This document shows positions 1 to 64,000 of a stretch of DNA of 64,000 nt, piece by piece. Position 1 is the stretch's first letter; every line of letters begins with the position of its first letter. The stretch covers positions 3,488,001-3,552,000 of the forward strand of contig OZ219754.1 of the NCBI GenBank assembly GCA_964291295.2, read 5' to 3'. Both the position numbers and the translations under genes were made by a program. The stretch is from an uncultured Candidatus Binatia bacterium (lineage in GTDB: Bacteria; Desulfobacterota; Binatia; UBA9968; JAJDTQ01). Below the pieces are notes generated by a model, which saw only the letters and a program-made list of their open reading frames with translations, was not told where the DNA came from and made no database searches.

Positions 1-342
1 GTCGCGCAGGCAATGGTACGCGGCCCGGCTGCCGCCGCTCCTGCGCTGGAGCCAGGACAAGGCCGATTCCAGGCTCTCGACATCAGGAAACCGGGCCAGC
101 CGGCGAAACGTGCCCGATCCGGCAAGCGGCTCCATTTGGCAGAGGCCCTTCCATCCCGCAAGCCTGTCCTCGGAGACAAGCCAAAGGAACGGTTCGAACG
201 GCACGGTCCTGGTGGTCACCGAAGACGACGCCCGGGAGAAGACCCGGATGTGGCGGTTGCCCTCCAACTCCAGGGCCACCACATCCGGCGTCCCGTCGCG
301 GCCGTACAGTACCGGGTCATGTTGGCGGATCGCGTCGGACAT
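1..342 (-). CDS. N-terminal part of a probable family-B DNA polymerase / 3'-5' exonuclease-type protein (runs off window edge)
   Basis: Manual translation of minus strand: MSDAIRQHDPVLYGRDGTPDVVALELEGNRHIRVFSR...VPFEPFLWL...LAGSGTFRRLARFP, resembling from memory the N-terminus of deltaproteobacterial PolB-like proteins; no catalytic motif is inside the window. Confidence 0.5.
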   Translation of the reverse strand, partial: MSDAIRQHDPVLYGRDGTPDVVALELEGNRHIRVFSRASSSVTTRTVPFEPFLWLVSEDRLAGWKGLCQMEPLAGSGTFRRLARFPDVESLESALSWLQRRSGGSRAAYHCLRD

Positions 343-498
343 GAGGAGGCGGTCCGGAAGCGATGACATTCGATAGTTGGCATTCGATGCCATCCTGCCG
401 GGCCAGTGGACTGTGTAGCAGATGCGGGCGCCCCCCGCGACGGGGACAGGCCCCCGTCACTCTGGTATTGGGCGGAACAGATGTGCTACACCCACTCC

Positions 499-1302
499 AT
501 GGTCTCCGACGCCATCTCCACCAACTCCCGGATCTCCCACATTCGCCGGCCCCGTTTGCGGCATCCCTTCCTGATCCTGTCCTTTTCGGGCTGGAGTGAC
601 GCCGGATCCTCGGCCACGTCGGCGGTCCGGTATCTCATCGAGCAGCTCCTGGCCTCGGAGCTGGCCAGGATCGATCCCGAAGAGTATTACGACTTCTCCG
701 TCCAGCGGCCTCACGTACGCCTGGTGGATGGACAGCGTGAGATCGAGTGGCCCTCGTACGACTTCTTCTACTACAAGACCGGCAAAGACCTGGAACAGGA
801 TTTCATCTTCGCATCGGGGGCCGAGCCGCATCTACACTGGAAGTCCTTCTCCAGCACGGTATTGCAGCTTGCGCGAGAGTGGAAGGTGGCTCGCATCATC
901 ACCTTGGGCGCCCTTCTCGACGAGGTGCTTTACACCAAGCCGGTACCGTTGAACGGGTTCTCGTCCGACCCTGCGCTGATGAAAGAGCTCGACTTCACCC
1001 CATCACGGTACCAGGGGCCCACCGGCATCGTCGGGATATTGAACGACACGTTCCGCAAGGAAGGGATGCCGCACGTGAGCCTGTGGGCGGCCCTGCCCCA
1101 CTACCTGGCGCCTTCTCCGAACCCCAGGGGAACCTTGGCCCTGGTCCTTCGTCTGACCCAGTGGCTGGGCATCCGCATCGACACGAGCCCGCTGGAACGC
1201 GCCGCGGGTGAATTCCAGAACAAGGTCAACGACGTCGTCAAGAGCGACCCCAACCTCACGGCTCTCGTCCGGGAGCTTCAGAAACACGAGTTCGAGCAAT
1301 AG
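499..1302 (+). CDS. PAC2 family (proteasome assembly chaperone-like) protein
   Basis: FSGWSDAGSSAT, IDPEEYYDFSVQRP, GAEPHLHW, YQGPTGIVG, LWAALPHY motifs; start chosen at ATG 499 within ORF 406..1302. Confidence 0.85.
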   Translation: MVSDAISTNSRISHIRRPRLRHPFLILSFSGWSDAGSSATSAVRYLIEQLLASELARIDPEEYYDFSVQRPHVRLVDGQREIEWPSYDFFYYKTGKDLEQDFIFASGAEPHLHWKSFSSTVLQLAREWKVARIITLGALLDEVLYTKPVPLNGFSSDPALMKELDFTPSRYQGPTGIVGILNDTFRKEGMPHVSLWAALPHYLAPSPNPRGTLALVLRLTQWLGIRIDTSPLERAAGEFQNKVNDVVKSDPNLTALVRELQKHEFEQ

Positions 1303-1316
1303 AGGGGAGGATATCC

Positions 1317-1763
1317 ATGCGAAGCGCACCGGGACTGTGGATCGTCATGGCGGGACTGTGGCTGGCCACCAGCCTGAGCGTGGCCTGGGCCGCGCAGTTC
1401 GACAAGGCCATCGAGGAACGCCAGGAACTGATGAAACGCATCGGCGCGGCCAGCAAGGCCATGCGGTCGGCCGCGGATGCGGCCGCGGTGGCCGCCAGTG
1501 CCGACGAGCTGGCGGCAGCCTTAACCAGGATCAACGCCGACACCTTTCCCGAAGGAAGCTCCGACGGATCGCGTTCCAGACCGGAGATCTGGGAACAGTG
1601 GGACGATTTCATGGCCAAGGCCGGGAACGCCGCAACCCTCGCCCGGGCCATCGCCGCCAGGGCCCGTGCGGGCGAGAACACCGCCGAATGGGTCAAGGAC
1701 TTCGGCAGGAGTGCCTGCGGGAGTTGCCACCGGCCGTTCCGGAAACCCAAGGAGAGGAGCTAG
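1317..1763 (+). CDS. Cytochrome c' / c556 (class II cytochrome c)
   Basis: Signal peptide, IEERQELMK, PEIWEQWDDF, C-terminal CGSCH heme motif; SD GGGGAGG upstream. Confidence 0.9.
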   Translation: MRSAPGLWIVMAGLWLATSLSVAWAAQFDKAIEERQELMKRIGAASKAMRSAADAAAVAASADELAAALTRINADTFPEGSSDGSRSRPEIWEQWDDFMAKAGNAATLARAIAARARAGENTAEWVKDFGRSACGSCHRPFRKPKERS

Positions 1764-1775
1764 CCGCGCGCCCGC

Positions 1776-2051
1776 ATGATTACCCGCCACGTGGGCAAAG
1801 CGGCCCTTCCGGATCTGGAAGCATGGGCCAACCGCATCATCCGCTCCGAGGACGCCACCGTGAGGGCGGTGGAGTCCTATCATGACGCGGACTCCAACAC
1901 GTACGTCCTCCGACTCACCCGGGAAGCCCGGGTGCTGCTCTTCCGGCTTTCCGAAGCGCAGGTGCATACGCCGGAACGCGAGCCCGAGTGCGAGAAGACC
2001 CTCCGGAACAGGGTGAAGGAGGTAAACCGCCTGCTGGGACGGACCGAATGA
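1776..2051 (+). CDS. Hypothetical protein (91 aa)
   Basis: ORF 12 nt after cytochrome c' stop, protein-like composition. Confidence 0.65.
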   Translation: MITRHVGKAALPDLEAWANRIIRSEDATVRAVESYHDADSNTYVLRLTREARVLLFRLSEAQVHTPEREPECEKTLRNRVKEVNRLLGRTE

Positions 2052-2069
2052 TCCCGGGTCGGTGTCCGT

Positions 2070-3038
2070 CTACAGCCCCGTCGCCATCTCCTTGGCGAAA
2101 TAGGTGAGGATCAGGTCGGCGCCGGCCCGCTTGATGGACAGCAGTACCTCCGGGACCACCGTGCTTTCGTCGATCCAGCCGTTTTGCGCGGCGGCCTTGA
2201 TCATCGCGTATTCGCCGCTTACGTTGTAGGCGGCCGTGGGATGGTGGAAGCGCCGCTTGACGCGCGCGATGACGTCCAGATAAGACAGCGCCGGCTTCAC
2301 CATCACGATGTCGGCGCCCTCGGCGATGTCCGCCTCCACTTCCCGCAGCGCCTCGTCACTGTTGCCCGGATCCATCTGGTACGAGCGGCGGTCCCCGAAC
2401 CGCGGCGTGGATGCCGCGGCCTCGCGAAACGGCCCGTAGAAGCCCGACGCGTATTTCGCGGCGTAGGCCATGATCACGACGTGCTCGAATCCCTCCGCAT
2501 CGAGCGCCTTGCGAATCGCTCCGACCCGGCCGTCCATCATGTCGGAGGGGGCCACCACGTCGGCCCCGGCCCGGGCATGGGACAAGGCCTCCCTGGCCAG
2601 CAGCTTCAGGGTGCCGTCATTGTCCACCTTGCCATCCTCGACGATGCCGCAGTGGCCGTGGTCGGTGTACTCGCACAGGCAGACATCGGTCATCACCAGC
2701 AGGTCCGGGGCCTTGTCCTTGATGGCCCGTATCGCTTCCTGCACCACGCCGTGCGCGGCGCAGGCCTCCGATCCCGTCGCGTCTCTGGTTTCGGGAATGC
2801 CGAAAAGGATCACGCCGGGGATGCCCAGACGCCGCACCGTCTCCGCCTCCCGGGCGGCGCGGTCCGCCGAGAGCCGGGCCACGCCCGGCATGGAGACCAC
2901 CGGTTGCTCCTGATCGCGCCCCGGACACACGAACAGCGGGTAGATGAAATCATGCGGACTCAGCGCGGTCTCGCGCACCAGATCGCGCAACCGCGCCGTT
3001 TGTCGAAGCCGCCTCGGTCGAGTGACGGGAAACGTCAT
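2070..3038 (-). CDS. hemB: Porphobilinogen synthase (ALA dehydratase)
   Basis: [52 protein letters not shown]; SD AGGAGG before ATG 3038. Confidence 0.97.
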
Positions 3039-3040
3039 GG

Positions 3041-3850
3041 TTACCTCCTGGTGACGGTGACCGAAGATTCCGCCATGGCCTGAATCAGCCCCGCCACCGT
3101 GTATTCCCGGGCCACCACGTCCACATCCAGCCCGCGCCGGCGGGCCGCTTCCTCCGTGATGGGTCCGATGCACGCCACCCGGACCCGGCCTGCCCGGGGC
3201 GCAGCCCCCAGCAGGTCCACGAAAGCATGCACGGTGCTCGGACTCGTGAACGTGACCCAGTCCACCTGCTTCAGGAGCGTCACCAGCCGCCGGGCACCCT
3301 GACGCACCGGCTGGTTGCGGTAAGCTTCCACCACCGTTACTGCCGCCCCCCAGCGCCGGAGCGTTTCCGGGAGCACGTCGCGGGCGCCGGCCACCCGTGC
3401 GAGCAGAAATCGGCGTCCCCGGACCCGATCAGGGCCCAACGCCGTGAGGATGCCCTCCGCACGATACATCTCGGGCACGAGGCGGACCGTCAGGCCGTGC
3501 TCTGCCAACTGGCGCGCGGTCTGCGGCCCGATCGCCGCAATGGCGAGCCGCTGGAGGCTGCCCATGCACGCCAACGCCTCGCAACGCTCCAGGAAGTGCC
3601 GGACGCCGTTGGCACTGGTGAAGACCAGCCAATCCTGTCGGGCAAGGCCACGGACAGCCTCATCCAGCGCGTCGGTTTGCTCCAGCGGCCGGATCTCCAC
3701 CGTGGGGAACAGCACGGCCCGGGCTCCCAGGGCGTCCAGGGCGCGTGCGAAGGCGTCCGCCTGCTCGCGCGGCCGGGTGACCAGGACCCGCTGGCCGGCA
3801 AGCGGCGCGCCCGGAGCCTTCACCCGCGCCGACAGCGGCGCATCACTCAC
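3041..3850 (-). CDS. hemD: Uroporphyrinogen-III synthase
   Basis: [45 protein letters not shown]; GTG start overlapping hemC stop. Confidence 0.93.
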
Positions 3851-4758
3851 GCCCGGGCCTCCCGCAGCACCGCCCCGGCCCCTTCGTGCAGCAGCCGTTC
3901 GGCGAGCCGGGTTCCCAGGGAGGCGGCCTCCGGACGGGCGCCGGCAACTTCGCCCCGGAAGACCTTGCTGCCGGACGCGTCGGCTATCATCCCCGCGAGC
4001 GTCACCCCGTCGTCGCCTGCCACCGCCCGAGCCCCCACCGGCACCTGACATCCCCCTTCCAGGCGCCGCAGGAAGGCGCGTTCGGCCTCCACCTCCAGCG
4101 CCGACGCTTCATGGTTCAGAAAGCACAGCCGTTCCACCTCGGCGTGCCGGGTCTCAAGAGCCAGGGCTCCCTGGGCGACCGCGCTGAACCAGGCGCCGGG
4201 AGACAACGGCTGGGTCGATTCCTGTTCCCGTCCCAGGCGTTTCATCCCCGCCAAGGCCAGCACCAAGGCCTCCACCTCGCCGCGTTGGAGCTTGGCCAAC
4301 CGTGTACCGACGTTGCCCCGGATGGGCACCACCTCGAGGTCCGGGCGCTGGTGCAACACCTGGGCCCGGCGGCGGAGGCTGCCGGTGCCGACCCGGGCGC
4401 CGGCCGGCAACTCGGCAAGGCTCCCGGCCACACGGCTGATCAACACATCCCGGGGATCCTCGCGTTCCGGCACGGCGGCGATGGCAAGCCCCTCGGGGAG
4501 TTCCGTCGGCAGGTCTTTCATGGAATGCACCGCGACGTCGATGGCACCTGCCAGGAGCGCCTCCTCGATCTCCTTGATGAAGACGCCCTTGGCGCCAATC
4601 TGCTCGATGGGCAGGTGCGGGAGGCGGTCGCCGCTGGTGCGAATGGCCACCACCTCCACCGCGGCCCGCGGATCGTGCTCACGGATGCAACCCCGGACCC
4701 ATTCCGCCTGAGCCAGCGCCAGCGGGCTGCGCCGGGTGCCGATGCGTATCCTGTTCAT
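3847..4758 (-). CDS. hemC: Hydroxymethylbilane synthase (porphobilinogen deaminase)
   Basis: IRIGTRRSPLALAQA, KGVFIKEIE, AVHSMKDLP, GTGSLRR, IRGNVGTRL, LEGGCQVP. Confidence 0.97.
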   Translation of the reverse strand: MNRIRIGTRRSPLALAQAEWVRGCIREHDPRAAVEVVAIRTSGDRLPHLPIEQIGAKGVFIKEIEEALLAGAIDVAVHSMKDLPTELPEGLAIAAVPEREDPRDVLISRVAGSLAELPAGARVGTGSLRRRAQVLHQRPDLEVVPIRGNVGTRLAKLQRGEVEALVLALAGMKRLGREQESTQPLSPGAWFSAVAQGALALETRHAEVERLCFLNHEASALEVEAERAFLRRLEGGCQVPVGARAVAGDDGVTLAGMIADASGSKVFRGEVAGARPEAASLGTRLAERLLHEGAGAVLREARA

Positions 4759-4768
4759 GCCGTCACCG

Positions 4769-6067
4769 TCACGGATCATCCCGGCCGGGATCCGGCTTCC
4801 TGTCCAGGTCGAACAGCGCCCTGACGGTGTCGTGGTAGGCCGCATCCTCGTCGGGCCGCTCCTTGAGCCGCGTGAGGGGAGCGTGGAGAATCTTGTTGAT
4901 CATGGCCGCGGTCAGATCCTCGATGGCCTTGCGCTCCCGCCCGGAGATATCCTTGAGACTGGAGTCCAGCGACTTCCTGAGTTCCCGCTGGCGGATGGCC
5001 TCGAATTTCCGTTTCAGCGCGATGATGGTGGGCACCTGATCCAGGGAGTCAAACCACTGGTAGAAAGTCTCCACTTCCCGGGCGACGATCCGCTCTCCCT
5101 TGTCCGCCTCGCTTTCCCGCCCGCGCAGGTTCTCCCGCGCCACCTCGCCGAGATCGTCGATGTGATAGAGGTACACGTTGTCCAGGTCGTTGATGCGGGG
5201 ATCGAAGTTTCTGGGCACGCCGAGGTCGATGAGGAACATGTTGCCCTGCTTTCTCTCGCGAAGCACGTTCGCCGCCGTCTCGCGGGTGAGGAGCACCTCC
5301 TCCGATTCCACCGAGCCGATCACCACGTCGGCCAGCTTGAGGTAGCGGACATGGTCCTCGAAACGGATCGGGCTCGCCTCGAAGCGATCCGCCAGTTCCA
5401 CCGCCTTCTCGAACGTGCGATTGGTGATCATCAGGCCGCGCACGCCGTTCTCCACCAGATGCCGCGCCAGCGACTCGCCCATGGCACCGGAGCCGATGAC
5501 CATCACGGTCTTTTCCTCCAGCCTGTCGAAGATGCGCCTGGCCAGATCCACCGCCACCGAGCTCACGGAAACGGGCCGGTTGGCGATGCCGGTTCCCTGC
5601 CTCACGCGCTTCGCCACCGAAAAGGAGCGATGGAACAGGCGGTGCAGGATGCTGCCGACGGTGCCGGCCTGTTGGGCGACGGCGTAGTACTCCTTCAGTT
5701 GCCCGAGGATCTGAGGCTCTCCCACCACCATGGAATCCAGACTCGACGCCACCCGGAAGACATGCCGCACCGCGCTCTTGCGAGCGTGATGATAGAGTTG
5801 TCCTTCGGCGGGGTTGCGGCGGACGCCGGGCTGGTTCCTGAGGAAGCTCCCGATCTCGGGGAAGCCCGTGTCCCGGGCCACCGCCACCACTTCCACCCGG
5901 TTGCACGTGGAGAGAATCACGCCTTCGTCCACCGACGGCAGCGCCACGAGATCGTGGAGCGAACCGTTGAGGCGTCGGGCGGGGAAAGCAATCTGCTCCC
6001 GGACCTCCACGGGCGCGGTCCGGTGGTTCAGGCCGACCACCACGATCTGCCGTCCGGCCTCACTCAA
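4769..6067 (-). CDS. hemA: Glutamyl-tRNA reductase
   Basis: VGLNHRTAPVEVRE, LSTCNRVE, SSLDSMVVGEPQILGQ, IGSGAMG, IDLGVPRN. Confidence 0.97.
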   Translation of the reverse strand: MSEAGRQIVVVGLNHRTAPVEVREQIAFPARRLNGSLHDLVALPSVDEGVILSTCNRVEVVAVARDTGFPEIGSFLRNQPGVRRNPAEGQLYHHARKSAVRHVFRVASSLDSMVVGEPQILGQLKEYYAVAQQAGTVGSILHRLFHRSFSVAKRVRQGTGIANRPVSVSSVAVDLARRIFDRLEEKTVMVIGSGAMGESLARHLVENGVRGLMITNRTFEKAVELADRFEASPIRFEDHVRYLKLADVVIGSVESEEVLLTRETAANVLRERKQGNMFLIDLGVPRNFDPRINDLDNVYLYHIDDLGEVARENLRGRESEADKGERIVAREVETFYQWFDSLDQVPTIIALKRKFEAIRQRELRKSLDSSLKDISGRERKAIEDLTAAMINKILHAPLTRLKERPDEDAAYHDTVRALFDLDRKPDPGRDDP

Positions 6068-6881
6068 AACGGCCTCCGTGGCGGCTCAGGAACAACGCAT
6101 CCCCCCAGAGGAAGTAACCCAGCACGATCAGAAACCCGGCGATGGTCCACAGCGCCGCCTTCCGGCCGCGCCAGCCCGCGGTGAGGCGGCCGTGGAGCAG
6201 GATGCCGTACAGAAGCCAGGTCAGGCCGGAGGTGATCTGACGCGGATCCCAGGACCAGTAGGTGCCCCATTGGGCGTGTGCCCACACGCTGCCCGTGAGG
6301 ATCCCCAAGGTCATGAACGGGAAGCCCCATAACAGGAAGCGATTGTTGAGGCGGTCCAGCGTCTCGAGGGCCGGCACGGCGCGGCTCAGGCCGGTCATGC
6401 GCTTGTTCTTGAGCTGACGCCGGAGCAGCAGGTAGACCACGCTGACGGCGAACGCCAGGGCGAAGACCGCGTTGCCCAGCAACGCCAGGGTCACGTGCAG
6501 CGGCAGCCAGTAGGTCAGCAGCGCCGGCGGCGTCTCCAGGCCGGAGTCCCCCAGGGCGATGGACCGCAGCGACATCAGGAACGCCAGCGGCGCGACGAAG
6601 CAGCCCAGGATGGGCAGCCGGTACCGGAACTGCACCGCAAGGCACACGCCTGCCATCAGCCAGCCGTAGAAGGAGAGCGTCGCGTGGGTCTGGCCCAGGG
6701 CGGGGAAGCCGGTTTCATGAAAGAGAAACGCGAACTTCGCCGCGTGGCCGATGAAACCGGCGAGCAGCAGACCCTGACCCGCGCGGGAGAAGGACTCCCG
6801 CGGCGAGAACAGGTAAAGAATGAAGGCGCCTGTGGCCAGAAGATAGAATCCGGCCGTGGCCTGAAGAAGGCTCTGGTACAT
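6060..6881 (-). CDS. ccsA: Cytochrome c biogenesis protein CcsA / HemX-like membrane protein
   Basis: Multiple TM helices, WLPLHV, GILTGSVWAHAQWGTYWSWDPR (WWD motif); directly upstream of hemA. Confidence 0.88.
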   Translation of the reverse strand: MYQSLLQATAGFYLLATGAFILYLFSPRESFSRAGQGLLLAGFIGHAAKFAFLFHETGFPALGQTHATLSFYGWLMAGVCLAVQFRYRLPILGCFVAPLAFLMSLRSIALGDSGLETPPALLTYWLPLHVTLALLGNAVFALAFAVSVVYLLLRRQLKNKRMTGLSRAVPALETLDRLNNRFLLWGFPFMTLGILTGSVWAHAQWGTYWSWDPRQITSGLTWLLYGILLHGRLTAGWRGRKAALWTIAGFLIVLGYFLWGDALFLSRHGGRFE

Positions 6882-7026
6882 ATGCTTGAGGCATTATATC
6901 GCACCGGCCGTGCAAGCCCTAGCCTGGGACATTCGGCTTGAGACACTTGGCTTGAGAAAGCCGGCTTGGGGGAGCGGTCTTGGAAGAAGAGGCCGGGCCG
7001 CTGCGGCAGGAACGCTTCGACAAGCG

Positions 7027-7052
7027 GGCGGGCGGCTTCACATCCGCCCGCC
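7027..7052. terminator. GC-rich hairpin downstream of LysM gene (possible terminator/stabiliser)
   Basis: GGCGGGCGG-cttcacat-CCGCCCGCC 9-bp stem; no clear U-tract. Confidence 0.35.
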
Positions 7053-7057
7053 GTCGG

Positions 7058-8857
7058 TCAGGATCGGGTTACGGGAATTCTGAGACGCTGGCCGGCGCGG
7101 ATTCGGTGTCGGTTGCGGATCGCATTGGCGCGCTGAATGGCCGCCGGCGACACCCGATAGCGGTCGGCGATGGCGGACAGCGTCTCGCCCCGCCGCACGC
7201 GGTGGTAGACGCGCCGTTGCTTCGCCACCGTCGCACGCTTCCCCGACGTCCGGCTCGGAATCTCGAGCCGCTGCCCCACCTGCAGCAGGCGGGGGCTCCT
7301 CAGGCCATTGAGCGACTGGATCAAGTCCGCCGACGTGCCATAGACCTTCGCCAGCCCGGACAGCGTCTCGCCCCGCCGTACGCGATGGTAGACGCGCCGT
7401 TGCTTCGCCACCGTCGCACGCTTCCCCGACGTCCGGCTCGGAATCTCGAGCCGCTGCCCCACCTGCAGCAGGCGGGGGCTCCTCAGGCCATTGAGCGACT
7501 GGATCAAGTCCGCCGACGTGCCATAGACCTTCGCCAGCCCGGACAGCGTCTCGCCCCACCGTACGCGGTGGTAGACGCGCCGTTGCTTCGCCACCGTCGC
7601 ACGCTTCCCCGACGTCCGGCTCGGAATCTCAAGCCGCTGCCCCACCTGCAGCAGGCGGGGGCTCCTCAGGCCATTGAGCGACTGGATCAAGTCCGCCGAC
7701 GTGCCATAGACCTTCGCCAGCTCGGACAGCGTCTCGCCCCGGCTGACCACGTGATAGGGAAACGACTGACTCGGCCCCATGCCCGCCAGTGCGTTGCGGA
7801 GCCCCTCGCTCTGCAACCTGGGGGCCTTCAGCCGATAGCCCGCGGGTACCCATGAGGCGCGGCGACTCAGGGCCGGGTTCCATTTGAGGAACTCCGCCCG
7901 GGATACCCCGCTGCGGCGAAGCAGCGAGGAAACCGCCACCCGCCTGGGGAGGCTGATCTCCTCGATATGCAGCGGCCGGTCGAACCGAACATGGGGCAGA
8001 AGCCGCTCCACGTCGCGCATGATGTGCACGGCCGCGAGAAACTCCGCGTAGAAGTTCTTGGACGCGAACTTGAACGTGCGCCCGCGGTAACGGCGGATGA
8101 TGGTGACGATGTCCCGCGTACCCAGCTGGCGCACCGCCCTGCGCATGCCCGCACGCCCGTGATTGTAGGCCGTCACCGCCAGCGGCCAGGTCCCGAGCGC
8201 CCGGTAGTTGTCCTGCAGCAGACGCGCCGCCGCCCGGGTCGCCTCCAGCGGGTCCTTGCGTTCGTCCAGCAACCGGGTCACCCGCATGTACAGACGTCCG
8301 GTGCCCGGCATGAACTGCCACATGCCCACGGCGCCACGGAACGAGCGCGCGTCGTTCCTGAACGAAGACTCAACCAGCGGCAGACGGGTCAACTCCAACG
8401 GAAGTCCGCGCGCGGCGAAGATCTCCCGCATGTGGACCCTGTAGCGCCCGGAACGCCGCACCCCGGCCGCGAAACGGTCGCTGATCCCCCGCTGCACCTT
8501 GATGCGGTGCGACGGGATACCGCGTCCAACGAGTTGCGCATGTACGGAGCGGATCAACCGCCGCACGCGAGCACCCTCCCGGACCTTCACCACCCGATGT
8601 ATCTTCGACATGTTCTGCGGATCGAAGAAGACGAGCTTTGTGGAGTCATGGTCGAGAAAGATCGCCTTCCAGAACTCGACGGCGGGCTCAAGCCCTCTGG
8701 GGATGGCGAACGGGTCGGCCTCAGTCGAAACGGAACCGCGGGCGAGCGCAACCGGCGTGTACGCAAGACCGCTGAAAAGCAGAAAAAGGAGACCCGCCAG
8801 GGAGACGATGCGGCGAGGCATGAACCGGGGTACGAACCGGGGCATAGGACGCGGCAT
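7058..8857 (-). CDS. MltD-like lytic transglycosylase with four C-terminal LysM domains
   Basis: Signal peptide, LPLVESSF, GAVGMWQFMPGTG, WPLAVTAYNHG, KNFYAEF; LysM YHxVxxGETLSxLA x4; start uncertain (8821-8857). Confidence 0.92.
   Translation of the reverse strand: MPRPMPRFVPRFMPRRIVSLAGLLFLLFSGLAYTPVALARGSVSTEADPFAIPRGLEPAVEFWKAIFLDHDSTKLVFFDPQNMSKIHRVVKVREGARVRRLIRSVHAQLVGRGIPSHRIKVQRGISDRFAAGVRRSGRYRVHMREIFAARGLPLELTRLPLVESSFRNDARSFRGAVGMWQFMPGTGRLYMRVTRLLDERKDPLEATRAAARLLQDNYRALGTWPLAVTAYNHGRAGMRRAVRQLGTRDIVTIIRRYRGRTFKFASKNFYAEFLAAVHIMRDVERLLPHVRFDRPLHIEEISLPRRVAVSSLLRRSGVSRAEFLKWNPALSRRASWVPAGYRLKAPRLQSEGLRNALAGMGPSQSFPYHVVSRGETLSELAKVYGTSADLIQSLNGLRSPRLLQVGQRLEIPSRTSGKRATVAKQRRVYHRVRWGETLSGLAKVYGTSADLIQSLNGLRSPRLLQVGQRLEIPSRTSGKRATVAKQRRVYHRVRRGETLSGLAKVYGTSADLIQSLNGLRSPRLLQVGQRLEIPSRTSGKRATVAKQRRVYHRVRRGETLSAIADRYRVSPAAIQRANAIRNRHRIRAGQRLRIPVTRS
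7175..7740. repeat. Three near-identical tandem 183-bp (61-aa) LysM repeats
   Basis: GACAGCGTCTCGCCCC recurs at 7176, 7359, 7542, 7725 with nearly identical sequence between. Confidence 0.95.
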
Positions 8858-9063
8858 GCAGAAATCCTTTAAAAGCATCGCCTTGAGGTACACGTTGTAA
8901 ACCTCTTTGTCAACTTCGTCGTGTGCGCCGGGCGAAAAAGGCTCTGCGGGGCTCTGCGGAAGATCTCTTGCATGAGGCCTGGCTTCGGGTTTCGCCGGAA
9001 CCGGACCTGAACGCGGAGCGGGGAGTTGTGCGGACAACGTCCGCCCCGCTCCACCGATTCGAG

Positions 9064-9693
9064 CTATTCGAACTCGCAGGGTATCTGCTCGGGTCCGTAC
9101 CCCTGCCAGTACTTGCAGGTTCGCGGGTCGTATCGGCCCTGGAGGAAGCCGCCGGGCTTCTCGGCGCGCACGATGATGGCGACGGTACGCTCTTCACCGC
9201 TCTCCTCGGCGTGAATCTGCCACGGGCGCACGAGGTCGATCTTGCCCGGTCCCACCTGCGCGTTCTCGGTCTTCCGGACCTCCGCATAGTCGGGCCTGGA
9301 GCCGTCATCCAGCCGCTCGTAGCGCTCTATGGTCTCGCGGCCGTCCAGCACTCCGTAAAGGGTCCAGTTGTGCGCGTGGTCGTGGATGCTGGTGCGGGTT
9401 CCCGGCGCCTTGACCAGCCCGTTGATGACAAATCCATGGTCGGGGTCCTCATACAGGAGAAGGTTCTGGGCCCGCGACCCGCCCTCGGACAGCCCGCCCT
9501 GATCACAGGAGGGCCACTTCTCGGACTGTGCCTTCACGCCGGGATCCTCCAGCATCTCCGCCAGAAGGGACCCCATCTTCTGCCAGCGCCTGTCCGGGTC
9601 CGGCTCGTCCGCATGGAGTTGGCGGGCGGCCGCGATGAACCGACTGGCGGCCGACGGCTCCGTTTCCCGGGTCGGCATGGGACGTGCGCTCAT
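9064..9693 (-). CDS. Cysteine dioxygenase-like cupin protein
   Basis: QNLLLYEDPDHGF, TSIHDHAHNWTLYGVLDGRE, PWQIHAE; SD AGGAGGAG before ATG 9693. Confidence 0.8.
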   Translation of the reverse strand: MSARPMPTRETEPSAASRFIAAARQLHADEPDPDRRWQKMGSLLAEMLEDPGVKAQSEKWPSCDQGGLSEGGSRAQNLLLYEDPDHGFVINGLVKAPGTRTSIHDHAHNWTLYGVLDGRETIERYERLDDGSRPDYAEVRKTENAQVGPGKIDLVRPWQIHAEESGEERTVAIIVRAEKPGGFLQGRYDPRTCKYWQGYGPEQIPCEFE

Positions 9694-9772
9694 GGTATCT
9701 CCTCCCTTTGGCTGTGGCTTGCGTTCAAGGGCTGCCCAAATCGTGGACAGTATCCAGGGAACGGGAGCCCTG

Positions 9773-10699
9773 TCAACCGGATATGACACCTTTGACCAGC
9801 CGTACCCGGCTGGTGTCGCGCAACTCGTCGAACCGCTCCCGTTCCACCGCGAAGTAGTAGGGGTACGCGGAACTCTTGAGGATGTAGTGATCGCCTTGCT
9901 CCGGCGCCGCCACCCTGTGCCGGATGGTCGTTCCCGCCCTGGTCTCGATGAGGTACTCGAAGATGAGCCTTCCGGCGGCGAAGCGCGCCTTGCCGTCTTT
10001 TGAAAGCACATCCTCGAAGCCGACGTCCGCCACGCGGTCCACGAGCCGCCGCACCGGTTCGGCATCGGTCTCCTCGTTTTCCCGCAGCCTTTCGACCTGG
10101 AAACCGTCATCCCCGGCCTTCAACGCATAGGCCCCCAGATCGATGCGGGCGATGTCCTCCACGGGAGTCTTCAGGATTTCCATGTCATACCAGGCCTCCG
10201 CTTTCGGCGGGGCGTCGAAGGCGTTGAAATCGATGGCGTACGTATGATCGTCGCCGTCGAGACGGGCGTGCACCTTCCGGAATCCCGGCGATGAGCCGAG
10301 GAAGAGGTCGCCGAGGACATCCTTGCCCTTGAGAAACCGCACCCGCCGCTCGTAGTGGTCCGCAGCCACCTTGAACTGTCTGGCCGCGACCCGGGTCCTG
10401 CCCACCGGCCAGGACCGCCTGACCCCCAGCAGCTTCTCGGCAAACTGTTCGAACTTCACGGCGGAGACCGGAAAGTCGCCCTTCCCGGGCAGAACCCAGG
10501 CGCCGTCTTTCCGCGCCAACCGCAACGGCGTTCCCGTCATCTCCTCGATGGTCACGGTATCGGCGCTCTCGAGGTCGAGGGCGAGCAGCGGCGTATCCGC
10601 CTCGAAAGCGCCGGGGTCGTCTCCCCGCAGGTTCACCCCGGCCACCAGACCCGCCTGCAGCACCAGCAACAGCAACAGGAGCTTGATGGATCGGCTCAT
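9773..10699 (-). CDS. DUF4340-like membrane-anchored protein
   Basis: N-terminal TM, LARKDGAWVL, LFLGSSPGFRKVHARL; typical partner downstream of GldG-like gene. Confidence 0.75.
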   Translation of the reverse strand: MSRSIKLLLLLLVLQAGLVAGVNLRGDDPGAFEADTPLLALDLESADTVTIEEMTGTPLRLARKDGAWVLPGKGDFPVSAVKFEQFAEKLLGVRRSWPVGRTRVAARQFKVAADHYERRVRFLKGKDVLGDLFLGSSPGFRKVHARLDGDDHTYAIDFNAFDAPPKAEAWYDMEILKTPVEDIARIDLGAYALKAGDDGFQVERLRENEETDAEPVRRLVDRVADVGFEDVLSKDGKARFAAGRLIFEYLIETRAGTTIRHRVAAPEQGDHYILKSSAYPYYFAVERERFDELRDTSRVRLVKGVISG

Positions 10700-10755
10700 G
10701 CAAACACCTTCCATTCAGGCCCCTCCTTCGGCCACGTTGCCCGATGAGAGGGGCT

Positions 10756-13665
10756 CTATCGGGCCGCCAGCATCCTCTGGCAGCGATTCCGCAGGCGGCG
10801 CTGATGATAACGGTGTGCTCCGTAGATACAAACCAGGCCCATGAGCACGATGCCGTAGTTGAAGTATTCCCAGAAGGCCTTCCGCTCACGGGTCATGGGC
10901 ACCAAGGTTCGCGCAAAATGGGCCCGGCTCCGGATGGACAGCAGCGCACGGTCTTCCAAGGCCCAGTCCACGGCGTTCTCCAGGAACTGCAGCGAGTTGA
11001 CGAAACGGTCGTTGGCCGCGGCACGGGAGAGCTGCAGTGTCTGGTCGGTGAACGCCTCGTTGGAACCGATGAGGATGATACGGGCGGATTCCGGCGACTT
11101 CTCGATCATTCCCGTCACCACCGGCTGCTCCGCCGCCGTCTCTCCCACCCCCTCGCCCGTCTCCGGCGGCGGTCTCTCTGCGCTGTCGTCCTTGGCCAAC
11201 AACGGCGAATCCTTGCCGGCGTAGTAGGAACGGAAGGTGCCCTCCACCACCGCCGCCAGCACCTGACGCCGGGACGACCCCTCTTTCTGGAAACCCAGCT
11301 CAGGATGCACCCTGAAGTCGGGATGCACCTTCAGGGAACTCGACGTCCAGGACGTGTCGGAACTCGCCAGCAGCGGCGTCGCGACCCTGACCCCGGCCTC
11401 GTCATCCGGCAGTGTCAACGGCGAAGCCCAGCTCATGGTCAACTGCGGCAACCTGGCGGTAATCGGGTTTTCCCGGTTGAGGCCCGCCCCTCTGACGTCC
11501 ACGAAATACGGGTACGGCACGAGTTGCAGCTCCCGGACCGCGACATTGCCCGCCCTCCTGTTTACGAACACCGGGAAGGGTTCGTTCTGCGGATCCAGCA
11601 CCAGGCTCTTCTGCAACGTCACACCATAGTGCTCCAGCAGCGGTTCGAGACCCGACGTGTGCCGGGCGGCGGCCAGGCCGGCGGGAGTGCGACGGACCGT
11701 GTAGGGCGAAGTCATGACGGTCACGGAACCGCCCTGCATGAGGAACTGATCCACGGCAAACCGCTGCTCCGGCGTCAGTTCCCCGGGCGCCGCGAGTACC
11801 AGCAGGTCGACGTATTCCGGCACCAGACCGGACTTCAGGTCCACGTCGGCGACGCGATAGTTTTCCCGCAGCTTCTGCCGCAGAAACCGGAACCGCCTGG
11901 GCGGCGGTTGGGGCGATACGCCCGGCTGCCGCGGCTCCGGCGGCGGGGTGTGGAACCCGATGGTCTTGATGAACCCGGGAGCGAGTCTCTGGAGCGCCGA
12001 CTCCACGCTCCGCCGCGCGTCCTCCTGGTTCAGCTTCCCGGGAAGGGGCACCTGCACCGTGCGGCCGCTGTGCTTCATGACCATGTAGAAATAGAAGCGT
12101 TGCGAATCGAGGGGTCCGGCCGCCATGGGACGGAAGCCGTACCGGTCGGCAAGCTGCCTGGCCACCGCGGCGCCCTGGGCCTCGGGATCGACGAGTTCGT
12201 AACGGAACTTTCCTGCCGACTCCTTGCGGAGTTCCCGCAGCACCCCCAGCAAGTGCCGCTTGAAGGCCACGATGGACTCCGGCAGCTTTTCTTCCAGCGA
12301 GACGTATCCTCGAAACTCCACCGGCTGATCGATTCCGGCAAAGAGCGTCCCGACGTCCTGGAAGCCGTACAGTACCTTCTTCATGCTCCGGGCGAGGTCG
12401 TACTCGAGGTTCCGCAGGCGCACCCGGGTGCCGGTTTGCCCACCCCTGATCTCGATCAGATCGGTGAACCGCAGTACTTCGTGCTTGTCGCCGTACTGGA
12501 GGAGGATGTCGAAGTAGGAGTGCACCAAGGATGTCTGGTACCGGTCGGCGGTCCGGAACGGAACCGGACGGATGTTGTAGCGCTGGTTGGCCTCCTCCTC
12601 GAGGTCGGGCTCCTCGCGCGGGTCCACGAACTCGGCGCGCACCCGGCCGCCGCTGATGGACTCGATCTCGCGGATGGTATCGCGGATGCGGGGCACCAGC
12701 GAGGCCAGCACCGGATGGGTCCGGGCGCTGAAATAGCCCCGGATGAGCAACGGCTCCCGCAGTTGGGCCATGAGGTCCCGAGTTGCCCGGGAGATGGTGT
12801 AGTCCTTTCGTCCGGTGAGGTCCGCGCGCACGGTCACGCCGCGATGGAGCCAGAAATTCACCAGGACGAAGTTGAGAATGACCAGAACCGTCACGGTCCG
12901 CCATGCACGGTGGCGTGACTTCTGGCCTTCCCTCGACCATCGGAGCCGTTCCAGGGAAAAGACGTTCAGGGTGAGAAAGACGCCCGTCAAGCTCATGTAG
13001 TAACAGACGTCCCGCAGATCCAGAATGCCCCGGGTGATGGACTCGAAGCGCACGCCCGTGGCCGCCAGACCCAGATATTCGGCCCAGGGGCTGCCCACCA
13101 GGGACCCTGCCGTGAGCGAGCCCGGCAGATAGAACAGAAAGCCGATCACGGTGGTGAGAATAAGGCTCGCGATCTGGCTCTCGTTCCGGGCGCTGATGTA
13201 GAGGCCCATGGAGCAATAGGCGGCCGCCAGCAGCAATGAGGCCATGTAGGCTCCCAGCACCGGGCCCCAGTCGAACTCCCCCATGAAGGAAACGGAGACC
13301 GGGACTGCCGCCGTCAGTGCCAGCGCGATGGCCACCAGCCCGAGACACGCCAGGAACTTGCCGAGCACGAGATGGAGCGTCCTGACGGGCATGGTGAAGA
13401 GGAACTCGAGAGTCTCCATGCGACGCTCTTCGCTCCACATCTTCATGGTCAGGGCCGCGCTGAGAAAGATCAGCAGGATCGGCATCCACTCGAACAACGG
13501 CCTCGCGTCGACGATGTTGCGCGCGAAGAATTGCTCGACCCAGAAGAAGATGAACAGGCACACGGCCGAGAACGTCCCCAGGAATATGAAGGCCACCGGC
13601 GATGAGAAGAAGGCGGAAAATTCCTTCCTCGCGATGCTCCAGATGCTACCCGCCATGACGGCCAT
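10756..13665 (-). CDS. GldF/GldG-like ABC transporter permease fused to auxiliary domain
   Basis: IARKEFSAFFSSPVAFIF, MKMWSEERR..TLEFL, RADLT..YTIS, LEYDLAR, FAVDQFLMQGG, NAVDWAL. Confidence 0.88.
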   Translation of the reverse strand: MAVMAGSIWSIARKEFSAFFSSPVAFIFLGTFSAVCLFIFFWVEQFFARNIVDARPLFEWMPILLIFLSAALTMKMWSEERRMETLEFLFTMPVRTLHLVLGKFLACLGLVAIALALTAAVPVSVSFMGEFDWGPVLGAYMASLLLAAAYCSMGLYISARNESQIASLILTTVIGFLFYLPGSLTAGSLVGSPWAEYLGLAATGVRFESITRGILDLRDVCYYMSLTGVFLTLNVFSLERLRWSREGQKSRHRAWRTVTVLVILNFVLVNFWLHRGVTVRADLTGRKDYTISRATRDLMAQLREPLLIRGYFSARTHPVLASLVPRIRDTIREIESISGGRVRAEFVDPREEPDLEEEANQRYNIRPVPFRTADRYQTSLVHSYFDILLQYGDKHEVLRFTDLIEIRGGQTGTRVRLRNLEYDLARSMKKVLYGFQDVGTLFAGIDQPVEFRGYVSLEEKLPESIVAFKRHLLGVLRELRKESAGKFRYELVDPEAQGAAVARQLADRYGFRPMAAGPLDSQRFYFYMVMKHSGRTVQVPLPGKLNQEDARRSVESALQRLAPGFIKTIGFHTPPPEPRQPGVSPQPPPRRFRFLRQKLRENYRVADVDLKSGLVPEYVDLLVLAAPGELTPEQRFAVDQFLMQGGSVTVMTSPYTVRRTPAGLAAARHTSGLEPLLEHYGVTLQKSLVLDPQNEPFPVFVNRRAGNVAVRELQLVPYPYFVDVRGAGLNRENPITARLPQLTMSWASPLTLPDDEAGVRVATPLLASSDTSWTSSSLKVHPDFRVHPELGFQKEGSSRRQVLAAVVEGTFRSYYAGKDSPLLAKDDSAERPPPETGEGVGETAAEQPVVTGMIEKSPESARIILIGSNEAFTDQTLQLSRAAANDRFVNSLQFLENAVDWALEDRALLSIRSRAHFARTLVPMTRERKAFWEYFNYGIVLMGLVCIYGAHRYHQRRLRNRCQRMLAAR

Positions 13666-14578
13666 TCTCCCCCACCTCGCGGAACACGGTCTCCAGGGTC
13701 CGTGCCTCCTCGCTCATGCGATAGAGGTTCCAGCCCCGTTCCACGGCTTCCTTGGCGACGCTGGGGGCCACCTTGTTCATGGCAACGTCGAACTCCAGGC
13801 GGTAGCACCCCCCGCGCGGCTCCTGCACCGGTACGACGGCGACCACTCCCGGGATCTGCCGGAGCCGTTCGGCCGCGTCGTCCGACGGATTCCCGAGCCC
13901 CACCACCAGTCGATGGGACTCCTGCAACTCGCTCAGCCGGGCATCCACCGCGATGCGCCCCTGCACCATGATGATCACCCGTTCGCAGACGGCCTCCACT
14001 TCCTGAAGGATGTGCGTGGAAACGATGATCGTGGCGTTCCGGCTCAAATCGCCGACCAGCGACCGCATCTGGAATATCTGCGCGGGATCCAGACCGTTGG
14101 TGGGCTCGTCGAGGATCAGGATCTCCGGCTCGTGCACGATGGCCTGGGCAACTCCCAGCCGCTGCCGGTAGCCCTTCGACAGCGTGCTCACAGGATCCAG
14201 CGCCCGGTCCGCCAGCCAAGTCCGCTCCAGTGCCCACCGCAGCGACGCCGGCCGACGAGAACGTGGAATCCCGCGCAGGTCGGCCACGTGCTCAAGGTAG
14301 CGCATCACCGACATGTCCGGATAGAGCGGCGCGTTCTCGGACAGATAACCGATCCTGCGCTGGATGCTCAGCCGCTCCTCGGCAAGCTCCATGCCGTCGA
14401 TCATCACCGACCCCGCGGTAGGCTCGATGTACCCGGTGAGCATCCGCATGATGGTGGTCTTCCCGGCGCCGTTGTGTCCCAGGAGACCGACGACCTCCGC
14501 CCTCCCGATGGAAAAGGAGACGTTGTCCACCGCCACCAGATCGCCATACTTTCGGGTAAGACCCTCGACCTCGATCAA
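13646..14578 (-). CDS. ABC transporter ATP-binding protein (GldA-like)
   Basis: GHNGAGKTT, LSKGYRQR, LILDEPTNGLD, STH; TTG start after GGAGG. Confidence 0.93.
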   Translation of the reverse strand: MIEVEGLTRKYGDLVAVDNVSFSIGRAEVVGLLGHNGAGKTTIMRMLTGYIEPTAGSVMIDGMELAEERLSIQRRIGYLSENAPLYPDMSVMRYLEHVADLRGIPRSRRPASLRWALERTWLADRALDPVSTLSKGYRQRLGVAQAIVHEPEILILDEPTNGLDPAQIFQMRSLVGDLSRNATIIVSTHILQEVEAVCERVIIMVQGRIAVDARLSELQESHRLVVGLGNPSDDAAERLRQIPGVVAVVPVQEPRGGCYRLEFDVAMNKVAPSVAKEAVERGWNLYRMSEEARTLETVFREVGENGRHGG

Positions 14579-14759
14579 GCTGCATCCTCCCACTGTTCTG
14601 GGCCATGTTCAGGGGCTCGGGGCGAAACGGGGAAACTCAACGAGAAAGTTTCTAACAGATACGGTGAGGCGGTGCGAATCGAGACTCGACAGGCGTCGAT
14701 CTGACGGCTGTTCCCGCTGTCGAACTCTCGTGAAGCGGAGTCGGGTGCGGCACGCGTGA

Positions 14760-15362
14760 AGCCAGGCCAACGCCAGGATCGCGTATCGGGCCGCGGGCGC
14801 CGGCCTTGGAGGAGACGAAGAGTTGCCCAGGCTCGACATCAGAGAAGGGAGCCGCCGGGCGGTCTCGGAGATCGAAGACGATCACATCCGCCATGCGCTC
14901 GTGACAACTCTGTCGGAGCTGCTGCGCGAGCAGAACATAACACGCCGCTACGGTAGGATGGCCCTCAAGTGACTCGACGTCTTTTCCGTGCGTGGGTTCC
15001 CAGTCGGCCCGGTGCAGGTCGAATTCGACCTGCCGGCCATCGTCAACGGCACAGATTCCAGCGCTGACTCCGGCGGCTGGACGCACATCGCGGAGAAGTA
15101 CGTCAAGGCGAAGCGCGATGGCGCCGCTGCCTGCGAAGTCCGGCAGATCGAATCGGGCGAAACCCGGGGTTCCGCTGCAGGCGAACACGTCGCCGAACGC
15201 CTCAAGGCGGCCGCCGCGGTGTCTTCGCCCACTTCAGGAGTGCAACCGGGACCGCGTGTCATATCGAAGTCATCGTTCGTGCTGTCGACCCGGAGACACT
15301 TGCCTGACGACACCAACAAAGCTAAATTGCGAATTATCGGTCTGGTTGAGGGCACTCGATGA
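14760..15362 (+). pseudogene. Possible degraded gene of unknown family upstream of cas4-cas1
   Basis: One frame reads protein-like across a single TGA (SQANARIAYRAAG...RRYGRMALK*LDVFSVRGFPVGPVQVEFDLP...LRIIGLVEGTR*). Confidence 0.35.
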
Positions 15363-15569
15363 GCATATCGCAGGCTCGTCCTTCAGTGAGTCGTGGGCGC
15401 CATGAGGCTCAAGCGGTAAGCACGACAGTCCGGGCAGCCGCGGCCCAGCCCCGTCGAACGGCTTGGAACCCGGCGCCAATGGATCATCCATCCCTGGAGT
15501 TGTCCCATACCGAAACGCCGCCGTGGGACGATTCCGTGTTCTGAGCACACCAACCGGCACAGCCCGCCC

Positions 15570-17306
15570 ATGAAGCCCACACACCCCCACGATCTTCACG
15601 TACCCGCACCGGCAGCGGCAGACGACCCGTTGGTTCCAGCGCGAATGGTGAACGAGTTCGTCTACTGTCCGCGTCTCGCCTATCTCATGTGGAGCCAAGC
15701 CGAGTGGGCGGAGACAGGCGACACCGTGGACGGGCGACGCGTTCATGCGCGAGTCGACCGTCCAAACGCGCCGTTGCCCGATCCAGCGGCGCTGGACGAC
15801 GACGAAGTCAAAGTGATCAGTCGATCCCTTACGCTCTCGTCGGAAGAGCTGGGTGTGATCGCAAAAATCGACATTGCCGAGGCCAAGGACGGCGTGGTGA
15901 CGCCGGTCGACTACAAGCGCGGCAAGCGGCCTCATGTGGCGCACGGCGCATACGAACCGGAACGCGTCCAGGTCTGCCTTCAGGCGTTGTTGCTCGAAGA
16001 ACACGGCTACAGGGTCGAGGAAGGCGCCATTTGGTACGCCGGGAGCCGGGAACGTGTCCGGGTTGAGCTGGATGGCGAACTGCGGCTCGCCGCCCGGGAG
16101 GCGGTGAGCCGTCTACGCCGGACCGTCGCCCAGGGCAAGCTTCCACCGCCGTTGCGGGACAGCCCGAAATGCCCGCGCTGCGCGCTCGTATCCATCTGCC
16201 TGCCTGACGAAATGCGTTCGCTCGGCGGATCGGACCTCGCGCCCCGACCCATTGCGGTCGGGAGCGACGAAGCACTGCCGTTGATCGTCCAGTCGCAGCG
16301 GGCGCGCGTCACCAAGGAAGGCGAGACCCTCAGGATCGCCGACGAGGAACAAGGTGACATCACCGTGCGGTTGAGCGAAGTATCCGACGTGGCACTGTTC
16401 GGGAACGTCTCCATCACCACGCCGGCACTTGTCACGCTCATGGACCGCGAAATCCCGGTGGCCTTCCACAGCCACGGCGGTTGGTTCCGCGGTGTCGCCC
16501 ACGGGACCGGCCACCGAAACGTCGAGGTGCGCACAGCGCAGTACCGGCGCAGCTTCGACGCGGACTACTGCCTGAGTTTCGCCCGCGACCTGGTAGCCGC
16601 CAAGATCGTGAACCAGCGAACCCTTGTGCGCCGTAACTGGCGTGGCGACCGCGACCGCCGCAAGAAAGTACTGGATCGGCTCAACGCAGCCCGAAGGTCG
16701 ACAAGGGCGGCAACCTCGATGGGCGCGCTGCTGGGGCTCGAAGGGGACTCGGCAGCCACATACTTCCGGGCATTCGCCGATCTGCTGACATCGCCAGGCA
16801 ACGACAAGTCGCAAGACGATTCGGAAGATCTGGCGCCGTTCCACTTCGACGCGCGCAACCGCCGTCCTCCGACCGATCCCGTCAACGCCATGCTGTCGTT
16901 CGGCTACGCCATGCTGACGCGGCACCTGACCGTAGCCCTCGCCACCGTTGGACTCGACCCCTATCGCGGCCTCTTCCATGCATCGCGTTACGGCAAGCCC
17001 GCGCTGTCCCTCGACATCATGGAACCGTTCCGTCCGATCGTCGCCGATTCGGTGGTGCTTTCGGCGGTGAACACCGGTGAAATATCGCCCAGCGACTTCG
17101 TGACGGCTCCTACGGGAACGTCGCTGACAAGCGCCGGGCGGCGCCGTTTCGTGGGTGCATTCGAGCGGAGACTTTCTCAGGAGACGACCCATCCGCTGTT
17201 CGGCTACCGGCTGAGCATGCGACGGTTGCTGCTGCTCCAGGCGCGCTTGTTGTGCCGCCATCTCCTGGGCGAACTGCCCAGTTATCCGCACTATCTTCCG
17301 AGGTGA
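15570..17306 (+). CDS. cas1: CRISPR-associated Cas4-Cas1 fusion (type I-G/I-U)
   Basis: Cas4: EFVYCPR, IAKIDIAE, PVDYKRG, KCPRCALVSICLP; Cas1: LFGNVSITT, LGLEGDSAATYF, RNRRPPTDPVNAMLSFGY, LDIMEPFRP. Confidence 0.97.
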   Translation: MKPTHPHDLHVPAPAAADDPLVPARMVNEFVYCPRLAYLMWSQAEWAETGDTVDGRRVHARVDRPNAPLPDPAALDDDEVKVISRSLTLSSEELGVIAKIDIAEAKDGVVTPVDYKRGKRPHVAHGAYEPERVQVCLQALLLEEHGYRVEEGAIWYAGSRERVRVELDGELRLAAREAVSRLRRTVAQGKLPPPLRDSPKCPRCALVSICLPDEMRSLGGSDLAPRPIAVGSDEALPLIVQSQRARVTKEGETLRIADEEQGDITVRLSEVSDVALFGNVSITTPALVTLMDREIPVAFHSHGGWFRGVAHGTGHRNVEVRTAQYRRSFDADYCLSFARDLVAAKIVNQRTLVRRNWRGDRDRRKKVLDRLNAARRSTRAATSMGALLGLEGDSAATYFRAFADLLTSPGNDKSQDDSEDLAPFHFDARNRRPPTDPVNAMLSFGYAMLTRHLTVALATVGLDPYRGLFHASRYGKPALSLDIMEPFRPIVADSVVLSAVNTGEISPSDFVTAPTGTSLTSAGRRRFVGAFERRLSQETTHPLFGYRLSMRRLLLLQARLLCRHLLGELPSYPHYLPR

Positions 17307-17319
17307 ACGGTGGCGCACC

Positions 17320-17613
17320 ATGAGCGACGAGCGCACCTACATCGTCACCTACGACATTGCCGACAACCGGCGTTGGCGGCGCGTCTTCAAGGCCCTGCAT
17401 GGCTTCGGGGAGTGGCTCCAACTCTCGGTGTTCCAGTGTCGCCTGTCGCGCCGCCGCCGCGTCGAACTGGAAGCAAGGCTGCGCGAACTCGTCAAGGAGG
17501 GCGAAGACCACGTGTTGATCATCGACATCGGTCCGGCGGACAAGACCGATGTTGCGGTCATGAGCATCGGCAAGACGTTCTCGGCGATCGAACGCCAAGC
17601 AGTGGTTGTATGA
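17320..17613 (+). CDS. cas2: CRISPR-associated endonuclease Cas2
   Basis: YIVTYDIADNRRWRRVFK, GEWLQLSVFQC, EDHVLIIDIG. Confidence 0.97.
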   Translation: MSDERTYIVTYDIADNRRWRRVFKALHGFGEWLQLSVFQCRLSRRRRVELEARLRELVKEGEDHVLIIDIGPADKTDVAVMSIGKTFSAIERQAVVV

Positions 17614-17876
17614 TGGCACAGTCGAGTCAAAGTGCCGGAGGTTCAACAGGCGCCCCGGAAAACAGACCTTGCCTGTCCGCCGAGTCGATTCGAGCGGCGA
17701 GGCAACGCAGAAACACCCGGAGTCGCTCGAACCTGCGCATCCTGTTGATTTTCAAGGTTTTCGAAGCACTGACCTGGCCACGACAGCGGCCAACCGAGAC
17801 CCCTCGACCCAGCAAGTCAGGACCGCTCGAAAGCGTCCGGATTTTGCCTTGGCCAACAAAGACTTGTATAGTGACC
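17614..17876 (+). promoter_or_regulatory. CRISPR leader
   Basis: Non-coding region between cas2 and first repeat with AT-rich patches (TGTTGATTTTCAAGGTTTT, GACTTGTATAGT); repeat 3' end ATTGAAG implies + strand transcription. Confidence 0.8.
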
Positions 17877-20800
17877 GTATCCGGGGCGCATGCGCCCCGG
17901 CCTCATTGAAGTGAATGTGACTGTGTCCTTGCCAAGCCCGCACCGCGCAGTATCCGGGGCGCATGCGCCCCGGCCTCATTGAAGTATCCTGTTAACGCTG
18001 CTCATCTCGCTGCTCCTTTCCCGTATCCGGGGCGCATGCGCCCCGGCCTCATTGAAGTCGGCTACTCATCGCTACTCCTCCCTAGGGTTAAGGGGTATCC
18101 GGGGCGCATGCGCCCCGGCCTCATTGAAGTATCCTGTTAATCGCCCTGCTCATAACGCTGCTCATCTCGCTGGTATCCGGGGCGCATGCGCCCCGGCCTC
18201 ATTGAAGTGTCCCAGAGAAGGTGTTGAGGCTAAGTGCATTGGCATCGTATCCGGGGCGCATGCGCCCCGGCCTCATTGAAGTATGATCAATATCACAATA
18301 CGCCTGTGCATCGCTACCCCGTATCCGGGGCGCATGCGCCCCGGCCTCATTGAAGTGCCGTGGCGGTTGCATTCGCGCTGCAACCGCGTGTTGTATCCGG
18401 GGCGCATGCGCCCCGGCCTCATTGAAGTCAACTCTGCCGGGCAAATTATTCCGGGGAGCGATCCACGTATCCGGGGCGCATGCGCCCCGGCCTCATTGAA
18501 GTACATAGCCAGCCGGCATCAACAACACCGTCCCGAACGTATCCGGGGCGCATGCGCCCCGGCCTCATTGAAGTGAGGTTTCGGCCAAAGCGCCAACGAC
18601 CAGCGACAAGTATCCGGGGCGCATGCGCCCCGGCCTCATTGAAGTGTCTCGCCAAGCCGCGTCGATGGCGGCACGGTTCCGGTATCCGGGGCGCATGCGC
18701 CCCGGCCTCATTGAAGTAATTTGACGAACCCGGTTGGACAGCCCGCTTTTGACTTGTATCCGGGGCGCATGCGCCCCGGCCTCATTGAAGTGACGACTAT
18801 CTGGAGGAGCGCGGGCGGGACTCCGCGCGTATCCGGGGCGCATGCGCCCCGGCCTCATTGAAGTAGCCTCAGCCTGTTCGCCATCCATGGAGATTATGGT
18901 GTATCCGGGGCGCATGCGCCCCGGCCTCATTGAAGTGACGACTCTTCGCAAAAGGACAGGACCAGGCACCAGTATCCGGGGCGCATGCGCCCCGGCCTCA
19001 TTGAAGTAGTCCAGACCAGTCCAGACCTAACCCCTAGTTAAGTGTATCCGGGGCGCATGCGCCCCGGCCTCATTGAAGTGGTCTTGACCAGGCCCGGCAC
19101 CAGTTCCTTGAGCAGAGTATCCGGGGCGCATGCGCCCCGGCCTCATTGAAGTGCCGTCCTGCGGATATTCTCGACGTTCATGCGTCCCTGTATCCGGGGC
19201 GCATGCGCCCCGGCCTCATTGAAGTTCGAGCTGCGGCGAGAACGAGGCTGGACCGAAGATGAGTATCCGGGGCGCATGCGCCCCGGCCTCATTGAAGTGA
19301 CCGGTTCCTGAAGTGGAGGAAAACGGGGCTTCCGGCAGTATCCGGGGCGCATGCGCCCCGGCCTCATTGAAGTCCGTCACGTCGCCGGGTGATGTACTCA
19401 CGGTCAGGTTGTATCCGGGGCGCATGCGCCCCGGCCTCATTGAAGTTCCACGACCGCCTTCGAGGACCCTTCACTGAGGCCCAGGAGTATCCGGGGCGCA
19501 TGCGCCCCGGCCTCATTGAAGTGGAGGAGCGGAGGATGATCGCGCTCATCCACTACTGGTATCCGGGGCGCATGCGCCCCGGCCTCATTGAAGTGCCCCT
19601 CCCCTGGTGTCCCCCGGTCACGAATCCGGGGTATCCGGGGCGCATGCGCCCCGGCCTCATTGAAGTGCGCCTTGAGCTTGCCGCGCGGCGGCGGCAAGTC
19701 CACGTATCCGGGGCGCATGCGCCCCGGCCTCATTGAAGTGCCGAGCTGCCGCACGGGGCGGTGATGCGTCCCCTCGTATCCGGGGCGCATGCGCCCCGGC
19801 CTCATTGAAGTGCGAGCGGCACCCGCCATAGGCCCAGCGATGTCAAGTATCCGGGGCGCATGCGCCCCGGCCTCATTGAAGTGTCAAGGATAGCCTTGAC
19901 GCGCTTCAACGTAGCGGCGGGTATCCGGGGCGCATGCGCCCCGGCCTCATTGAAGTGCGTACATCACAACTGCCATCCCAAGAAGGATGGCGTATCCGGG
20001 GCGCATGCGCCCCGGCCTCATTGAAGTAACCTACTGACCTTGGATGCCACCCCAGTGGTGGCATCGTATCCGGGGCGCATGCGCCCCGGCCTCATTGAAG
20101 TGCGTCTTGGCGGCAAGACCGCCAGAGCTCCACGAGAAGTATCCGGGGCGCATGCGCCCCGGCCTCATTGAAGTCGAGCCGCCCCCAGGGCTTGCCACCC
20201 CCGCCCACATGGTATCCGGGGCGCATGCGCCCCGGCCTCATTGAAGTGTAGACGCATCGCGTTATTGGTCATCCGGATTGAGCTGTATCCGGGGCGCATG
20301 CGCCCCGGCCTCATTGAAGTTTCAATTTTCACGGGCGCAACGGCGCGCACTTCGTCAGCCGGTATCCGGGGCGCATGCGCCCCGGCCTCATTGAAGTACC
20401 AGGGTAAGGCTGCTGGCAAATAGCTAGCCACCAAGTATCCGGGGCGCATGCGCCCCGGCCTCATTGAAGTGGGGGAAGGGTATGCCTCGTGGATCATATC
20501 CACGAGGTATCCGGGGCGCATGCGCCCCGGCCTCATTGAAGTGGGGGAAGGGTATGCCTCGTGGATCATATCCACGAGGTATCCGGGGCGCATGCGCCCC
20601 GGCCTCATTGAAGTTCTTTTCCCAAAGCTCCTGTTTCGGCCCGCGCTGGCGGGCGTATCCGGGGCGCATGCGCCCCGGCCTCATTGAAGTGTCTTGCGTA
20701 GCGCCTGCCTGTCTGACCGCCGACTCCACAGTATCCGGGGCGCATGCGCCCCGGCCTCATTGAAGTGCGAAGGCCTTGGCGGAGGGCAGCCGCTGGCCCA

Positions 20801-23800
20801 CGGTATCCGGGGCGCATGCGCCCCGGCCTCATTGAAGTGCCAGCTCATGTTCCGGATTCTGCACGCTTGCTTGGTATCCGGGGCGCATGCGCCCCGGCCT
20901 CATTGAAGTACCGGGAACGATTGCGTCAAGAATGGCCTTGACGCGGTATCCGGGGCGCATGCGCCCCGGCCTCATTGAAGTCACGGACGGTCAAGGACGG
21001 AGTTCACGTTGGCCGCGAGGTATCCGGGGCGCATGCGCCCCGGCCTCATTGAAGTCACTGTTCGAGGGTCAAGCGTGAGCGTCCAGAAGATGGTATCCGG
21101 GGCGCATGCGCCCCGGCCTCATTGAAGTCTGCTACGACGCTCATGTCAAATCAGGCCTGATCGCTGTATCCGGGGCGCATGCGCCCCGGCCTCATTGAAG
21201 TTCCAAGCTAAGGGCTACTTTCGCGCCCTTCTCCCTGCGGTATCCGGGGCGCATGCGCCCCGGCCTCATTGAAGTAACCAAGACCTCGCAATGGCTACCC
21301 AAGCGGGCTGCTTGGTATCCGGGGCGCATGCGCCCCGGCCTCATTGAAGTGCGGCGGTAGCCGGGCCACGAACTATTGGCGGTGGCTGGTATCCGGGGCG
21401 CATGCGCCCCGGCCTCATTGAAGTTCGCCATCAACCCCAAGGATGACCACCCCTGTGGGGTATCCGGGGCGCATGCGCCCCGGCCTCATTGAAGTCCATG
21501 ACGGCATAGGCCACAACTGCCATCGCCAAGGCGGTATCCGGGGCGCATGCGCCCCGGCCTCATTGAAGTGGGATAATCCCGGCAGGCCAGAAATGGCGCA
21601 CCGGGTGGTATCCGGGGCGCATGCGCCCCGGCCTCATTGAAGTGGGATAATCCCGGCAGGCCAGAAATGGCGCACCGGGTGGTATCCGGGGCGCATGCGC
21701 CCCGGCCTCATTGAAGTGGCTCTCTCGGGAAGAGCGGGCGGCGCCAGAGCCGTCGTATCCGGGGCGCATGCGCCCCGGCCTCATTGAAGTACCTTAATAA
21801 CCAATATCGCAATGCGCCTACTCATACGTATCCGGGGCGCATGCGCCCCGGCCTCATTGAAGTAACGGCAGGGGAAATCCCTCGATTTCCCACTGCCCGG
21901 TATCCGGGGCGCATGCGCCCCGGCCTCATTGAAGTCTCCACCAACTCCTGTGCGACCGCCGGGGGAATGTCGATCGAGGTATCCGGGGCGCATGCGCCCC
22001 GGCCTCATTGAAGTGCGGCGTTGCCCAGAAGGTTCCCGTCGTTCGAGACGGGTATCCGGGGCGCATGCGCCCCGGCCTCATTGAAGTCACCCGCTCTATC
22101 GTGTAGGACGCTACCGGTTCGCCGTATCCGGGGCGCATGCGCCCCGGCCTCATTGAAGTTCCCGCCGCAGTTGGTTGAGCGCGGCGGCCTCGGCACTGTT
22201 GTATCCGGGGCGCATGCGCCCCGGCCTCATTGAAGTGGTTACCCGCACGGTCGACTATCGTGATCTTCCCCGTCGTATCCGGGGCGCATGCGCCCCGGCC
22301 TCATTGAAGTTTGTCCCCGGCAAAAAACGCTTCATCCGCGAACAAGTATCCGGGGCGCATGCGCCCCGGCCTCATTGAAGTGTCGTATCGACAAGCCGGA
22401 TGACCTTGAGATTGTCCGGTATCCGGGGCGCATGCGCCCCGGCCTCATTGAAGTATCATGATGCAAGCAACGAGAACTCGCCGGTGACAGGTATCCGGGG
22501 CGCATGCGCCCCGGCCTCATTGAAGTGTCGATCTGGAGGAGCGGCGCGCCGAGGGTTGGGAGTATCCGGGGCGCATGCGCCCCGGCCTCATTGAAGTCGG
22601 GGCGTAAGGTGGGCGTCAATGGAAGGTGAGGGAGGTATCCGGGGCGCATGCGCCCCGGCCTCATTGAAGTATCGCCAGTCGCCATTCGAGCATTTTGATC
22701 TTGGCGAGTATCCGGGGCGCATGCGCCCCGGCCTCATTGAAGTTGCGCGGGCGCGAGTTCATCATGAAGGACGCCTACAGGTATCCGGGGCGCATGCGCC
22801 CCGGCCTCATTGAAGTTTCGAAATCGTGCTGCTCGTGGGCCAGCGGCTGCCCTGTATCCGGGGCGCATGCGCCCCGGCCTCATTGAAGTGCTTGTACATC
22901 CAGCGCAGGCAGATGACTGCGGTGGGGTATCCGGGGCGCATGCGCCCCGGCCTCATTGAAGTCCGGCGGCCGCCGTGAATGGCTAGTGTCGCGGCATGGT
23001 ATCCGGGGCGCATGCGCCCCGGCCTCATTGAAGTGTACGGCGGCGGAAGAGCACGTGCAGGTGATGACGTGTATCCGGGGCGCATGCGCCCCGGCCTCAT
23101 TGAAGTTGAGGTTGTCCACAGTGGACCCCGGCCTGCTGCCCGTTGTATCCGGGGCGCATGCGCCCCGGCCTCATTGAAGTCCCTCAACGAGCACATCGTT
23201 GTCTGGGCTGGCGACGTATCCGGGGCGCATGCGCCCCGGCCTCATTGAAGTGACCTGGAAAGGGATGGCGCATGAACGTCGAGAATCTGATACGGAGTAT
23301 CCGGGGCGCATGCGCCCCGGCCTCATTGAAGTGAGGGGACGCCAGGGTTCGAGTCCCTGCGATACCGGTATCCGGGGCGCATGCGCCCCGGCCTCATTGA
23401 AGTCTGGTCCCGGTCCCGGAACCATCTTGCAGGCGCCTTGTATCCGGGGCGCATGCGCCCCGGCCTCATTGAAGTTTCGACAAGACTGCAGCGCGTATCC
23501 GCAGCCAGACGATGTATCCGGGGCGCATGCGCCCCGGCCTCATTGAAGTGAGTCCGACCGGTCTGACCGGCAACCAACGCTGCGAAGTATCCGGGGCGCA
23601 TGCGCCCCGGCCTCATTGAAGTCCGCAGTTGCCGGATGTCGATTCGCTCTCGGCTGCTGTATCCGGGGCGCATGCGCCCCGGCCTCATTGAAGTGTCTTG
23701 TCAACGATACCGGTAGCATCGTTGACGAGCCGGTATCCGGGGCGCATGCGCCCCGGCCTCATTGAAGTTAGATATCCGAGTACCACTGGATGTGAGGCGG

Positions 23801-26800
23801 CGAGTATCCGGGGCGCATGCGCCCCGGCCTCATTGAAGTCGGCTCAATTGCCGCCGCACGGCGGATGGCCCGACGAGTATCCGGGGCGCATGCGCCCCGG
23901 CCTCATTGAAGTCTGCTGACTGGAGGACGGACCCTGGACTCGGGCGCCGGGGTATCCGGGGCGCATGCGCCCCGGCCTCATTGAAGTTTCGTAGACATGG
24001 AGGATTTTGACCAGCTCCCACAAGTATCCGGGGCGCATGCGCCCCGGCCTCATTGAAGTTACTACGACAAGGGGCTGAACAGATGAGTCTTCAAAGGTAT
24101 CCGGGGCGCATGCGCCCCGGCCTCATTGAAGTCTCAGACTCTCACCGGCACCGGCAATCCCCTCCGTGGTATCCGGGGCGCATGCGCCCCGGCCTCATTG
24201 AAGTCGGAACTCGGAGTAGATCGCCAGTACGTTGCTCATGGGGTATCCGGGGCGCATGCGCCCCGGCCTCATTGAAGTGATATCCTCCCACCCACCGCCG
24301 CCCTCGAACCCGGCGTATCCGGGGCGCATGCGCCCCGGCCTCATTGAAGTCCTTCTACTTGTCTCTCTCCTTCTCTTCCTTCTTACTGTATCCGGGGCGC
24401 ATGCGCCCCGGCCTCATTGAAGTGGTCTGGCCAGGGGTCACGCAGGTGATCAAGGACGGCAGGGTATCCGGGGCGCATGCGCCCCGGCCTCATTGAAGTT
24501 TGCGCCCCGCCAGGACGAACCGAACCTCTGCGCTTAGGTATCCGGGGCGCATGCGCCCCGGCCTCATTGAAGTCAGCTCCTCTTTTTCACGCCGCGTCAT
24601 GTCGTCCTCGTATCCGGGGCGCATGCGCCCCGGCCTCATTGAAGTCCCGACTGGGCAGTGAGCGGTTGCCGCCCAAGCTCGCGCAGTATCCGGGGCGCAT
24701 GCGCCCCGGCCTCATTGAAGTGCCATTATGGCGTACATCACCAGGGCCATGCCAACCAGTATCCGGGGCGCATGCGCCCCGGCCTCATTGAAGTTATCGA
24801 TATCTCGCCATGTCGTCCTCCTAGTGGTGGGTATCCGGGGCGCATGCGCCCCGGCCTCATTGAAGTATGAGAAGATGCTACTCATTGAGAGCTACTCCTC
24901 GGCTGTATCCGGGGCGCATGCGCCCCGGCCTCATTGAAGTATAGCGACTGAAGTGCACTTGGTCTCTATTAACCCCGTATCCGGGGCGCATGCGCCCCGG
25001 CCTCATTGAAGTATCGCACTGCTCCTTTCCCCCGGCCCCGAAGGGCCGTATCCGGGGCGCATGCGCCCCGGCCTCATTGAAGTTGCAAATTATCGTCGAT
25101 GGTGGCACGGCGGCGGCGGGGTATCCGGGGCGCATGCGCCCCGGCCTCATTGAAGTCAGGACCATCTCGTCTGCGTCCTCTTCCCGGCCGGCGTATCCGG
25201 GGCGCATGCGCCCCGGCCTCATTGAAGTTCCCTCGTTCAACGATTCCCCTTCTTGCTCTCCATGCCGGGGTATCCGGGGCGCATGCGCCCCGGCCTCATT
25301 GAAGTGATAGCCGGCCGTCGCAGCAGGCGGCAAATGCGAATAGGTATCCGGGGCGCATGCGCCCCGGCCTCATTGAAGTATCGATTCTATCCATTCTATC
25401 GATCTCCTTATGCGCCCGGGTATCCGGGGCGCATGCGCCCCGGCCTCATTGAAGTTCACTGAGAATGCGCTCCGAGCGCCGCTTCTCGCGGCTGTATCCG
25501 GGGCGCATGCGCCCCGGCCTCATTGAAGTGGGTCGATAAGCTGGACGAGGTAACCGATGTGGTTGGTATCCGGGGCGCATGCGCCCCGGCCTCATTGAAG
25601 TCTGCCGCGCCCGGCCCCACCATGCCGCGCCATGCCTAGTATCCGGGGCGCATGCGCCCCGGCCTCATTGAAGTCGTTGCCGGGTACGCCATCTACGCCG
25701 TGGATGGCGAGGTATCCGGGGCGCATGCGCCCCGGCCTCATTGAAGTGTTTTTGTCGTGAAGGCACCGATGATGAACGTGACAGTATCCGGGGCGCATGC
25801 GCCCCGGCCTCATTGAAGTCGGCTGAACGAAGGCGTGAGCGACACGGTGACGCAGTATCCGGGGCGCATGCGCCCCGGCCTCATTGAAGTCTGTTGCGCA
25901 TGATCGTCTTCTCCCGGCCCTGGACGGTATCCGGGGCGCATGCGCCCCGGCCTCATTGAAGTGAGCAACATCGCGTCGGATACGTACGAACTGGCGTCGT
26001 ATCCGGGGCGCATGCGCCCCGGCCTCATTGAAGTCAGGAGTCGAAGGAGTCGAAGGAGTCGAGGGCTGAGTATCCGGGGCGCATGCGCCCCGGCCTCATT
26101 GAAGTAGGATAGTCTCAGGTCCGATCTCACGGAGCAGATTGGCGAAGTATCCGGGGCGCATGCGCCCCGGCCTCATTGAAGTCGCGAACCTCTGCCGATA
26201 AACCCCGAACAATGCCAGTATCCGGGGCGCATGCGCCCCGGCCTCATTGAAGTTGGAGCACGGGGGGCGGATGGTGAAGGACATGCCGGGAGTATCCGGG
26301 GCGCATGCGCCCCGGCCTCATTGAAGTAGCCGGGGGATGGACTCGAGCATACTGAACAACGACGTGGTATCCGGGGCGCATGCGCCCCGGCCTCATTGAA
26401 GTCCGGACAAGCCGGTCAGGCGGGCCAACGCCGCTTTGGTATCCGGGGCGCATGCGCCCCGGCCTCATTGAAGTTGCATTGTGCCTGGCGGATCTACCTC
26501 ATGGATGTGAAGTATCCGGGGCGCATGCGCCCCGGCCTCATTGAAGTGCGACTCTCCCGAGGAGTACACGCTGGATGATGCGGGCGTATCCGGGGCGCAT
26601 GCGCCCCGGCCTCATTGAAGTACTGTCTGTAGATGATCGAGGAAGGCCGCCGACACCGGGTATCCGGGGCGCATGCGCCCCGGCCTCATTGAAGTGCTTT
26701 ATGAGCTTGCCGTCCATCTGGTTCCACCCGGTGTATCCGGGGCGCATGCGCCCCGGCCTCATTGAAGTCGGATAGGTTCGCTACGCCGCCTGTCCCGGTC

Positions 26801-28532
26801 GTCTGAGGTATCCGGGGCGCATGCGCCCCGGCCTCATTGAAGTCGGATACCGCTAACGACTACTTCCATGGTTGCTACTCCTGTATCCGGGGCGCATGCG
26901 CCCCGGCCTCATTGAAGTATGCAGCAAGCAGCATCGGCCGCAGATTCTGCGGCGTATCCGGGGCGCATGCGCCCCGGCCTCATTGAAGTGGCCAGCGAAG
27001 GGCGCAACAGCACGCCGGGGCGATGTTGGTATCCGGGGCGCATGCGCCCCGGCCTCATTGAAGTGACCTTACCGCCAGCGGCATGAACCGGGACCGCGCA
27101 GTATCCGGGGCGCATGCGCCCCGGCCTCATTGAAGTGGCCCCTCCCACCCCACCGGGCGGAGCGCGCCGTCTAGTATCCGGGGCGCATGCGCCCCGGCCT
27201 CATTGAAGTAACGCCCATTTGCGGGACCTGGTGTTGTTGTTCGCCGATGTATCCGGGGCGCATGCGCCCCGGCCTCATTGAAGTTCTTTTTCACGCCTCG
27301 TCATTTTGTCCCCCTTTGGTTAGTATCCGGGGCGCATGCGCCCCGGCCTCATTGAAGTCATCAGATATTGATGATGCAGCATGTTCCCGGCGCAAAGTAT
27401 CCGGGGCGCATGCGCCCCGGCCTCATTGAAGTCCATCCACGAATGGGACGGTCTATCGTGTCACACATAGTATCCGGGGCGCATGCGCCCCGGCCTCATT
27501 GAAGTGACCATCAAGGAGTTGCGCAAAAAACCGGTATCGACCGGCAGTATCCGGGGCGCATGCGCCCCGGCCTCATTGAAGTCGTTCCACCCCGGGCGGT
27601 GCCAAAACCAACATGCCGTGTATCCGGGGCGCATGCGCCCCGGCCTCATTGAAGTTTCCCGGCGATTGCCGCGATTTGAAGCCTGCTCCGGAGTATCCGG
27701 GGCGCATGCGCCCCGGCCTCATTGAAGTCGGCGGGACTCGCGGGACGGTTCCCCCGAAGGGCCGGTATCCGGGGCGCATGCGCCCCGGCCTCATTGAAGT
27801 TCTACCGCGTAGACGGCGTACCCGCCCACGCTGGCCGGTATCCGGGGCGCATGCGCCCCGGCCTCATTGAAGTAACAAGGCGGCCTCGTCAGCCGGCCCT
27901 TGCTGCACAGTATCCGGGGCGCATGCGCCCCGGCCTCATTGAAGTTAGCCAAGGCCTCGAACAAGTCGAGGCCCGCCCGGTCGGTATCCGGGGCGCATGC
28001 GCCCCGGCCTCATTGAAGTTGCGTTGGATGGCGGAGCACAAGGACCGGCTGCGGGAGTATCCGGGGCGCATGCGCCCCGGCCTCATTGAAGTATCAAGAA
28101 ATTCCCGGAGATCGGACGTCTGACCTCCGCGTATCCGGGGCGCATGCGCCCCGGCCTCATTGAAGTCTGGACCCGGACGGGACGTTTCCACCGGCACGAT
28201 CCCGGTATCCGGGGCGCATGCGCCCCGGCCTCATTGAAGTGTCCCGTCCCGCTTCACGAGCCGACAATTGCCCTGGTGTATCCGGGGCGCATGCGCCCCG
28301 GCCTCATTGAAGTGGGCGGTCCGGTGGTCCGGGAAATCGCCAAAATCGGCCGTATCCGGGGCGCATGCGCCCCGGCCTCATTGAAGTCGGGCACACAGTA
28401 GAGGGTTCCGCCATCTTCGGCCAGTATCCGGGGCGCATGCGCCCCGGCCTCATTGAAGTGTGTGCTGGAGGTTGTAGGTGACCACTACTCGGTGGTGTAT
28501 CCGGGGCGCATGCGCCCCGGCCTCATTGAAGT
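17877..28532 (+). CRISPR. CRISPR array, 36-bp repeat GTATCCGGGGCGCATGCGCCCCGGCCTCATTGAAGT, about 146 repeats / 145 spacers of ~35-45 bp
   Basis: Manual count; mean period ~73 bp; no repeat variants noticed, including the last. Confidence 0.99.
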
Positions 28533-28542
28533 ACCCCTTTAG

Positions 28543-30614
28543 CCCAAGTTTACCACCCTCCAGAAGATCTCATTACATATCATACAGTTACGATGACCAG
28601 AAGTGGCGAGTGGCACTACAGGTGGGTGTTTGAGGGTTGGTTACACGAGGGTTTTGCGGGTTCCTCCGGGAGCGGGATCAATGCCCAAGGCTTTGTAGAT
28701 GGCCTGCTGGGTTGGTTCGGCGCGGGTCGCCTTGCGCACGTGCAAGGTGCGCCCGTCAGCACGGCGGAAGGTGGTGGTGACGCGGTGTTGTCCCTGGAGG
28801 ACGCGGCGTAGCGTGGTCCAACTGGCGTGCTCGTCCGCTTGACGCAAGCGGGTACGGATGACCTGGACGAGTTGGTAGGCGAGCACGGTGATGAACAGAT
28901 GGCCTTCGGAGCGGCGTGGTTTGTGGTGGTAGACGGGTCGCAGGCCGAGTTCGGATTTGAGGGAGCGGAAGACGGCTTCGATGTCGGTGAGCCTGACGTA
29001 GGTACGCCACAGGGCTTCTTCCTTCCAGTGGGTTTCGCTGCTGCGCAGGCAGTAGACGCCGGGATGGGTCATCAGGGAGCCGGGGAGAGGGCGGCGGGTG
29101 AAGCGCACGGCGGTGGCGCGTTGACCGGACTCATCGGTGTCGAGTGAGATGTCGTAGTGCTGGGCGATGCCGCGGGTGCTCTCCTTGAGCCGCCCGATAC
29201 GTTGCCAGACCTGCTCCACACGTTTTTGGGTGTGGGGTCGGGAGAGACCTTCGGAGAGCTTGTTCAGGGCGTTCTCGAAGCGCCGGGCGAAGCGCTCGAC
29301 GATGCCGCGTTCCTTGGCGGCCCGTTGTTCGGAGAAGCAGTACAGGCGCACCTCCCGACCGTCTGGGGACAGGGCCTTGTGCAATTGTATGCCATGCTTG
29401 GAAGCGGTCTTGATGCGCTGTGCCGCCTGAGGGACGAAGTGCCGGTTGCGTTCACGGCTGACCACCAGGTAGCGGTAGCCCTGCTCACGCAGCCACTGCA
29501 GGCGCTCTTCGGTAGCGAGGCCCCGGTCCATCACCACCAGGGCGGAATGCGGGGCCTTGAGCGCATCCAGCATCCGGGCCAGAGTGTGGTGCTCGCGCAC
29601 GTTGCCGGCAAAGACCTGGGAGCGGCGCACGAAGCCGCTGGAGTCGAGCACGAGCCCCAGGGTGAGCAGCGGGCAATCGGTGCGCTTGTCCTTGGAGTGG
29701 CCGCGCAGGGCCTTCGGTTGGAGGGGTGCCGCGCCCTCGAAGTAGGTGTTGGTCAGATCGTAGAGCGTCACGGTGGGTTCGATCTCGAACAGGTCCATGG
29801 CCCGATCGAACAGATGCTTTTCGATGACGTCGCGGTGAGCCATCAGGGCATCGGAGGCGCGATACAGCCGCATGGGTCCCATGGTGGCGAACTCCATTCC
29901 GAGCAGTTCACCCAAGGCGCTGCGTTCGCCGAGCCAGCGTCGGGTGGCACGCTCGGAGCCCGGTTGCGCCATACGCGCGATGATCGAGCCGATGGCGGTC
30001 GCGCGCATCGAGGCGCCGAGACCGAGTTGTTCGAGCAGGGTGCGCAGGCCGAGTTGGTCCATGGCCCACAATCCCACGTGCTCGACGCCCACCGAGCGTG
30101 GTCGAACCAACTCCAGGGAGTCGACATCCACGCTCTGGAGGTCGCCCCCTTGGCTTGGGGTCGCGGTGCCGACGCGCTCCCGGGCGAGGAGTTGGGCGGT
30201 GATGCGCTGGGCGTGGGTTTCGAGTGCCGGGGGACAGCCCGGAGACAGGGGGAGTTGACCGGCAAGCATCTCCTCAATGCGCCGGCACAGCACGGGCCAC
30301 TCCTGTGGAGCCACATCGAAGTGCCGCCCGAGATTGAGCAGGGTGCGTTGACGCACCTTTGAACCGTCGCGTTCGGAGCGCACCAGGCGGTGGGTGACGT
30401 AAGGTTCGCTGCGGCTGCGAGTACGGGTGCGACGGATGAACATGAGAGGGTGGCAGCATGGTGCGCCACCCCCAGCAATACTCAGTATGCACTCTATGGC
30501 ACTACATTGGCTTACCCGACAACCTGTCCACGATATATCAATGACTTGCGTGCCAATTTCGGCAAAATCACCCCTGATTCCTGCCCAAACCGGACTCCAG
30601 GTGGTAAAGTTGGG
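28543..30614 (-). mobile_element. IS1634-family insertion sequence
   Basis: 15-bp TIRs CCCAAGTTTACCACC (28543) / GGTGGTAAAGTTGGG (30600-30614), one mismatch; flanks TTAG and CTAG. Confidence 0.88.
28641..30443 (-). CDS. IS1634-family DDE transposase
   Basis: MFIRRTRT..RLVRSER..KVRQRTLLNLG, LYDLTNTYFEG, GHSKDKRTD, VVMDRG, IEAVFRSLKSELGLRPVYH. Confidence 0.95.
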   Translation of the reverse strand: MFIRRTRTRSRSEPYVTHRLVRSERDGSKVRQRTLLNLGRHFDVAPQEWPVLCRRIEEMLAGQLPLSPGCPPALETHAQRITAQLLARERVGTATPSQGGDLQSVDVDSLELVRPRSVGVEHVGLWAMDQLGLRTLLEQLGLGASMRATAIGSIIARMAQPGSERATRRWLGERSALGELLGMEFATMGPMRLYRASDALMAHRDVIEKHLFDRAMDLFEIEPTVTLYDLTNTYFEGAAPLQPKALRGHSKDKRTDCPLLTLGLVLDSSGFVRRSQVFAGNVREHHTLARMLDALKAPHSALVVMDRGLATEERLQWLREQGYRYLVVSRERNRHFVPQAAQRIKTASKHGIQLHKALSPDGREVRLYCFSEQRAAKERGIVERFARRFENALNKLSEGLSRPHTQKRVEQVWQRIGRLKESTRGIAQHYDISLDTDESGQRATAVRFTRRPLPGSLMTHPGVYCLRSSETHWKEEALWRTYVRLTDIEAVFRSLKSELGLRPVYHHKPRRSEGHLFITVLAYQLVQVIRTRLRQADEHASWTTLRRVLQGQHRVTTTFRRADGRTLHVRKATRAEPTQQAIYKALGIDPAPGGTRKTLV

Positions 30615-30620
30615 CTAGGG

Positions 30621-33067
30621 CTACCCATGCCCCACAAGTGATGCTGGACATTTGATTCGGGCGGTGCTACGGTGCGGGCCATGGATGTTCAGCACCAGAT
30701 CCGGCACCAGCTTGCCCAGCCTGGGTCGGTGCATCATATCACCGAGCTTCTGGATGCGGGGGGCCTTCCGCATCGCACGGCGCTTGCCGAACGTCTGTGT
30801 GCTGATTTCGGTTTCCGCGACGGCCGGGGGCAGCCTCAGGTCGCCACCTGCCTGTGCGCCCTGCGGGCTCTGGAGCGGGCCGGGCAGATCCGGCTTCCGG
30901 CCCGGCGAACGCCCGGTGGGAGTTGTGTCCGGCGGCGCCGGTCGTCGCCGGTGGCGCCGGCACGGGGGGTTCCGGCGGAGGTTGGTGAGGTTCGGGGTCT
31001 GGCGCTGGTTGCGGTTGTGGATCCGGCACAGCGGGAGATCTGGCAGGGACTGATGGAGCACGAGCATCCGCAGGGGGCCGGGCCGCTGGTGGGGCGGCAG
31101 ATGCGGTATTTGCTGGGGTCGGAACACGGCTGGCTGGGGGCCATGGGGGTGGCGGCATCGGCCCTGCAGCTTGCGGTGCGGGACCGCTGGATCGGCTGGG
31201 ACGCGGCGACGCGGCGGCAGCATCTGCACCGGGTGGTGGGTTTGTCCCGGTTCCTGATCCGACCGGAAGTGCGCTGCCGCAACTTGGCGTCGCATGTGCT
31301 GGGACAGCTTCTGCGCCGCTTCGGGGCGGATTTTGCCGCGCGCTATGGTTTCGCGCCATGGCTCATGGAGACCTTCGTGTCGCCGCCCCATGGTGGGGCC
31401 AGCCTGCGGGCCGGCAACTGGCGGTGGCTGGGCGAGACTGCAGGCCGGGGTCGGCAGGACGGTGGCCACGCTGTGGCGGTGGGGGGCAAGGCGGTCTATA
31501 TCCATGAACTGGTGGGTGACTGGCGCACCCGCCTGGGTGTCTCACCGCCCCCGGCGGACACCCTCAGGCTGGACCCGGCGGAGGGTCTTGACGGGCCGTC
31601 CTGGGCCGGGGCGGAGTTGGGCGGCGCGGCGTTCGGCGATGCCCGTCTGAGCGCCCGTCTGGTGGCGATTGCGCAGTTGAAGGGAGCACGATCGATGGGG
31701 TCCTTTCCGCAGGCCGCGAGCGGCAACCGGGCCGAGATCAAGGGGTACTACCGGTTCATCGACCAGCCCGACAGGACCGCGGTGACGCCGGCGGCCATCC
31801 TGGAGCCGCACCGTGCCCGCACGCGGGAGCGCATGCGGGCCGAGCCGGTGGTGCTGTGCATCCAGGACGGCACGGACCTGAACTTTGCATCGCGTCCGGG
31901 CTGCGAGGGGCTCGGGGTCATCGGTGTCAACCAGACCGGCGCCGTTTCACGGGGCCTGCATCTGCATTCGACACTGGCGGTGACCCCGAGCGGCCTGCCG
32001 CTGGGGGTTGTCGGGGCCCGTTTTGATGCACCGCCGGCCAAGGACGAGCCGAGGACACCCGAACCGAGCAAGACCGGACGCTGGCTCGAAGGGTACCGGA
32101 ACTGTGCCGCGCTGGGCCGGGACCTCCCGGAGGGCCGGGTGGTCTGCGTGATGGATCGGGAGGCGGACGCCTTCGAGGTCTTCGAGACGCAACAGGCGCA
32201 CCCGGACGCCGACATCCTGGTGCGAGGCAAGCAGACCCGCCGGGTGGCCGCTGTCCATGCGTCCGGCGCCACCGGCCCGGCCACATCGGTGCGGAAGGCC
32301 CTGCAGGCGGCCCCGGTCCTCGGCACCCTGATCGTCGCCTTGGACCGGCTGACCCCACGGCCCAAGCGAAGCAAGCGCCCGGCCAAGGCCGCCCGCACGG
32401 CGCGCTGCGCCACCCTGACGGTGCGCGCCCAGACCGTGGCCTTGGCACCCACGAGCCCCAGGCATCAGGGCAAGCCGCCGATCCGCCTGCAGGCGGTGAT
32501 GGTGGAGGAGGAGCGTACGCCGGTCGATGCCGTCCCCATCCGCTGGCTGCTGTTCACCACCCTTCCCACCGACACCCTGGAGGACTGCAGGACCTTGGTC
32601 GGGTACTACGCCCGGCGCTGGCGGATCGAGGACTGGCACCGGATCCTGAAGTCCGGTTGCAAGGTCGAGGAACTCGAAAACCGCTCGGCCGACCGCCTCG
32701 CCCGGGCCGTCGCCATCAACCTTGTCATCGCATGGCGCATTCACCTGATGACACTGCTCGGACGCGATCATCCGGACGTGTCACCCGACATCCTGTTCTC
32801 CGAACTCGAAATCAAGGCGCTGAAGGCCTTCGCCGCGCGACAGCGCTACGCCCCTCCCGATACCCTGGCCACCGCCGTACTGACCTTGGCGCGGATCGGC
32901 GGTCATATCCATCGCACCCGTGGACCACCCCCGGGAACAAAGGTGATCTGGCGTGGTCACCTCACCCTCGTTGAATGGTGCATCGGATACCAACTCATGA
33001 TGGAGCAGATAACGTGAAAACAACGGCCACCCTCTTTACTCTCGCATCACTTGTGGGGCATGGGTAG
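30621..33067 (+). mobile_element. IS4-family (Tn5/IS50-like) insertion sequence
   Basis: Perfect 24-bp TIR CTACCCATGCCCCACAAGTGATGC (30621-30644 / 33044-33067) and 8-bp target duplication GGCTAGGG (30613-30620 / 33068-33075). Confidence 0.95.
30672..33017 (+). CDS. DUF4338-like domain fused to IS4/Tn5-type transposase
   Basis: N-term GRQMRYL, RDRWIGW, SRFLIRPEVRCRNLASHVL, METFV..GASLRAGNW; C-term WAGAELGGAAFGDARLSARL, CIQDGTDLNF, VMDREAD, YARRWRIEDWHRILKSGCKVE, PPGTKVIWRG. Confidence 0.93.
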   Translation: MRAMDVQHQIRHQLAQPGSVHHITELLDAGGLPHRTALAERLCADFGFRDGRGQPQVATCLCALRALERAGQIRLPARRTPGGSCVRRRRSSPVAPARGVPAEVGEVRGLALVAVVDPAQREIWQGLMEHEHPQGAGPLVGRQMRYLLGSEHGWLGAMGVAASALQLAVRDRWIGWDAATRRQHLHRVVGLSRFLIRPEVRCRNLASHVLGQLLRRFGADFAARYGFAPWLMETFVSPPHGGASLRAGNWRWLGETAGRGRQDGGHAVAVGGKAVYIHELVGDWRTRLGVSPPPADTLRLDPAEGLDGPSWAGAELGGAAFGDARLSARLVAIAQLKGARSMGSFPQAASGNRAEIKGYYRFIDQPDRTAVTPAAILEPHRARTRERMRAEPVVLCIQDGTDLNFASRPGCEGLGVIGVNQTGAVSRGLHLHSTLAVTPSGLPLGVVGARFDAPPAKDEPRTPEPSKTGRWLEGYRNCAALGRDLPEGRVVCVMDREADAFEVFETQQAHPDADILVRGKQTRRVAAVHASGATGPATSVRKALQAAPVLGTLIVALDRLTPRPKRSKRPAKAARTARCATLTVRAQTVALAPTSPRHQGKPPIRLQAVMVEEERTPVDAVPIRWLLFTTLPTDTLEDCRTLVGYYARRWRIEDWHRILKSGCKVEELENRSADRLARAVAINLVIAWRIHLMTLLGRDHPDVSPDILFSELEIKALKAFAARQRYAPPDTLATAVLTLARIGGHIHRTRGPPPGTKVIWRGHLTLVEWCIGYQLMMEQIT

Positions 33068-33073
33068 GGCTAG

Positions 33074-33563
33074 GGAATGCCGAACAAGGGGTCAAAACAA
33101 GCACGACGGGTTTGAAGACGAAGTTACGAGAGCGTAAGGAAGTGAGAGAGGGCGTTGGAGTCATGGATGTCGAGCCGCGTTGGCGGCTTGGGGCGACAGG
33201 TGGACGCACCTGTGGCCTCATGCGGGGGCGTAACGACCGGCGATGAGCAGGTTGGAGAGACCCAGCAGCAGTACAATGCACTGGGTATTCTTGGCCAGTC
33301 CTTGGTAGCGCACCTTGCGGTAGCCAAAGTGACGCTTCAGTTACAAGAACGGATGTTCCACTTCAGTCCGTATCAAAGCCTTGCGTTTTTCAGCGACCCC
33401 TCGGCACTGTCCTTGTCAAGCTTTCGCCGCAGACTCGACTTCATCGCCACCCGCCACGTCACTTGCTTCTTCGCATCATACTCCAACTCCCCAAACGTCG
33501 CCTGCTTGATCCCTTCCTCTATGCTCTCCCTATGTGCTTATATGGGACTTGTTCAGATTATCC
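33074..33563 (-). mobile_element. Internally deleted, non-autonomous IS5-family remnant
   Basis: Minus strand gives IKQATFGELEYDAKKQ joined to VTWRVAMK..., frameshift, EKRKALIRTEVEHPFL*LKRHFGYRKVRYQGLAKN; imperfect TIRs GGAATGCCGAACAAG / CTTGTTCAGATTATCC flanked by CTAG / CTAA. Confidence 0.8.
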
Positions 33564-33626
33564 CTAATTCACGGGTAACGACAAATTCAAGCGTCAATTG
33601 GCGTCGGAACAGCGGAGTGTCGTGTG

Positions 33627-36482
33627 ATGGGTAGCGATATCAATTTGTCTGATCGAACAACTGGATTTAGCGCCTTGTTTCTGAAGGCATCGGGGTTCTT
33701 CCCTCACGAATACCAAACACGAATCGCCTGTGGCGAACCCAAGGGCCGCAACCGAGACGATTGGCTGAGCGATACTACCCCTTGCGAATCGATGCTTGTC
33801 GATATTCCCACGGGATTCGGGAAGACATCTGCGGTTGTAATGGCTTGGCTTTGGAATCGGGTCAGGAATCGTCGGGACGACTGGCCGCACCGCCTCGTCT
33901 ACTGCCTACCCATGCGGGCGCTCGTCGAACAGACCTTTCAGAACGTGGATCTATGGCTGAAGAGCCTCGGACTCTCGGACGAGATCGGCCTTCATTTGCT
34001 CATGGGGCGCGAAGATGCAGGCGAATGGGATATCCATCCGGAGCGGAACGCCGTTCTTGTGGGTACGCAGGACATGCTTCTCTCCCGAGCCCTCAACCGT
34101 GGCTATGGGATGAGCCGGTATCGCTGGCCGATGCACTTCGGGCTGTTGAATAACGATTGCCTGTGGATCATGGACGAAGTGCAGTTGATGGGGCCGGGGC
34201 TGTGGACGTCAGCGCAACTGGACTGGATGAGAACTGACCGCTTCAAGAGCCTGAAACCCTGCTTCACATGGTGGATGAGTGCAACGATTCGTCCGAAGTT
34301 TCTCAATACGCCCGATCGCAGTAAAGCGAACCTGGCTACCCCAAGGTGTATCCTCTTGGGCGAGCACGACCGGGCACACCAGATTCTTCAGGCTCGTCGC
34401 CCGTGCAGGTTGTGGAAGCCGCCGGCTTCGAAGACAAAGACGCGCAAGAAGGAATCTGATGGCGAGAGGTTGTCAACATTCACGAGGAAGTTGGCCGAGG
34501 ATGTGGCCGGCGAGCATCGGGAGGCAAGCCTGAGCCTTGTCGTCTGCAACACCGTTTCGGTCGCGCAGCAGGTATACGCGGCCGTCAGAAACACCTATAC
34601 CGGTGCCTCCGACGTCGTTCTTCTGACCTCGCGCTTCCGCGCGAAGGACCGCAAAAGCCATCACGACAAGCTTCTCGCCTTCGAAGACGCGCGCAGAGGC
34701 ACCGTGACTTACGGAGCAGTCCCGATTTCGGGACTCATCTGCGTATCGACGCAGGTAGTAGAGGCAGGTGTTGACTTATCGGCGCGACGGTTGTGGTCGG
34801 AGATCGCACCTTGGCCATCGACCATCCAGCGTCTCGGGCGCCTGAATCGGGATGGGCGCCTGAACGGCGACGCCCGCGCCTGGTTTTGGGAAGGACCGGA
34901 GACGCCGAGGCGAAATGCGCGGCTCATCGGTCCTTATGAAGCTAAGGCAGTGAAGCACGGACACAAGCTCGTCAACGCGCTGGCCGCGGTGTGCGAATCC
35001 GACGAAATGGTATCCGTTAAGGACGCCTTGGCAAAGTTGAGTGCACAGGACGAAATCAAGGGCTTGATCGAGAAAGCACTGACTCCCGTGCCGGAACCGT
35101 GCCCGAGGGCCATCGACGTCCACGGGCTCTTTTCGACGGAACCAGATGTCTTCGGCGGCTTTACCGACGTCAGCCCCTTCGTGCGAAATCAGGACGAGAA
35201 CGCTGATGTGACCGTCTTCTGGCGCACATGGCGCGCTGATCCCGAGTTGCACCGGTCGGAGGGATTGACCGGTCCAGCGTTCACTCGTGACGAAGGATGC
35301 ACGGTCGCCATCGGCCGCTTGCGAGAGTTCTTGAGGGAAAAGAGCGCATGGACTTGGGATGACGGGAGTGAGGCATGGGAACGGGTCTACGCTCGGGATA
35401 TCCGTCCCGGCATGTTGGTGATGCTGCGGTGCGATGACGGAGGATACTCCCGTGAGCTGGGCTGGACGGGGAAGGGGAGCGACAAGCTCGATAATGTGCC
35501 GTCACCCGGAGAACCGCACGAGAGGTTCGAGGATGACCGATACAGCGAGAGCGGATTCTGGGTCACCTTGAAGGATCATCTGAGGGACACCGAGCGGGAG
35601 GCGGCACACATCGTACAGGCCATGAACCTGAACAGCGATATCGGCTCAGCGGTCGTTCATGCGTCGTCGGAGCACGATATCGGCAAGGCCCTGTCCCAGT
35701 GGCAGAACAAATTGCCGAAGCCGCCACCACAAGAGGGCCTCGCATGGGCAAAAGCGCCGTACCAACTCGCGGTGAAAACAAATGCTTCCACGGCAAGACA
35801 GGAGACCGAGGGCATTCTTCGTAGGCGGGGCCTGCGCTACTGGTACGCCGGTTCGTGGGAACAGGAGGACGGCCGGATCAAATTCATATGGCACACGGAC
35901 TCAAAAGTGCCTCCTGCGACTCTCGAAAACATCCATGCAGTATCAAGCGACGTATGCGCGTGGAATGTCCCTTTCCGTCCCGGCCTTCGCCATGAAGCGG
36001 CGACCGCCTTGGCGCTTTGGCACCGCTACTATCGAGGTGGGAGCAACGAATTCGCCGCGCTGTCGATCTATCTCTCCGCCGCACACCACGGCAAGGTGCG
36101 GACGGTTCTCAAGTCCCGAAAGCCCCGAAAGTCCCGGACGATCGCCGGCGAGGATGTGTACGGGGTGAACAAGACCACGGCCTTGCTGCCATGGAACGAC
36201 ATGCCATTGGACTTCTCGTGTTCGGTCGATGGAGCATCGGGCTGCTTCTCGGAAGACGGGCGGGAGTTCATCTTCGAAGCACCCGGCTGGACCGGGCTCG
36301 TCGCCGACCTGCTCGGCGCATGGGAGTCCGACGCCGTACCGGGTGTCAGTGGCGCAGTACCGAGCGGAGAGCCGCGCAACCTCGGGCCGTTCGCACTGGC
36401 CTATCTCGAAACGCTGGTTCGCTGCGCCGACGAACGCGCCAGCAAGAGCCCCAGCACCAAGCGGGAGATTAAATCACCGTGA
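33627..36482 (+). CDS. cas3: Type I-G Cas3 (N-terminal SF2 helicase, C-terminal HD nuclease)
   Basis: PTGFGKT, GTQDMLLSRALNRGY, DEVQ, MSAT, STQVVEAGVDL, QRLGRLNR; C-terminal LKDH, HDIGK, RHE, AAHHGKVR, ADERAS. Confidence 0.95.
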   Translation: MGSDINLSDRTTGFSALFLKASGFFPHEYQTRIACGEPKGRNRDDWLSDTTPCESMLVDIPTGFGKTSAVVMAWLWNRVRNRRDDWPHRLVYCLPMRALVEQTFQNVDLWLKSLGLSDEIGLHLLMGREDAGEWDIHPERNAVLVGTQDMLLSRALNRGYGMSRYRWPMHFGLLNNDCLWIMDEVQLMGPGLWTSAQLDWMRTDRFKSLKPCFTWWMSATIRPKFLNTPDRSKANLATPRCILLGEHDRAHQILQARRPCRLWKPPASKTKTRKKESDGERLSTFTRKLAEDVAGEHREASLSLVVCNTVSVAQQVYAAVRNTYTGASDVVLLTSRFRAKDRKSHHDKLLAFEDARRGTVTYGAVPISGLICVSTQVVEAGVDLSARRLWSEIAPWPSTIQRLGRLNRDGRLNGDARAWFWEGPETPRRNARLIGPYEAKAVKHGHKLVNALAAVCESDEMVSVKDALAKLSAQDEIKGLIEKALTPVPEPCPRAIDVHGLFSTEPDVFGGFTDVSPFVRNQDENADVTVFWRTWRADPELHRSEGLTGPAFTRDEGCTVAIGRLREFLREKSAWTWDDGSEAWERVYARDIRPGMLVMLRCDDGGYSRELGWTGKGSDKLDNVPSPGEPHERFEDDRYSESGFWVTLKDHLRDTEREAAHIVQAMNLNSDIGSAVVHASSEHDIGKALSQWQNKLPKPPPQEGLAWAKAPYQLAVKTNASTARQETEGILRRRGLRYWYAGSWEQEDGRIKFIWHTDSKVPPATLENIHAVSSDVCAWNVPFRPGLRHEAATALALWHRYYRGGSNEFAALSIYLSAAHHGKVRTVLKSRKPRKSRTIAGEDVYGVNKTTALLPWNDMPLDFSCSVDGASGCFSEDGREFIFEAPGWTGLVADLLGAWESDAVPGVSGAVPSGEPRNLGPFALAYLETLVRCADERASKSPSTKREIKSP

Positions 36483-38563
36483 ACGTTCTTCCCGTCGTAC
36501 CGCTTAACGGGCTGAGAGCAGATTCGCTCGGCACCTACCTCGCATCGCTCGGGCTGTTCTCGCTCGTTGCCCGGAAATGGCCGAGAGTCAGGGCAGTCTG
36601 GAAGAATGCCGCTTTCTGCCTCGTGGGTGGTCCCGCCACGCTGGAACAGACTGTCGAGTTCGTGGGCGAGATTGGCCAGAAGAGAACCTGGACCGAATAC
36701 GACAAGTCTTGGGACAAGGCAAAGAAGGCCGATAAGGAGGAGCAAACATCAGGGCGAACTGCGATCTGGCGTGCCTTGGAGGCGGAGGAACGATTGCTGC
36801 CTGCCTTCGGAGCGCATCTAGCACTGGACGACCGGGTCAGAGAGAATCCTCTGCTCGGATATGCCGGGCGGCGAAAATTCGACCAAGGCTGGTATAAAGC
36901 CGTCTCCTGTATTGAGAGCCCACCTCACAACCAAAGCAGAGCTTTGTTCAACGCAGATCTCAAAGCGTTTCTTGATGGGCAAGCATGCAGCACATATCTG
37001 AAAGATAAGGGCTTCAATGCGGGATCATGGTTTGGCGTGGCGAACAAGATCTATAACCATGGAACAAGGAAACCCTTTCGCGAGGGGGAAATCACACCTT
37101 GGGCGATGGCATTGGCGTGTGAGGGTTTGTCTTATTTCGCCGGTGGTCCGTCCCGGCAACTGGGCAGCCGACGGCAGCCCACGGGTGCCTTCCCATTCGT
37201 TACTACAGCAATGGCGCCAAGGGGCGTCGGTGACGCTGGCCGCATTGATGCGGAAATCTGGGCTCCGATCTGGAACCAGCCGATGACGGTACCTGAGTTG
37301 AAGTCGCTATTCTTGCGCGGAAGAGCAGAGATTGGAGGCAAAGGCACAATTTCCTCCGCAGCGTTCGCCGCCGGAATCATGAACCGGGGGGTCGATGCCG
37401 GTATCATGGAATTCCGTAGATTCCTGCTTCTGCATACGACGAGCGCACAGACCTTCGAGTCCCGCTTGGCGACCGTTGTTCCGGTACCGGGAACGACACC
37501 GGACAACGCATCCATGCGGGCGATTCGAATGATCGTCAAGCTTCGCGAGGCACTTCCATCGGACCGGAAGGATGGCCAGAAATGGCGATTCTCCGGTGTG
37601 CGAGGCCCACTCGAGCAGGCACTGGTCGACTTCGCCGCCACACGCCCGGGTGAAGGTCGCACCGAGCAAGCTTGGGCGTTGGTGGACCAAGTGTTCGAAG
37701 CGCTTGCTAAGGTTGACCGGAATCGGACGTTTCGCAAACCCAAGATTCGGTTTCGATTGTTGCCGGGTCAGTGGGCGACGCAATTGTTTCAGAAAGATCC
37801 GCCCGATCGAGAAACCCGTTTGGCACTGGCGATATCCTCAATGGCGGGCACGCCAGCCTTTCCACCATTCATCGCCTACCGTCTCGGCGTAGAAAAGAGG
37901 ACTGATGGACCGCGATGGGAGTTCCCGCAGTCTTTGCCCACCCGCCGAATCTGGAGCGATGCCGAGTTGACCGAGAACCTGGGTGCGATGGCCGAAAGAC
38001 GTGTCATGGAAGCATTGCGGAAAGCGGCGCGGCGGCCTCCACTCGGCGCCACGGTCCGAGTGGCGCTCGACGACATTCATGCGTGGCTGTCCGGTGAGGT
38101 GGATGAAGAGCGAACGCGCCTATGGCTGGGGCGCCTTTGCCTGTTCGATTGGGAAGACGACGCAAGCGGCGAGGCTGTGAGGGAGTTGCAGCGCAGCTTC
38201 ACCAGCTTTCGACCAGCCGTTGACGGTGCGCTGGCGCTCCATGCACTGTTCCGCCCGCTCGCAAGTGATTGGCTATTTCGGCGAATCCTCCTCGAGAGCG
38301 GCCTTCAGGCCGAGGGGGTATCGACCTGTGCTTCCTTCGGGCGTGTTATCGCCATGCTGCGACATGGCGACGTGAATGCTGCGACAGAAGCGGCGCTGGC
38401 AGCTTACCGTGCCGCGGGCGTAACACTCGCGGATTTCAACGCCCTTCCTGCCGGCCCTGATCCGGCTCGCCTTCTGGTCTCCTTGATCATCCCGGTTCGT
38501 GACAAACAAGTTCTTGCCGTATTCCGGCGTTGGCGTTCGCCATCCGGACCCACACAAGCATGA
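36479..38563 (+). CDS. csx17: Type I-G large subunit Cas8g (Csx17)
   Basis: LNGLRADSLGTYLASLGLF, TPWAMALACEG, AFPFVT, EIWAPIW, RGVDAGIMEFRRF; position between cas3 and cas7. Confidence 0.85.
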   Translation: MNVLPVVPLNGLRADSLGTYLASLGLFSLVARKWPRVRAVWKNAAFCLVGGPATLEQTVEFVGEIGQKRTWTEYDKSWDKAKKADKEEQTSGRTAIWRALEAEERLLPAFGAHLALDDRVRENPLLGYAGRRKFDQGWYKAVSCIESPPHNQSRALFNADLKAFLDGQACSTYLKDKGFNAGSWFGVANKIYNHGTRKPFREGEITPWAMALACEGLSYFAGGPSRQLGSRRQPTGAFPFVTTAMAPRGVGDAGRIDAEIWAPIWNQPMTVPELKSLFLRGRAEIGGKGTISSAAFAAGIMNRGVDAGIMEFRRFLLLHTTSAQTFESRLATVVPVPGTTPDNASMRAIRMIVKLREALPSDRKDGQKWRFSGVRGPLEQALVDFAATRPGEGRTEQAWALVDQVFEALAKVDRNRTFRKPKIRFRLLPGQWATQLFQKDPPDRETRLALAISSMAGTPAFPPFIAYRLGVEKRTDGPRWEFPQSLPTRRIWSDAELTENLGAMAERRVMEALRKAARRPPLGATVRVALDDIHAWLSGEVDEERTRLWLGRLCLFDWEDDASGEAVRELQRSFTSFRPAVDGALALHALFRPLASDWLFRRILLESGLQAEGVSTCASFGRVIAMLRHGDVNAATEAALAAYRAAGVTLADFNALPAGPDPARLLVSLIIPVRDKQVLAVFRRWRSPSGPTQA

Positions 38564-38573
38564 GGAGACGCAC

Positions 38574-39665
38574 ATGACCGACCATCCGCTGGACCCGTCC
38601 GCGCTACTGAATGGCACAGATCTTCGCCTGACGCTGCACGCGAGTCTCAAGCCGGCTTCAGGGTTAGACCGATTCCAACCGGCGGGCTTCCCGGAAATCG
38701 GTCACGTCATCTACGATGCACCGTGTCCCGATAATCCCGATAACAGTGTGCGGAAGGTCTGCATCGTGGACAGCGCAGCAAGCATGGCGAATCATTTGGA
38801 GACCGTGTGCTTGGCGAGCGAACACTCCCTGGATCTGGCGGATGAGCTTGCCGGCATGCCCTACGTCGAGTGCCGGAACATTGAGTGCTCGATCGATGAT
38901 AGTGATGGAGTAACGAAGGAACTTGTTGTCACAACGCTTTCGGAGGGGCATCGATTGGCCTCGACCTACTTCCTGGACGGCATTCTTGCAGGCAAACACC
39001 AAAAGTTTGTCGATGTACTCCGAGAAAAATTCGGAATAAAGAATCTTGGCAGAAAGTCCCATCCGCTTCCGGAACAGTGGTGGTCGGTCTTTTCGACAAT
39101 CTTCGGCTACGACCCGAACTCGCTCGTTCACGGGGTGCTCTTCCCTGCCATGGGAATCAAGCTGCCTAGAATGCTGACCGCGCATCTCGAGGCGTTCGGC
39201 GCCTCCCGAGTCCGTAGCTCCGGCGTCAAGTTCGACAAGCTCGGAAAGACATCGTCGGGACAACCGATCTTCTCCGTTGACGAGGAGACGGCCAGCGAGA
39301 TCAAGGCTACGTTCGTCATCGACCTCGCGCTGCTTCGGTCATTCGGCCGGGGTGACCGTGGCCTGAACGGCGCGCAGAAGGAATTCCTTCTCGCTCTCGC
39401 ACTGTGGAAAATCGAGCGCCTCCTGCGAGGACCATTCCGCTATCGAAGCAATTGCGATCTTGAGCTTCACGAACTACGCATTCGCGGCCACAAGGAGCCC
39501 GTCGAGCTGTATCCGGTCAATATCCAATCGGCTATCAGAAAAGCGGGCTTCAAAGACCCACCCGTGACAAACGTTTATTGGAGAGCGGAGGATCTATTCC
39601 GCGCCGGTGCAAATGAACCAGCGGACAACTCTGATTCCCAGGACGAACAAGATGTAGATGCCTGA
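38574..39665 (+). CDS. cas7: Type I-G Cas7 (Csb1)
   Basis: RFQPAGFPEIG, IVDSAASMANHLE, EGHRLAS, YDPNSLVHGV, SSGVKFD, FRYRSNCDL; SD GAGGAG. Confidence 0.92.
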   Translation: MTDHPLDPSALLNGTDLRLTLHASLKPASGLDRFQPAGFPEIGHVIYDAPCPDNPDNSVRKVCIVDSAASMANHLETVCLASEHSLDLADELAGMPYVECRNIECSIDDSDGVTKELVVTTLSEGHRLASTYFLDGILAGKHQKFVDVLREKFGIKNLGRKSHPLPEQWWSVFSTIFGYDPNSLVHGVLFPAMGIKLPRMLTAHLEAFGASRVRSSGVKFDKLGKTSSGQPIFSVDEETASEIKATFVIDLALLRSFGRGDRGLNGAQKEFLLALALWKIERLLRGPFRYRSNCDLELHELRIRGHKEPVELYPVNIQSAIRKAGFKDPPVTNVYWRAEDLFRAGANEPADNSDSQDEQDVDA

Positions 39666-39677
39666 CGAGTCGTTTCG

Positions 39678-41237
39678 ATGCGAGTAGTCCTCCGTCAGAC
39701 ATTTCCTCTCGGGCGGTTCCACGCGAATCCGTGGCGCGTCTTTCCGTTCGAGGACCCCCACGGGGAGTGGCCACCCAGTCCTTGGCGGTTGCTTCGCGCC
39801 ATTCTTGCAAAGTCCCATCAGTTGGAACGGGAACGTGAAGTCCAATGTCGTATATGGCGTGATTCTTTGGTTGAGGCGTTCTGTACAAGCACATTCAGTT
39901 GGTGTCTGCCACCGTTCAGTTGGCGCGGCCCGGGGCTGCGGCAATACCAGCCGGCGACATTCGAGTGGGATCCCCCAAGCCGAACGAAGAAGGTCAAGGG
40001 CCGGCCCGTGGAAATCCCAGGCGAAAAAACGTACCGGCCCACCTTGGTACAAGACAATTTCTGGGTGGTGGGCAGCTCGAGGGCAGTCACGGATACCGGC
40101 GTCGTATGGTGGGTTGTGGAAGGCCAAGCGTGGTCAAAGGAGCACCTCGGCTTGCTCGATGCCTGCCTGAAGCGAATGACCTACTTTGGACGTGCGGAGG
40201 CCATCACTGAAATCCAGCGCGTCGAGAAGCTGCCAAGCAACACGGGCATCAACTGCGTATTGGAGCAGTTGCCCTCGTCAAATTCCAGTCCGGTACTTGT
40301 TCCGACGGGAGACGCCACTCTCTCACAGGTTCAGGCGGTCACGGACGACCCATCGGTCGCGAACTGGACCGTGCCTCCCGGAGCGCGTTGGATGCATGCC
40401 AAACGCCCCGCCAAACCGCCGGTGAAGCTGCCCCGCTCAAGGCCACGGATGAGGAAACCGACGCGCCTCATTCAGTTCGCCATCGGCACACGGGTCAGCC
40501 CGCCACCAAATTCCATCGTTGTGATGACTCAACGCTTTCGAGGGCGTGTCGTCCGAGAGTTCCTCGCGGGAAGCTGGCAACTTGCAAGTACCGCACAGCG
40601 AGAAGCTGCGCGCCTCCTCGTCGGAAAGGATGCGGACGGATTGCCATTGCGGGATCATCGACATCCACATGCCAGATTCGGAATTCTCTTCGACCAGGAA
40701 ACAGACCAAGCGTCAAGATTGTTGGTCTGGCGTGAGCAGCCGTTCACCGACGAAGAGCAGTCCGCCATCTTGAACGCAGCCGAACAGGAGCTTCCGCTCT
40801 CGTTTACCAGAGCCGGAGCAACAGACCCATGGACCATACGGCTCGTACCGCTGGATTCGCAGGTGCCGCCTCCAGCCGGTTTCGGGGACCAGACCCATAG
40901 TCGCTGGATAACTGTCACGCCCTACGTGCCGCCTCGCTACGTGTATGGCCGGAGAGGCCGGATAAAGCCCGGTGAGTCACCGGAAGAACAACTTCGACTC
41001 GAACTTGCTCGGCAAGGATACGATACGGCTGGAGTAGACATCCAAATCTGTGAACAACGCTCCGAATGGATCCGAGTACATCAACCACGACGCCGTCTTG
41101 GTGCTCCCACAAACAACCAAAGGCGATCCTATCGCGTATCGCTTACATTCGTTGTCCCGGTCTGGGGTCCCATATCGCTTGGCCATTCTTCCCACTTCGG
41201 CCTCGGACTGTTCAGTGCCGTGAAGGACCAGTCTTAG
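39678..41237 (+). CDS. csb2: Type I-G Csb2 (Cas5-Cas6 fusion)
   Basis: GRFHANPW, EWPPSPWRLLRA, YFGRAE, WITVTPYVPP, C-terminal GPISLGHSSHFGLGLF. Confidence 0.93.
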   Translation: MRVVLRQTFPLGRFHANPWRVFPFEDPHGEWPPSPWRLLRAILAKSHQLEREREVQCRIWRDSLVEAFCTSTFSWCLPPFSWRGPGLRQYQPATFEWDPPSRTKKVKGRPVEIPGEKTYRPTLVQDNFWVVGSSRAVTDTGVVWWVVEGQAWSKEHLGLLDACLKRMTYFGRAEAITEIQRVEKLPSNTGINCVLEQLPSSNSSPVLVPTGDATLSQVQAVTDDPSVANWTVPPGARWMHAKRPAKPPVKLPRSRPRMRKPTRLIQFAIGTRVSPPPNSIVVMTQRFRGRVVREFLAGSWQLASTAQREAARLLVGKDADGLPLRDHRHPHARFGILFDQETDQASRLLVWREQPFTDEEQSAILNAAEQELPLSFTRAGATDPWTIRLVPLDSQVPPPAGFGDQTHSRWITVTPYVPPRYVYGRRGRIKPGESPEEQLRLELARQGYDTAGVDIQICEQRSEWIRVHQPRRRLGAPTNNQRRSYRVSLTFVVPVWGPISLGHSSHFGLGLFSAVKDQS

Positions 41238-41368
41238 GGAGGCGCTCGAAACGCAGAACCGGATGAATTGGGCTGAAGATGGTGCGGATCGCGGCCGGGA
41301 AGATCCACAAATACGAACTCACAGGTATCCCGGGCATCAAGGCGCAAGCGGACAGTCCCGGCTGCGAG

Positions 41369-41416
41369 CAATTCACGGAAGAGACAATCCACGGAAGAGG
41401 CAATCCACGGGGAGGG
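41369..41416. repeat. 3x16-bp tandem repeat upstream of nitrilase-family gene
   Basis: CAATTCACGGAAGAGA / CAATCCACGGAAGAGG / CAATCCACGGGGAGGG. Confidence 0.8.
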
Positions 41417-41422
41417 ACAAAC

Positions 41423-42286
41423 ATGGCGACGGCACGGGAGGTACGTATCGGTTGTGTCCAGACGCCGGCTTTGCCAACTTTCGACGAGGCCATCGAAGCG
41501 GCCCGCCGCCTGTCGGGCGACGCGGTGGCTGCGGGCGCCGAGTTCGTGTGCCTGCCGGAGTACTGCGGCGGCTTGGCGAGCGAAAACGGTGTGCCGAAGC
41601 CCCCGGCCGCACCGGAGGGGCGCCACCCCGTGCTTGACGCGTTGTGCGCCTTCGCCGGTGGGACCGGCGTGTGGCTTCTCATCGGCTCGGTGGCGGTGGA
41701 CGGACCTGACGGTCGCCTTGTCAACCGCGGTTTCCTGGTGGACGACAAGGGGGAGATCCGCGCCCGTTACGACAAGATCCATCTGTTCGACGTGGACCTG
41801 TCCGAGACCCAACGCTACCGCGAGTCCGCGGTGGTGGATCCCGGCAAGCAGGCCGTGGTGACGGACACCCCTTGGGGCCGCCTGGGCATGAGCACCTGCT
41901 ACGACCTGCGCTTCCCGCACCTCTACCGTTCGCTGGCCCAGGCCGGGGCGGAAATTCTGGCTGTGCCGGCGGCGTTCATGAAGGTCACAGGGCAAGCCCA
42001 CTGGCACGTGCTGAACCGTGCCCGGGCCATCGAGAACGGCGCCGTGGTGGTGGCCCCCTGCGCGGTGGGTCCGGTGCCTGGCGGCGGCGCCGTTTACGGC
42101 CACTCGCTGATCGTTTCCCCTTGGGGCGAGATCCTGGCCGAGGGCGGCGACGGTGTCAGCGCCATTGTCGCCGCCGTGGACATGGAGAGCGTCGCCAGCG
42201 TGCGTCGGCGAGTCCCGAGCCTCCGCCACGACCGCCCCTTCAGCCAGCCGGGCGAGACCGGGGCGGGATGCCGCTCGGTCGCCTGA
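41423..42286 (+). CDS. Carbon-nitrogen hydrolase (Nit1-like amidase)
   Basis: VCLPEY, YDKIHLFDV, TCYDLRFP, AHWHVLNRARAIEN, YGHSLIVSPWG. Confidence 0.93.
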   Translation: MATAREVRIGCVQTPALPTFDEAIEAARRLSGDAVAAGAEFVCLPEYCGGLASENGVPKPPAAPEGRHPVLDALCAFAGGTGVWLLIGSVAVDGPDGRLVNRGFLVDDKGEIRARYDKIHLFDVDLSETQRYRESAVVDPGKQAVVTDTPWGRLGMSTCYDLRFPHLYRSLAQAGAEILAVPAAFMKVTGQAHWHVLNRARAIENGAVVVAPCAVGPVPGGGAVYGHSLIVSPWGEILAEGGDGVSAIVAAVDMESVASVRRRVPSLRHDRPFSQPGETGAGCRSVA

Positions 42287-42509
42287 ATTTCCCGGCCTGG
42301 ACCATCGCTCGCACAAGGCACTGCCAACGACAGCCCCCTGTCTCAAGGTGAGGTTCGGAGCATGCGCGGCAACGAACACCTGACGAAACACGAACGCCGG
42401 ACGAAACAACGTGGCTGGCCGGATGGCGGCGGCCCATGACCGAACCGCACCCGGGAGCCGTCGTGCGCCGGTTCGTAGGGGACTCGTGGGCTTGCAGAGA
42501 CTTGCATCC

Positions 42510-42998
42510 ATGAAGGAGTTGATCCTTGTACGGCACGCCAAGTCGAGTTGGAAGGATTCCAACCTCGACGACCGCAACCGGACCCTCAACAGGCGAGGCG
42601 AGCGGGCCGCGCCAGAGATGGGCGCACGCTTGGCGCGGCACCGGGGCAAGCCGGATCTGATCGTGTCGAGCCCGGCGGTGCGGGCCCTGGAAACGGCACG
42701 AATCGTCGCCAGGAAGATCGGCTACCCACGCAAGGAAATCGTTGTGAAGGAGAGCCTCTACGGCGCCAGCCTCGCCGATCTGCTCGATGTGATTCGCGAC
42801 ACCGATGAATCCACCGGGGCGCTGATGCTGTTCGGTCACAATCCCGGCCTCACCGAACTTGCCAATCACGTCGGACCCCGGCCGATCCCCAACCTGCCGA
42901 CCTGCGGCGTGCTGCATCTCGCGTTCGAGACGGACTTGTGGTCAACCGTGGGATACACGCGGGGCAAGGAGATATTGTTCGACTTCCCCAGGAGTTAG
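42510..42998 (+). CDS. SixA-like histidine phosphatase
   Basis: LILVRHAKSSW, RTLNRRG, SSPAVRALETA, FGHNPG, LPTCG. Confidence 0.9.
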   Translation: MKELILVRHAKSSWKDSNLDDRNRTLNRRGERAAPEMGARLARHRGKPDLIVSSPAVRALETARIVARKIGYPRKEIVVKESLYGASLADLLDVIRDTDESTGALMLFGHNPGLTELANHVGPRPIPNLPTCGVLHLAFETDLWSTVGYTRGKEILFDFPRS

Positions 42999-43319
42999 CC
43001 GGACGGTCCCGGAGCTGGGCGTTCCCGGCACCGGGGCGAGGTCGGGACTCCCCGTCTCCGACAAGCTCAGGAGACCCCCTGACAGAGGTTTTCGAGGGAG
43101 ACCCCGGCCCGCATCTCACCACAGACCACCGCGGCAGACCGCTCGGCACATCGCCGTGCGCCAGGCGGCATTCGCGCCGGCAGGTGTGCCGGCCCGAACG
43201 GCGGCTCCGGCGCAGCCGTCCGTGTGGCGTATGGGAGAGGCGGCCGGGCGTTTCACCCGGCGCACCGCCCGGGCCTCACCCGGCGTGCGGGGAAAGCCTA
43301 AGGCCCGGGGAGCCGGATG

Positions 43320-46493
<3,174 letters not shown>

Positions 46494-46499
46494 GGTTTT

Positions 46500-48032
46500 C
46501 TACTCCACTTTCCCGTGCAGGAACCAGCCGCGCCGCCGGGAGTCATAGTAGACCCACAGCCAGGAACCCGCGCCGGTGCGGACGAAATGGTATTCGCGAT
46601 GCACCCCGGCACCCGAGCCCCACCATCCTCCGGAGATGATGTAAGGACCGGCGCTCTCCCGAGTGAAAGAGCCGCCGTCAGCCCGGCTGCCGCCGGCCCG
46701 GGCACCGCTGACCAAGGCATCGCTGACCAGGGGGTCGGCATCGGCCCCGGGCGTTCCGGGCTTCCCGAACCGGACGGGCTCCGGAAAGAAACGCCGTACC
46801 AGCGGCCGCAGCAGGACTCTGCGCGGTTGTGCCGGCGGAACGGCTTCCATGCGCTCCCAGCCAAAGCGCGCTTCGGGAAGATGCCCGGCACGCAGGCACG
46901 CCCGCAGCAGCGCGCCGTCGCCGAACCGGGCCCGCAGCCGCGCCAGGGCGCGGTTGGCTGCGTCGGGATCCCGGGCGGAGGCGCCGTGGAAAAGCTGCCC
47001 CTGCCGGACATCGGGGGAGGCTCCCCGGAGATACATGACGATTTCCGTCACGCCGGCCGGCAGTTCCGTGGCCTCCAGGCGAAGCCGCAGCAGTTCCCGG
47101 ATCTGTCCCCGGTCGAGGGTGGGCCTGGCCGGCCGCAGGGTCTCGACCCTCTCCGACTTGTCATCCAGGCGGAGATGGACACGGAGTGCGGCCATCGTCT
47201 CGTGCCGTCGGCCCAGCGACTCGAGCAACGGCTCCAGCAGCTCTTCCATCAGGATCGCCAGCCGTTGGCCGTCGGCCTCCGGATGGTCGAGGAAGGTCGT
47301 CGCGGTCACGGGCTCGGGCGGCATCTCCGGGCGCAGCGGGCTCCAGAGATCGCCCGCGGCCAGCCGGTGGAGCCGGTGAGCTTCCCGTCCGAGACGAGAA
47401 CGCACCTGGGACGCTGGCAGATCCAGGAAGCCCCCGAGAGTATGGATGCCGAGCCGGGCCAGGAGACCGCGGACCTTGGGAGCGAAATCGAGCCGTTCGA
47501 GCCGTACGCCGCGGACATGATCGTGCTCTTCCCCGGGCGTGTGGAAGACCGTGGTCCGGTCACAGACCTTGGCCGCGGCATAGCTGCCGAAGCGGGAGAA
47601 CCCCACGGCCACGGTGTTGTAGAGGCCTGCGCCGGCAAGGTCCCGGTGGATGAGCCTGGCCCATTCCTCCAGGCTGGAGTAGAGCAGGGAGAGGCCCGAG
47701 GCCCCGAGCCAGAAAACCCCGGGTTCGTCCCGGGAGGGCTCGACCTCCACGGCAAAACACCGCAGCCGCGGGACCAGGGAGGCCACGGCCCTTTCCATGG
47801 CCGCATGGGAGATGACGCCGGCCCGGAGATGGCGCGAAAGCGCGAGCCCCGCCCCATAGCGCATGCCCGGGAGGATGCCCATGGCCCGTGCCTGTCGGTT
47901 CACCCGGAGAATGGTTCCCCGGGCCCTGTCCCGGTCCACCACCGCGGCGGGATGATTCTTCCAGTCCGGATGGTCCCGGAGCAGCAGTTGCAGGGGAAAG
48001 GCCGCTACGTCAACACAGGCCATCCGTTCCAC
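46500..48032 (-). CDS. imuB: ImuB-like Y-family polymerase homolog
   Basis: ARAMGILPGM, LARLGIHTLG, RQGQLF clamp-binding motif, LARLRARFG, GPYIISGGWW, REYHFV, WFLHG. Confidence 0.9.
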   Translation of the reverse strand: MERMACVDVAAFPLQLLLRDHPDWKNHPAAVVDRDRARGTILRVNRQARAMGILPGMRYGAGLALSRHLRAGVISHAAMERAVASLVPRLRCFAVEVEPSRDEPGVFWLGASGLSLLYSSLEEWARLIHRDLAGAGLYNTVAVGFSRFGSYAAAKVCDRTTVFHTPGEEHDHVRGVRLERLDFAPKVRGLLARLGIHTLGGFLDLPASQVRSRLGREAHRLHRLAAGDLWSPLRPEMPPEPVTATTFLDHPEADGQRLAILMEELLEPLLESLGRRHETMAALRVHLRLDDKSERVETLRPARPTLDRGQIRELLRLRLEATELPAGVTEIVMYLRGASPDVRQGQLFHGASARDPDAANRALARLRARFGDGALLRACLRAGHLPEARFGWERMEAVPPAQPRRVLLRPLVRRFFPEPVRFGKPGTPGADADPLVSDALVSGARAGGSRADGGSFTRESAGPYIISGGWWGSGAGVHREYHFVRTGAGSWLWVYYDSRRRGWFLHGKVE

Positions 48033-48660
48033 GGCACGACTCCGTGTGGCTCCACCCCGGTGCCCCTCGCTTGTCCTTGACCATGCGGATCTCCCAGTCG
48101 AAGCGGCTGAAGGCCGTCTTCGAGATCCTTCCTTCACCATGAAGCGACACCAGCGGTCCCAGCGAGGGCGCACCGTCTTTCTTGCGGGTGAGACAAAGAA
48201 GCGCCGCATGATGCCTTCGGGCCAAGGCCGCCAAGCGGCTCTGGACCGCCATATGCATCCGTGTCTCGGCCTTCAGGTCCACCACCACCAGCCCGAACGC
48301 CCCGGAACGCAACAACTGGTCGGCCGCACGGGACGCGGCGAGGGCGTCGTCAACGCGGACCACCGGCAAGGCATCGAGATCGATGCCCCACTCGGCAAAA
48401 TCCGGCGGGAAGAAGATCGAGTTGCCGAAACCGACCCACGCCGCGGGCTCGCCACACTGCTGGGCCTGGAGGATCAGGGCCGCGGCGGCCGTGAGGGAGG
48501 GAGCCGCGCCGGAGTCCGAGAACTCCGTGAGACGCCCCGCCAGCAGCGAAAGGCTCCAGGTCCGCGGAGCCTCGCGCGCGGGTCCTTCGCACACGGGTCG
48601 TGCGGGGGCGGCACCCGGAGCCGCCATGCGGCCGCATCTCTCTTCAGCAGGAACATCCAT
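48010..48660 (-). CDS. imuA: ImuA / RecA-like protein
   Basis: GRLTEFS, FFPPDFAEWGIDLDAL, ADQLLRSGAFGLVVVDL; between lexA and imuB. Confidence 0.85.
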   Translation of the reverse strand: MDVPAEERCGRMAAPGAAPARPVCEGPAREAPRTWSLSLLAGRLTEFSDSGAAPSLTAAAALILQAQQCGEPAAWVGFGNSIFFPPDFAEWGIDLDALPVVRVDDALAASRAADQLLRSGAFGLVVVDLKAETRMHMAVQSRLAALARRHHAALLCLTRKKDGAPSLGPLVSLHGEGRISKTAFSRFDWEIRMVKDKRGAPGWSHTESCRGTDGLC

Positions 48661-48743
48661 GGAAGCTCTCCGTGTCCCGCGGGCGGCAAAGCTCCGGGCG
48701 CTGGCAACACGCCTTCACCGACTCCGCGCCCGCCCCCTCCCGG

Positions 48744-49346
48744 TCACCCTTCAAGATACCGTCTCACCTCCACCACCTTGCCCAGGAGCGTGCACTCATC
48801 AGCCCTCGGAATGATCGGCGCGAAAGCCGGATTCTCCGGATGCAGTTCGACCCGGTTCCGGCGCAGCCGGAGCTTCTTGATGGTGGCCTCATCGCCCACC
48901 AGGGCGACGACGATATCGCCGGATGCGGCTTCCGCCTGCTGCCTCACGACGACGATATCGCCCGGAAGGATGCCCGCCCCGGTCATGCTTTCCCCCTGGA
49001 CCCGAAGCCCGAACAGATCCCCCGAACCTCGTGACCGGACCGAGATGTATCCCTCGCATTCCTCCACGGCGGCCCGGAGTCCACCGGCCTGCACCCGTCC
49101 CAGCAGCGGAACGAACAGCGTCCCGGGTTCCCGAGGCAGACGATAGCCCCTGGACTTCCCTGGCGCCTTGACCAGACGCCCCTCGGCCACCAGGCGCTCG
49201 AGATGCTGCCTGGCCGTCTGCACTGCGCTGAACCGGAACGCCTCCTGGACCTCCCGCACCGTGGGAGGAAGCTCCTCGAGAATCCGCCTGCGAACGAACC
49301 GGTAAACCTTTTCCCGGGTCTCCCCCGGTGGAGTCAAGGGTGCCAT
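48744..49346 (-). CDS. lexA: LexA repressor
   Basis: PPTVREVQ wHTH, VPLLGRVQAG cleavage site, VQGESMTGAGILPGD (Ser), EATIKKL (Lys). Confidence 0.95.
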   Translation of the reverse strand: MAPLTPPGETREKVYRFVRRRILEELPPTVREVQEAFRFSAVQTARQHLERLVAEGRLVKAPGKSRGYRLPREPGTLFVPLLGRVQAGGLRAAVEECEGYISVRSRGSGDLFGLRVQGESMTGAGILPGDIVVVRQQAEAASGDIVVALVGDEATIKKLRLRRNRVELHPENPAFAPIIPRADECTLLGKVVEVRRYLEG

Positions 49347-49354
49347 GAGGATAC

Positions 49355-49380
49355 GCATAACAGATATATGTCTGTCATGC
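49355..49380. promoter_or_regulatory. Palindromic operator, candidate LexA box
   Basis: GCATAACAGATATATGTCTGTCATGC, 26-bp dyad with two mismatched pairs, 8 bp upstream of lexA ATG. Confidence 0.6.
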
Positions 49381-49717
49381 AACCGACCTGTTCAAGGTGG
49401 AGAACCGAGTTGGCAGCGAAATCCCGCGGACGCGGCCCGGCGGTGCCTGCCGCATGACGTGACCGCAGGCAACGGGGTCGGGCCGTGCGCCGGCTCCGTC
49501 CAACTTGACACCCTCGGTCCGGCGAAAGTAGATTCCTGGCCGGTCGCCACGTCGAAGAAGTTCCCGGTGAGCAGCGCATCCATGCCTAGGGGCAGGTACA
49601 AGAAGCCTCTGCCGGCCGGGAAGAATGCATTGATGAAGAGCCCGTCCGCCCCCGGACGCCGCCACCGCCCTTGGTGCGGCCGTCATTGGGCGTCGGTGGT
49701 GGAGTTTCGGAGTCACC

Positions 49718-50743
49718 ATGCAAGTGGGAAAAGTCTGTATCCCGGCACCCCACAAGCTCTCGGCAGGGCGGGACATGCTGGAGGAGGCGGGTTGCGAGCT
49801 CGTGCTGGGCAAGGACCAGGATGAGTTTCCCAGGCACCGCTACACGGAAGACGAACTGGTGGAGCTCGTGGGCGACAGCGACACCATCTGGGCGGCCCAA
49901 CGGGACCACTTCACCGGCGCGGTGCTGGCCCGATGCCCCAAGGTGCGCGCGGTGATCAAGGCCGCCATCGGCTACGAGACCATCGACGTGGACAGCGCCA
50001 CCAAGCTGGGCATTCTGGTGTGCAACAGCCCGGCCCGGGAGAATTTCACCGGCGTGGCGGAGGCCACCGTCGGGCTCATCTCGATGCTGTTCAAGCGGCT
50101 GGTGCACAACCAGCGCCTCCTGCGCGAGGGCCGCTGGAAGCGGAACGAGCACCGCGGCAACCTCATGGCCGGCCGCACCATCGGCATCATCGGCCTGGGG
50201 CGGGTGGGCAAGGAGACGGCCCGGCGCCTGGGCCCCTGGGATATGCGGCTCATCGCCTGCGACCCCTACATCACCCGGGAGTCGGTACGGCACCTGGACG
50301 TGGAACTGGTGTCGCTGGACACGGTGCTCCGGGAATCCGACCTCGTGACCTGCCACACGCCGCTCACCGAGGAGACGCACCATCTCATCACCATGACCGA
50401 ACTCAGAAAGATGAAACCCTCCGCCTATCTGGTGAATACGTCACGCGGCGGCGTGATCCGGCAGGGGGATCTGGTGCAGGCCCTGAACGAGGGCGTCCTT
50501 GCGGGCGCCGCACTGGACGTGTTCGAGGAGGAGCCGCTGCCCATGTCGGACCCGATTCGCCATGTGGACCCGGAGCGGCTGATCATGACCCCGCACATCA
50601 TCGGCACCAACCCGCAGTCCCAGGTCTCCGGCGAGCGCATGGCCGCTCGGAGCATTCTCGCGGTGCTGGCCGGGCAGGTGCCGGAGACGGTGGTGAACCC
50701 TGCCTGCGTGGACGCCTGGAGAGAGCGGTTCGGCGGCCGTTGA
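49718..50743 (+). CDS. D-2-hydroxyacid dehydrogenase (SerA-like)
   Basis: IGYETIDVD, GIIGLGRVG, HTPLTEET, VNTSRGGV, AALDVFEEEP, MTPHI. Confidence 0.92.
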   Translation: MQVGKVCIPAPHKLSAGRDMLEEAGCELVLGKDQDEFPRHRYTEDELVELVGDSDTIWAAQRDHFTGAVLARCPKVRAVIKAAIGYETIDVDSATKLGILVCNSPARENFTGVAEATVGLISMLFKRLVHNQRLLREGRWKRNEHRGNLMAGRTIGIIGLGRVGKETARRLGPWDMRLIACDPYITRESVRHLDVELVSLDTVLRESDLVTCHTPLTEETHHLITMTELRKMKPSAYLVNTSRGGVIRQGDLVQALNEGVLAGAALDVFEEEPLPMSDPIRHVDPERLIMTPHIIGTNPQSQVSGERMAARSILAVLAGQVPETVVNPACVDAWRERFGGR

Positions 50744-50969
50744 GGCCGAATCCGCTGCCGTTCGGTGAATCGCGAATCCCGCTTCCCGCAGTGTGGCTGG
50801 CGCCCCGCCCGGCCCCGCAGGCGCACCGGCGCCGGGATCGAAGTGTCCCTGCGGGAGGCGTTGGCCACCCGGGAACAGATGATCCGGCTCTACGCCAATC
50901 CGCAGCAAACCCGCATCGGCAGCCAGCGTGTGTGTTGCCGGCCAGGACCGCGCCGCCGGAGTCGGCGCG

Positions 50970-51743
50970 CTATGGCTCGTAGGACAAGGAGGAACGGACC
51001 AGATTGCTGATGCGCCGGTGCATGGGGTTGCGGAGTTCCTCGCCGATGTGGGCCATGGCCCCCAAGGTACGGCCGATGAGCGCGAAGGACTTGGCCATCT
51101 GCCACTGGAGTCCCATGTCGGATGCGATGGCGGCGATGGCGCCGGTGACGTTGATGGGCAGACCCCGGTCGTAACGCGCCTCCGCGGCCTTCCGGATCTC
51201 TTCCAGGAGCTCGCAGCAGCGCCCGCGCACACCCGTCTCGGCGGCGATCTCGTACAGCCGGTCGGCGCGCGGGTCGCCCTCCGAATGGGTGGCATGGCCG
51301 ATGCCGGCGATGCGCTGCTTCCGGCCGGCGTGGTCTTCCACCACGCCCCGGGCCACCGCGGCCAGATCCGCGGCGCCGCTGTCCGGAGGCAACGCGTCCT
51401 GCAGCATCCTGGCGCAGTATTCCGACGAACCCAGGTGCACGCTGCCCGCTCCCAGCAGGGCCGCGGCCACCGCCCCCTGGATGGCTTCCGGTGCGGTGGA
51501 GACCGTCAGGCGCGCCGCGATGATGTTGCTCACCATGCCGTGTTCCACCAGGACGTTGAGCAGTGCGTCCGTCATGCGGCCTTCGTCCTCGCTGGGAACG
51601 CGGCCCACCAGCATGAGGAAGGTCATCTGGCCAAAGCTGAGCTTGCCCAGGATATCCTTGGTCAGATCGATGTTGCGGACCAGGATCCGATGCAGTTCGG
51701 CCTTGCCCAATCCGGTTACGATCCGGGTCTTGTCGTCGCTCAT
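50970..51743 (-). CDS. Citryl-CoA lyase / citrate synthase-like protein
   Basis: LVEHG, QGAVAAALLGAGSVHLG, IAGIGH, DPRADRL, PINVTGAIA. Confidence 0.85.
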   Translation of the reverse strand: MSDDKTRIVTGLGKAELHRILVRNIDLTKDILGKLSFGQMTFLMLVGRVPSEDEGRMTDALLNVLVEHGMVSNIIAARLTVSTAPEAIQGAVAAALLGAGSVHLGSSEYCARMLQDALPPDSGAADLAAVARGVVEDHAGRKQRIAGIGHATHSEGDPRADRLYEIAAETGVRGRCCELLEEIRKAAEARYDRGLPINVTGAIAAIASDMGLQWQMAKSFALIGRTLGAMAHIGEELRNPMHRRISNLVRSSLSYEP

Positions 51744-51785
51744 GGAGTTCTCCTTGCGGTCATGTGCCCGTGCCGCGGTCCGGCC

Positions 51786-54011
51786 TCATATGTCGATGCG
51801 GGTATCCCACAGGATCGGATCGCCGCCCATGGTGGGGCAGAACAGATCCACCTGCAACTGCACCTGGCAACCCGGACAGCAGTACTCGTGGTACTCGCCG
51901 ATATAGGGCTCGCCGGACGGCAGGGCGTCCTCCATGTAGTCGTTCAGGTCCAGGATGCGCCGCAGCGCGTAGTTCTTGTAATTCTCCCCGGGGCTGCAGA
52001 AAAGGTGCTGGCAATGGACGCAGCGGATGGCGTACTGGCCGTTCCGCCGGGCGATCTCCAGGCTCGCGTGGAAACGAAGCACCGGATCGTATTCGCCGGC
52101 CCGGCCCGGGTCCAGCGACGATGTCTTCCCGGAAGGCGGCGCCCCGCGTTCCCGGCGCTCGGCATGCATCCGCTCGCGCAGGCTCCGTGTCGCTGCCTCG
52201 TCCACGGACCGGCCGTCCCCGGCCAGCACCACGCCGTACACCTCCCGGCCGATCCGGGTGGTGAGCCAGCTCCGGCCGAAATCCCGCAACACCAGCGCGG
52301 GGTCACGTTCCAGCGGATCACCGAAACCGCCGCCGCCGGCCACATAGTCGATCAGCAGGCTTCCTTCGGGCAACGCCACCCGCTCCGGAACCCCATCGGG
52401 ATGGACCACCCGGCCCCAAGTCCCGTCCCGCATGGTGGCACCGTCCGGGTACTCGCCATCCCTGACCCGGTCCAGCAGTTCCATGCCCGCCGCCACCATG
52501 TAGCGCAGCACGCTCTTTCCGGTAGGGTAGCCGCCGCACAGGCCGTAACCGCCCTGGGCCACCCCACCGTAGGGCTTGTAGTCGACGCTGCAATCCCGGG
52601 AGCCGTAGATCCAGTAGATCCGGTAGCTGCCGAGGCCGCCGCGGTACTGGCCGAATCCGCTGCCGTCCGGGTTGTGTCCCCGGGTGAAGTACAGGAACGG
52701 ATACTGCATCTCGATGCGCTCGATGTCGCTTATGCCGGCGGAGGGGATGTTCATGTGGCCGCCGGTGTTGACACCGTCACGCAACGGCGCGCCGCCCATG
52801 CCGGCGCCATGGATGTCGTAGAGGCCCTGGGCCACGCGGATACCGTCCCGGGTGTGGCCGCCATAGAAGTAGCCGGGCCCGCCGGCGTAGGCCAGGTTGC
52901 CGGTGGTGGAGGCGTTGACGTCGTCCGTCCGGCCCGCCGCGTAGAGCATCTTGGAGACACATTCGCAGATGGTCGAGACCAGCACGTTGCCCACCCGGGG
53001 CGCGGCGCCGCAGGCCGCCGGAAAGGTGCAGTTCAGGATGGAGCCTTCCGGCACCTTGAGGGTCACCGGCCGCATCTTGCCGTCGCTCCAGGGCACGTCC
53101 CAGAACAGCGCGTTGGTGAGCGCCAGGGTGATGTGCGCGGCGGTGCTCGGAAGCGTGGAATTGTGGTCGGTATCGGTTTGCGGGCTGGTGCCCTCGAGGT
53201 CGAACTCCAGCTCGTCGCCCTTCTTGGTCATGGTGCAGTAGAGCTGCTGGGCCACGGCCTTGCGCGACTTGCGGTCGAGCGTGGTGACATACTCACGGGA
53301 AACCCAGGTGCCATCCGGCAACGAGCGCAGCTTGGCCCGGGCCTTGGCCTCCGAGTCCTCGATCATGCGCCGGCCCGCGGCCTCGACGAAACCGGCGCCG
53401 AACTTCTCCACCAGCCCCCGGTAACGGTCGGCGCAGACGTTGTTGCCGGCGATCATGGCCTTCATGTCCAGCCCCACGTACTGCGGGTCGCGGCACATGC
53501 CGGTGAGGGTCCGGAACACGTCCTCGCGAAACTCGCCCTTCTCGACGATCTTGAGGCCGCTGATGCAGATACCCTCGTGGAAGATCTCCAGGGCGCCGCC
53601 CCGAAGCACCCCGCCAGTGTCGGCGGTATGGGTGCTGGTGGCCGTCCACGCGATCAGCGCCCCTTCGTGGAAGATGGGCTTGATGACCATCATGTCGTAG
53701 GTGTGGGAGCCCGCCACATAGGGATCGTTGAAGAAGAACTGGTCGCCGTCGTAGAAGCCGGGGGACTCCTGGAAGTACTCCATCATGTTCTTGATGGCCT
53801 GGGAGGTGGCCGCGGCGAAGCGCAGGTGGCCGGAGCACGCCAACACCATGACGCCTTGGGCGTCGTAGAACGAACTCATGCACTCGCCGCCCTGGGCGAC
53901 GATGGGAGAGGCGGTGACGCGCTGAAGCGTCATGCGTCCTTCTTCCCCGATGGCCCAGAGCCGGTGGACGTACATCTCGTAACGAATGGGATCAACCGCG
54001 GTCGGTTCCAT
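51786..54011 (-). CDS. Hydantoinase B/oxoprolinase-family (carboxylase alpha-like) subunit with C-terminal acetone-carboxylase-gamma-like domain
   Basis: DGDQFFFNDPYVAGSHTYD, HTADTGG, IERIEMQYP, GQYRGG, GGGGFGDPLERDP; C-term IRCVHCQHLFC..YHEYCCPGC..LQVD. Confidence 0.88.
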   Translation of the reverse strand: MEPTAVDPIRYEMYVHRLWAIGEEGRMTLQRVTASPIVAQGGECMSSFYDAQGVMVLACSGHLRFAAATSQAIKNMMEYFQESPGFYDGDQFFFNDPYVAGSHTYDMMVIKPIFHEGALIAWTATSTHTADTGGVLRGGALEIFHEGICISGLKIVEKGEFREDVFRTLTGMCRDPQYVGLDMKAMIAGNNVCADRYRGLVEKFGAGFVEAAGRRMIEDSEAKARAKLRSLPDGTWVSREYVTTLDRKSRKAVAQQLYCTMTKKGDELEFDLEGTSPQTDTDHNSTLPSTAAHITLALTNALFWDVPWSDGKMRPVTLKVPEGSILNCTFPAACGAAPRVGNVLVSTICECVSKMLYAAGRTDDVNASTTGNLAYAGGPGYFYGGHTRDGIRVAQGLYDIHGAGMGGAPLRDGVNTGGHMNIPSAGISDIERIEMQYPFLYFTRGHNPDGSGFGQYRGGLGSYRIYWIYGSRDCSVDYKPYGGVAQGGYGLCGGYPTGKSVLRYMVAAGMELLDRVRDGEYPDGATMRDGTWGRVVHPDGVPERVALPEGSLLIDYVAGGGGFGDPLERDPALVLRDFGRSWLTTRIGREVYGVVLAGDGRSVDEAATRSLRERMHAERRERGAPPSGKTSSLDPGRAGEYDPVLRFHASLEIARRNGQYAIRCVHCQHLFCSPGENYKNYALRRILDLNDYMEDALPSGEPYIGEYHEYCCPGCQVQLQVDLFCPTMGGDPILWDTRIDI

Positions 54012-54033
54012 CGCTCTCTCTCCTGATCCTTGC

Positions 54034-56172
54034 TCACACCTGGACACGCGCTGCCCCGGATCCCTGGATATCCATCACCAGATTCAGGTACGGATCCACC
54101 GCCACCCGGGCACCGGGCGGCACCGGGATCGTGGTGAAGGGCAGTTCCAGAATCGCGGGGCCCGCCACCTCGTTGCCGGCCTTGAGCCGCGTGTTGTCGT
54201 ACACCGGCGTCTCGATGAATCCGCGCTCGGGACGCGTGAAATAGACGTTCCGCCTGCCCTTGACGGCCCGGGAGCCGTCTCCCTGCTCGACCGGCTGCGG
54301 CTTCAATTCCGGCTTGGTGACCCGCCCCACGGCGTCCACCCGGATGGCGCTGATCTCGATGCCGGCCTTGGTGTAACCTGCGCCCACGCCGTAGAGATCC
54401 TCGTACTTCTTCTCGAACATCTCCTGCAGTTCCCGCAGCCGCGCGTCGGTCATGCGGTCCCACGGCAGCGGGATCTCGACACCGGCCGTCTGCCGCCGGT
54501 AGCGCATGGTGAAGAACCGGCGGTAGTCCACCTGATGGGCCTTGAAGCCCTCGCCGGTCATGGCCTCGCCAAGCTCCTTCTCGATGGTCTCGAGCCGCTC
54601 GTTCGGCCCCTCGGGCTGCGCCGGGAAGATGTACTGGCAGGTCATCACGCGCGTGTGGATGACGTCCGCCGCGGCCACGCCGAACGCGGAGAACACCGGC
54701 GAGGTCGGGAAGATATAGATCCGGTTGATGCCGAGCTCGGCGGAAAAGCCGGCGGCGTGCACCGGTCCGGCACCGCCGAAGGCGTAGATGACGAACTCCT
54801 CCGGCAGGTGTCCGGTGCGCACCACCTGCTGGCGGATGAGGTCGGACATCTTGCTGTTGACGATGTCGTAGACGCCGGCGGCGGCTTCGACGTTGCTCAG
54901 ACCCAGCGGCCTGGCGATCTTCTCTTCGACCGCCTTCTCGGCCTTCTCCCGGTTCAGGGACTTGCGGCCGCCGAGGAAGTAATCGGGGTCGATGATGCCC
55001 AGCACGAGGTCGCAGTCGGTGACCGTCACCTCTTCGCCGCCGGCATCGTAGCAAACCGGCCCGGGCCTCGCGCCCGCGCTCTGAGGGCCCACCAGCAGCC
55101 GGCCGGTCTCTTCGTCGACCCGGGCGATGGTGCCGCCGCCGGCACCGATGGACTGGATGTCGATGATGGGCTGGAGCATGCGGAAGCGCTCGACGATGGG
55201 CTCCGCCGCATAGCGCCAGTAGCCCTCGGTGATGAGTCCCACGTCGAAGCTGGTGCCGCCCATGTCCGCGGTGATGACATTGGGGTGATCCAGCAGACCG
55301 GCCACGTAGGCCGACGCGATGGCGCCCCCCGCCGGTCCGGACTGGAGGTTCGACACCGGCGTGGCGTGGGTGCGGTGGGCCACGCCGCCGTTGCCCTGCA
55401 TGATCAGGAACGGTCCCGCCAGGCCGCCTTCTTCAAGCCTGGTCTGGAGGCCGCCGAGATAGCGGTCCACGGTGGGGCCGAGGAAGCTGTTGATGATGGC
55501 GGTGTTGGCGCGGGCATACTCGCCGGCCACCTGGGCCAGCTCGCTGCCGAAGGACCAGAAAACCTTGCGGGAAGGATCGGCCTCCAGTGCCAGCGCGCGC
55601 ACGTCGTCCTCGTGCCGGGAATTGGCCCAGGCGTGCAGCAGGCTTACCGCGATGGCCTCGCACCCTTCCTCGTCCACGAGCTTGCGGATGGCCCCCCTCA
55701 CGTCCTCGCGCGACAGCGGCACCACCACCTCGCCGCGGTAGTCGATGCGCTCGCGCACGCCGAGAACCCGCTCCCTGGGCACCAGGGGCTCGGGCTTGGT
55801 AACCCAGGTGGCGTGGCGGATCTCCTCCTCGGAGAGTCCGTCCACCCGACCGATGGCGCGCATGATCTCGGTGGTGTCCTCGAACCCGCGGGTGGTGATG
55901 AAACCGACCTTCACGCCGGTGCGGGTGATCAGCGCGTTGGTCGCCACCGTGCTGCCGTGCTTGAAGAGCACGGCCTGATTCAGCAGGTTGGTGCGGTCCA
56001 CATCCAGTATCCGCGCGGCTTCCGCGAGCGCGTCCATGACGCCCCGGGAGAACTCGTCCGGTGTCGTCGACGCCTTGGCCGTCCACACTTCCCCGCTCGG
56101 GGCCATGACGACCACGTCGGTAAACGTTCCGCCCGTGTCGATACCGATGATGTAGTCTTTCGCTTCCGCCAT
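54034..56172 (-). CDS. Hydantoinase A/oxoprolinase-family ATP-binding subunit
   Basis: IGIDTGGTFTD, HGSTVATNA, SGPAGG, DMGGTSFD, IGAGGG, GPQSAGARPGP, AFGGAGPVH. Confidence 0.93.
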   Translation of the reverse strand: MAEAKDYIIGIDTGGTFTDVVVMAPSGEVWTAKASTTPDEFSRGVMDALAEAARILDVDRTNLLNQAVLFKHGSTVATNALITRTGVKVGFITTRGFEDTTEIMRAIGRVDGLSEEEIRHATWVTKPEPLVPRERVLGVRERIDYRGEVVVPLSREDVRGAIRKLVDEEGCEAIAVSLLHAWANSRHEDDVRALALEADPSRKVFWSFGSELAQVAGEYARANTAIINSFLGPTVDRYLGGLQTRLEEGGLAGPFLIMQGNGGVAHRTHATPVSNLQSGPAGGAIASAYVAGLLDHPNVITADMGGTSFDVGLITEGYWRYAAEPIVERFRMLQPIIDIQSIGAGGGTIARVDEETGRLLVGPQSAGARPGPVCYDAGGEEVTVTDCDLVLGIIDPDYFLGGRKSLNREKAEKAVEEKIARPLGLSNVEAAAGVYDIVNSKMSDLIRQQVVRTGHLPEEFVIYAFGGAGPVHAAGFSAELGINRIYIFPTSPVFSAFGVAAADVIHTRVMTCQYIFPAQPEGPNERLETIEKELGEAMTGEGFKAHQVDYRRFFTMRYRRQTAGVEIPLPWDRMTDARLRELQEMFEKKYEDLYGVGAGYTKAGIEISAIRVDAVGRVTKPELKPQPVEQGDGSRAVKGRRNVYFTRPERGFIETPVYDNTRLKAGNEVAGPAILELPFTTIPVPPGARVAVDPYLNLVMDIQGSGAARVQV

Positions 56173-56481
56173 GCCTGTTCTCCCTCCTGTTTGCGGGACT
56201 GTCCGGCGGCACGGTCCCGGTTCGTCCGACACGTGCGGGACGACGCTTTGCCGATCCAGCCAGCGTCTTCGCCGCCCGCGGACCAAGCAGAGTCGAACGT
56301 GGCCAAGTGGATGCGAACACGGGAACCGCGGGGGCGAAAGAAGCCCCGGAGCCACCCCGGAACAACTCCCGAAGTGGCCACACGGCACCGAGGGCTCTTG
56401 GCTGACGCCTCCTGCGGCCGGATTCAATGGATGGGTCCGGGCACCACCCCGGAGCCGCCTCGACTCGTTCGCGCCGCGTGT

Positions 56482-57222
56482 TCAGTTCATCACCACACCG
56501 CCGTTGATGTTGAGAGTGTAACCGGTGACATAGGTATTCTCCGGGCCCGCGAGAAAGTAGAAGCCTTCGGCGATTTCCTCCGGCCGGCCGGTGCGCCCCA
56601 GGGGGATGAGCGGTTTCCACGCCTCCCGCGACCCGGGGGCGGCGCGGGCCAGAACCCGCGGCGTGTCCGTCGGGCCCGGGGCCACGACATTGACAAGGAC
56701 ACCGTAGGGGGCCAGTTCCCGGGCCAGGGACTTGGTGAAGCCCAGTACGCCGGCCTTGGCCGCCGAGTAGGGCGTGCGCAGAGCGCAGCCGGTGAGTCCG
56801 TAATTGGACGCGGTGTTGACGATGCGGCCGCGCCGCTGCCCCATCATCACCGGCGCCACTTCGCGGCAGAAGAGGAAGGTCCCCTTGAGATTGACGTCCA
56901 TCACCTCGCGCCATTCCGCCCAGGAAAGCGCCTCCACGGCCTTGGTGTGGATGGTGCCGCCGGCCAGGTTGGCGAGGATGTCGACGGAGCCGAACTCCTC
57001 CCGGACACTCGCCACCACGTCCCTGACATCGGCGGCCCTCGTGACGTCGGCGCGGCAGGAGCGTGCCCGCGCGCCCGCCGCGGTCAACTCGGCCACCACC
57101 CCCTCTGCGCCCGCCCCATCCACGTCGGCGACAGCCACCGCCATGCCGGCTCGGGCGAACCGCAACGCGACGCAACGGCCGATGCCGTTGCCGCCTCCGG
57201 AAACAATGGCCACATCGCTCAT
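56482..57222 (-). CDS. SDR family oxidoreductase
   Basis: SGGGNGIG, NLAG, YSAAK, VNVVAPG, INGG. Confidence 0.93.
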   Translation of the reverse strand: MSDVAIVSGGGNGIGRCVALRFARAGMAVAVADVDGAGAEGVVAELTAAGARARSCRADVTRAADVRDVVASVREEFGSVDILANLAGGTIHTKAVEALSWAEWREVMDVNLKGTFLFCREVAPVMMGQRRGRIVNTASNYGLTGCALRTPYSAAKAGVLGFTKSLARELAPYGVLVNVVAPGPTDTPRVLARAAPGSREAWKPLIPLGRTGRPEEIAEGFYFLAGPENTYVTGYTLNINGGVVMN

Positions 57223-57280
57223 TTCGGGATCCTTCCCCCGCATGGCCGACGGCACCGCCCGGCGGCGGCCCGGACCGGCT

Positions 57281-58663
57281 CTAGAGAAAGTCCTTCAGCA
57301 GGACCTGCCCCGCACCCATGGGCTGCAACCGTTCGAACTCGAACCGCCTGGCCGGGTCGCACTCGGGCGGCTTGGTGGCGTCGATCATCACCTTGCCGCC
57401 GACGCGGTGCCAGCCCGGCGCCCCGGGGGCGCCCATCTCCCGGCACGAGGGATCCATGGCGTGGACCTTGGCACCCGGGATGGTGATGATGTCCTCGGCC
57501 GGGTTCACCCGCGTGGAGATGGCCCACAGCACGTCGGCGTAGTTGAAGATGTCCACGTCCTCGTCCACCGCGATGGCCACCTTGGGATGCTGGTACTCGC
57601 TGGACAACGCCGCCATGAGAACGTTCCTGGCCTCCCCATGGTAACGCGCGTTCATCTGCACGACGATGCCGAAGATGCCCGGCAGGGCCAGCACGTTCTT
57701 CACCTGGGCGCCGCCGCCCACGCTCCGTATCCGTCGCAGGAGCTGAGCCGACATGGGCACCTTGTGGTAGACGCAACCCTCCACCTCGGCGCCGTTCTGG
57801 ATGTTCTTGAAGATGGCGTCGCCGCGCATGGTCACGGCGTTGATCTGGAACACCGGGTTCTCGCCGGCGCCGGCCAGATAGTAGTCCTGGAACTCGCTGA
57901 AGGGGCCTTCCTCCTCGCGCACATGGGGCAGGATCTCCCCTTCCAGCACCACCTCGGCCTGGGCCGGCACCTCCATGTCGAGGGTCTCGCACTTCACCAT
58001 CTCCACTTCTTCCCGCAGCAGCGCCGAGGCGATGTTCAACTCGTCGCGGCCGTAGTCCGTGGTGGTGGCGGCGGCAAAGTAATACATGGGATGGTGGCCG
58101 ATCATGAAGGCCGCCGGCATGCCCTCGCCCCGGGACTCGTGCTTCTGGTAGTTGGTCCAGCCGTGGCGCGGATAGAGCAGGATGCCGGTCTTCCGGGGTC
58201 CCTTCATTTGCAGGCGGTGGAAGCTGAGGTTGCGGTTGCCGGTGTCCGGATCCTTGGAGATCATCAGCCCCGCGGAGATGAAGGGGCCGCCGTCGCGGAT
58301 GCCGCACTGGTGGATGGGCATCCGGGTGATGTCCACCGCGTTCCCCGTGAAAATCCGTTCCTTCACCGGACCCGAGGACACCAGCCGGGTGGTTCCCGGC
58401 GTTTCGGTGCGTCTGACGAACTCCGGCACCATCTCGTCGCGGCCGCAACCAAAGGCCAACGGCGCCAGCCGGACGTCGCCGGGCGCCTGCCCGAGACAGC
58501 GCCAGCCCGGGAAACCATCGAGGTTCTCGAACAGCAGCGCCCGTTCCCGGGACTGCCACAACAGCGCCCCCATCTGCGTGCGCGGATCCACCGGCTTGGC
58601 GATGGTGTCGAGCACGCCGGCACCGCGCAACTGGTCGATCCAGGTGCGTATATCCTTCTTCAT
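57281..58663 (-). CDS. UbiD-family (de)carboxylase
   Basis: ALLFENL, RDGGPFIS, NLSFHRLQ, EVVLEGEI, EEGPFSEF, VDEDVDIFN, WAISTR, KVMIDATKP. Confidence 0.93.
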   Translation of the reverse strand: MKKDIRTWIDQLRGAGVLDTIAKPVDPRTQMGALLWQSRERALLFENLDGFPGWRCLGQAPGDVRLAPLAFGCGRDEMVPEFVRRTETPGTTRLVSSGPVKERIFTGNAVDITRMPIHQCGIRDGGPFISAGLMISKDPDTGNRNLSFHRLQMKGPRKTGILLYPRHGWTNYQKHESRGEGMPAAFMIGHHPMYYFAAATTTDYGRDELNIASALLREEVEMVKCETLDMEVPAQAEVVLEGEILPHVREEEGPFSEFQDYYLAGAGENPVFQINAVTMRGDAIFKNIQNGAEVEGCVYHKVPMSAQLLRRIRSVGGGAQVKNVLALPGIFGIVVQMNARYHGEARNVLMAALSSEYQHPKVAIAVDEDVDIFNYADVLWAISTRVNPAEDIITIPGAKVHAMDPSCREMGAPGAPGWHRVGGKVMIDATKPPECDPARRFEFERLQPMGAGQVLLKDFL

Positions 58664-58734
58664 GTGTCGATTCGCCGTGCGCAAGCCGCGGCCGCCCGGT
58701 GCGCCAGCCGGCACCGGGCGGCCGCGGGATCGGA

Positions 58735-59838
58735 CTACTGCTGCTTGCGGCTCTGGAGTGCCGGGATGTACTCGTTCTTGAGATAATCCCACCCCGGCGA
58801 CGATTTGAGCATGTTCTTCACGACCCTGTCCACGTCCGGGCCCTTGATATAGTCGAGCTTGAGCCCGAAGATCTTCTCCCATTCCTTCACATAGACCGGA
58901 TCGGAGTACATCTTGTCGAAGGCGGCCCGGATGGCCGCGACGCGGTCCGCCGGCGTGCCCGGAGGCACCACCAGCTTGCGGTTCAGAGTCCGCAGGGTAG
59001 GACCGGTGAGCTTGTACGCTTCCCACGCCGGACCCGAGGGGGCCTTGCCCTTCACCTGCTTGTAGACTTCCTCGAAGGTCGGGATGTCGGTGCCCGGAGA
59101 GCGGATGACTTTCCCGTCGGGAGTCAACACGCCACCTTGCCAGATGACGATGGCGACCCCCTCCTGGATGGAGGCGTAGTACCGGCCGCCGGTGCCGAGC
59201 ACATGGTGGAGGCCGGTGCCGCCGACGTAGGAAACCTCGCCCGACAGGAACGCCAGCGCCATCTGGGCGGTGCCGGGGTATCCCACGGCATATCTGTAGC
59301 CCTGGATGCCCAGCAGGTCGAGCCCGATGAGGTCGTTCAGGAAAGACGACCCGGTGATGGAGCGGCCGGAAACCGCGATCTTCGCGGGGTCGATCCGGGT
59401 CAACGCAACGCCGTCCCTGACATTCAGAAAGTCCCGGACAATGGCGGCGGAGGCGCCGCTGGTGGCGTAGATCGCCGGCATCTTCGTCAGGTCGTAGTTG
59501 GGTGCGGGATCTTTCAGCGCCTGGCTGCTCAGATGGGTCGTGCCCAGGATGGCCCAGACGAGGCCGTCCTTCCTGGCCTTGTGGGCGGTATAGGCGCCTT
59601 GAATCAGACCGGACGCGCCGGGCATGTTGATCTTGACCACCTTGCTGGGCATGCCGGGCAGGTACTTGCCGATCCGGCGGGCAATGAGCCGGCCCTCGGT
59701 GTCGTGGCCGCCGCCGGGGGAATAGCCGGAAAGGATCTGGATTCTCTTGCCTTCGGTAAAGGCCTGCGCCAAGTCCGGGACAAAAAACCCCGACACCGCA
59801 AGGAGCATCAGGCACATGAATACTCTGCGTAGGATCAT
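58735..59838 (-). CDS. Tripartite tricarboxylate transporter substrate-binding protein (TctC-like)
   Basis: Signal peptide, GYSPGGGHD, NMPGASG, GYPGT, PPGTPADRV, FDKMYSDP. Confidence 0.88.
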   Translation of the reverse strand: MILRRVFMCLMLLAVSGFFVPDLAQAFTEGKRIQILSGYSPGGGHDTEGRLIARRIGKYLPGMPSKVVKINMPGASGLIQGAYTAHKARKDGLVWAILGTTHLSSQALKDPAPNYDLTKMPAIYATSGASAAIVRDFLNVRDGVALTRIDPAKIAVSGRSITGSSFLNDLIGLDLLGIQGYRYAVGYPGTAQMALAFLSGEVSYVGGTGLHHVLGTGGRYYASIQEGVAIVIWQGGVLTPDGKVIRSPGTDIPTFEEVYKQVKGKAPSGPAWEAYKLTGPTLRTLNRKLVVPPGTPADRVAAIRAAFDKMYSDPVYVKEWEKIFGLKLDYIKGPDVDRVVKNMLKSSPGWDYLKNEYIPALQSRKQQ

Positions 59839-59890
59839 GAGAATTCTCCCTTCTGCGACAGCATGGGATACCGCTCCCCGTGCCGGACGC

Positions 59891-60976
59891 CTACTCGGCG
59901 TTGGCGAACTCGCGGAGGTAGGTCTGCCACTCCGAGGGCGCCATGGTCTCGTCGCGGATCCTGGTGGCCTCTTCCGGCGTGACCAGGACGGGGGCGAGCT
60001 TCTGACCGAAGATTTTCTCCCAATCCTTGACGAAACCCGGATCCTTGGCCATCTTGCCGATCCCGCCGCGCAACTCCTCCACCTTGGCCGTGGCGGTGGC
60101 CGGCGGCAGCACCAGAGTCCGGGTCAGCTTGGCCATGCCGAGGCCGATGGCGCGCCAAGCCTGCCAGTCGGGTCCCGAGGGCTCCTTGCCGTGGACTTCC
60201 TTGAACACCTCGTACAACGTCGGCACGTCCCCCTTCACGGTCTCGGACCGCGAGATGGATCCGTCCGCATTGAGGATGCCGCTCTGCCACATGGGAAAGA
60301 CCAGGCCTCGCTCATGCATGTCCACGAAGGCGCCGCCGCCCACCAGGTGGGCATCGCTGGCAACGAAGAAACTCGCCTCGTCCCGCTCCATGGCGGCCTT
60401 GATGGGCGAGGTGCCCCGGTAGGCGCATACCGCCTTGTAGCCCTCGACCCCGAGCAGCCGCAACGCCAACTGACCGCGCAGGCAGGAGGAGCCCTGCTTG
60501 GCACGGCCCGCCAGGACGATCCTGGACCTGTCCACCTTGGTCATGAAGTCCGTGGCGTTCCTGGCTCCGAGAAAGTCGCGGGTGAGGTGCACCTGAATGC
60601 CGGCCACGGACCAGATGATGGGCATCCTGGAGAGGTCGTACTTCACCATCTCCGGCGGCGCGACCAACGCCTGCAGCCCGTGGCTGCTGCCGAAGAGGCC
60701 GATGATGGTACCGTCCGGCCTGGCCCGGTTGTAGACGTAGGATGACATGATCATGCCGCCGGCCCCGGGCATGTTCTGGACAATGACCTTGGGTTTCCCG
60801 GGCAGGTAACGGCCCAGGTGCCGCGCCATGACCCGTGCTTCGAGATCGTGGCCGCCGCCGGGCGGATAACCGATCAGGATGGTCACATTCCTGGCCGCGG
60901 CCGCCGTCCCGGCCAGCCCTGCGAACAACAAGACAAAGAACAGGGTACACCAACTCGCGGCTCTGGTTCTCTTCAT
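59891..60976 (-). CDS. Second TctC-like substrate-binding protein
   Basis: Signal peptide, GYPPGGGHD, QNMPGAGG, ARPDGTII, KMAKDPGF. Confidence 0.88.
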   Translation of the reverse strand: MKRTRAASWCTLFFVLLFAGLAGTAAAARNVTILIGYPPGGGHDLEARVMARHLGRYLPGKPKVIVQNMPGAGGMIMSSYVYNRARPDGTIIGLFGSSHGLQALVAPPEMVKYDLSRMPIIWSVAGIQVHLTRDFLGARNATDFMTKVDRSRIVLAGRAKQGSSCLRGQLALRLLGVEGYKAVCAYRGTSPIKAAMERDEASFFVASDAHLVGGGAFVDMHERGLVFPMWQSGILNADGSISRSETVKGDVPTLYEVFKEVHGKEPSGPDWQAWRAIGLGMAKLTRTLVLPPATATAKVEELRGGIGKMAKDPGFVKDWEKIFGQKLAPVLVTPEEATRIRDETMAPSEWQTYLREFANAE

Positions 60977-61064
60977 GATTCACTCATCTCCTCGGTTGTG
61001 ATCTCCCGTGGCAGGGCCTCCAGGCGCCGACCCTTCCGTCAGGCGCCATGGATCCCGGAACGCA

Positions 61065-61180
61065 AACGGGCTGAGGATTCCAGTTCACCCGAGATCCTCA
61101 GCCCGTTCGTGATTGACGGCCGCTCCTTCCGGAAGCGCCCTTGTCCGGAGCGTCGCCGGGTACCGGCCCGGAGACGCTCC
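61065..61180. other. Two intergenic stem-loops within the tct operon
   Basis: AACGGGCTGAGGAT-15nt-ATCCTCAGCCCGTT (61065-61107) and GGAGCGTC-gccggg..cccgga-GACGCTCC (61147-61180). Confidence 0.6.
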
Positions 61181-61197
61181 TTCCGCGATTGAACCTG

Positions 61198-61593
61198 TTA
61201 CTTTGCCGGCTTGGGAATCATCAGCTTCGCCGTGGCCAAGGTGTTCCCGTCCGCGTCCACCAGCATCAACTCATGATCACCGGGCTTCAGAAGACGCTTG
61301 ATGGTCCGTCCCCGGATTCCCCATGTCGAGGAAAGCATGCCCTTGTCGTCCGCTTTCTCGACCGCCGGCTTCGCCAGGAAGCTCACGTCCGACAGCACGC
61401 CGCCCATCATGGTGCGGATGCCCACTTCCTGGCCAGCCATCAGGCCCGAAGCCGAGATCTTCACCTGCAGTCGGCCTTTCTTCACGTCGCCCACGTCCAC
61501 CATGAGCTTCGCCCCCGCCATCGCGATGGTCGACAACAGGAACAATGCTCCCAGGGCCGCTGCCATACCGACTAGTGTCTTTCTTGCAACCAT
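61198..61593 (-). CDS. Small secreted hypothetical protein (131 aa)
   Basis: SD AGGGAGG, signal peptide ending AMA, beta-rich mature region. Confidence 0.75.
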   Translation of the reverse strand: MVARKTLVGMAAALGALFLLSTIAMAGAKLMVDVGDVKKGRLQVKISASGLMAGQEVGIRTMMGGVLSDVSFLAKPAVEKADDKGMLSSTWGIRGRTIKRLLKPGDHELMLVDADGNTLATAKLMIPKPAK

Positions 61594-61713
61594 ACGCTAC
61601 CTCCCTTTGGTATTTGTTCCGCTGATCCAGACGGCTCCCTTTATACGTAAGCCCTGCGGCAAATGTCAAGTGCCTCGGTCAAGCGCCTTTTCGCCCGAAT
61701 TCCGACCCCGCCA

Positions 61714-62250
61714 TCACACGGGAACCAGACCCGACAGATACCTCTCCACCAGACCCAGAATGAACTCCTGCGGCCCGTTGATCAACCCCGGCGGCCACGG
61801 GATGTGCAGGACCATCTCGAACACCCCGACCATGAACACCACCATCACCAGCATGTAGGTCACGGCGACCTTCCAGGACTCGCCCGCCTGAACGCCCAGG
61901 TAGAGCACCAGAAAGAGCGGCACACTCAGGATGAAGCCGATGAGCCAGATGGACGCGTACAGCCCGAATATCCATCCGAAGATATTGACCGCGCGCTTGA
62001 TCACCACCACCACCGGAACGCTGCGGTCCACCGGCAGGTCCATCATGCCGGCCACGTCCCCGTCCTCGCCCCTGCCGCGAAACAGGTCCAGACCCAGTTG
62101 CAGGAAGCACAGCGCCATGGTGGGAATGCCGATGGTCCAGGGAAAAAGCCGCGCCTGGTATTGCCACTGCCGGGCGGTCGCCACCAGCCCCACCATGAGC
62201 AGCAGAACGAAGACGGTGAACCATGCGCCCGGATTCGCCCTAGGCTTCAT
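61714..62250 (-). CDS. TctB-like small membrane subunit
   Basis: ARLFPWTIG, IGFILSVPLF, FEMVLHIPWPPG; overlaps tctA stop. Confidence 0.85.
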   Translation of the reverse strand: MKPRANPGAWFTVFVLLLMVGLVATARQWQYQARLFPWTIGIPTMALCFLQLGLDLFRGRGEDGDVAGMMDLPVDRSVPVVVVIKRAVNIFGWIFGLYASIWLIGFILSVPLFLVLYLGVQAGESWKVAVTYMLVMVVFMVGVFEMVLHIPWPPGLINGPQEFILGLVERYLSGLVPV

Positions 62251-63772
62251 CGGCTTCCCCGTCCCGCCCGCACTCCACCCGCACCGCCCGCATCCGTTGC
62301 AGTTCCTGCTGCTTGCGTGTGTTGCGGATACCGTAGTAGAGGCTGGCGGCGATGAGCACCAGCACGATGAGAACGATGGGGCGGGCGAGCCAGGCGGCAC
62401 CGTAGCGGCTGATGGAGATAAAGAGATAGTTCTCGATGATGCCGCTCAGCACCAGTCCCAGGATCAGCGGCGGCCGCGGCCAGCTGAACCGCTTCATGAA
62501 CCAGCCCAGCAGCGAGAAGAACAGCAGCGACCACAGGTCGCCGTAGTGCCGGGTGGCCTGAAATGACGCCAGGAACACGATGACCACCACCAGCGGGGTC
62601 AGCAGATTGATCCGCACCATGGCGATCTTGGCCAGCGTATTGGTGAGCAGCATGCACAGGACGGTCCCGAACACGTTGGCGATGGCCAGGCTCCAGATCA
62701 TCGTGTAGGTAACCGCCAGATCCCGGGTGAGCATGGCCGAGCCCGGGGTCAGGCCCTGGATGGTCATGGCCCCCAGCAGCAAGGCCATGGAGGCGCTGCC
62801 CGGCACACCGAAGGCGATGGTGGGAATCAGCGCCCCGCCCTCCTTGGCGTTGTTGGCGGCTTCCGGCGCCAGCACGCCGCGCACGTCGCCGGTACCGAAG
62901 GTGTCGTTGGCGCCCTTCTCCGTCTGGACCGCGTGACCGTAGGCGAACCAGTCCACCACCGAGGCCCCCAGCCCCGGGATGGCGCCGACGAAGACTCCCA
63001 CCGCGCCGCAACGCAGCACCAGGAACCAGTGGCGGAGGGCATCCCGGATCCCCTCCGTGACCCCCTTGAGCCGTTCCTTGGGGACATCCGCGATACGAGT
63101 ACCCCGGATGGTCAGGTCGACGATCTCGGGAATGGCGAAGATACCCAGCGCCACCGGGACCAAGGGCACGCCGTCCCACAGGTACAGTTGTCCGAACACC
63201 CAGCGGAGCACGCCGGTCTGCGGATCCATTCCCACCATGCCCACGCAAAGGCCGATGGCCCCCGCGATGAGCCCCTTGACCGGGGCGTTGCCGCTCAGCA
63301 CGGCGACCATGGAGATGCCCAGCAGACCCAGGGTGAAGAACTCGGGGGAGCCGAATGCGAGCACGATGGGCCGCAGTACCGGGATGGAAAGCGCCAGCAC
63401 CAGCGATCCGAACAGGCCGCCCAGGAGCGAAGCCATGTAGGCGCCGCCGAAGGCCCGCCCGGCCTCGCCCTTCTTGGCCATGGGGTGCCCGTCGAGAATG
63501 GTCGCCTGGGAGGCCGAGGTGCCGGGAACGCCGAAAAGCACCGAAGGAATCGTGTCGGAGGTGCTCGTCACAGAGATCAGCCCGATCATGATGGCGAACG
63601 CCTCGAAGGAGTCCATGTCGAAGGTGAAGGGCAGGAGGATCGCAAGGCCGACCAAGCCCCCCAAGCCTGGTATCGCACCCAAGGCCAAGCCCATGGCCAC
63701 GCCGATGAACAGATACCCCAACCGGACCGGAACCAGGAGGTTCTCGATTGCCACGGTGGCGGCTTCCAGCAT
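62240..63772 (-). CDS. TctA-like large membrane subunit
   Basis: GAIPGLGG, VPGTSASQATILDGHPMAKKG, PEAANNAKEGGALIPTIAFGVPG, PRPPLILGLVL. Confidence 0.93.
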   Translation of the reverse strand: MLEAATVAIENLLVPVRLGYLFIGVAMGLALGAIPGLGGLVGLAILLPFTFDMDSFEAFAIMIGLISVTSTSDTIPSVLFGVPGTSASQATILDGHPMAKKGEAGRAFGGAYMASLLGGLFGSLVLALSIPVLRPIVLAFGSPEFFTLGLLGISMVAVLSGNAPVKGLIAGAIGLCVGMVGMDPQTGVLRWVFGQLYLWDGVPLVPVALGIFAIPEIVDLTIRGTRIADVPKERLKGVTEGIRDALRHWFLVLRCGAVGVFVGAIPGLGASVVDWFAYGHAVQTEKGANDTFGTGDVRGVLAPEAANNAKEGGALIPTIAFGVPGSASMALLLGAMTIQGLTPGSAMLTRDLAVTYTMIWSLAIANVFGTVLCMLLTNTLAKIAMVRINLLTPLVVVIVFLASFQATRHYGDLWSLLFFSLLGWFMKRFSWPRPPLILGLVLSGIIENYLFISISRYGAAWLARPIVLIVLVLIAASLYYGIRNTRKQQELQRMRAVRVECGRDGEADEA

Positions 63773-64000
63773 ACCGACTCCCTTCCGGACTCCCCTCTGC
63801 CCCCTGTGGAAAATTCACAGGGATATATCGATGTCCTGAAAAGCTGTCAAGCCGGATGCGGTTCCGTCGCGCACTCGGATCCGGCTGGTTCCGTTGCGGG
63901 TTCTCCCAAAAAGGACTAGGTACGACGGGTATCCTCTGTCCGAATTTCGTGTGCGTCCATCGTATGCACGCAACCGCATGCAACCATTTGGAGGGACCGG

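What the first reader, a model, noticed from the sequence alone, without database searches (positions are those of the whole stretch)
17986..27322. Many CRISPR spacers cover Shine-Dalgarno + start-codon regions, mostly antisense, with shared upstream motifs
Seen: reverse complements read as translation starts: 17986-18022 GGGAAAGGAGCAGCGAG-ATG; 18059-18094 GGGAGGAGTAGCG-ATG; 24867-24904 GAGGAGTAGCTCTCA-ATG; 26844-26882 AGGAGTAGCAACC-ATG; 25013-25047 hairpin GGCCC-TTCG-GGGCC then GGGGGAAAGGAGCAGTGCG-AT; 24795-24830 AGGAGGACGAC-ATG; 24574-24609 GAGGACGAC-ATG; 25380-25419 AAGGAGATCGATAGA-ATG; 27285-27322 AAAGGGGGACAAA-ATG; 18283-18320 GGGGTAGCG-ATG; 19153-19189 AGGGACGC-ATG; 25891-25926 GGAGAAGACGATC-ATG. 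A few are in sense (19523-19558, 20471-20506, 23252-23296). A motif AGGAGYAG recurs in five and GAGGACGACATG in two. Inference: either the invaders carry arrays of tiny genes with a conserved start-associated sequence (where anti-defence genes often sit), or spacers on initiation regions are preferentially acquired or retained, possibly because crRNA pairing to mRNA or Cascade binding silences expression in addition to Cas3 cleavage.
Basis: partly seen in the sequence, partly recalled or inferred. Interest (0 to 1): 0.72.

Follow-up and report, generated by a model that had tools for sequence, protein, structure and literature searches.

The report
Ordinary CRISPR spacers over gene starts
A large type I-G CRISPR array really does hold many spacers that read backwards as ribosome-binding site plus start codon, but this looks like the expected by-product of how this CRISPR type picks DNA from compact, related phages rather than a new way of silencing genes.

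Summary
All 15 listed spacers sit at the stated coordinates. By a fixed rule (strong SD 5-mer, 4-10 nt, ATG), 8 of 145 spacers qualify on the reverse strand (1.45 expected from shuffles) and 2 forward (1.38).

- **System:** a type I-G array (146 identical repeats) in a Candidatus Binatia genome.
- **Shared motifs:** they come from repeated sampling of homologous gene starts. Thirteen spacer pairs are related, and start-type spacers cluster in the array.
- **Frequency:** 6.9% here and 4.4% in 711 sister-array spacers. Simulated TTN-PAM sampling of a compact 64% GC phage gives 4.35%.
- **Antisense bias:** it replicates in other arrays of this repeat family (46 reverse, 23 forward). It reverses in 1253 type I-E spacers (10 reverse, 19 forward). 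This direction fits PAM asymmetry: TTN sites are commoner on the antisense strand just after start codons.

No evidence supports start-site silencing. No protospacer was found, so the targets and this array's own PAM remain unverified. The genome also carries two array-less type III-B modules, so a contribution from mRNA-guided selection cannot be excluded.

The parts
15570..17306 (+). cas4g/cas1g fusion gene (adaptation, PAM selection)
   Evidence: NCBIfam NF049935 scores 755.8 bits (cut-off 560). Pfam finds Cas_Cas1 and Cas_Cas4.
17320..17613 (+). cas2
   Evidence: TIGR01573 scores 41.4 bits (cut-off 24.5).
17614..17876 (+). Presumed leader between cas2 and the first repeat, which would make spacers 1-6 the newest
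   Evidence: Position read from the sequence. Leader function is inferred, not tested.
17877..28532 (+). Type I-G CRISPR array: 146 identical 36-nt repeats (hairpin, 4 nt, then 8-nt ATTGAAGT handle) and 145 spacers
   Evidence: Orientation is taken from the ATTGAAG(N) 3' end, which is shared by 15 sister arrays and about 60 other arrays. It also fits the Csb2 cleavage site described in passages of PMC9638904.
17986..18320 (-). Leader-proximal cluster of start-type spacers. Reverse strand reads SD + ATG (MSSVNRI, MSS.., MSSVMSRAINRI, MHRRIVILI).
19153..19189 (-). Spacer 18, antisense over a start (MNVENIRR). Homologous to spacer 74, which lies in the opposite orientation.
23252..23296 (+). Spacer 74, sense over the homologous start (MNVENLIR)
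24574..25419 (-). Second cluster of start-type spacers. Spacer 98 is homologous to spacer 2; spacer 96 resembles spacer 3 by eye only.
25891..25926 (-). Spacer 110, weak SD (GGGAGAAG) + ATG on the reverse strand
   Evidence: It passes only the 4-mer rule.
26844..26882 (-). Spacer 123, AGGAGTAGC..ATG on the reverse strand
27285..27322 (-). Spacer 129, homologue of spacer 92 (MTRREK start). The CGG/AGG difference is synonymous.
19523..19558 (+). Spacer 23, SD + ATG in the sense (crRNA-like) orientation
28641..30443 (-). DDE transposase (IS) directly after the last repeat
   Evidence: Pfam DDE_Tnp_1; sequence.
30672..33017 (+). Tn5-like transposase with an N-terminal DruA-family domain. It separates the array from the effector genes.
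   Evidence: Pfam DruA, Tnp_DNA_bind, Dimer_Tnp_Tn5.
33624..36482 (+). cas3g (helicase N-terminal, HD C-terminal)
   Evidence: TIGR02621 scores 593.8 bits (cut-off 400). Pfam Cas3_HD is weak at residues 650-840.
36479..38563 (+). cas8g1/csx17
   Evidence: TIGR04113 scores 318.1 bits (cut-off 150).
38499..39665 (+). csb1/cas7g
   Evidence: TIGR02570 scores 40.3 bits (cut-off 38); Pfam Cas_GSU0053.
39678..41237 (+). csb2 (Cas5-Cas6 fusion, pre-crRNA nuclease)
   Evidence: TIGR02165 scores 91.2 bits (cut-off 45).

Best explanation
This is a normal type I-G CRISPR array whose spacers were taken from a small pool of related, still unknown phages or other mobile elements with compact, SD-led genes. 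Three ordinary things produce the pattern.

1. **Gene density.** In such elements a few percent of all 37-mers span an SD and a start codon.
2. **PAM asymmetry.** The Cas4/Cas1 fusion selects protospacers next to a 5'-TTN PAM. AA (the complement of TT) is enriched on the sense strand just after start codons, while TT is depleted just upstream of them. PAM-flanked protospacers that reach across a start are therefore more often antisense.
3. **Repeated sampling.** The same gene-start region of related variants was sampled again and again, probably in bursts (primed adaptation or an acquisition hot spot). This multiplies the shared motifs AGGAGYAG and GAGGACGACATG.

**Shown here:** the system type, the counts, the homologous families, the clustering, the replication in other arrays and the reversal in type I-E.

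**Inferred:** that TTN is this array's own PAM, that the targets are phages with small genes, and that priming caused the bursts.
For: **System.** All type I-G genes score above their curated cut-offs. The repeat is a hairpin, then 4 nt, then an 8-nt handle, matching the Csb2 cleavage geometry in passages of PMC9638904.

**PAM.**
- TTN is stated for type I-G in PMC9638904. GAA on the PAM strand is used in PMC10504553.
- Among 12 within-array overlapping spacer pairs, 5 give a TTN 5' flank, including the 3 of 3 from Binatia sister arrays (TTG, TTG, TTC).
- 0 of 13 cross-array short matches (mostly chance) give TTN.

**Frequency.**
- TTN simulation on phage CN1 (64% GC, 72 genes in 50 kb) gives 1.46% forward and 2.89% reverse, 4.35% in total.
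- Observed: sister arrays 12 + 19 of 711 (4.4%); window 2 + 8 of 145 (6.9%; Poisson p = 0.11).
- Window against sisters: p = 0.20.

**Orientation.**
- Simulated reverse/forward ratio under TTN: 1.98 (CN1), 1.21 (27 high-GC IMG/VR loci, bootstrap 0.95-1.55), 1.20 (host chromosome). At sites that open ORFs of at least 60 codons: 2.13, 1.30, 1.30, and 2.71 for contigs C2+C3.
- Around 1440 host starts, AA density at +3..+22 is 0.042-0.052. TT density at -40..-21 is 0.032.
- Observed ratio: 54:25 pooled and 46:23 without the window.

**Control.** 1253 unique type I-E spacers (AAG-type PAM) from 18 arrays of the same phylum give the reverse pattern, 19 forward and 10 reverse. Fisher p against the I-G family is 0.002. 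The result holds in 4 of 5 motif definitions.

**Overall strand.** About 53-59% of spacers are antisense by a codon model. TTN predicts 52.5% on host genes and 59.5% on CN1.

**Redundancy.** Thirteen spacer pairs score above every shuffled pair, among them 2/4, 2/98, 92/129, 18/74 and 33/54 (6/54 and 92/95 are borderline). Start-type spacers cluster in the array (p = 0.01-0.02).
Against: - No protospacer of this array was found anywhere. The gene context, the gene sizes and this array's own PAM are therefore unverified.
- The window's own overlapping-spacer flanks are not TTN (CAG, CCA, TCC). These pairs are diverged homologues, so the flanks may not be informative.
- The PAM simulation gives a ratio of only 1.2 on two of the three large test sets. 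The observed ratio is about 2.0-2.2, with a rough 95% interval of 1.35-3.5 that I worked out by hand from 54 of 79. For the replication set alone, p = 0.053 against the 1.21 model. An extra factor of up to about 1.5-fold is not excluded.
- Only one annotated phage was simulated.
- Arrays of related genomes are not independent samples.
Confidence: 0.7

Rival explanations
1. Selection by type III-B. crRNAs of this array would also be loaded into the genome's two array-less Cmr (type III-B) complexes, which need guides complementary to mRNA. Antisense spacers, especially over the 5' ends of early transcripts, would then protect twice and be kept preferentially. This would add to the PAM effect.
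For: - There are two complete cmr1-2-3-4-6 modules with CARF-type genes, at C1 about 1039-1046 kb and about 3224-3233 kb.
- The genome holds only two CRISPR arrays, this one and a small type I-E array.
- In 3 sister genomes (G009, G021, G020) a cmr4 lies 8-11 kb from the I-G array.
[quoted passage not shown] - The observed ratio lies at the top of the range the PAM model predicts.
Against: - Sister arrays from genomes without a cmr4 hit show the same overall antisense estimate as those with one: L005 0.46, L006 0.45, L007 0.42, L014 0.36 sense, against window 0.47, L003 0.40, L004 0.51, L013 0.31.
- Start-type counts are 14 reverse to 5 forward with cmr4 and 13 to 9 without. I tallied these by hand from the lists. 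They are not clearly different, and no test was run.
- In this genome the Cmr modules lie far from the array.
- crRNA sharing was not tested.
Confidence: 0.15
2. Spacers over initiation regions would be preferentially acquired or retained because type I-G crRNA or Cascade binding at the SD and AUG silences expression in addition to Cas3 cleavage.
For: Reverse-strand SD+ATG spacers exceed shuffles in the window (8 against 1.45), in sister arrays (19 against 6.25) and in other arrays of the repeat family (27 against 13.7). Such crRNAs would be complementary to the mRNA.
Against: - The frequency matches plain TTN-PAM sampling of a compact phage (4.4% against 4.35%).
- In 1518 spacers of other arrays the total is only 2.5%.
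- Type I-E arrays show the opposite orientation, so there is no general start-site preference.
- In what I read, type I Cascades are described as dsDNA binders that need a PAM (PMC9638904 abstract). Nothing there suggests mRNA pairing.
Confidence: 0.04
3. The pattern is largely a selection artefact. The reader picked purine-rich stretches followed by ATG by eye in GC-rich 37-mers, and the array is no different from chance.
For:
- Against the phage-based null, the window's excess is not significant (p = 0.06-0.11).
Against: - Under a fixed rule, 0 of 1000 shuffles reach the observed 8.
- The same asymmetry appears in two independent spacer sets.
- Homologous spacer pairs differ by synonymous or in-frame changes after the ATG, as real gene starts do.
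Confidence: 0.08

Closest known systems
Type I-G (formerly I-U) CRISPR-Cas, as studied in Geobacter sulfurreducens and Thioalkalivibrio sulfidiphilus
   Same: The gene set matches: Cas4/Cas1 fusion, Cas2, Cas3g with a C-terminal HD, Cas8g/Csx17, Cas7g/Csb1 and Csb2. The repeat is 36 nt with a long hairpin, 4 nt and an 8-nt handle. TTN-type flanks are seen in sister arrays.
   Different: The cas operon is split. The adaptation genes and array are separated from the effector genes by two transposase genes. The handle ends in T (ATTGAAGT) rather than the C or G seen in most relatives. The array is very long (145 spacers), with no degenerate terminal repeat.
Subtype-specific coding- or template-strand bias of CRISPR spacers (preprint 10.1101/2021.05.04.442622; abstract and passages read)
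   Same: That work reports that I-A, I-B and type III spacers favour the coding strand, while I-E and type II spacers favour the template strand. Here the I-G family leans antisense (crRNA complementary to mRNA) and I-E leans the other way.
   Different: The words 'I-G', 'I-U' and 'start codon' have 0 occurrences in that text. Its authors discuss RNA targeting or RNA avoidance as causes. Here simple PAM asymmetry between the strands accounts for the direction.
Shared crRNAs between type I-G (Cst) and type III-B (Cmr) in Pyrococcus furiosus (PMC4666368; abstract in the listing only)
   Same: A type I-G system co-occurs with Cmr modules that have no array of their own. Cmr lies next to the I-G array in three sister genomes.
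   Different: Sharing is not shown here. In this genome the Cmr modules lie hundreds of kilobases from the array.
Primed adaptation and acquisition hot spots in type I systems (recalled; PMC7293040 seen only as a title and abstract)
   Same: There are clusters of spacers from one small region, repeated hits on homologous loci on both strands, and identical PAM positions reused (spacers 2 and 4).
   Different: No target genome is available, so distances between protospacers and any strand pattern around a priming site cannot be measured.

Membership tests
Type I-G CRISPR-Cas | Cas4-Cas1 fusion protein | tested here: met
   NF049935 cas4g_cas1g scores 755.8 bits (cut-off 560), covering residues 21-578.
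Type I-G CRISPR-Cas | Cas3g with helicase N-terminal and HD nuclease C-terminal | tested here: met
   TIGR02621 scores 593.8 bits (cut-off 400). Pfam places DEAD at residues 55-223 and a weak Cas3_HD at 650-840.
Type I-G CRISPR-Cas | Cas8g/Csx17, Cas7g/Csb1 and Csb2 (Cas5-Cas6 fusion); no cas11 and no separate cas6 | tested here: met
   TIGR04113 scores 318.1 (cut-off 150), TIGR02570 scores 40.3 (cut-off 38) and TIGR02165 scores 91.2 (cut-off 45). No other cas gene was seen among the ORFs scanned in 33155-42649.
Type I-G CRISPR-Cas | 36-nt repeat with a long hairpin, cleaved 4 nt 3' of the stem to leave an 8-nt 5' handle | tested here: met
   The repeat reads GTAT-CCGGGGCGCATGCGCCCCGG-CCTC-ATTGAAGT. 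The geometry is as described in passages of PMC9638904. Cleavage itself was not tested.
Type I-G CRISPR-Cas | 5'-TTN PAM next to protospacers | tested here: inconclusive
   No protospacer of this array was found. The two self-matches have non-TTN flanks (TGA, CCG), as would be expected if they are tolerated. Sister arrays give TTG, TTG and TTC from within-array overlaps.
Type III-B (Cmr) using this array's crRNAs | Complete Cmr effector genes in the genome | tested here: met
   Two loci carry Cmr1, Cas10/Cmr2, Cmr3, Cmr4 and Cmr6. Cmr3 scores below its cut-off in both loci.
Type III-B (Cmr) using this array's crRNAs | Physical or functional link to the array (adjacency, shared crRNAs) | tested here: inconclusive
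   The modules are not adjacent in this genome (the nearer one lies about 280 kb away). They lie 8-11 kb from the I-G array in G009, G021 and G020. crRNA loading cannot be tested with these tools.
   Sister arrays give 4.4% and the CN1 TTN simulation gives 4.35%. The window gives 6.9%, p = 0.11. The test uses a stand-in phage, not the real targets.
   Type I-E arrays of the same phylum show 19 forward and 10 reverse. The I-G family shows 25 forward and 54 reverse. Fisher p = 0.002.

The most novel reading that the evidence does not exclude
In type I-G arrays, spacers that span translation starts are antisense about twice as often as sense. That is at or above the top of what a TTN PAM predicts. 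The surplus could reflect dual use of these crRNAs by co-resident, array-less type III-B (Cmr) complexes. Guides complementary to the 5' ends of early phage mRNAs would then be kept preferentially, and the array would serve as a shared DNA- and RNA-targeting memory.
Probability: 0.12. Interest if true: 0.5.

Novelty: new member of a known kind. Interest (0 to 1): 0.25.

Why it matters
As it stands, this is a well-preserved, very long type I-G array in an uncultured Binatia lineage. Its spacer content behaves as expected. The useful lesson is methodological. SD+ATG-like spacers and their strand bias should be judged against PAM-flanked sites of compact phage genomes, not against shuffles. The PAM alone can make spacers at gene starts lean antisense (TTN systems) or sense (AAG systems). 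[quoted passage not shown] The 145 spacers also record an unknown family of Binatia mobile elements, with an effective target pool of roughly 40 kb, for which no sequence was found in the collections searched.

Tried and rejected
**Searches for protospacers (none found)**
- Whole array against 50,697 phage records: megablast gave no match. For the first 7.9 kb, sensitive blastn gave only proS and chance hits at E of about 0.7.
- Whole array against 72,556 plasmids: only a proS hit.
- Own genome: two self-matches, proS and an intergenic site.
- All 28 genomes of the genus and 401 genomes of the phylum: only related arrays and proS. Only 10 or 2 first-look candidates per genome were scored, so weaker matches may have been missed.
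- A sister array against the genus: arrays only.
- IMG/VR exact patterns from spacers 2/4, 40/68 and 92/129: 0 hits each.
- A 16-mer of spacers 40/68: 45 viral loci, none matching beyond 16-22 nt.
- One metagenome scan with the 92/129 consensus: 3 loci with the 20-mer at an apparent start codon (a 46-aa ORF and two identical 153-aa ORFs). No other spacer of the window matched them, so they are not accepted as targets.
- Contigs C2 and C3 of the assembly are not targets; the best ungapped matches are no better than shuffles.
- Sequencing runs: none was listed.

**Ideas considered and rejected**
- An overall antisense bias strong enough to explain 8:2 was rejected. The codon model gives only 53-59% antisense.
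- Reading the AGGAGYAG spacers as iteron-like tandem repeats rather than gene starts was rejected. The heptamer GAGYAGC recurs on both sides of the ATG in spacers 2, 3, 4 and 96, but homologous spacers differ by synonymous changes and by an in-frame 15-nt indel.

**Rows dropped**
- Sister set: L017 (2 repeats), and spacers outside 30-50 nt.
- Broad set: L025, L048 and L093 (the same genomes as L006, L003 and L004); loci with fewer than 6 anchor matches; arrays whose boundaries could not be set (L034, L056, L077 and L133 gave 0 spacers; L130 gave 1); 23 duplicate spacers.
- Type I-E set: L203 (no anchor match) and 23 duplicates.
- Supplementary files of papers were not opened. The supplements of the strand-bias preprint may hold type I-G data.

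Full report
**What is there**

The window lies at C1:3488001-3552000 of a 3.7-Mb, 3-contig genome. Its genus-level relatives carry record titles naming Candidatus Binatia. Positions 17877-28532 hold 146 exact copies of a 36-nt repeat and 145 spacers of 35-45 nt.

Upstream lie a Cas4g/Cas1g fusion gene (15570-17306), cas2 (17320-17613) and a 263-nt presumed leader. Two transposase genes follow the array (28641-30443 on the minus strand, 30672-33017 on the plus strand). After them come cas3g, cas8g/csx17, cas7g/csb1 and csb2 (33624-41237). All score above the NCBIfam cut-offs for type I-G.

The repeat reads hairpin, CCTC, then ATTGAAGT. Passages of PMC9638904 state that Csb2 cuts 4 nt 3' of the hairpin and leaves an 8-nt 5' handle, and that type I-G uses a TTN PAM. 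PMC10504553 uses GAA on the PAM strand for a type I-G Cas4/1. The crRNA is therefore the + strand of the window. A spacer whose reverse complement reads as a gene start gives a crRNA complementary to that mRNA.

**Checking the observation**

I used a fixed rule: AGGAG, GGAGG, GAGGA or AAGGA, then 4-10 nt, then ATG.

| Strand | Spacers that qualify | Expected from 1000 dinucleotide shuffles |
|---|---|---|
| Reverse | 8 of 145 (2, 3, 92, 95, 96, 100, 103, 123) | 1.45; no shuffle reached 8 |
| Forward | 2 of 145 | 1.38 |

AGGAGYAG occurs in 5 spacers and GAGGACGACATG in 2, all on the reverse strand.

**Why the motifs are shared**

An all-against-all comparison of the 145 spacers found 13 pairs scoring above every pair of shuffled spacers:
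- Two identical neighbours: 36=37 and 51=52.
- Eleven non-identical pairs: 2/4, 2/98, 92/129, 18/74, 33/54, 40/68, 107/136, 28/42, 29/94, 29/50 and 11/99.
- Borderline pairs: 6/54, 92/95 and 13/64.

After the ATG, homologous spacers differ by synonymous or conservative changes:
- CGG/AGG in spacers 92 and 129.
- MHRRIVILI, MSRRIAILVIK and RRIALLVIRIE in spacers 6, 54 and 33.
- An in-frame 15-nt indel between spacers 2 and 4.

These are therefore real, related gene starts. Some homologous pairs lie in opposite orientation (18/74, 33/54).

Start-type spacers cluster at the leader end (2, 3, 4, 6) and at positions 92-103 (permutation p = 0.01-0.02). The two clusters are related: 2~98, and 3~96 by eye.

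From 11 non-identical overlapping pairs among 10,440 possible pairs, I infer an effective target pool of roughly 40 kb. That would mean one family of elements sampled again and again.

**Is the frequency unusual?**

Shuffles are the wrong null, because real mobile DNA contains gene starts. Bordetella phage CN1 (64% GC, 72 genes in 50 kb, all on one strand) carries the strict motif in 2.66% of sense 37-mers and 0.56% of antisense 37-mers. Thirty-two of its 72 annotated starts have the motif.

| Set | Forward | Reverse | Total |
|---|---|---|---|
| CN1 37-mers next to TTN (simulated) | 1.46% | 2.89% | 4.35% |
| 711 spacers, 15 sister arrays of the genus | 12 | 19 | 4.4% |
| 1518 unique spacers, other arrays of the repeat family, many phyla | 11 | 27 | 2.5% |
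| Window, 145 spacers | 2 | 8 | 6.9% |

The window's total is not significantly above the simulation (p = 0.11) or above its sister arrays (p = 0.20).

**Is the antisense bias real, and why?**

It replicates. Without the window the count is 46 reverse to 23 forward (binomial p = 0.008). Pooled it is 54 to 25 (p = 0.0015). The bias holds under five motif definitions.

The overall strand of the spacers, estimated with a codon model trained on the host, is only 53-59% antisense.

A TTN PAM predicts the direction:
- TTN sites are 59.5% antisense in CN1 and 52.5% on host genes.
- Around 1440 host starts, AA (the complement of the PAM's TT) reaches 0.042-0.052 at +3..+22. TT upstream is 0.032 at -40..-21 and 0.022 at -20..-1.
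- The simulated reverse/forward ratio is 1.98 for CN1, 1.21 for 27 high-GC IMG/VR loci (bootstrap 0.95-1.55) and 1.20 for the host chromosome.
- At motif sites that open ORFs of at least 60 codons the ratios are 2.13, 1.30, 1.30, and 2.71 for contigs C2+C3.

Evidence that this repeat family uses TTN:
- Five of 12 within-array overlapping spacer pairs give a TTN flank, including all three from Binatia sister arrays.
- None of 13 cross-array short matches, most of them chance, gives TTN.

**Control with another PAM**

I took 1253 unique spacers from 18 type I-E arrays of the same phylum, one of them in this genome. The type I-E PAM is AAG-type, which I state from recall; the orientation is taken from the ...GGGGATGAACCG repeat end. 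These spacers show 19 forward (10.2 expected from shuffles) and 10 reverse (6.8 expected). This is the opposite of the I-G family (Fisher p = 0.002; replication set only p = 0.004).

AAG simulations give reverse/forward ratios of 0.71-1.00. The bias therefore depends on the CRISPR subtype, in the direction set by the PAM. It is not a general property of start sites. It also fits the subtype-specific strand preferences reported in the preprint 10.1101/2021.05.04.442622 (passages read).

**What remains open**

The observed ratio of about 2 lies at the top of the PAM prediction. Against the 1.21 model the replication set gives p = 0.053.

The genome also carries two complete type III-B Cmr modules with no arrays of their own. 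In three sister genomes a cmr4 lies 8-11 kb from the I-G array. Retention of mRNA-complementary guides by Cmr could add to the bias.

Arrays from genomes with and without cmr4 look alike in overall strand estimate. Their start-type counts are 14:5 against 13:9, by my hand tally. I give this rival about 0.15.

No protospacer of this array was found in any collection searched. The targets, their gene sizes and this array's own PAM therefore remain inferred.

One full-text search for natural spacers enriched at Shine-Dalgarno or start sites listed 12 of 46 papers. None of those titles or abstracts addresses the point.

**Verdict**

The 'start-site silencing' reading is not supported. The thing itself is an ordinary, if unusually long and IS-split, type I-G array.

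Noticed in passing
window 22744-22780 (spacer 67); G000:C1:1083460-1083496: Spacer 67 is identical to the genome's own prolyl-tRNA synthetase gene, at its conserved motif region. It also matches proS at 89-100% identity in all 27 sister genomes. The chromosomal site has a TGA flank, not TTN.
   Followed up: partly
window 20175-20211 (spacer 32) and 21570-21681 (spacers 51, 52); G000:C1:1289618-1289654: Spacer 32 is identical to an intergenic, promoter-like site of the chromosome (TTGCCA, 17 nt, GATAAT). The 11 bases that follow this site in the chromosome equal the start of spacers 51 and 52. The invader therefore seems to carry a similar promoter region.
   Followed up: partly
window 28533-33017: Two transposase genes sit between the last repeat and cas3g, splitting the type I-G locus. 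All 146 repeats are identical and there is no degenerate terminal repeat, so the distal end of the array may have been cut off by the IS. The second transposase combines a DruA-family domain with Tn5-type DNA-binding and dimerisation domains.
   Followed up: no
G000:C1 about 1039-1046 kb (L183) and about 3224-3233 kb (L184): There are two type III-B modules (Cmr1, Cas10/Cmr2, Cmr3, Cmr4, Cmr6) with CARF or Csx-type neighbours. Neither has an adjacent array or adaptation genes. In sister genomes G009, G021 and G020 a cmr4 lies 8-11 kb from the I-G array.
   Followed up: partly
G000:C1 about 459.4-460.1 kb (L188, L207): A second, small CRISPR array of type I-E kind is present, with a 29-nt repeat ending GGGGATGAACCG and 20 spacers extracted.
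   Followed up: partly
window 20471-20578 and 21570-21681: Two pairs of adjacent, identical spacers (36=37 and 51=52) point to local duplication of repeat-spacer units or to double acquisition.
   Followed up: no
window 23333-23367 (spacer 75): Spacer 75 looks like the T-arm and 3' end of a tRNA (GGTTCGAGTCC...). It shares 17 nt with a spacer of the Aquisphaera insulae array (L055). It may come from a phage tRNA gene or an attachment site.
   Followed up: no
window 17986-18172 and 24867-24904 (spacers 2, 3, 4, 96, reverse strand): The heptamer GAGYAGC occurs both in the SD region and as codons 1-3 (ATGAGYAGC), spaced 10-14 nt apart. Spacer 4 carries a third copy relative to spacer 2, a short tandem duplication across the start codon.
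   Followed up: partly
window 7174-7741: A 183-bp tandem repeat (3.1 copies, 98% identical) lies inside the gene for a LysM-repeat / SLT transglycosylase protein (7058-9037, minus strand).
   Followed up: no
L185 2294-2434 (metagenome contig): A 46-aa ORF starts with the same 20 nt as the starts covered by spacers 92 and 129 (MTRREK...). It may be a distant relative of the targeted small gene. No other spacer of the window matches this contig.
   Followed up: partly
loci L019-L136 (genome-contig scan): The repeat core GCCCCGGCCTCATTGAAG is shared by long arrays in MAGs of many phyla, including Alpha- and Gammaproteobacteria, Gemmatimonadota, Latescibacterota, Acidobacteriota and Planctomycetota.
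   Followed up: partly
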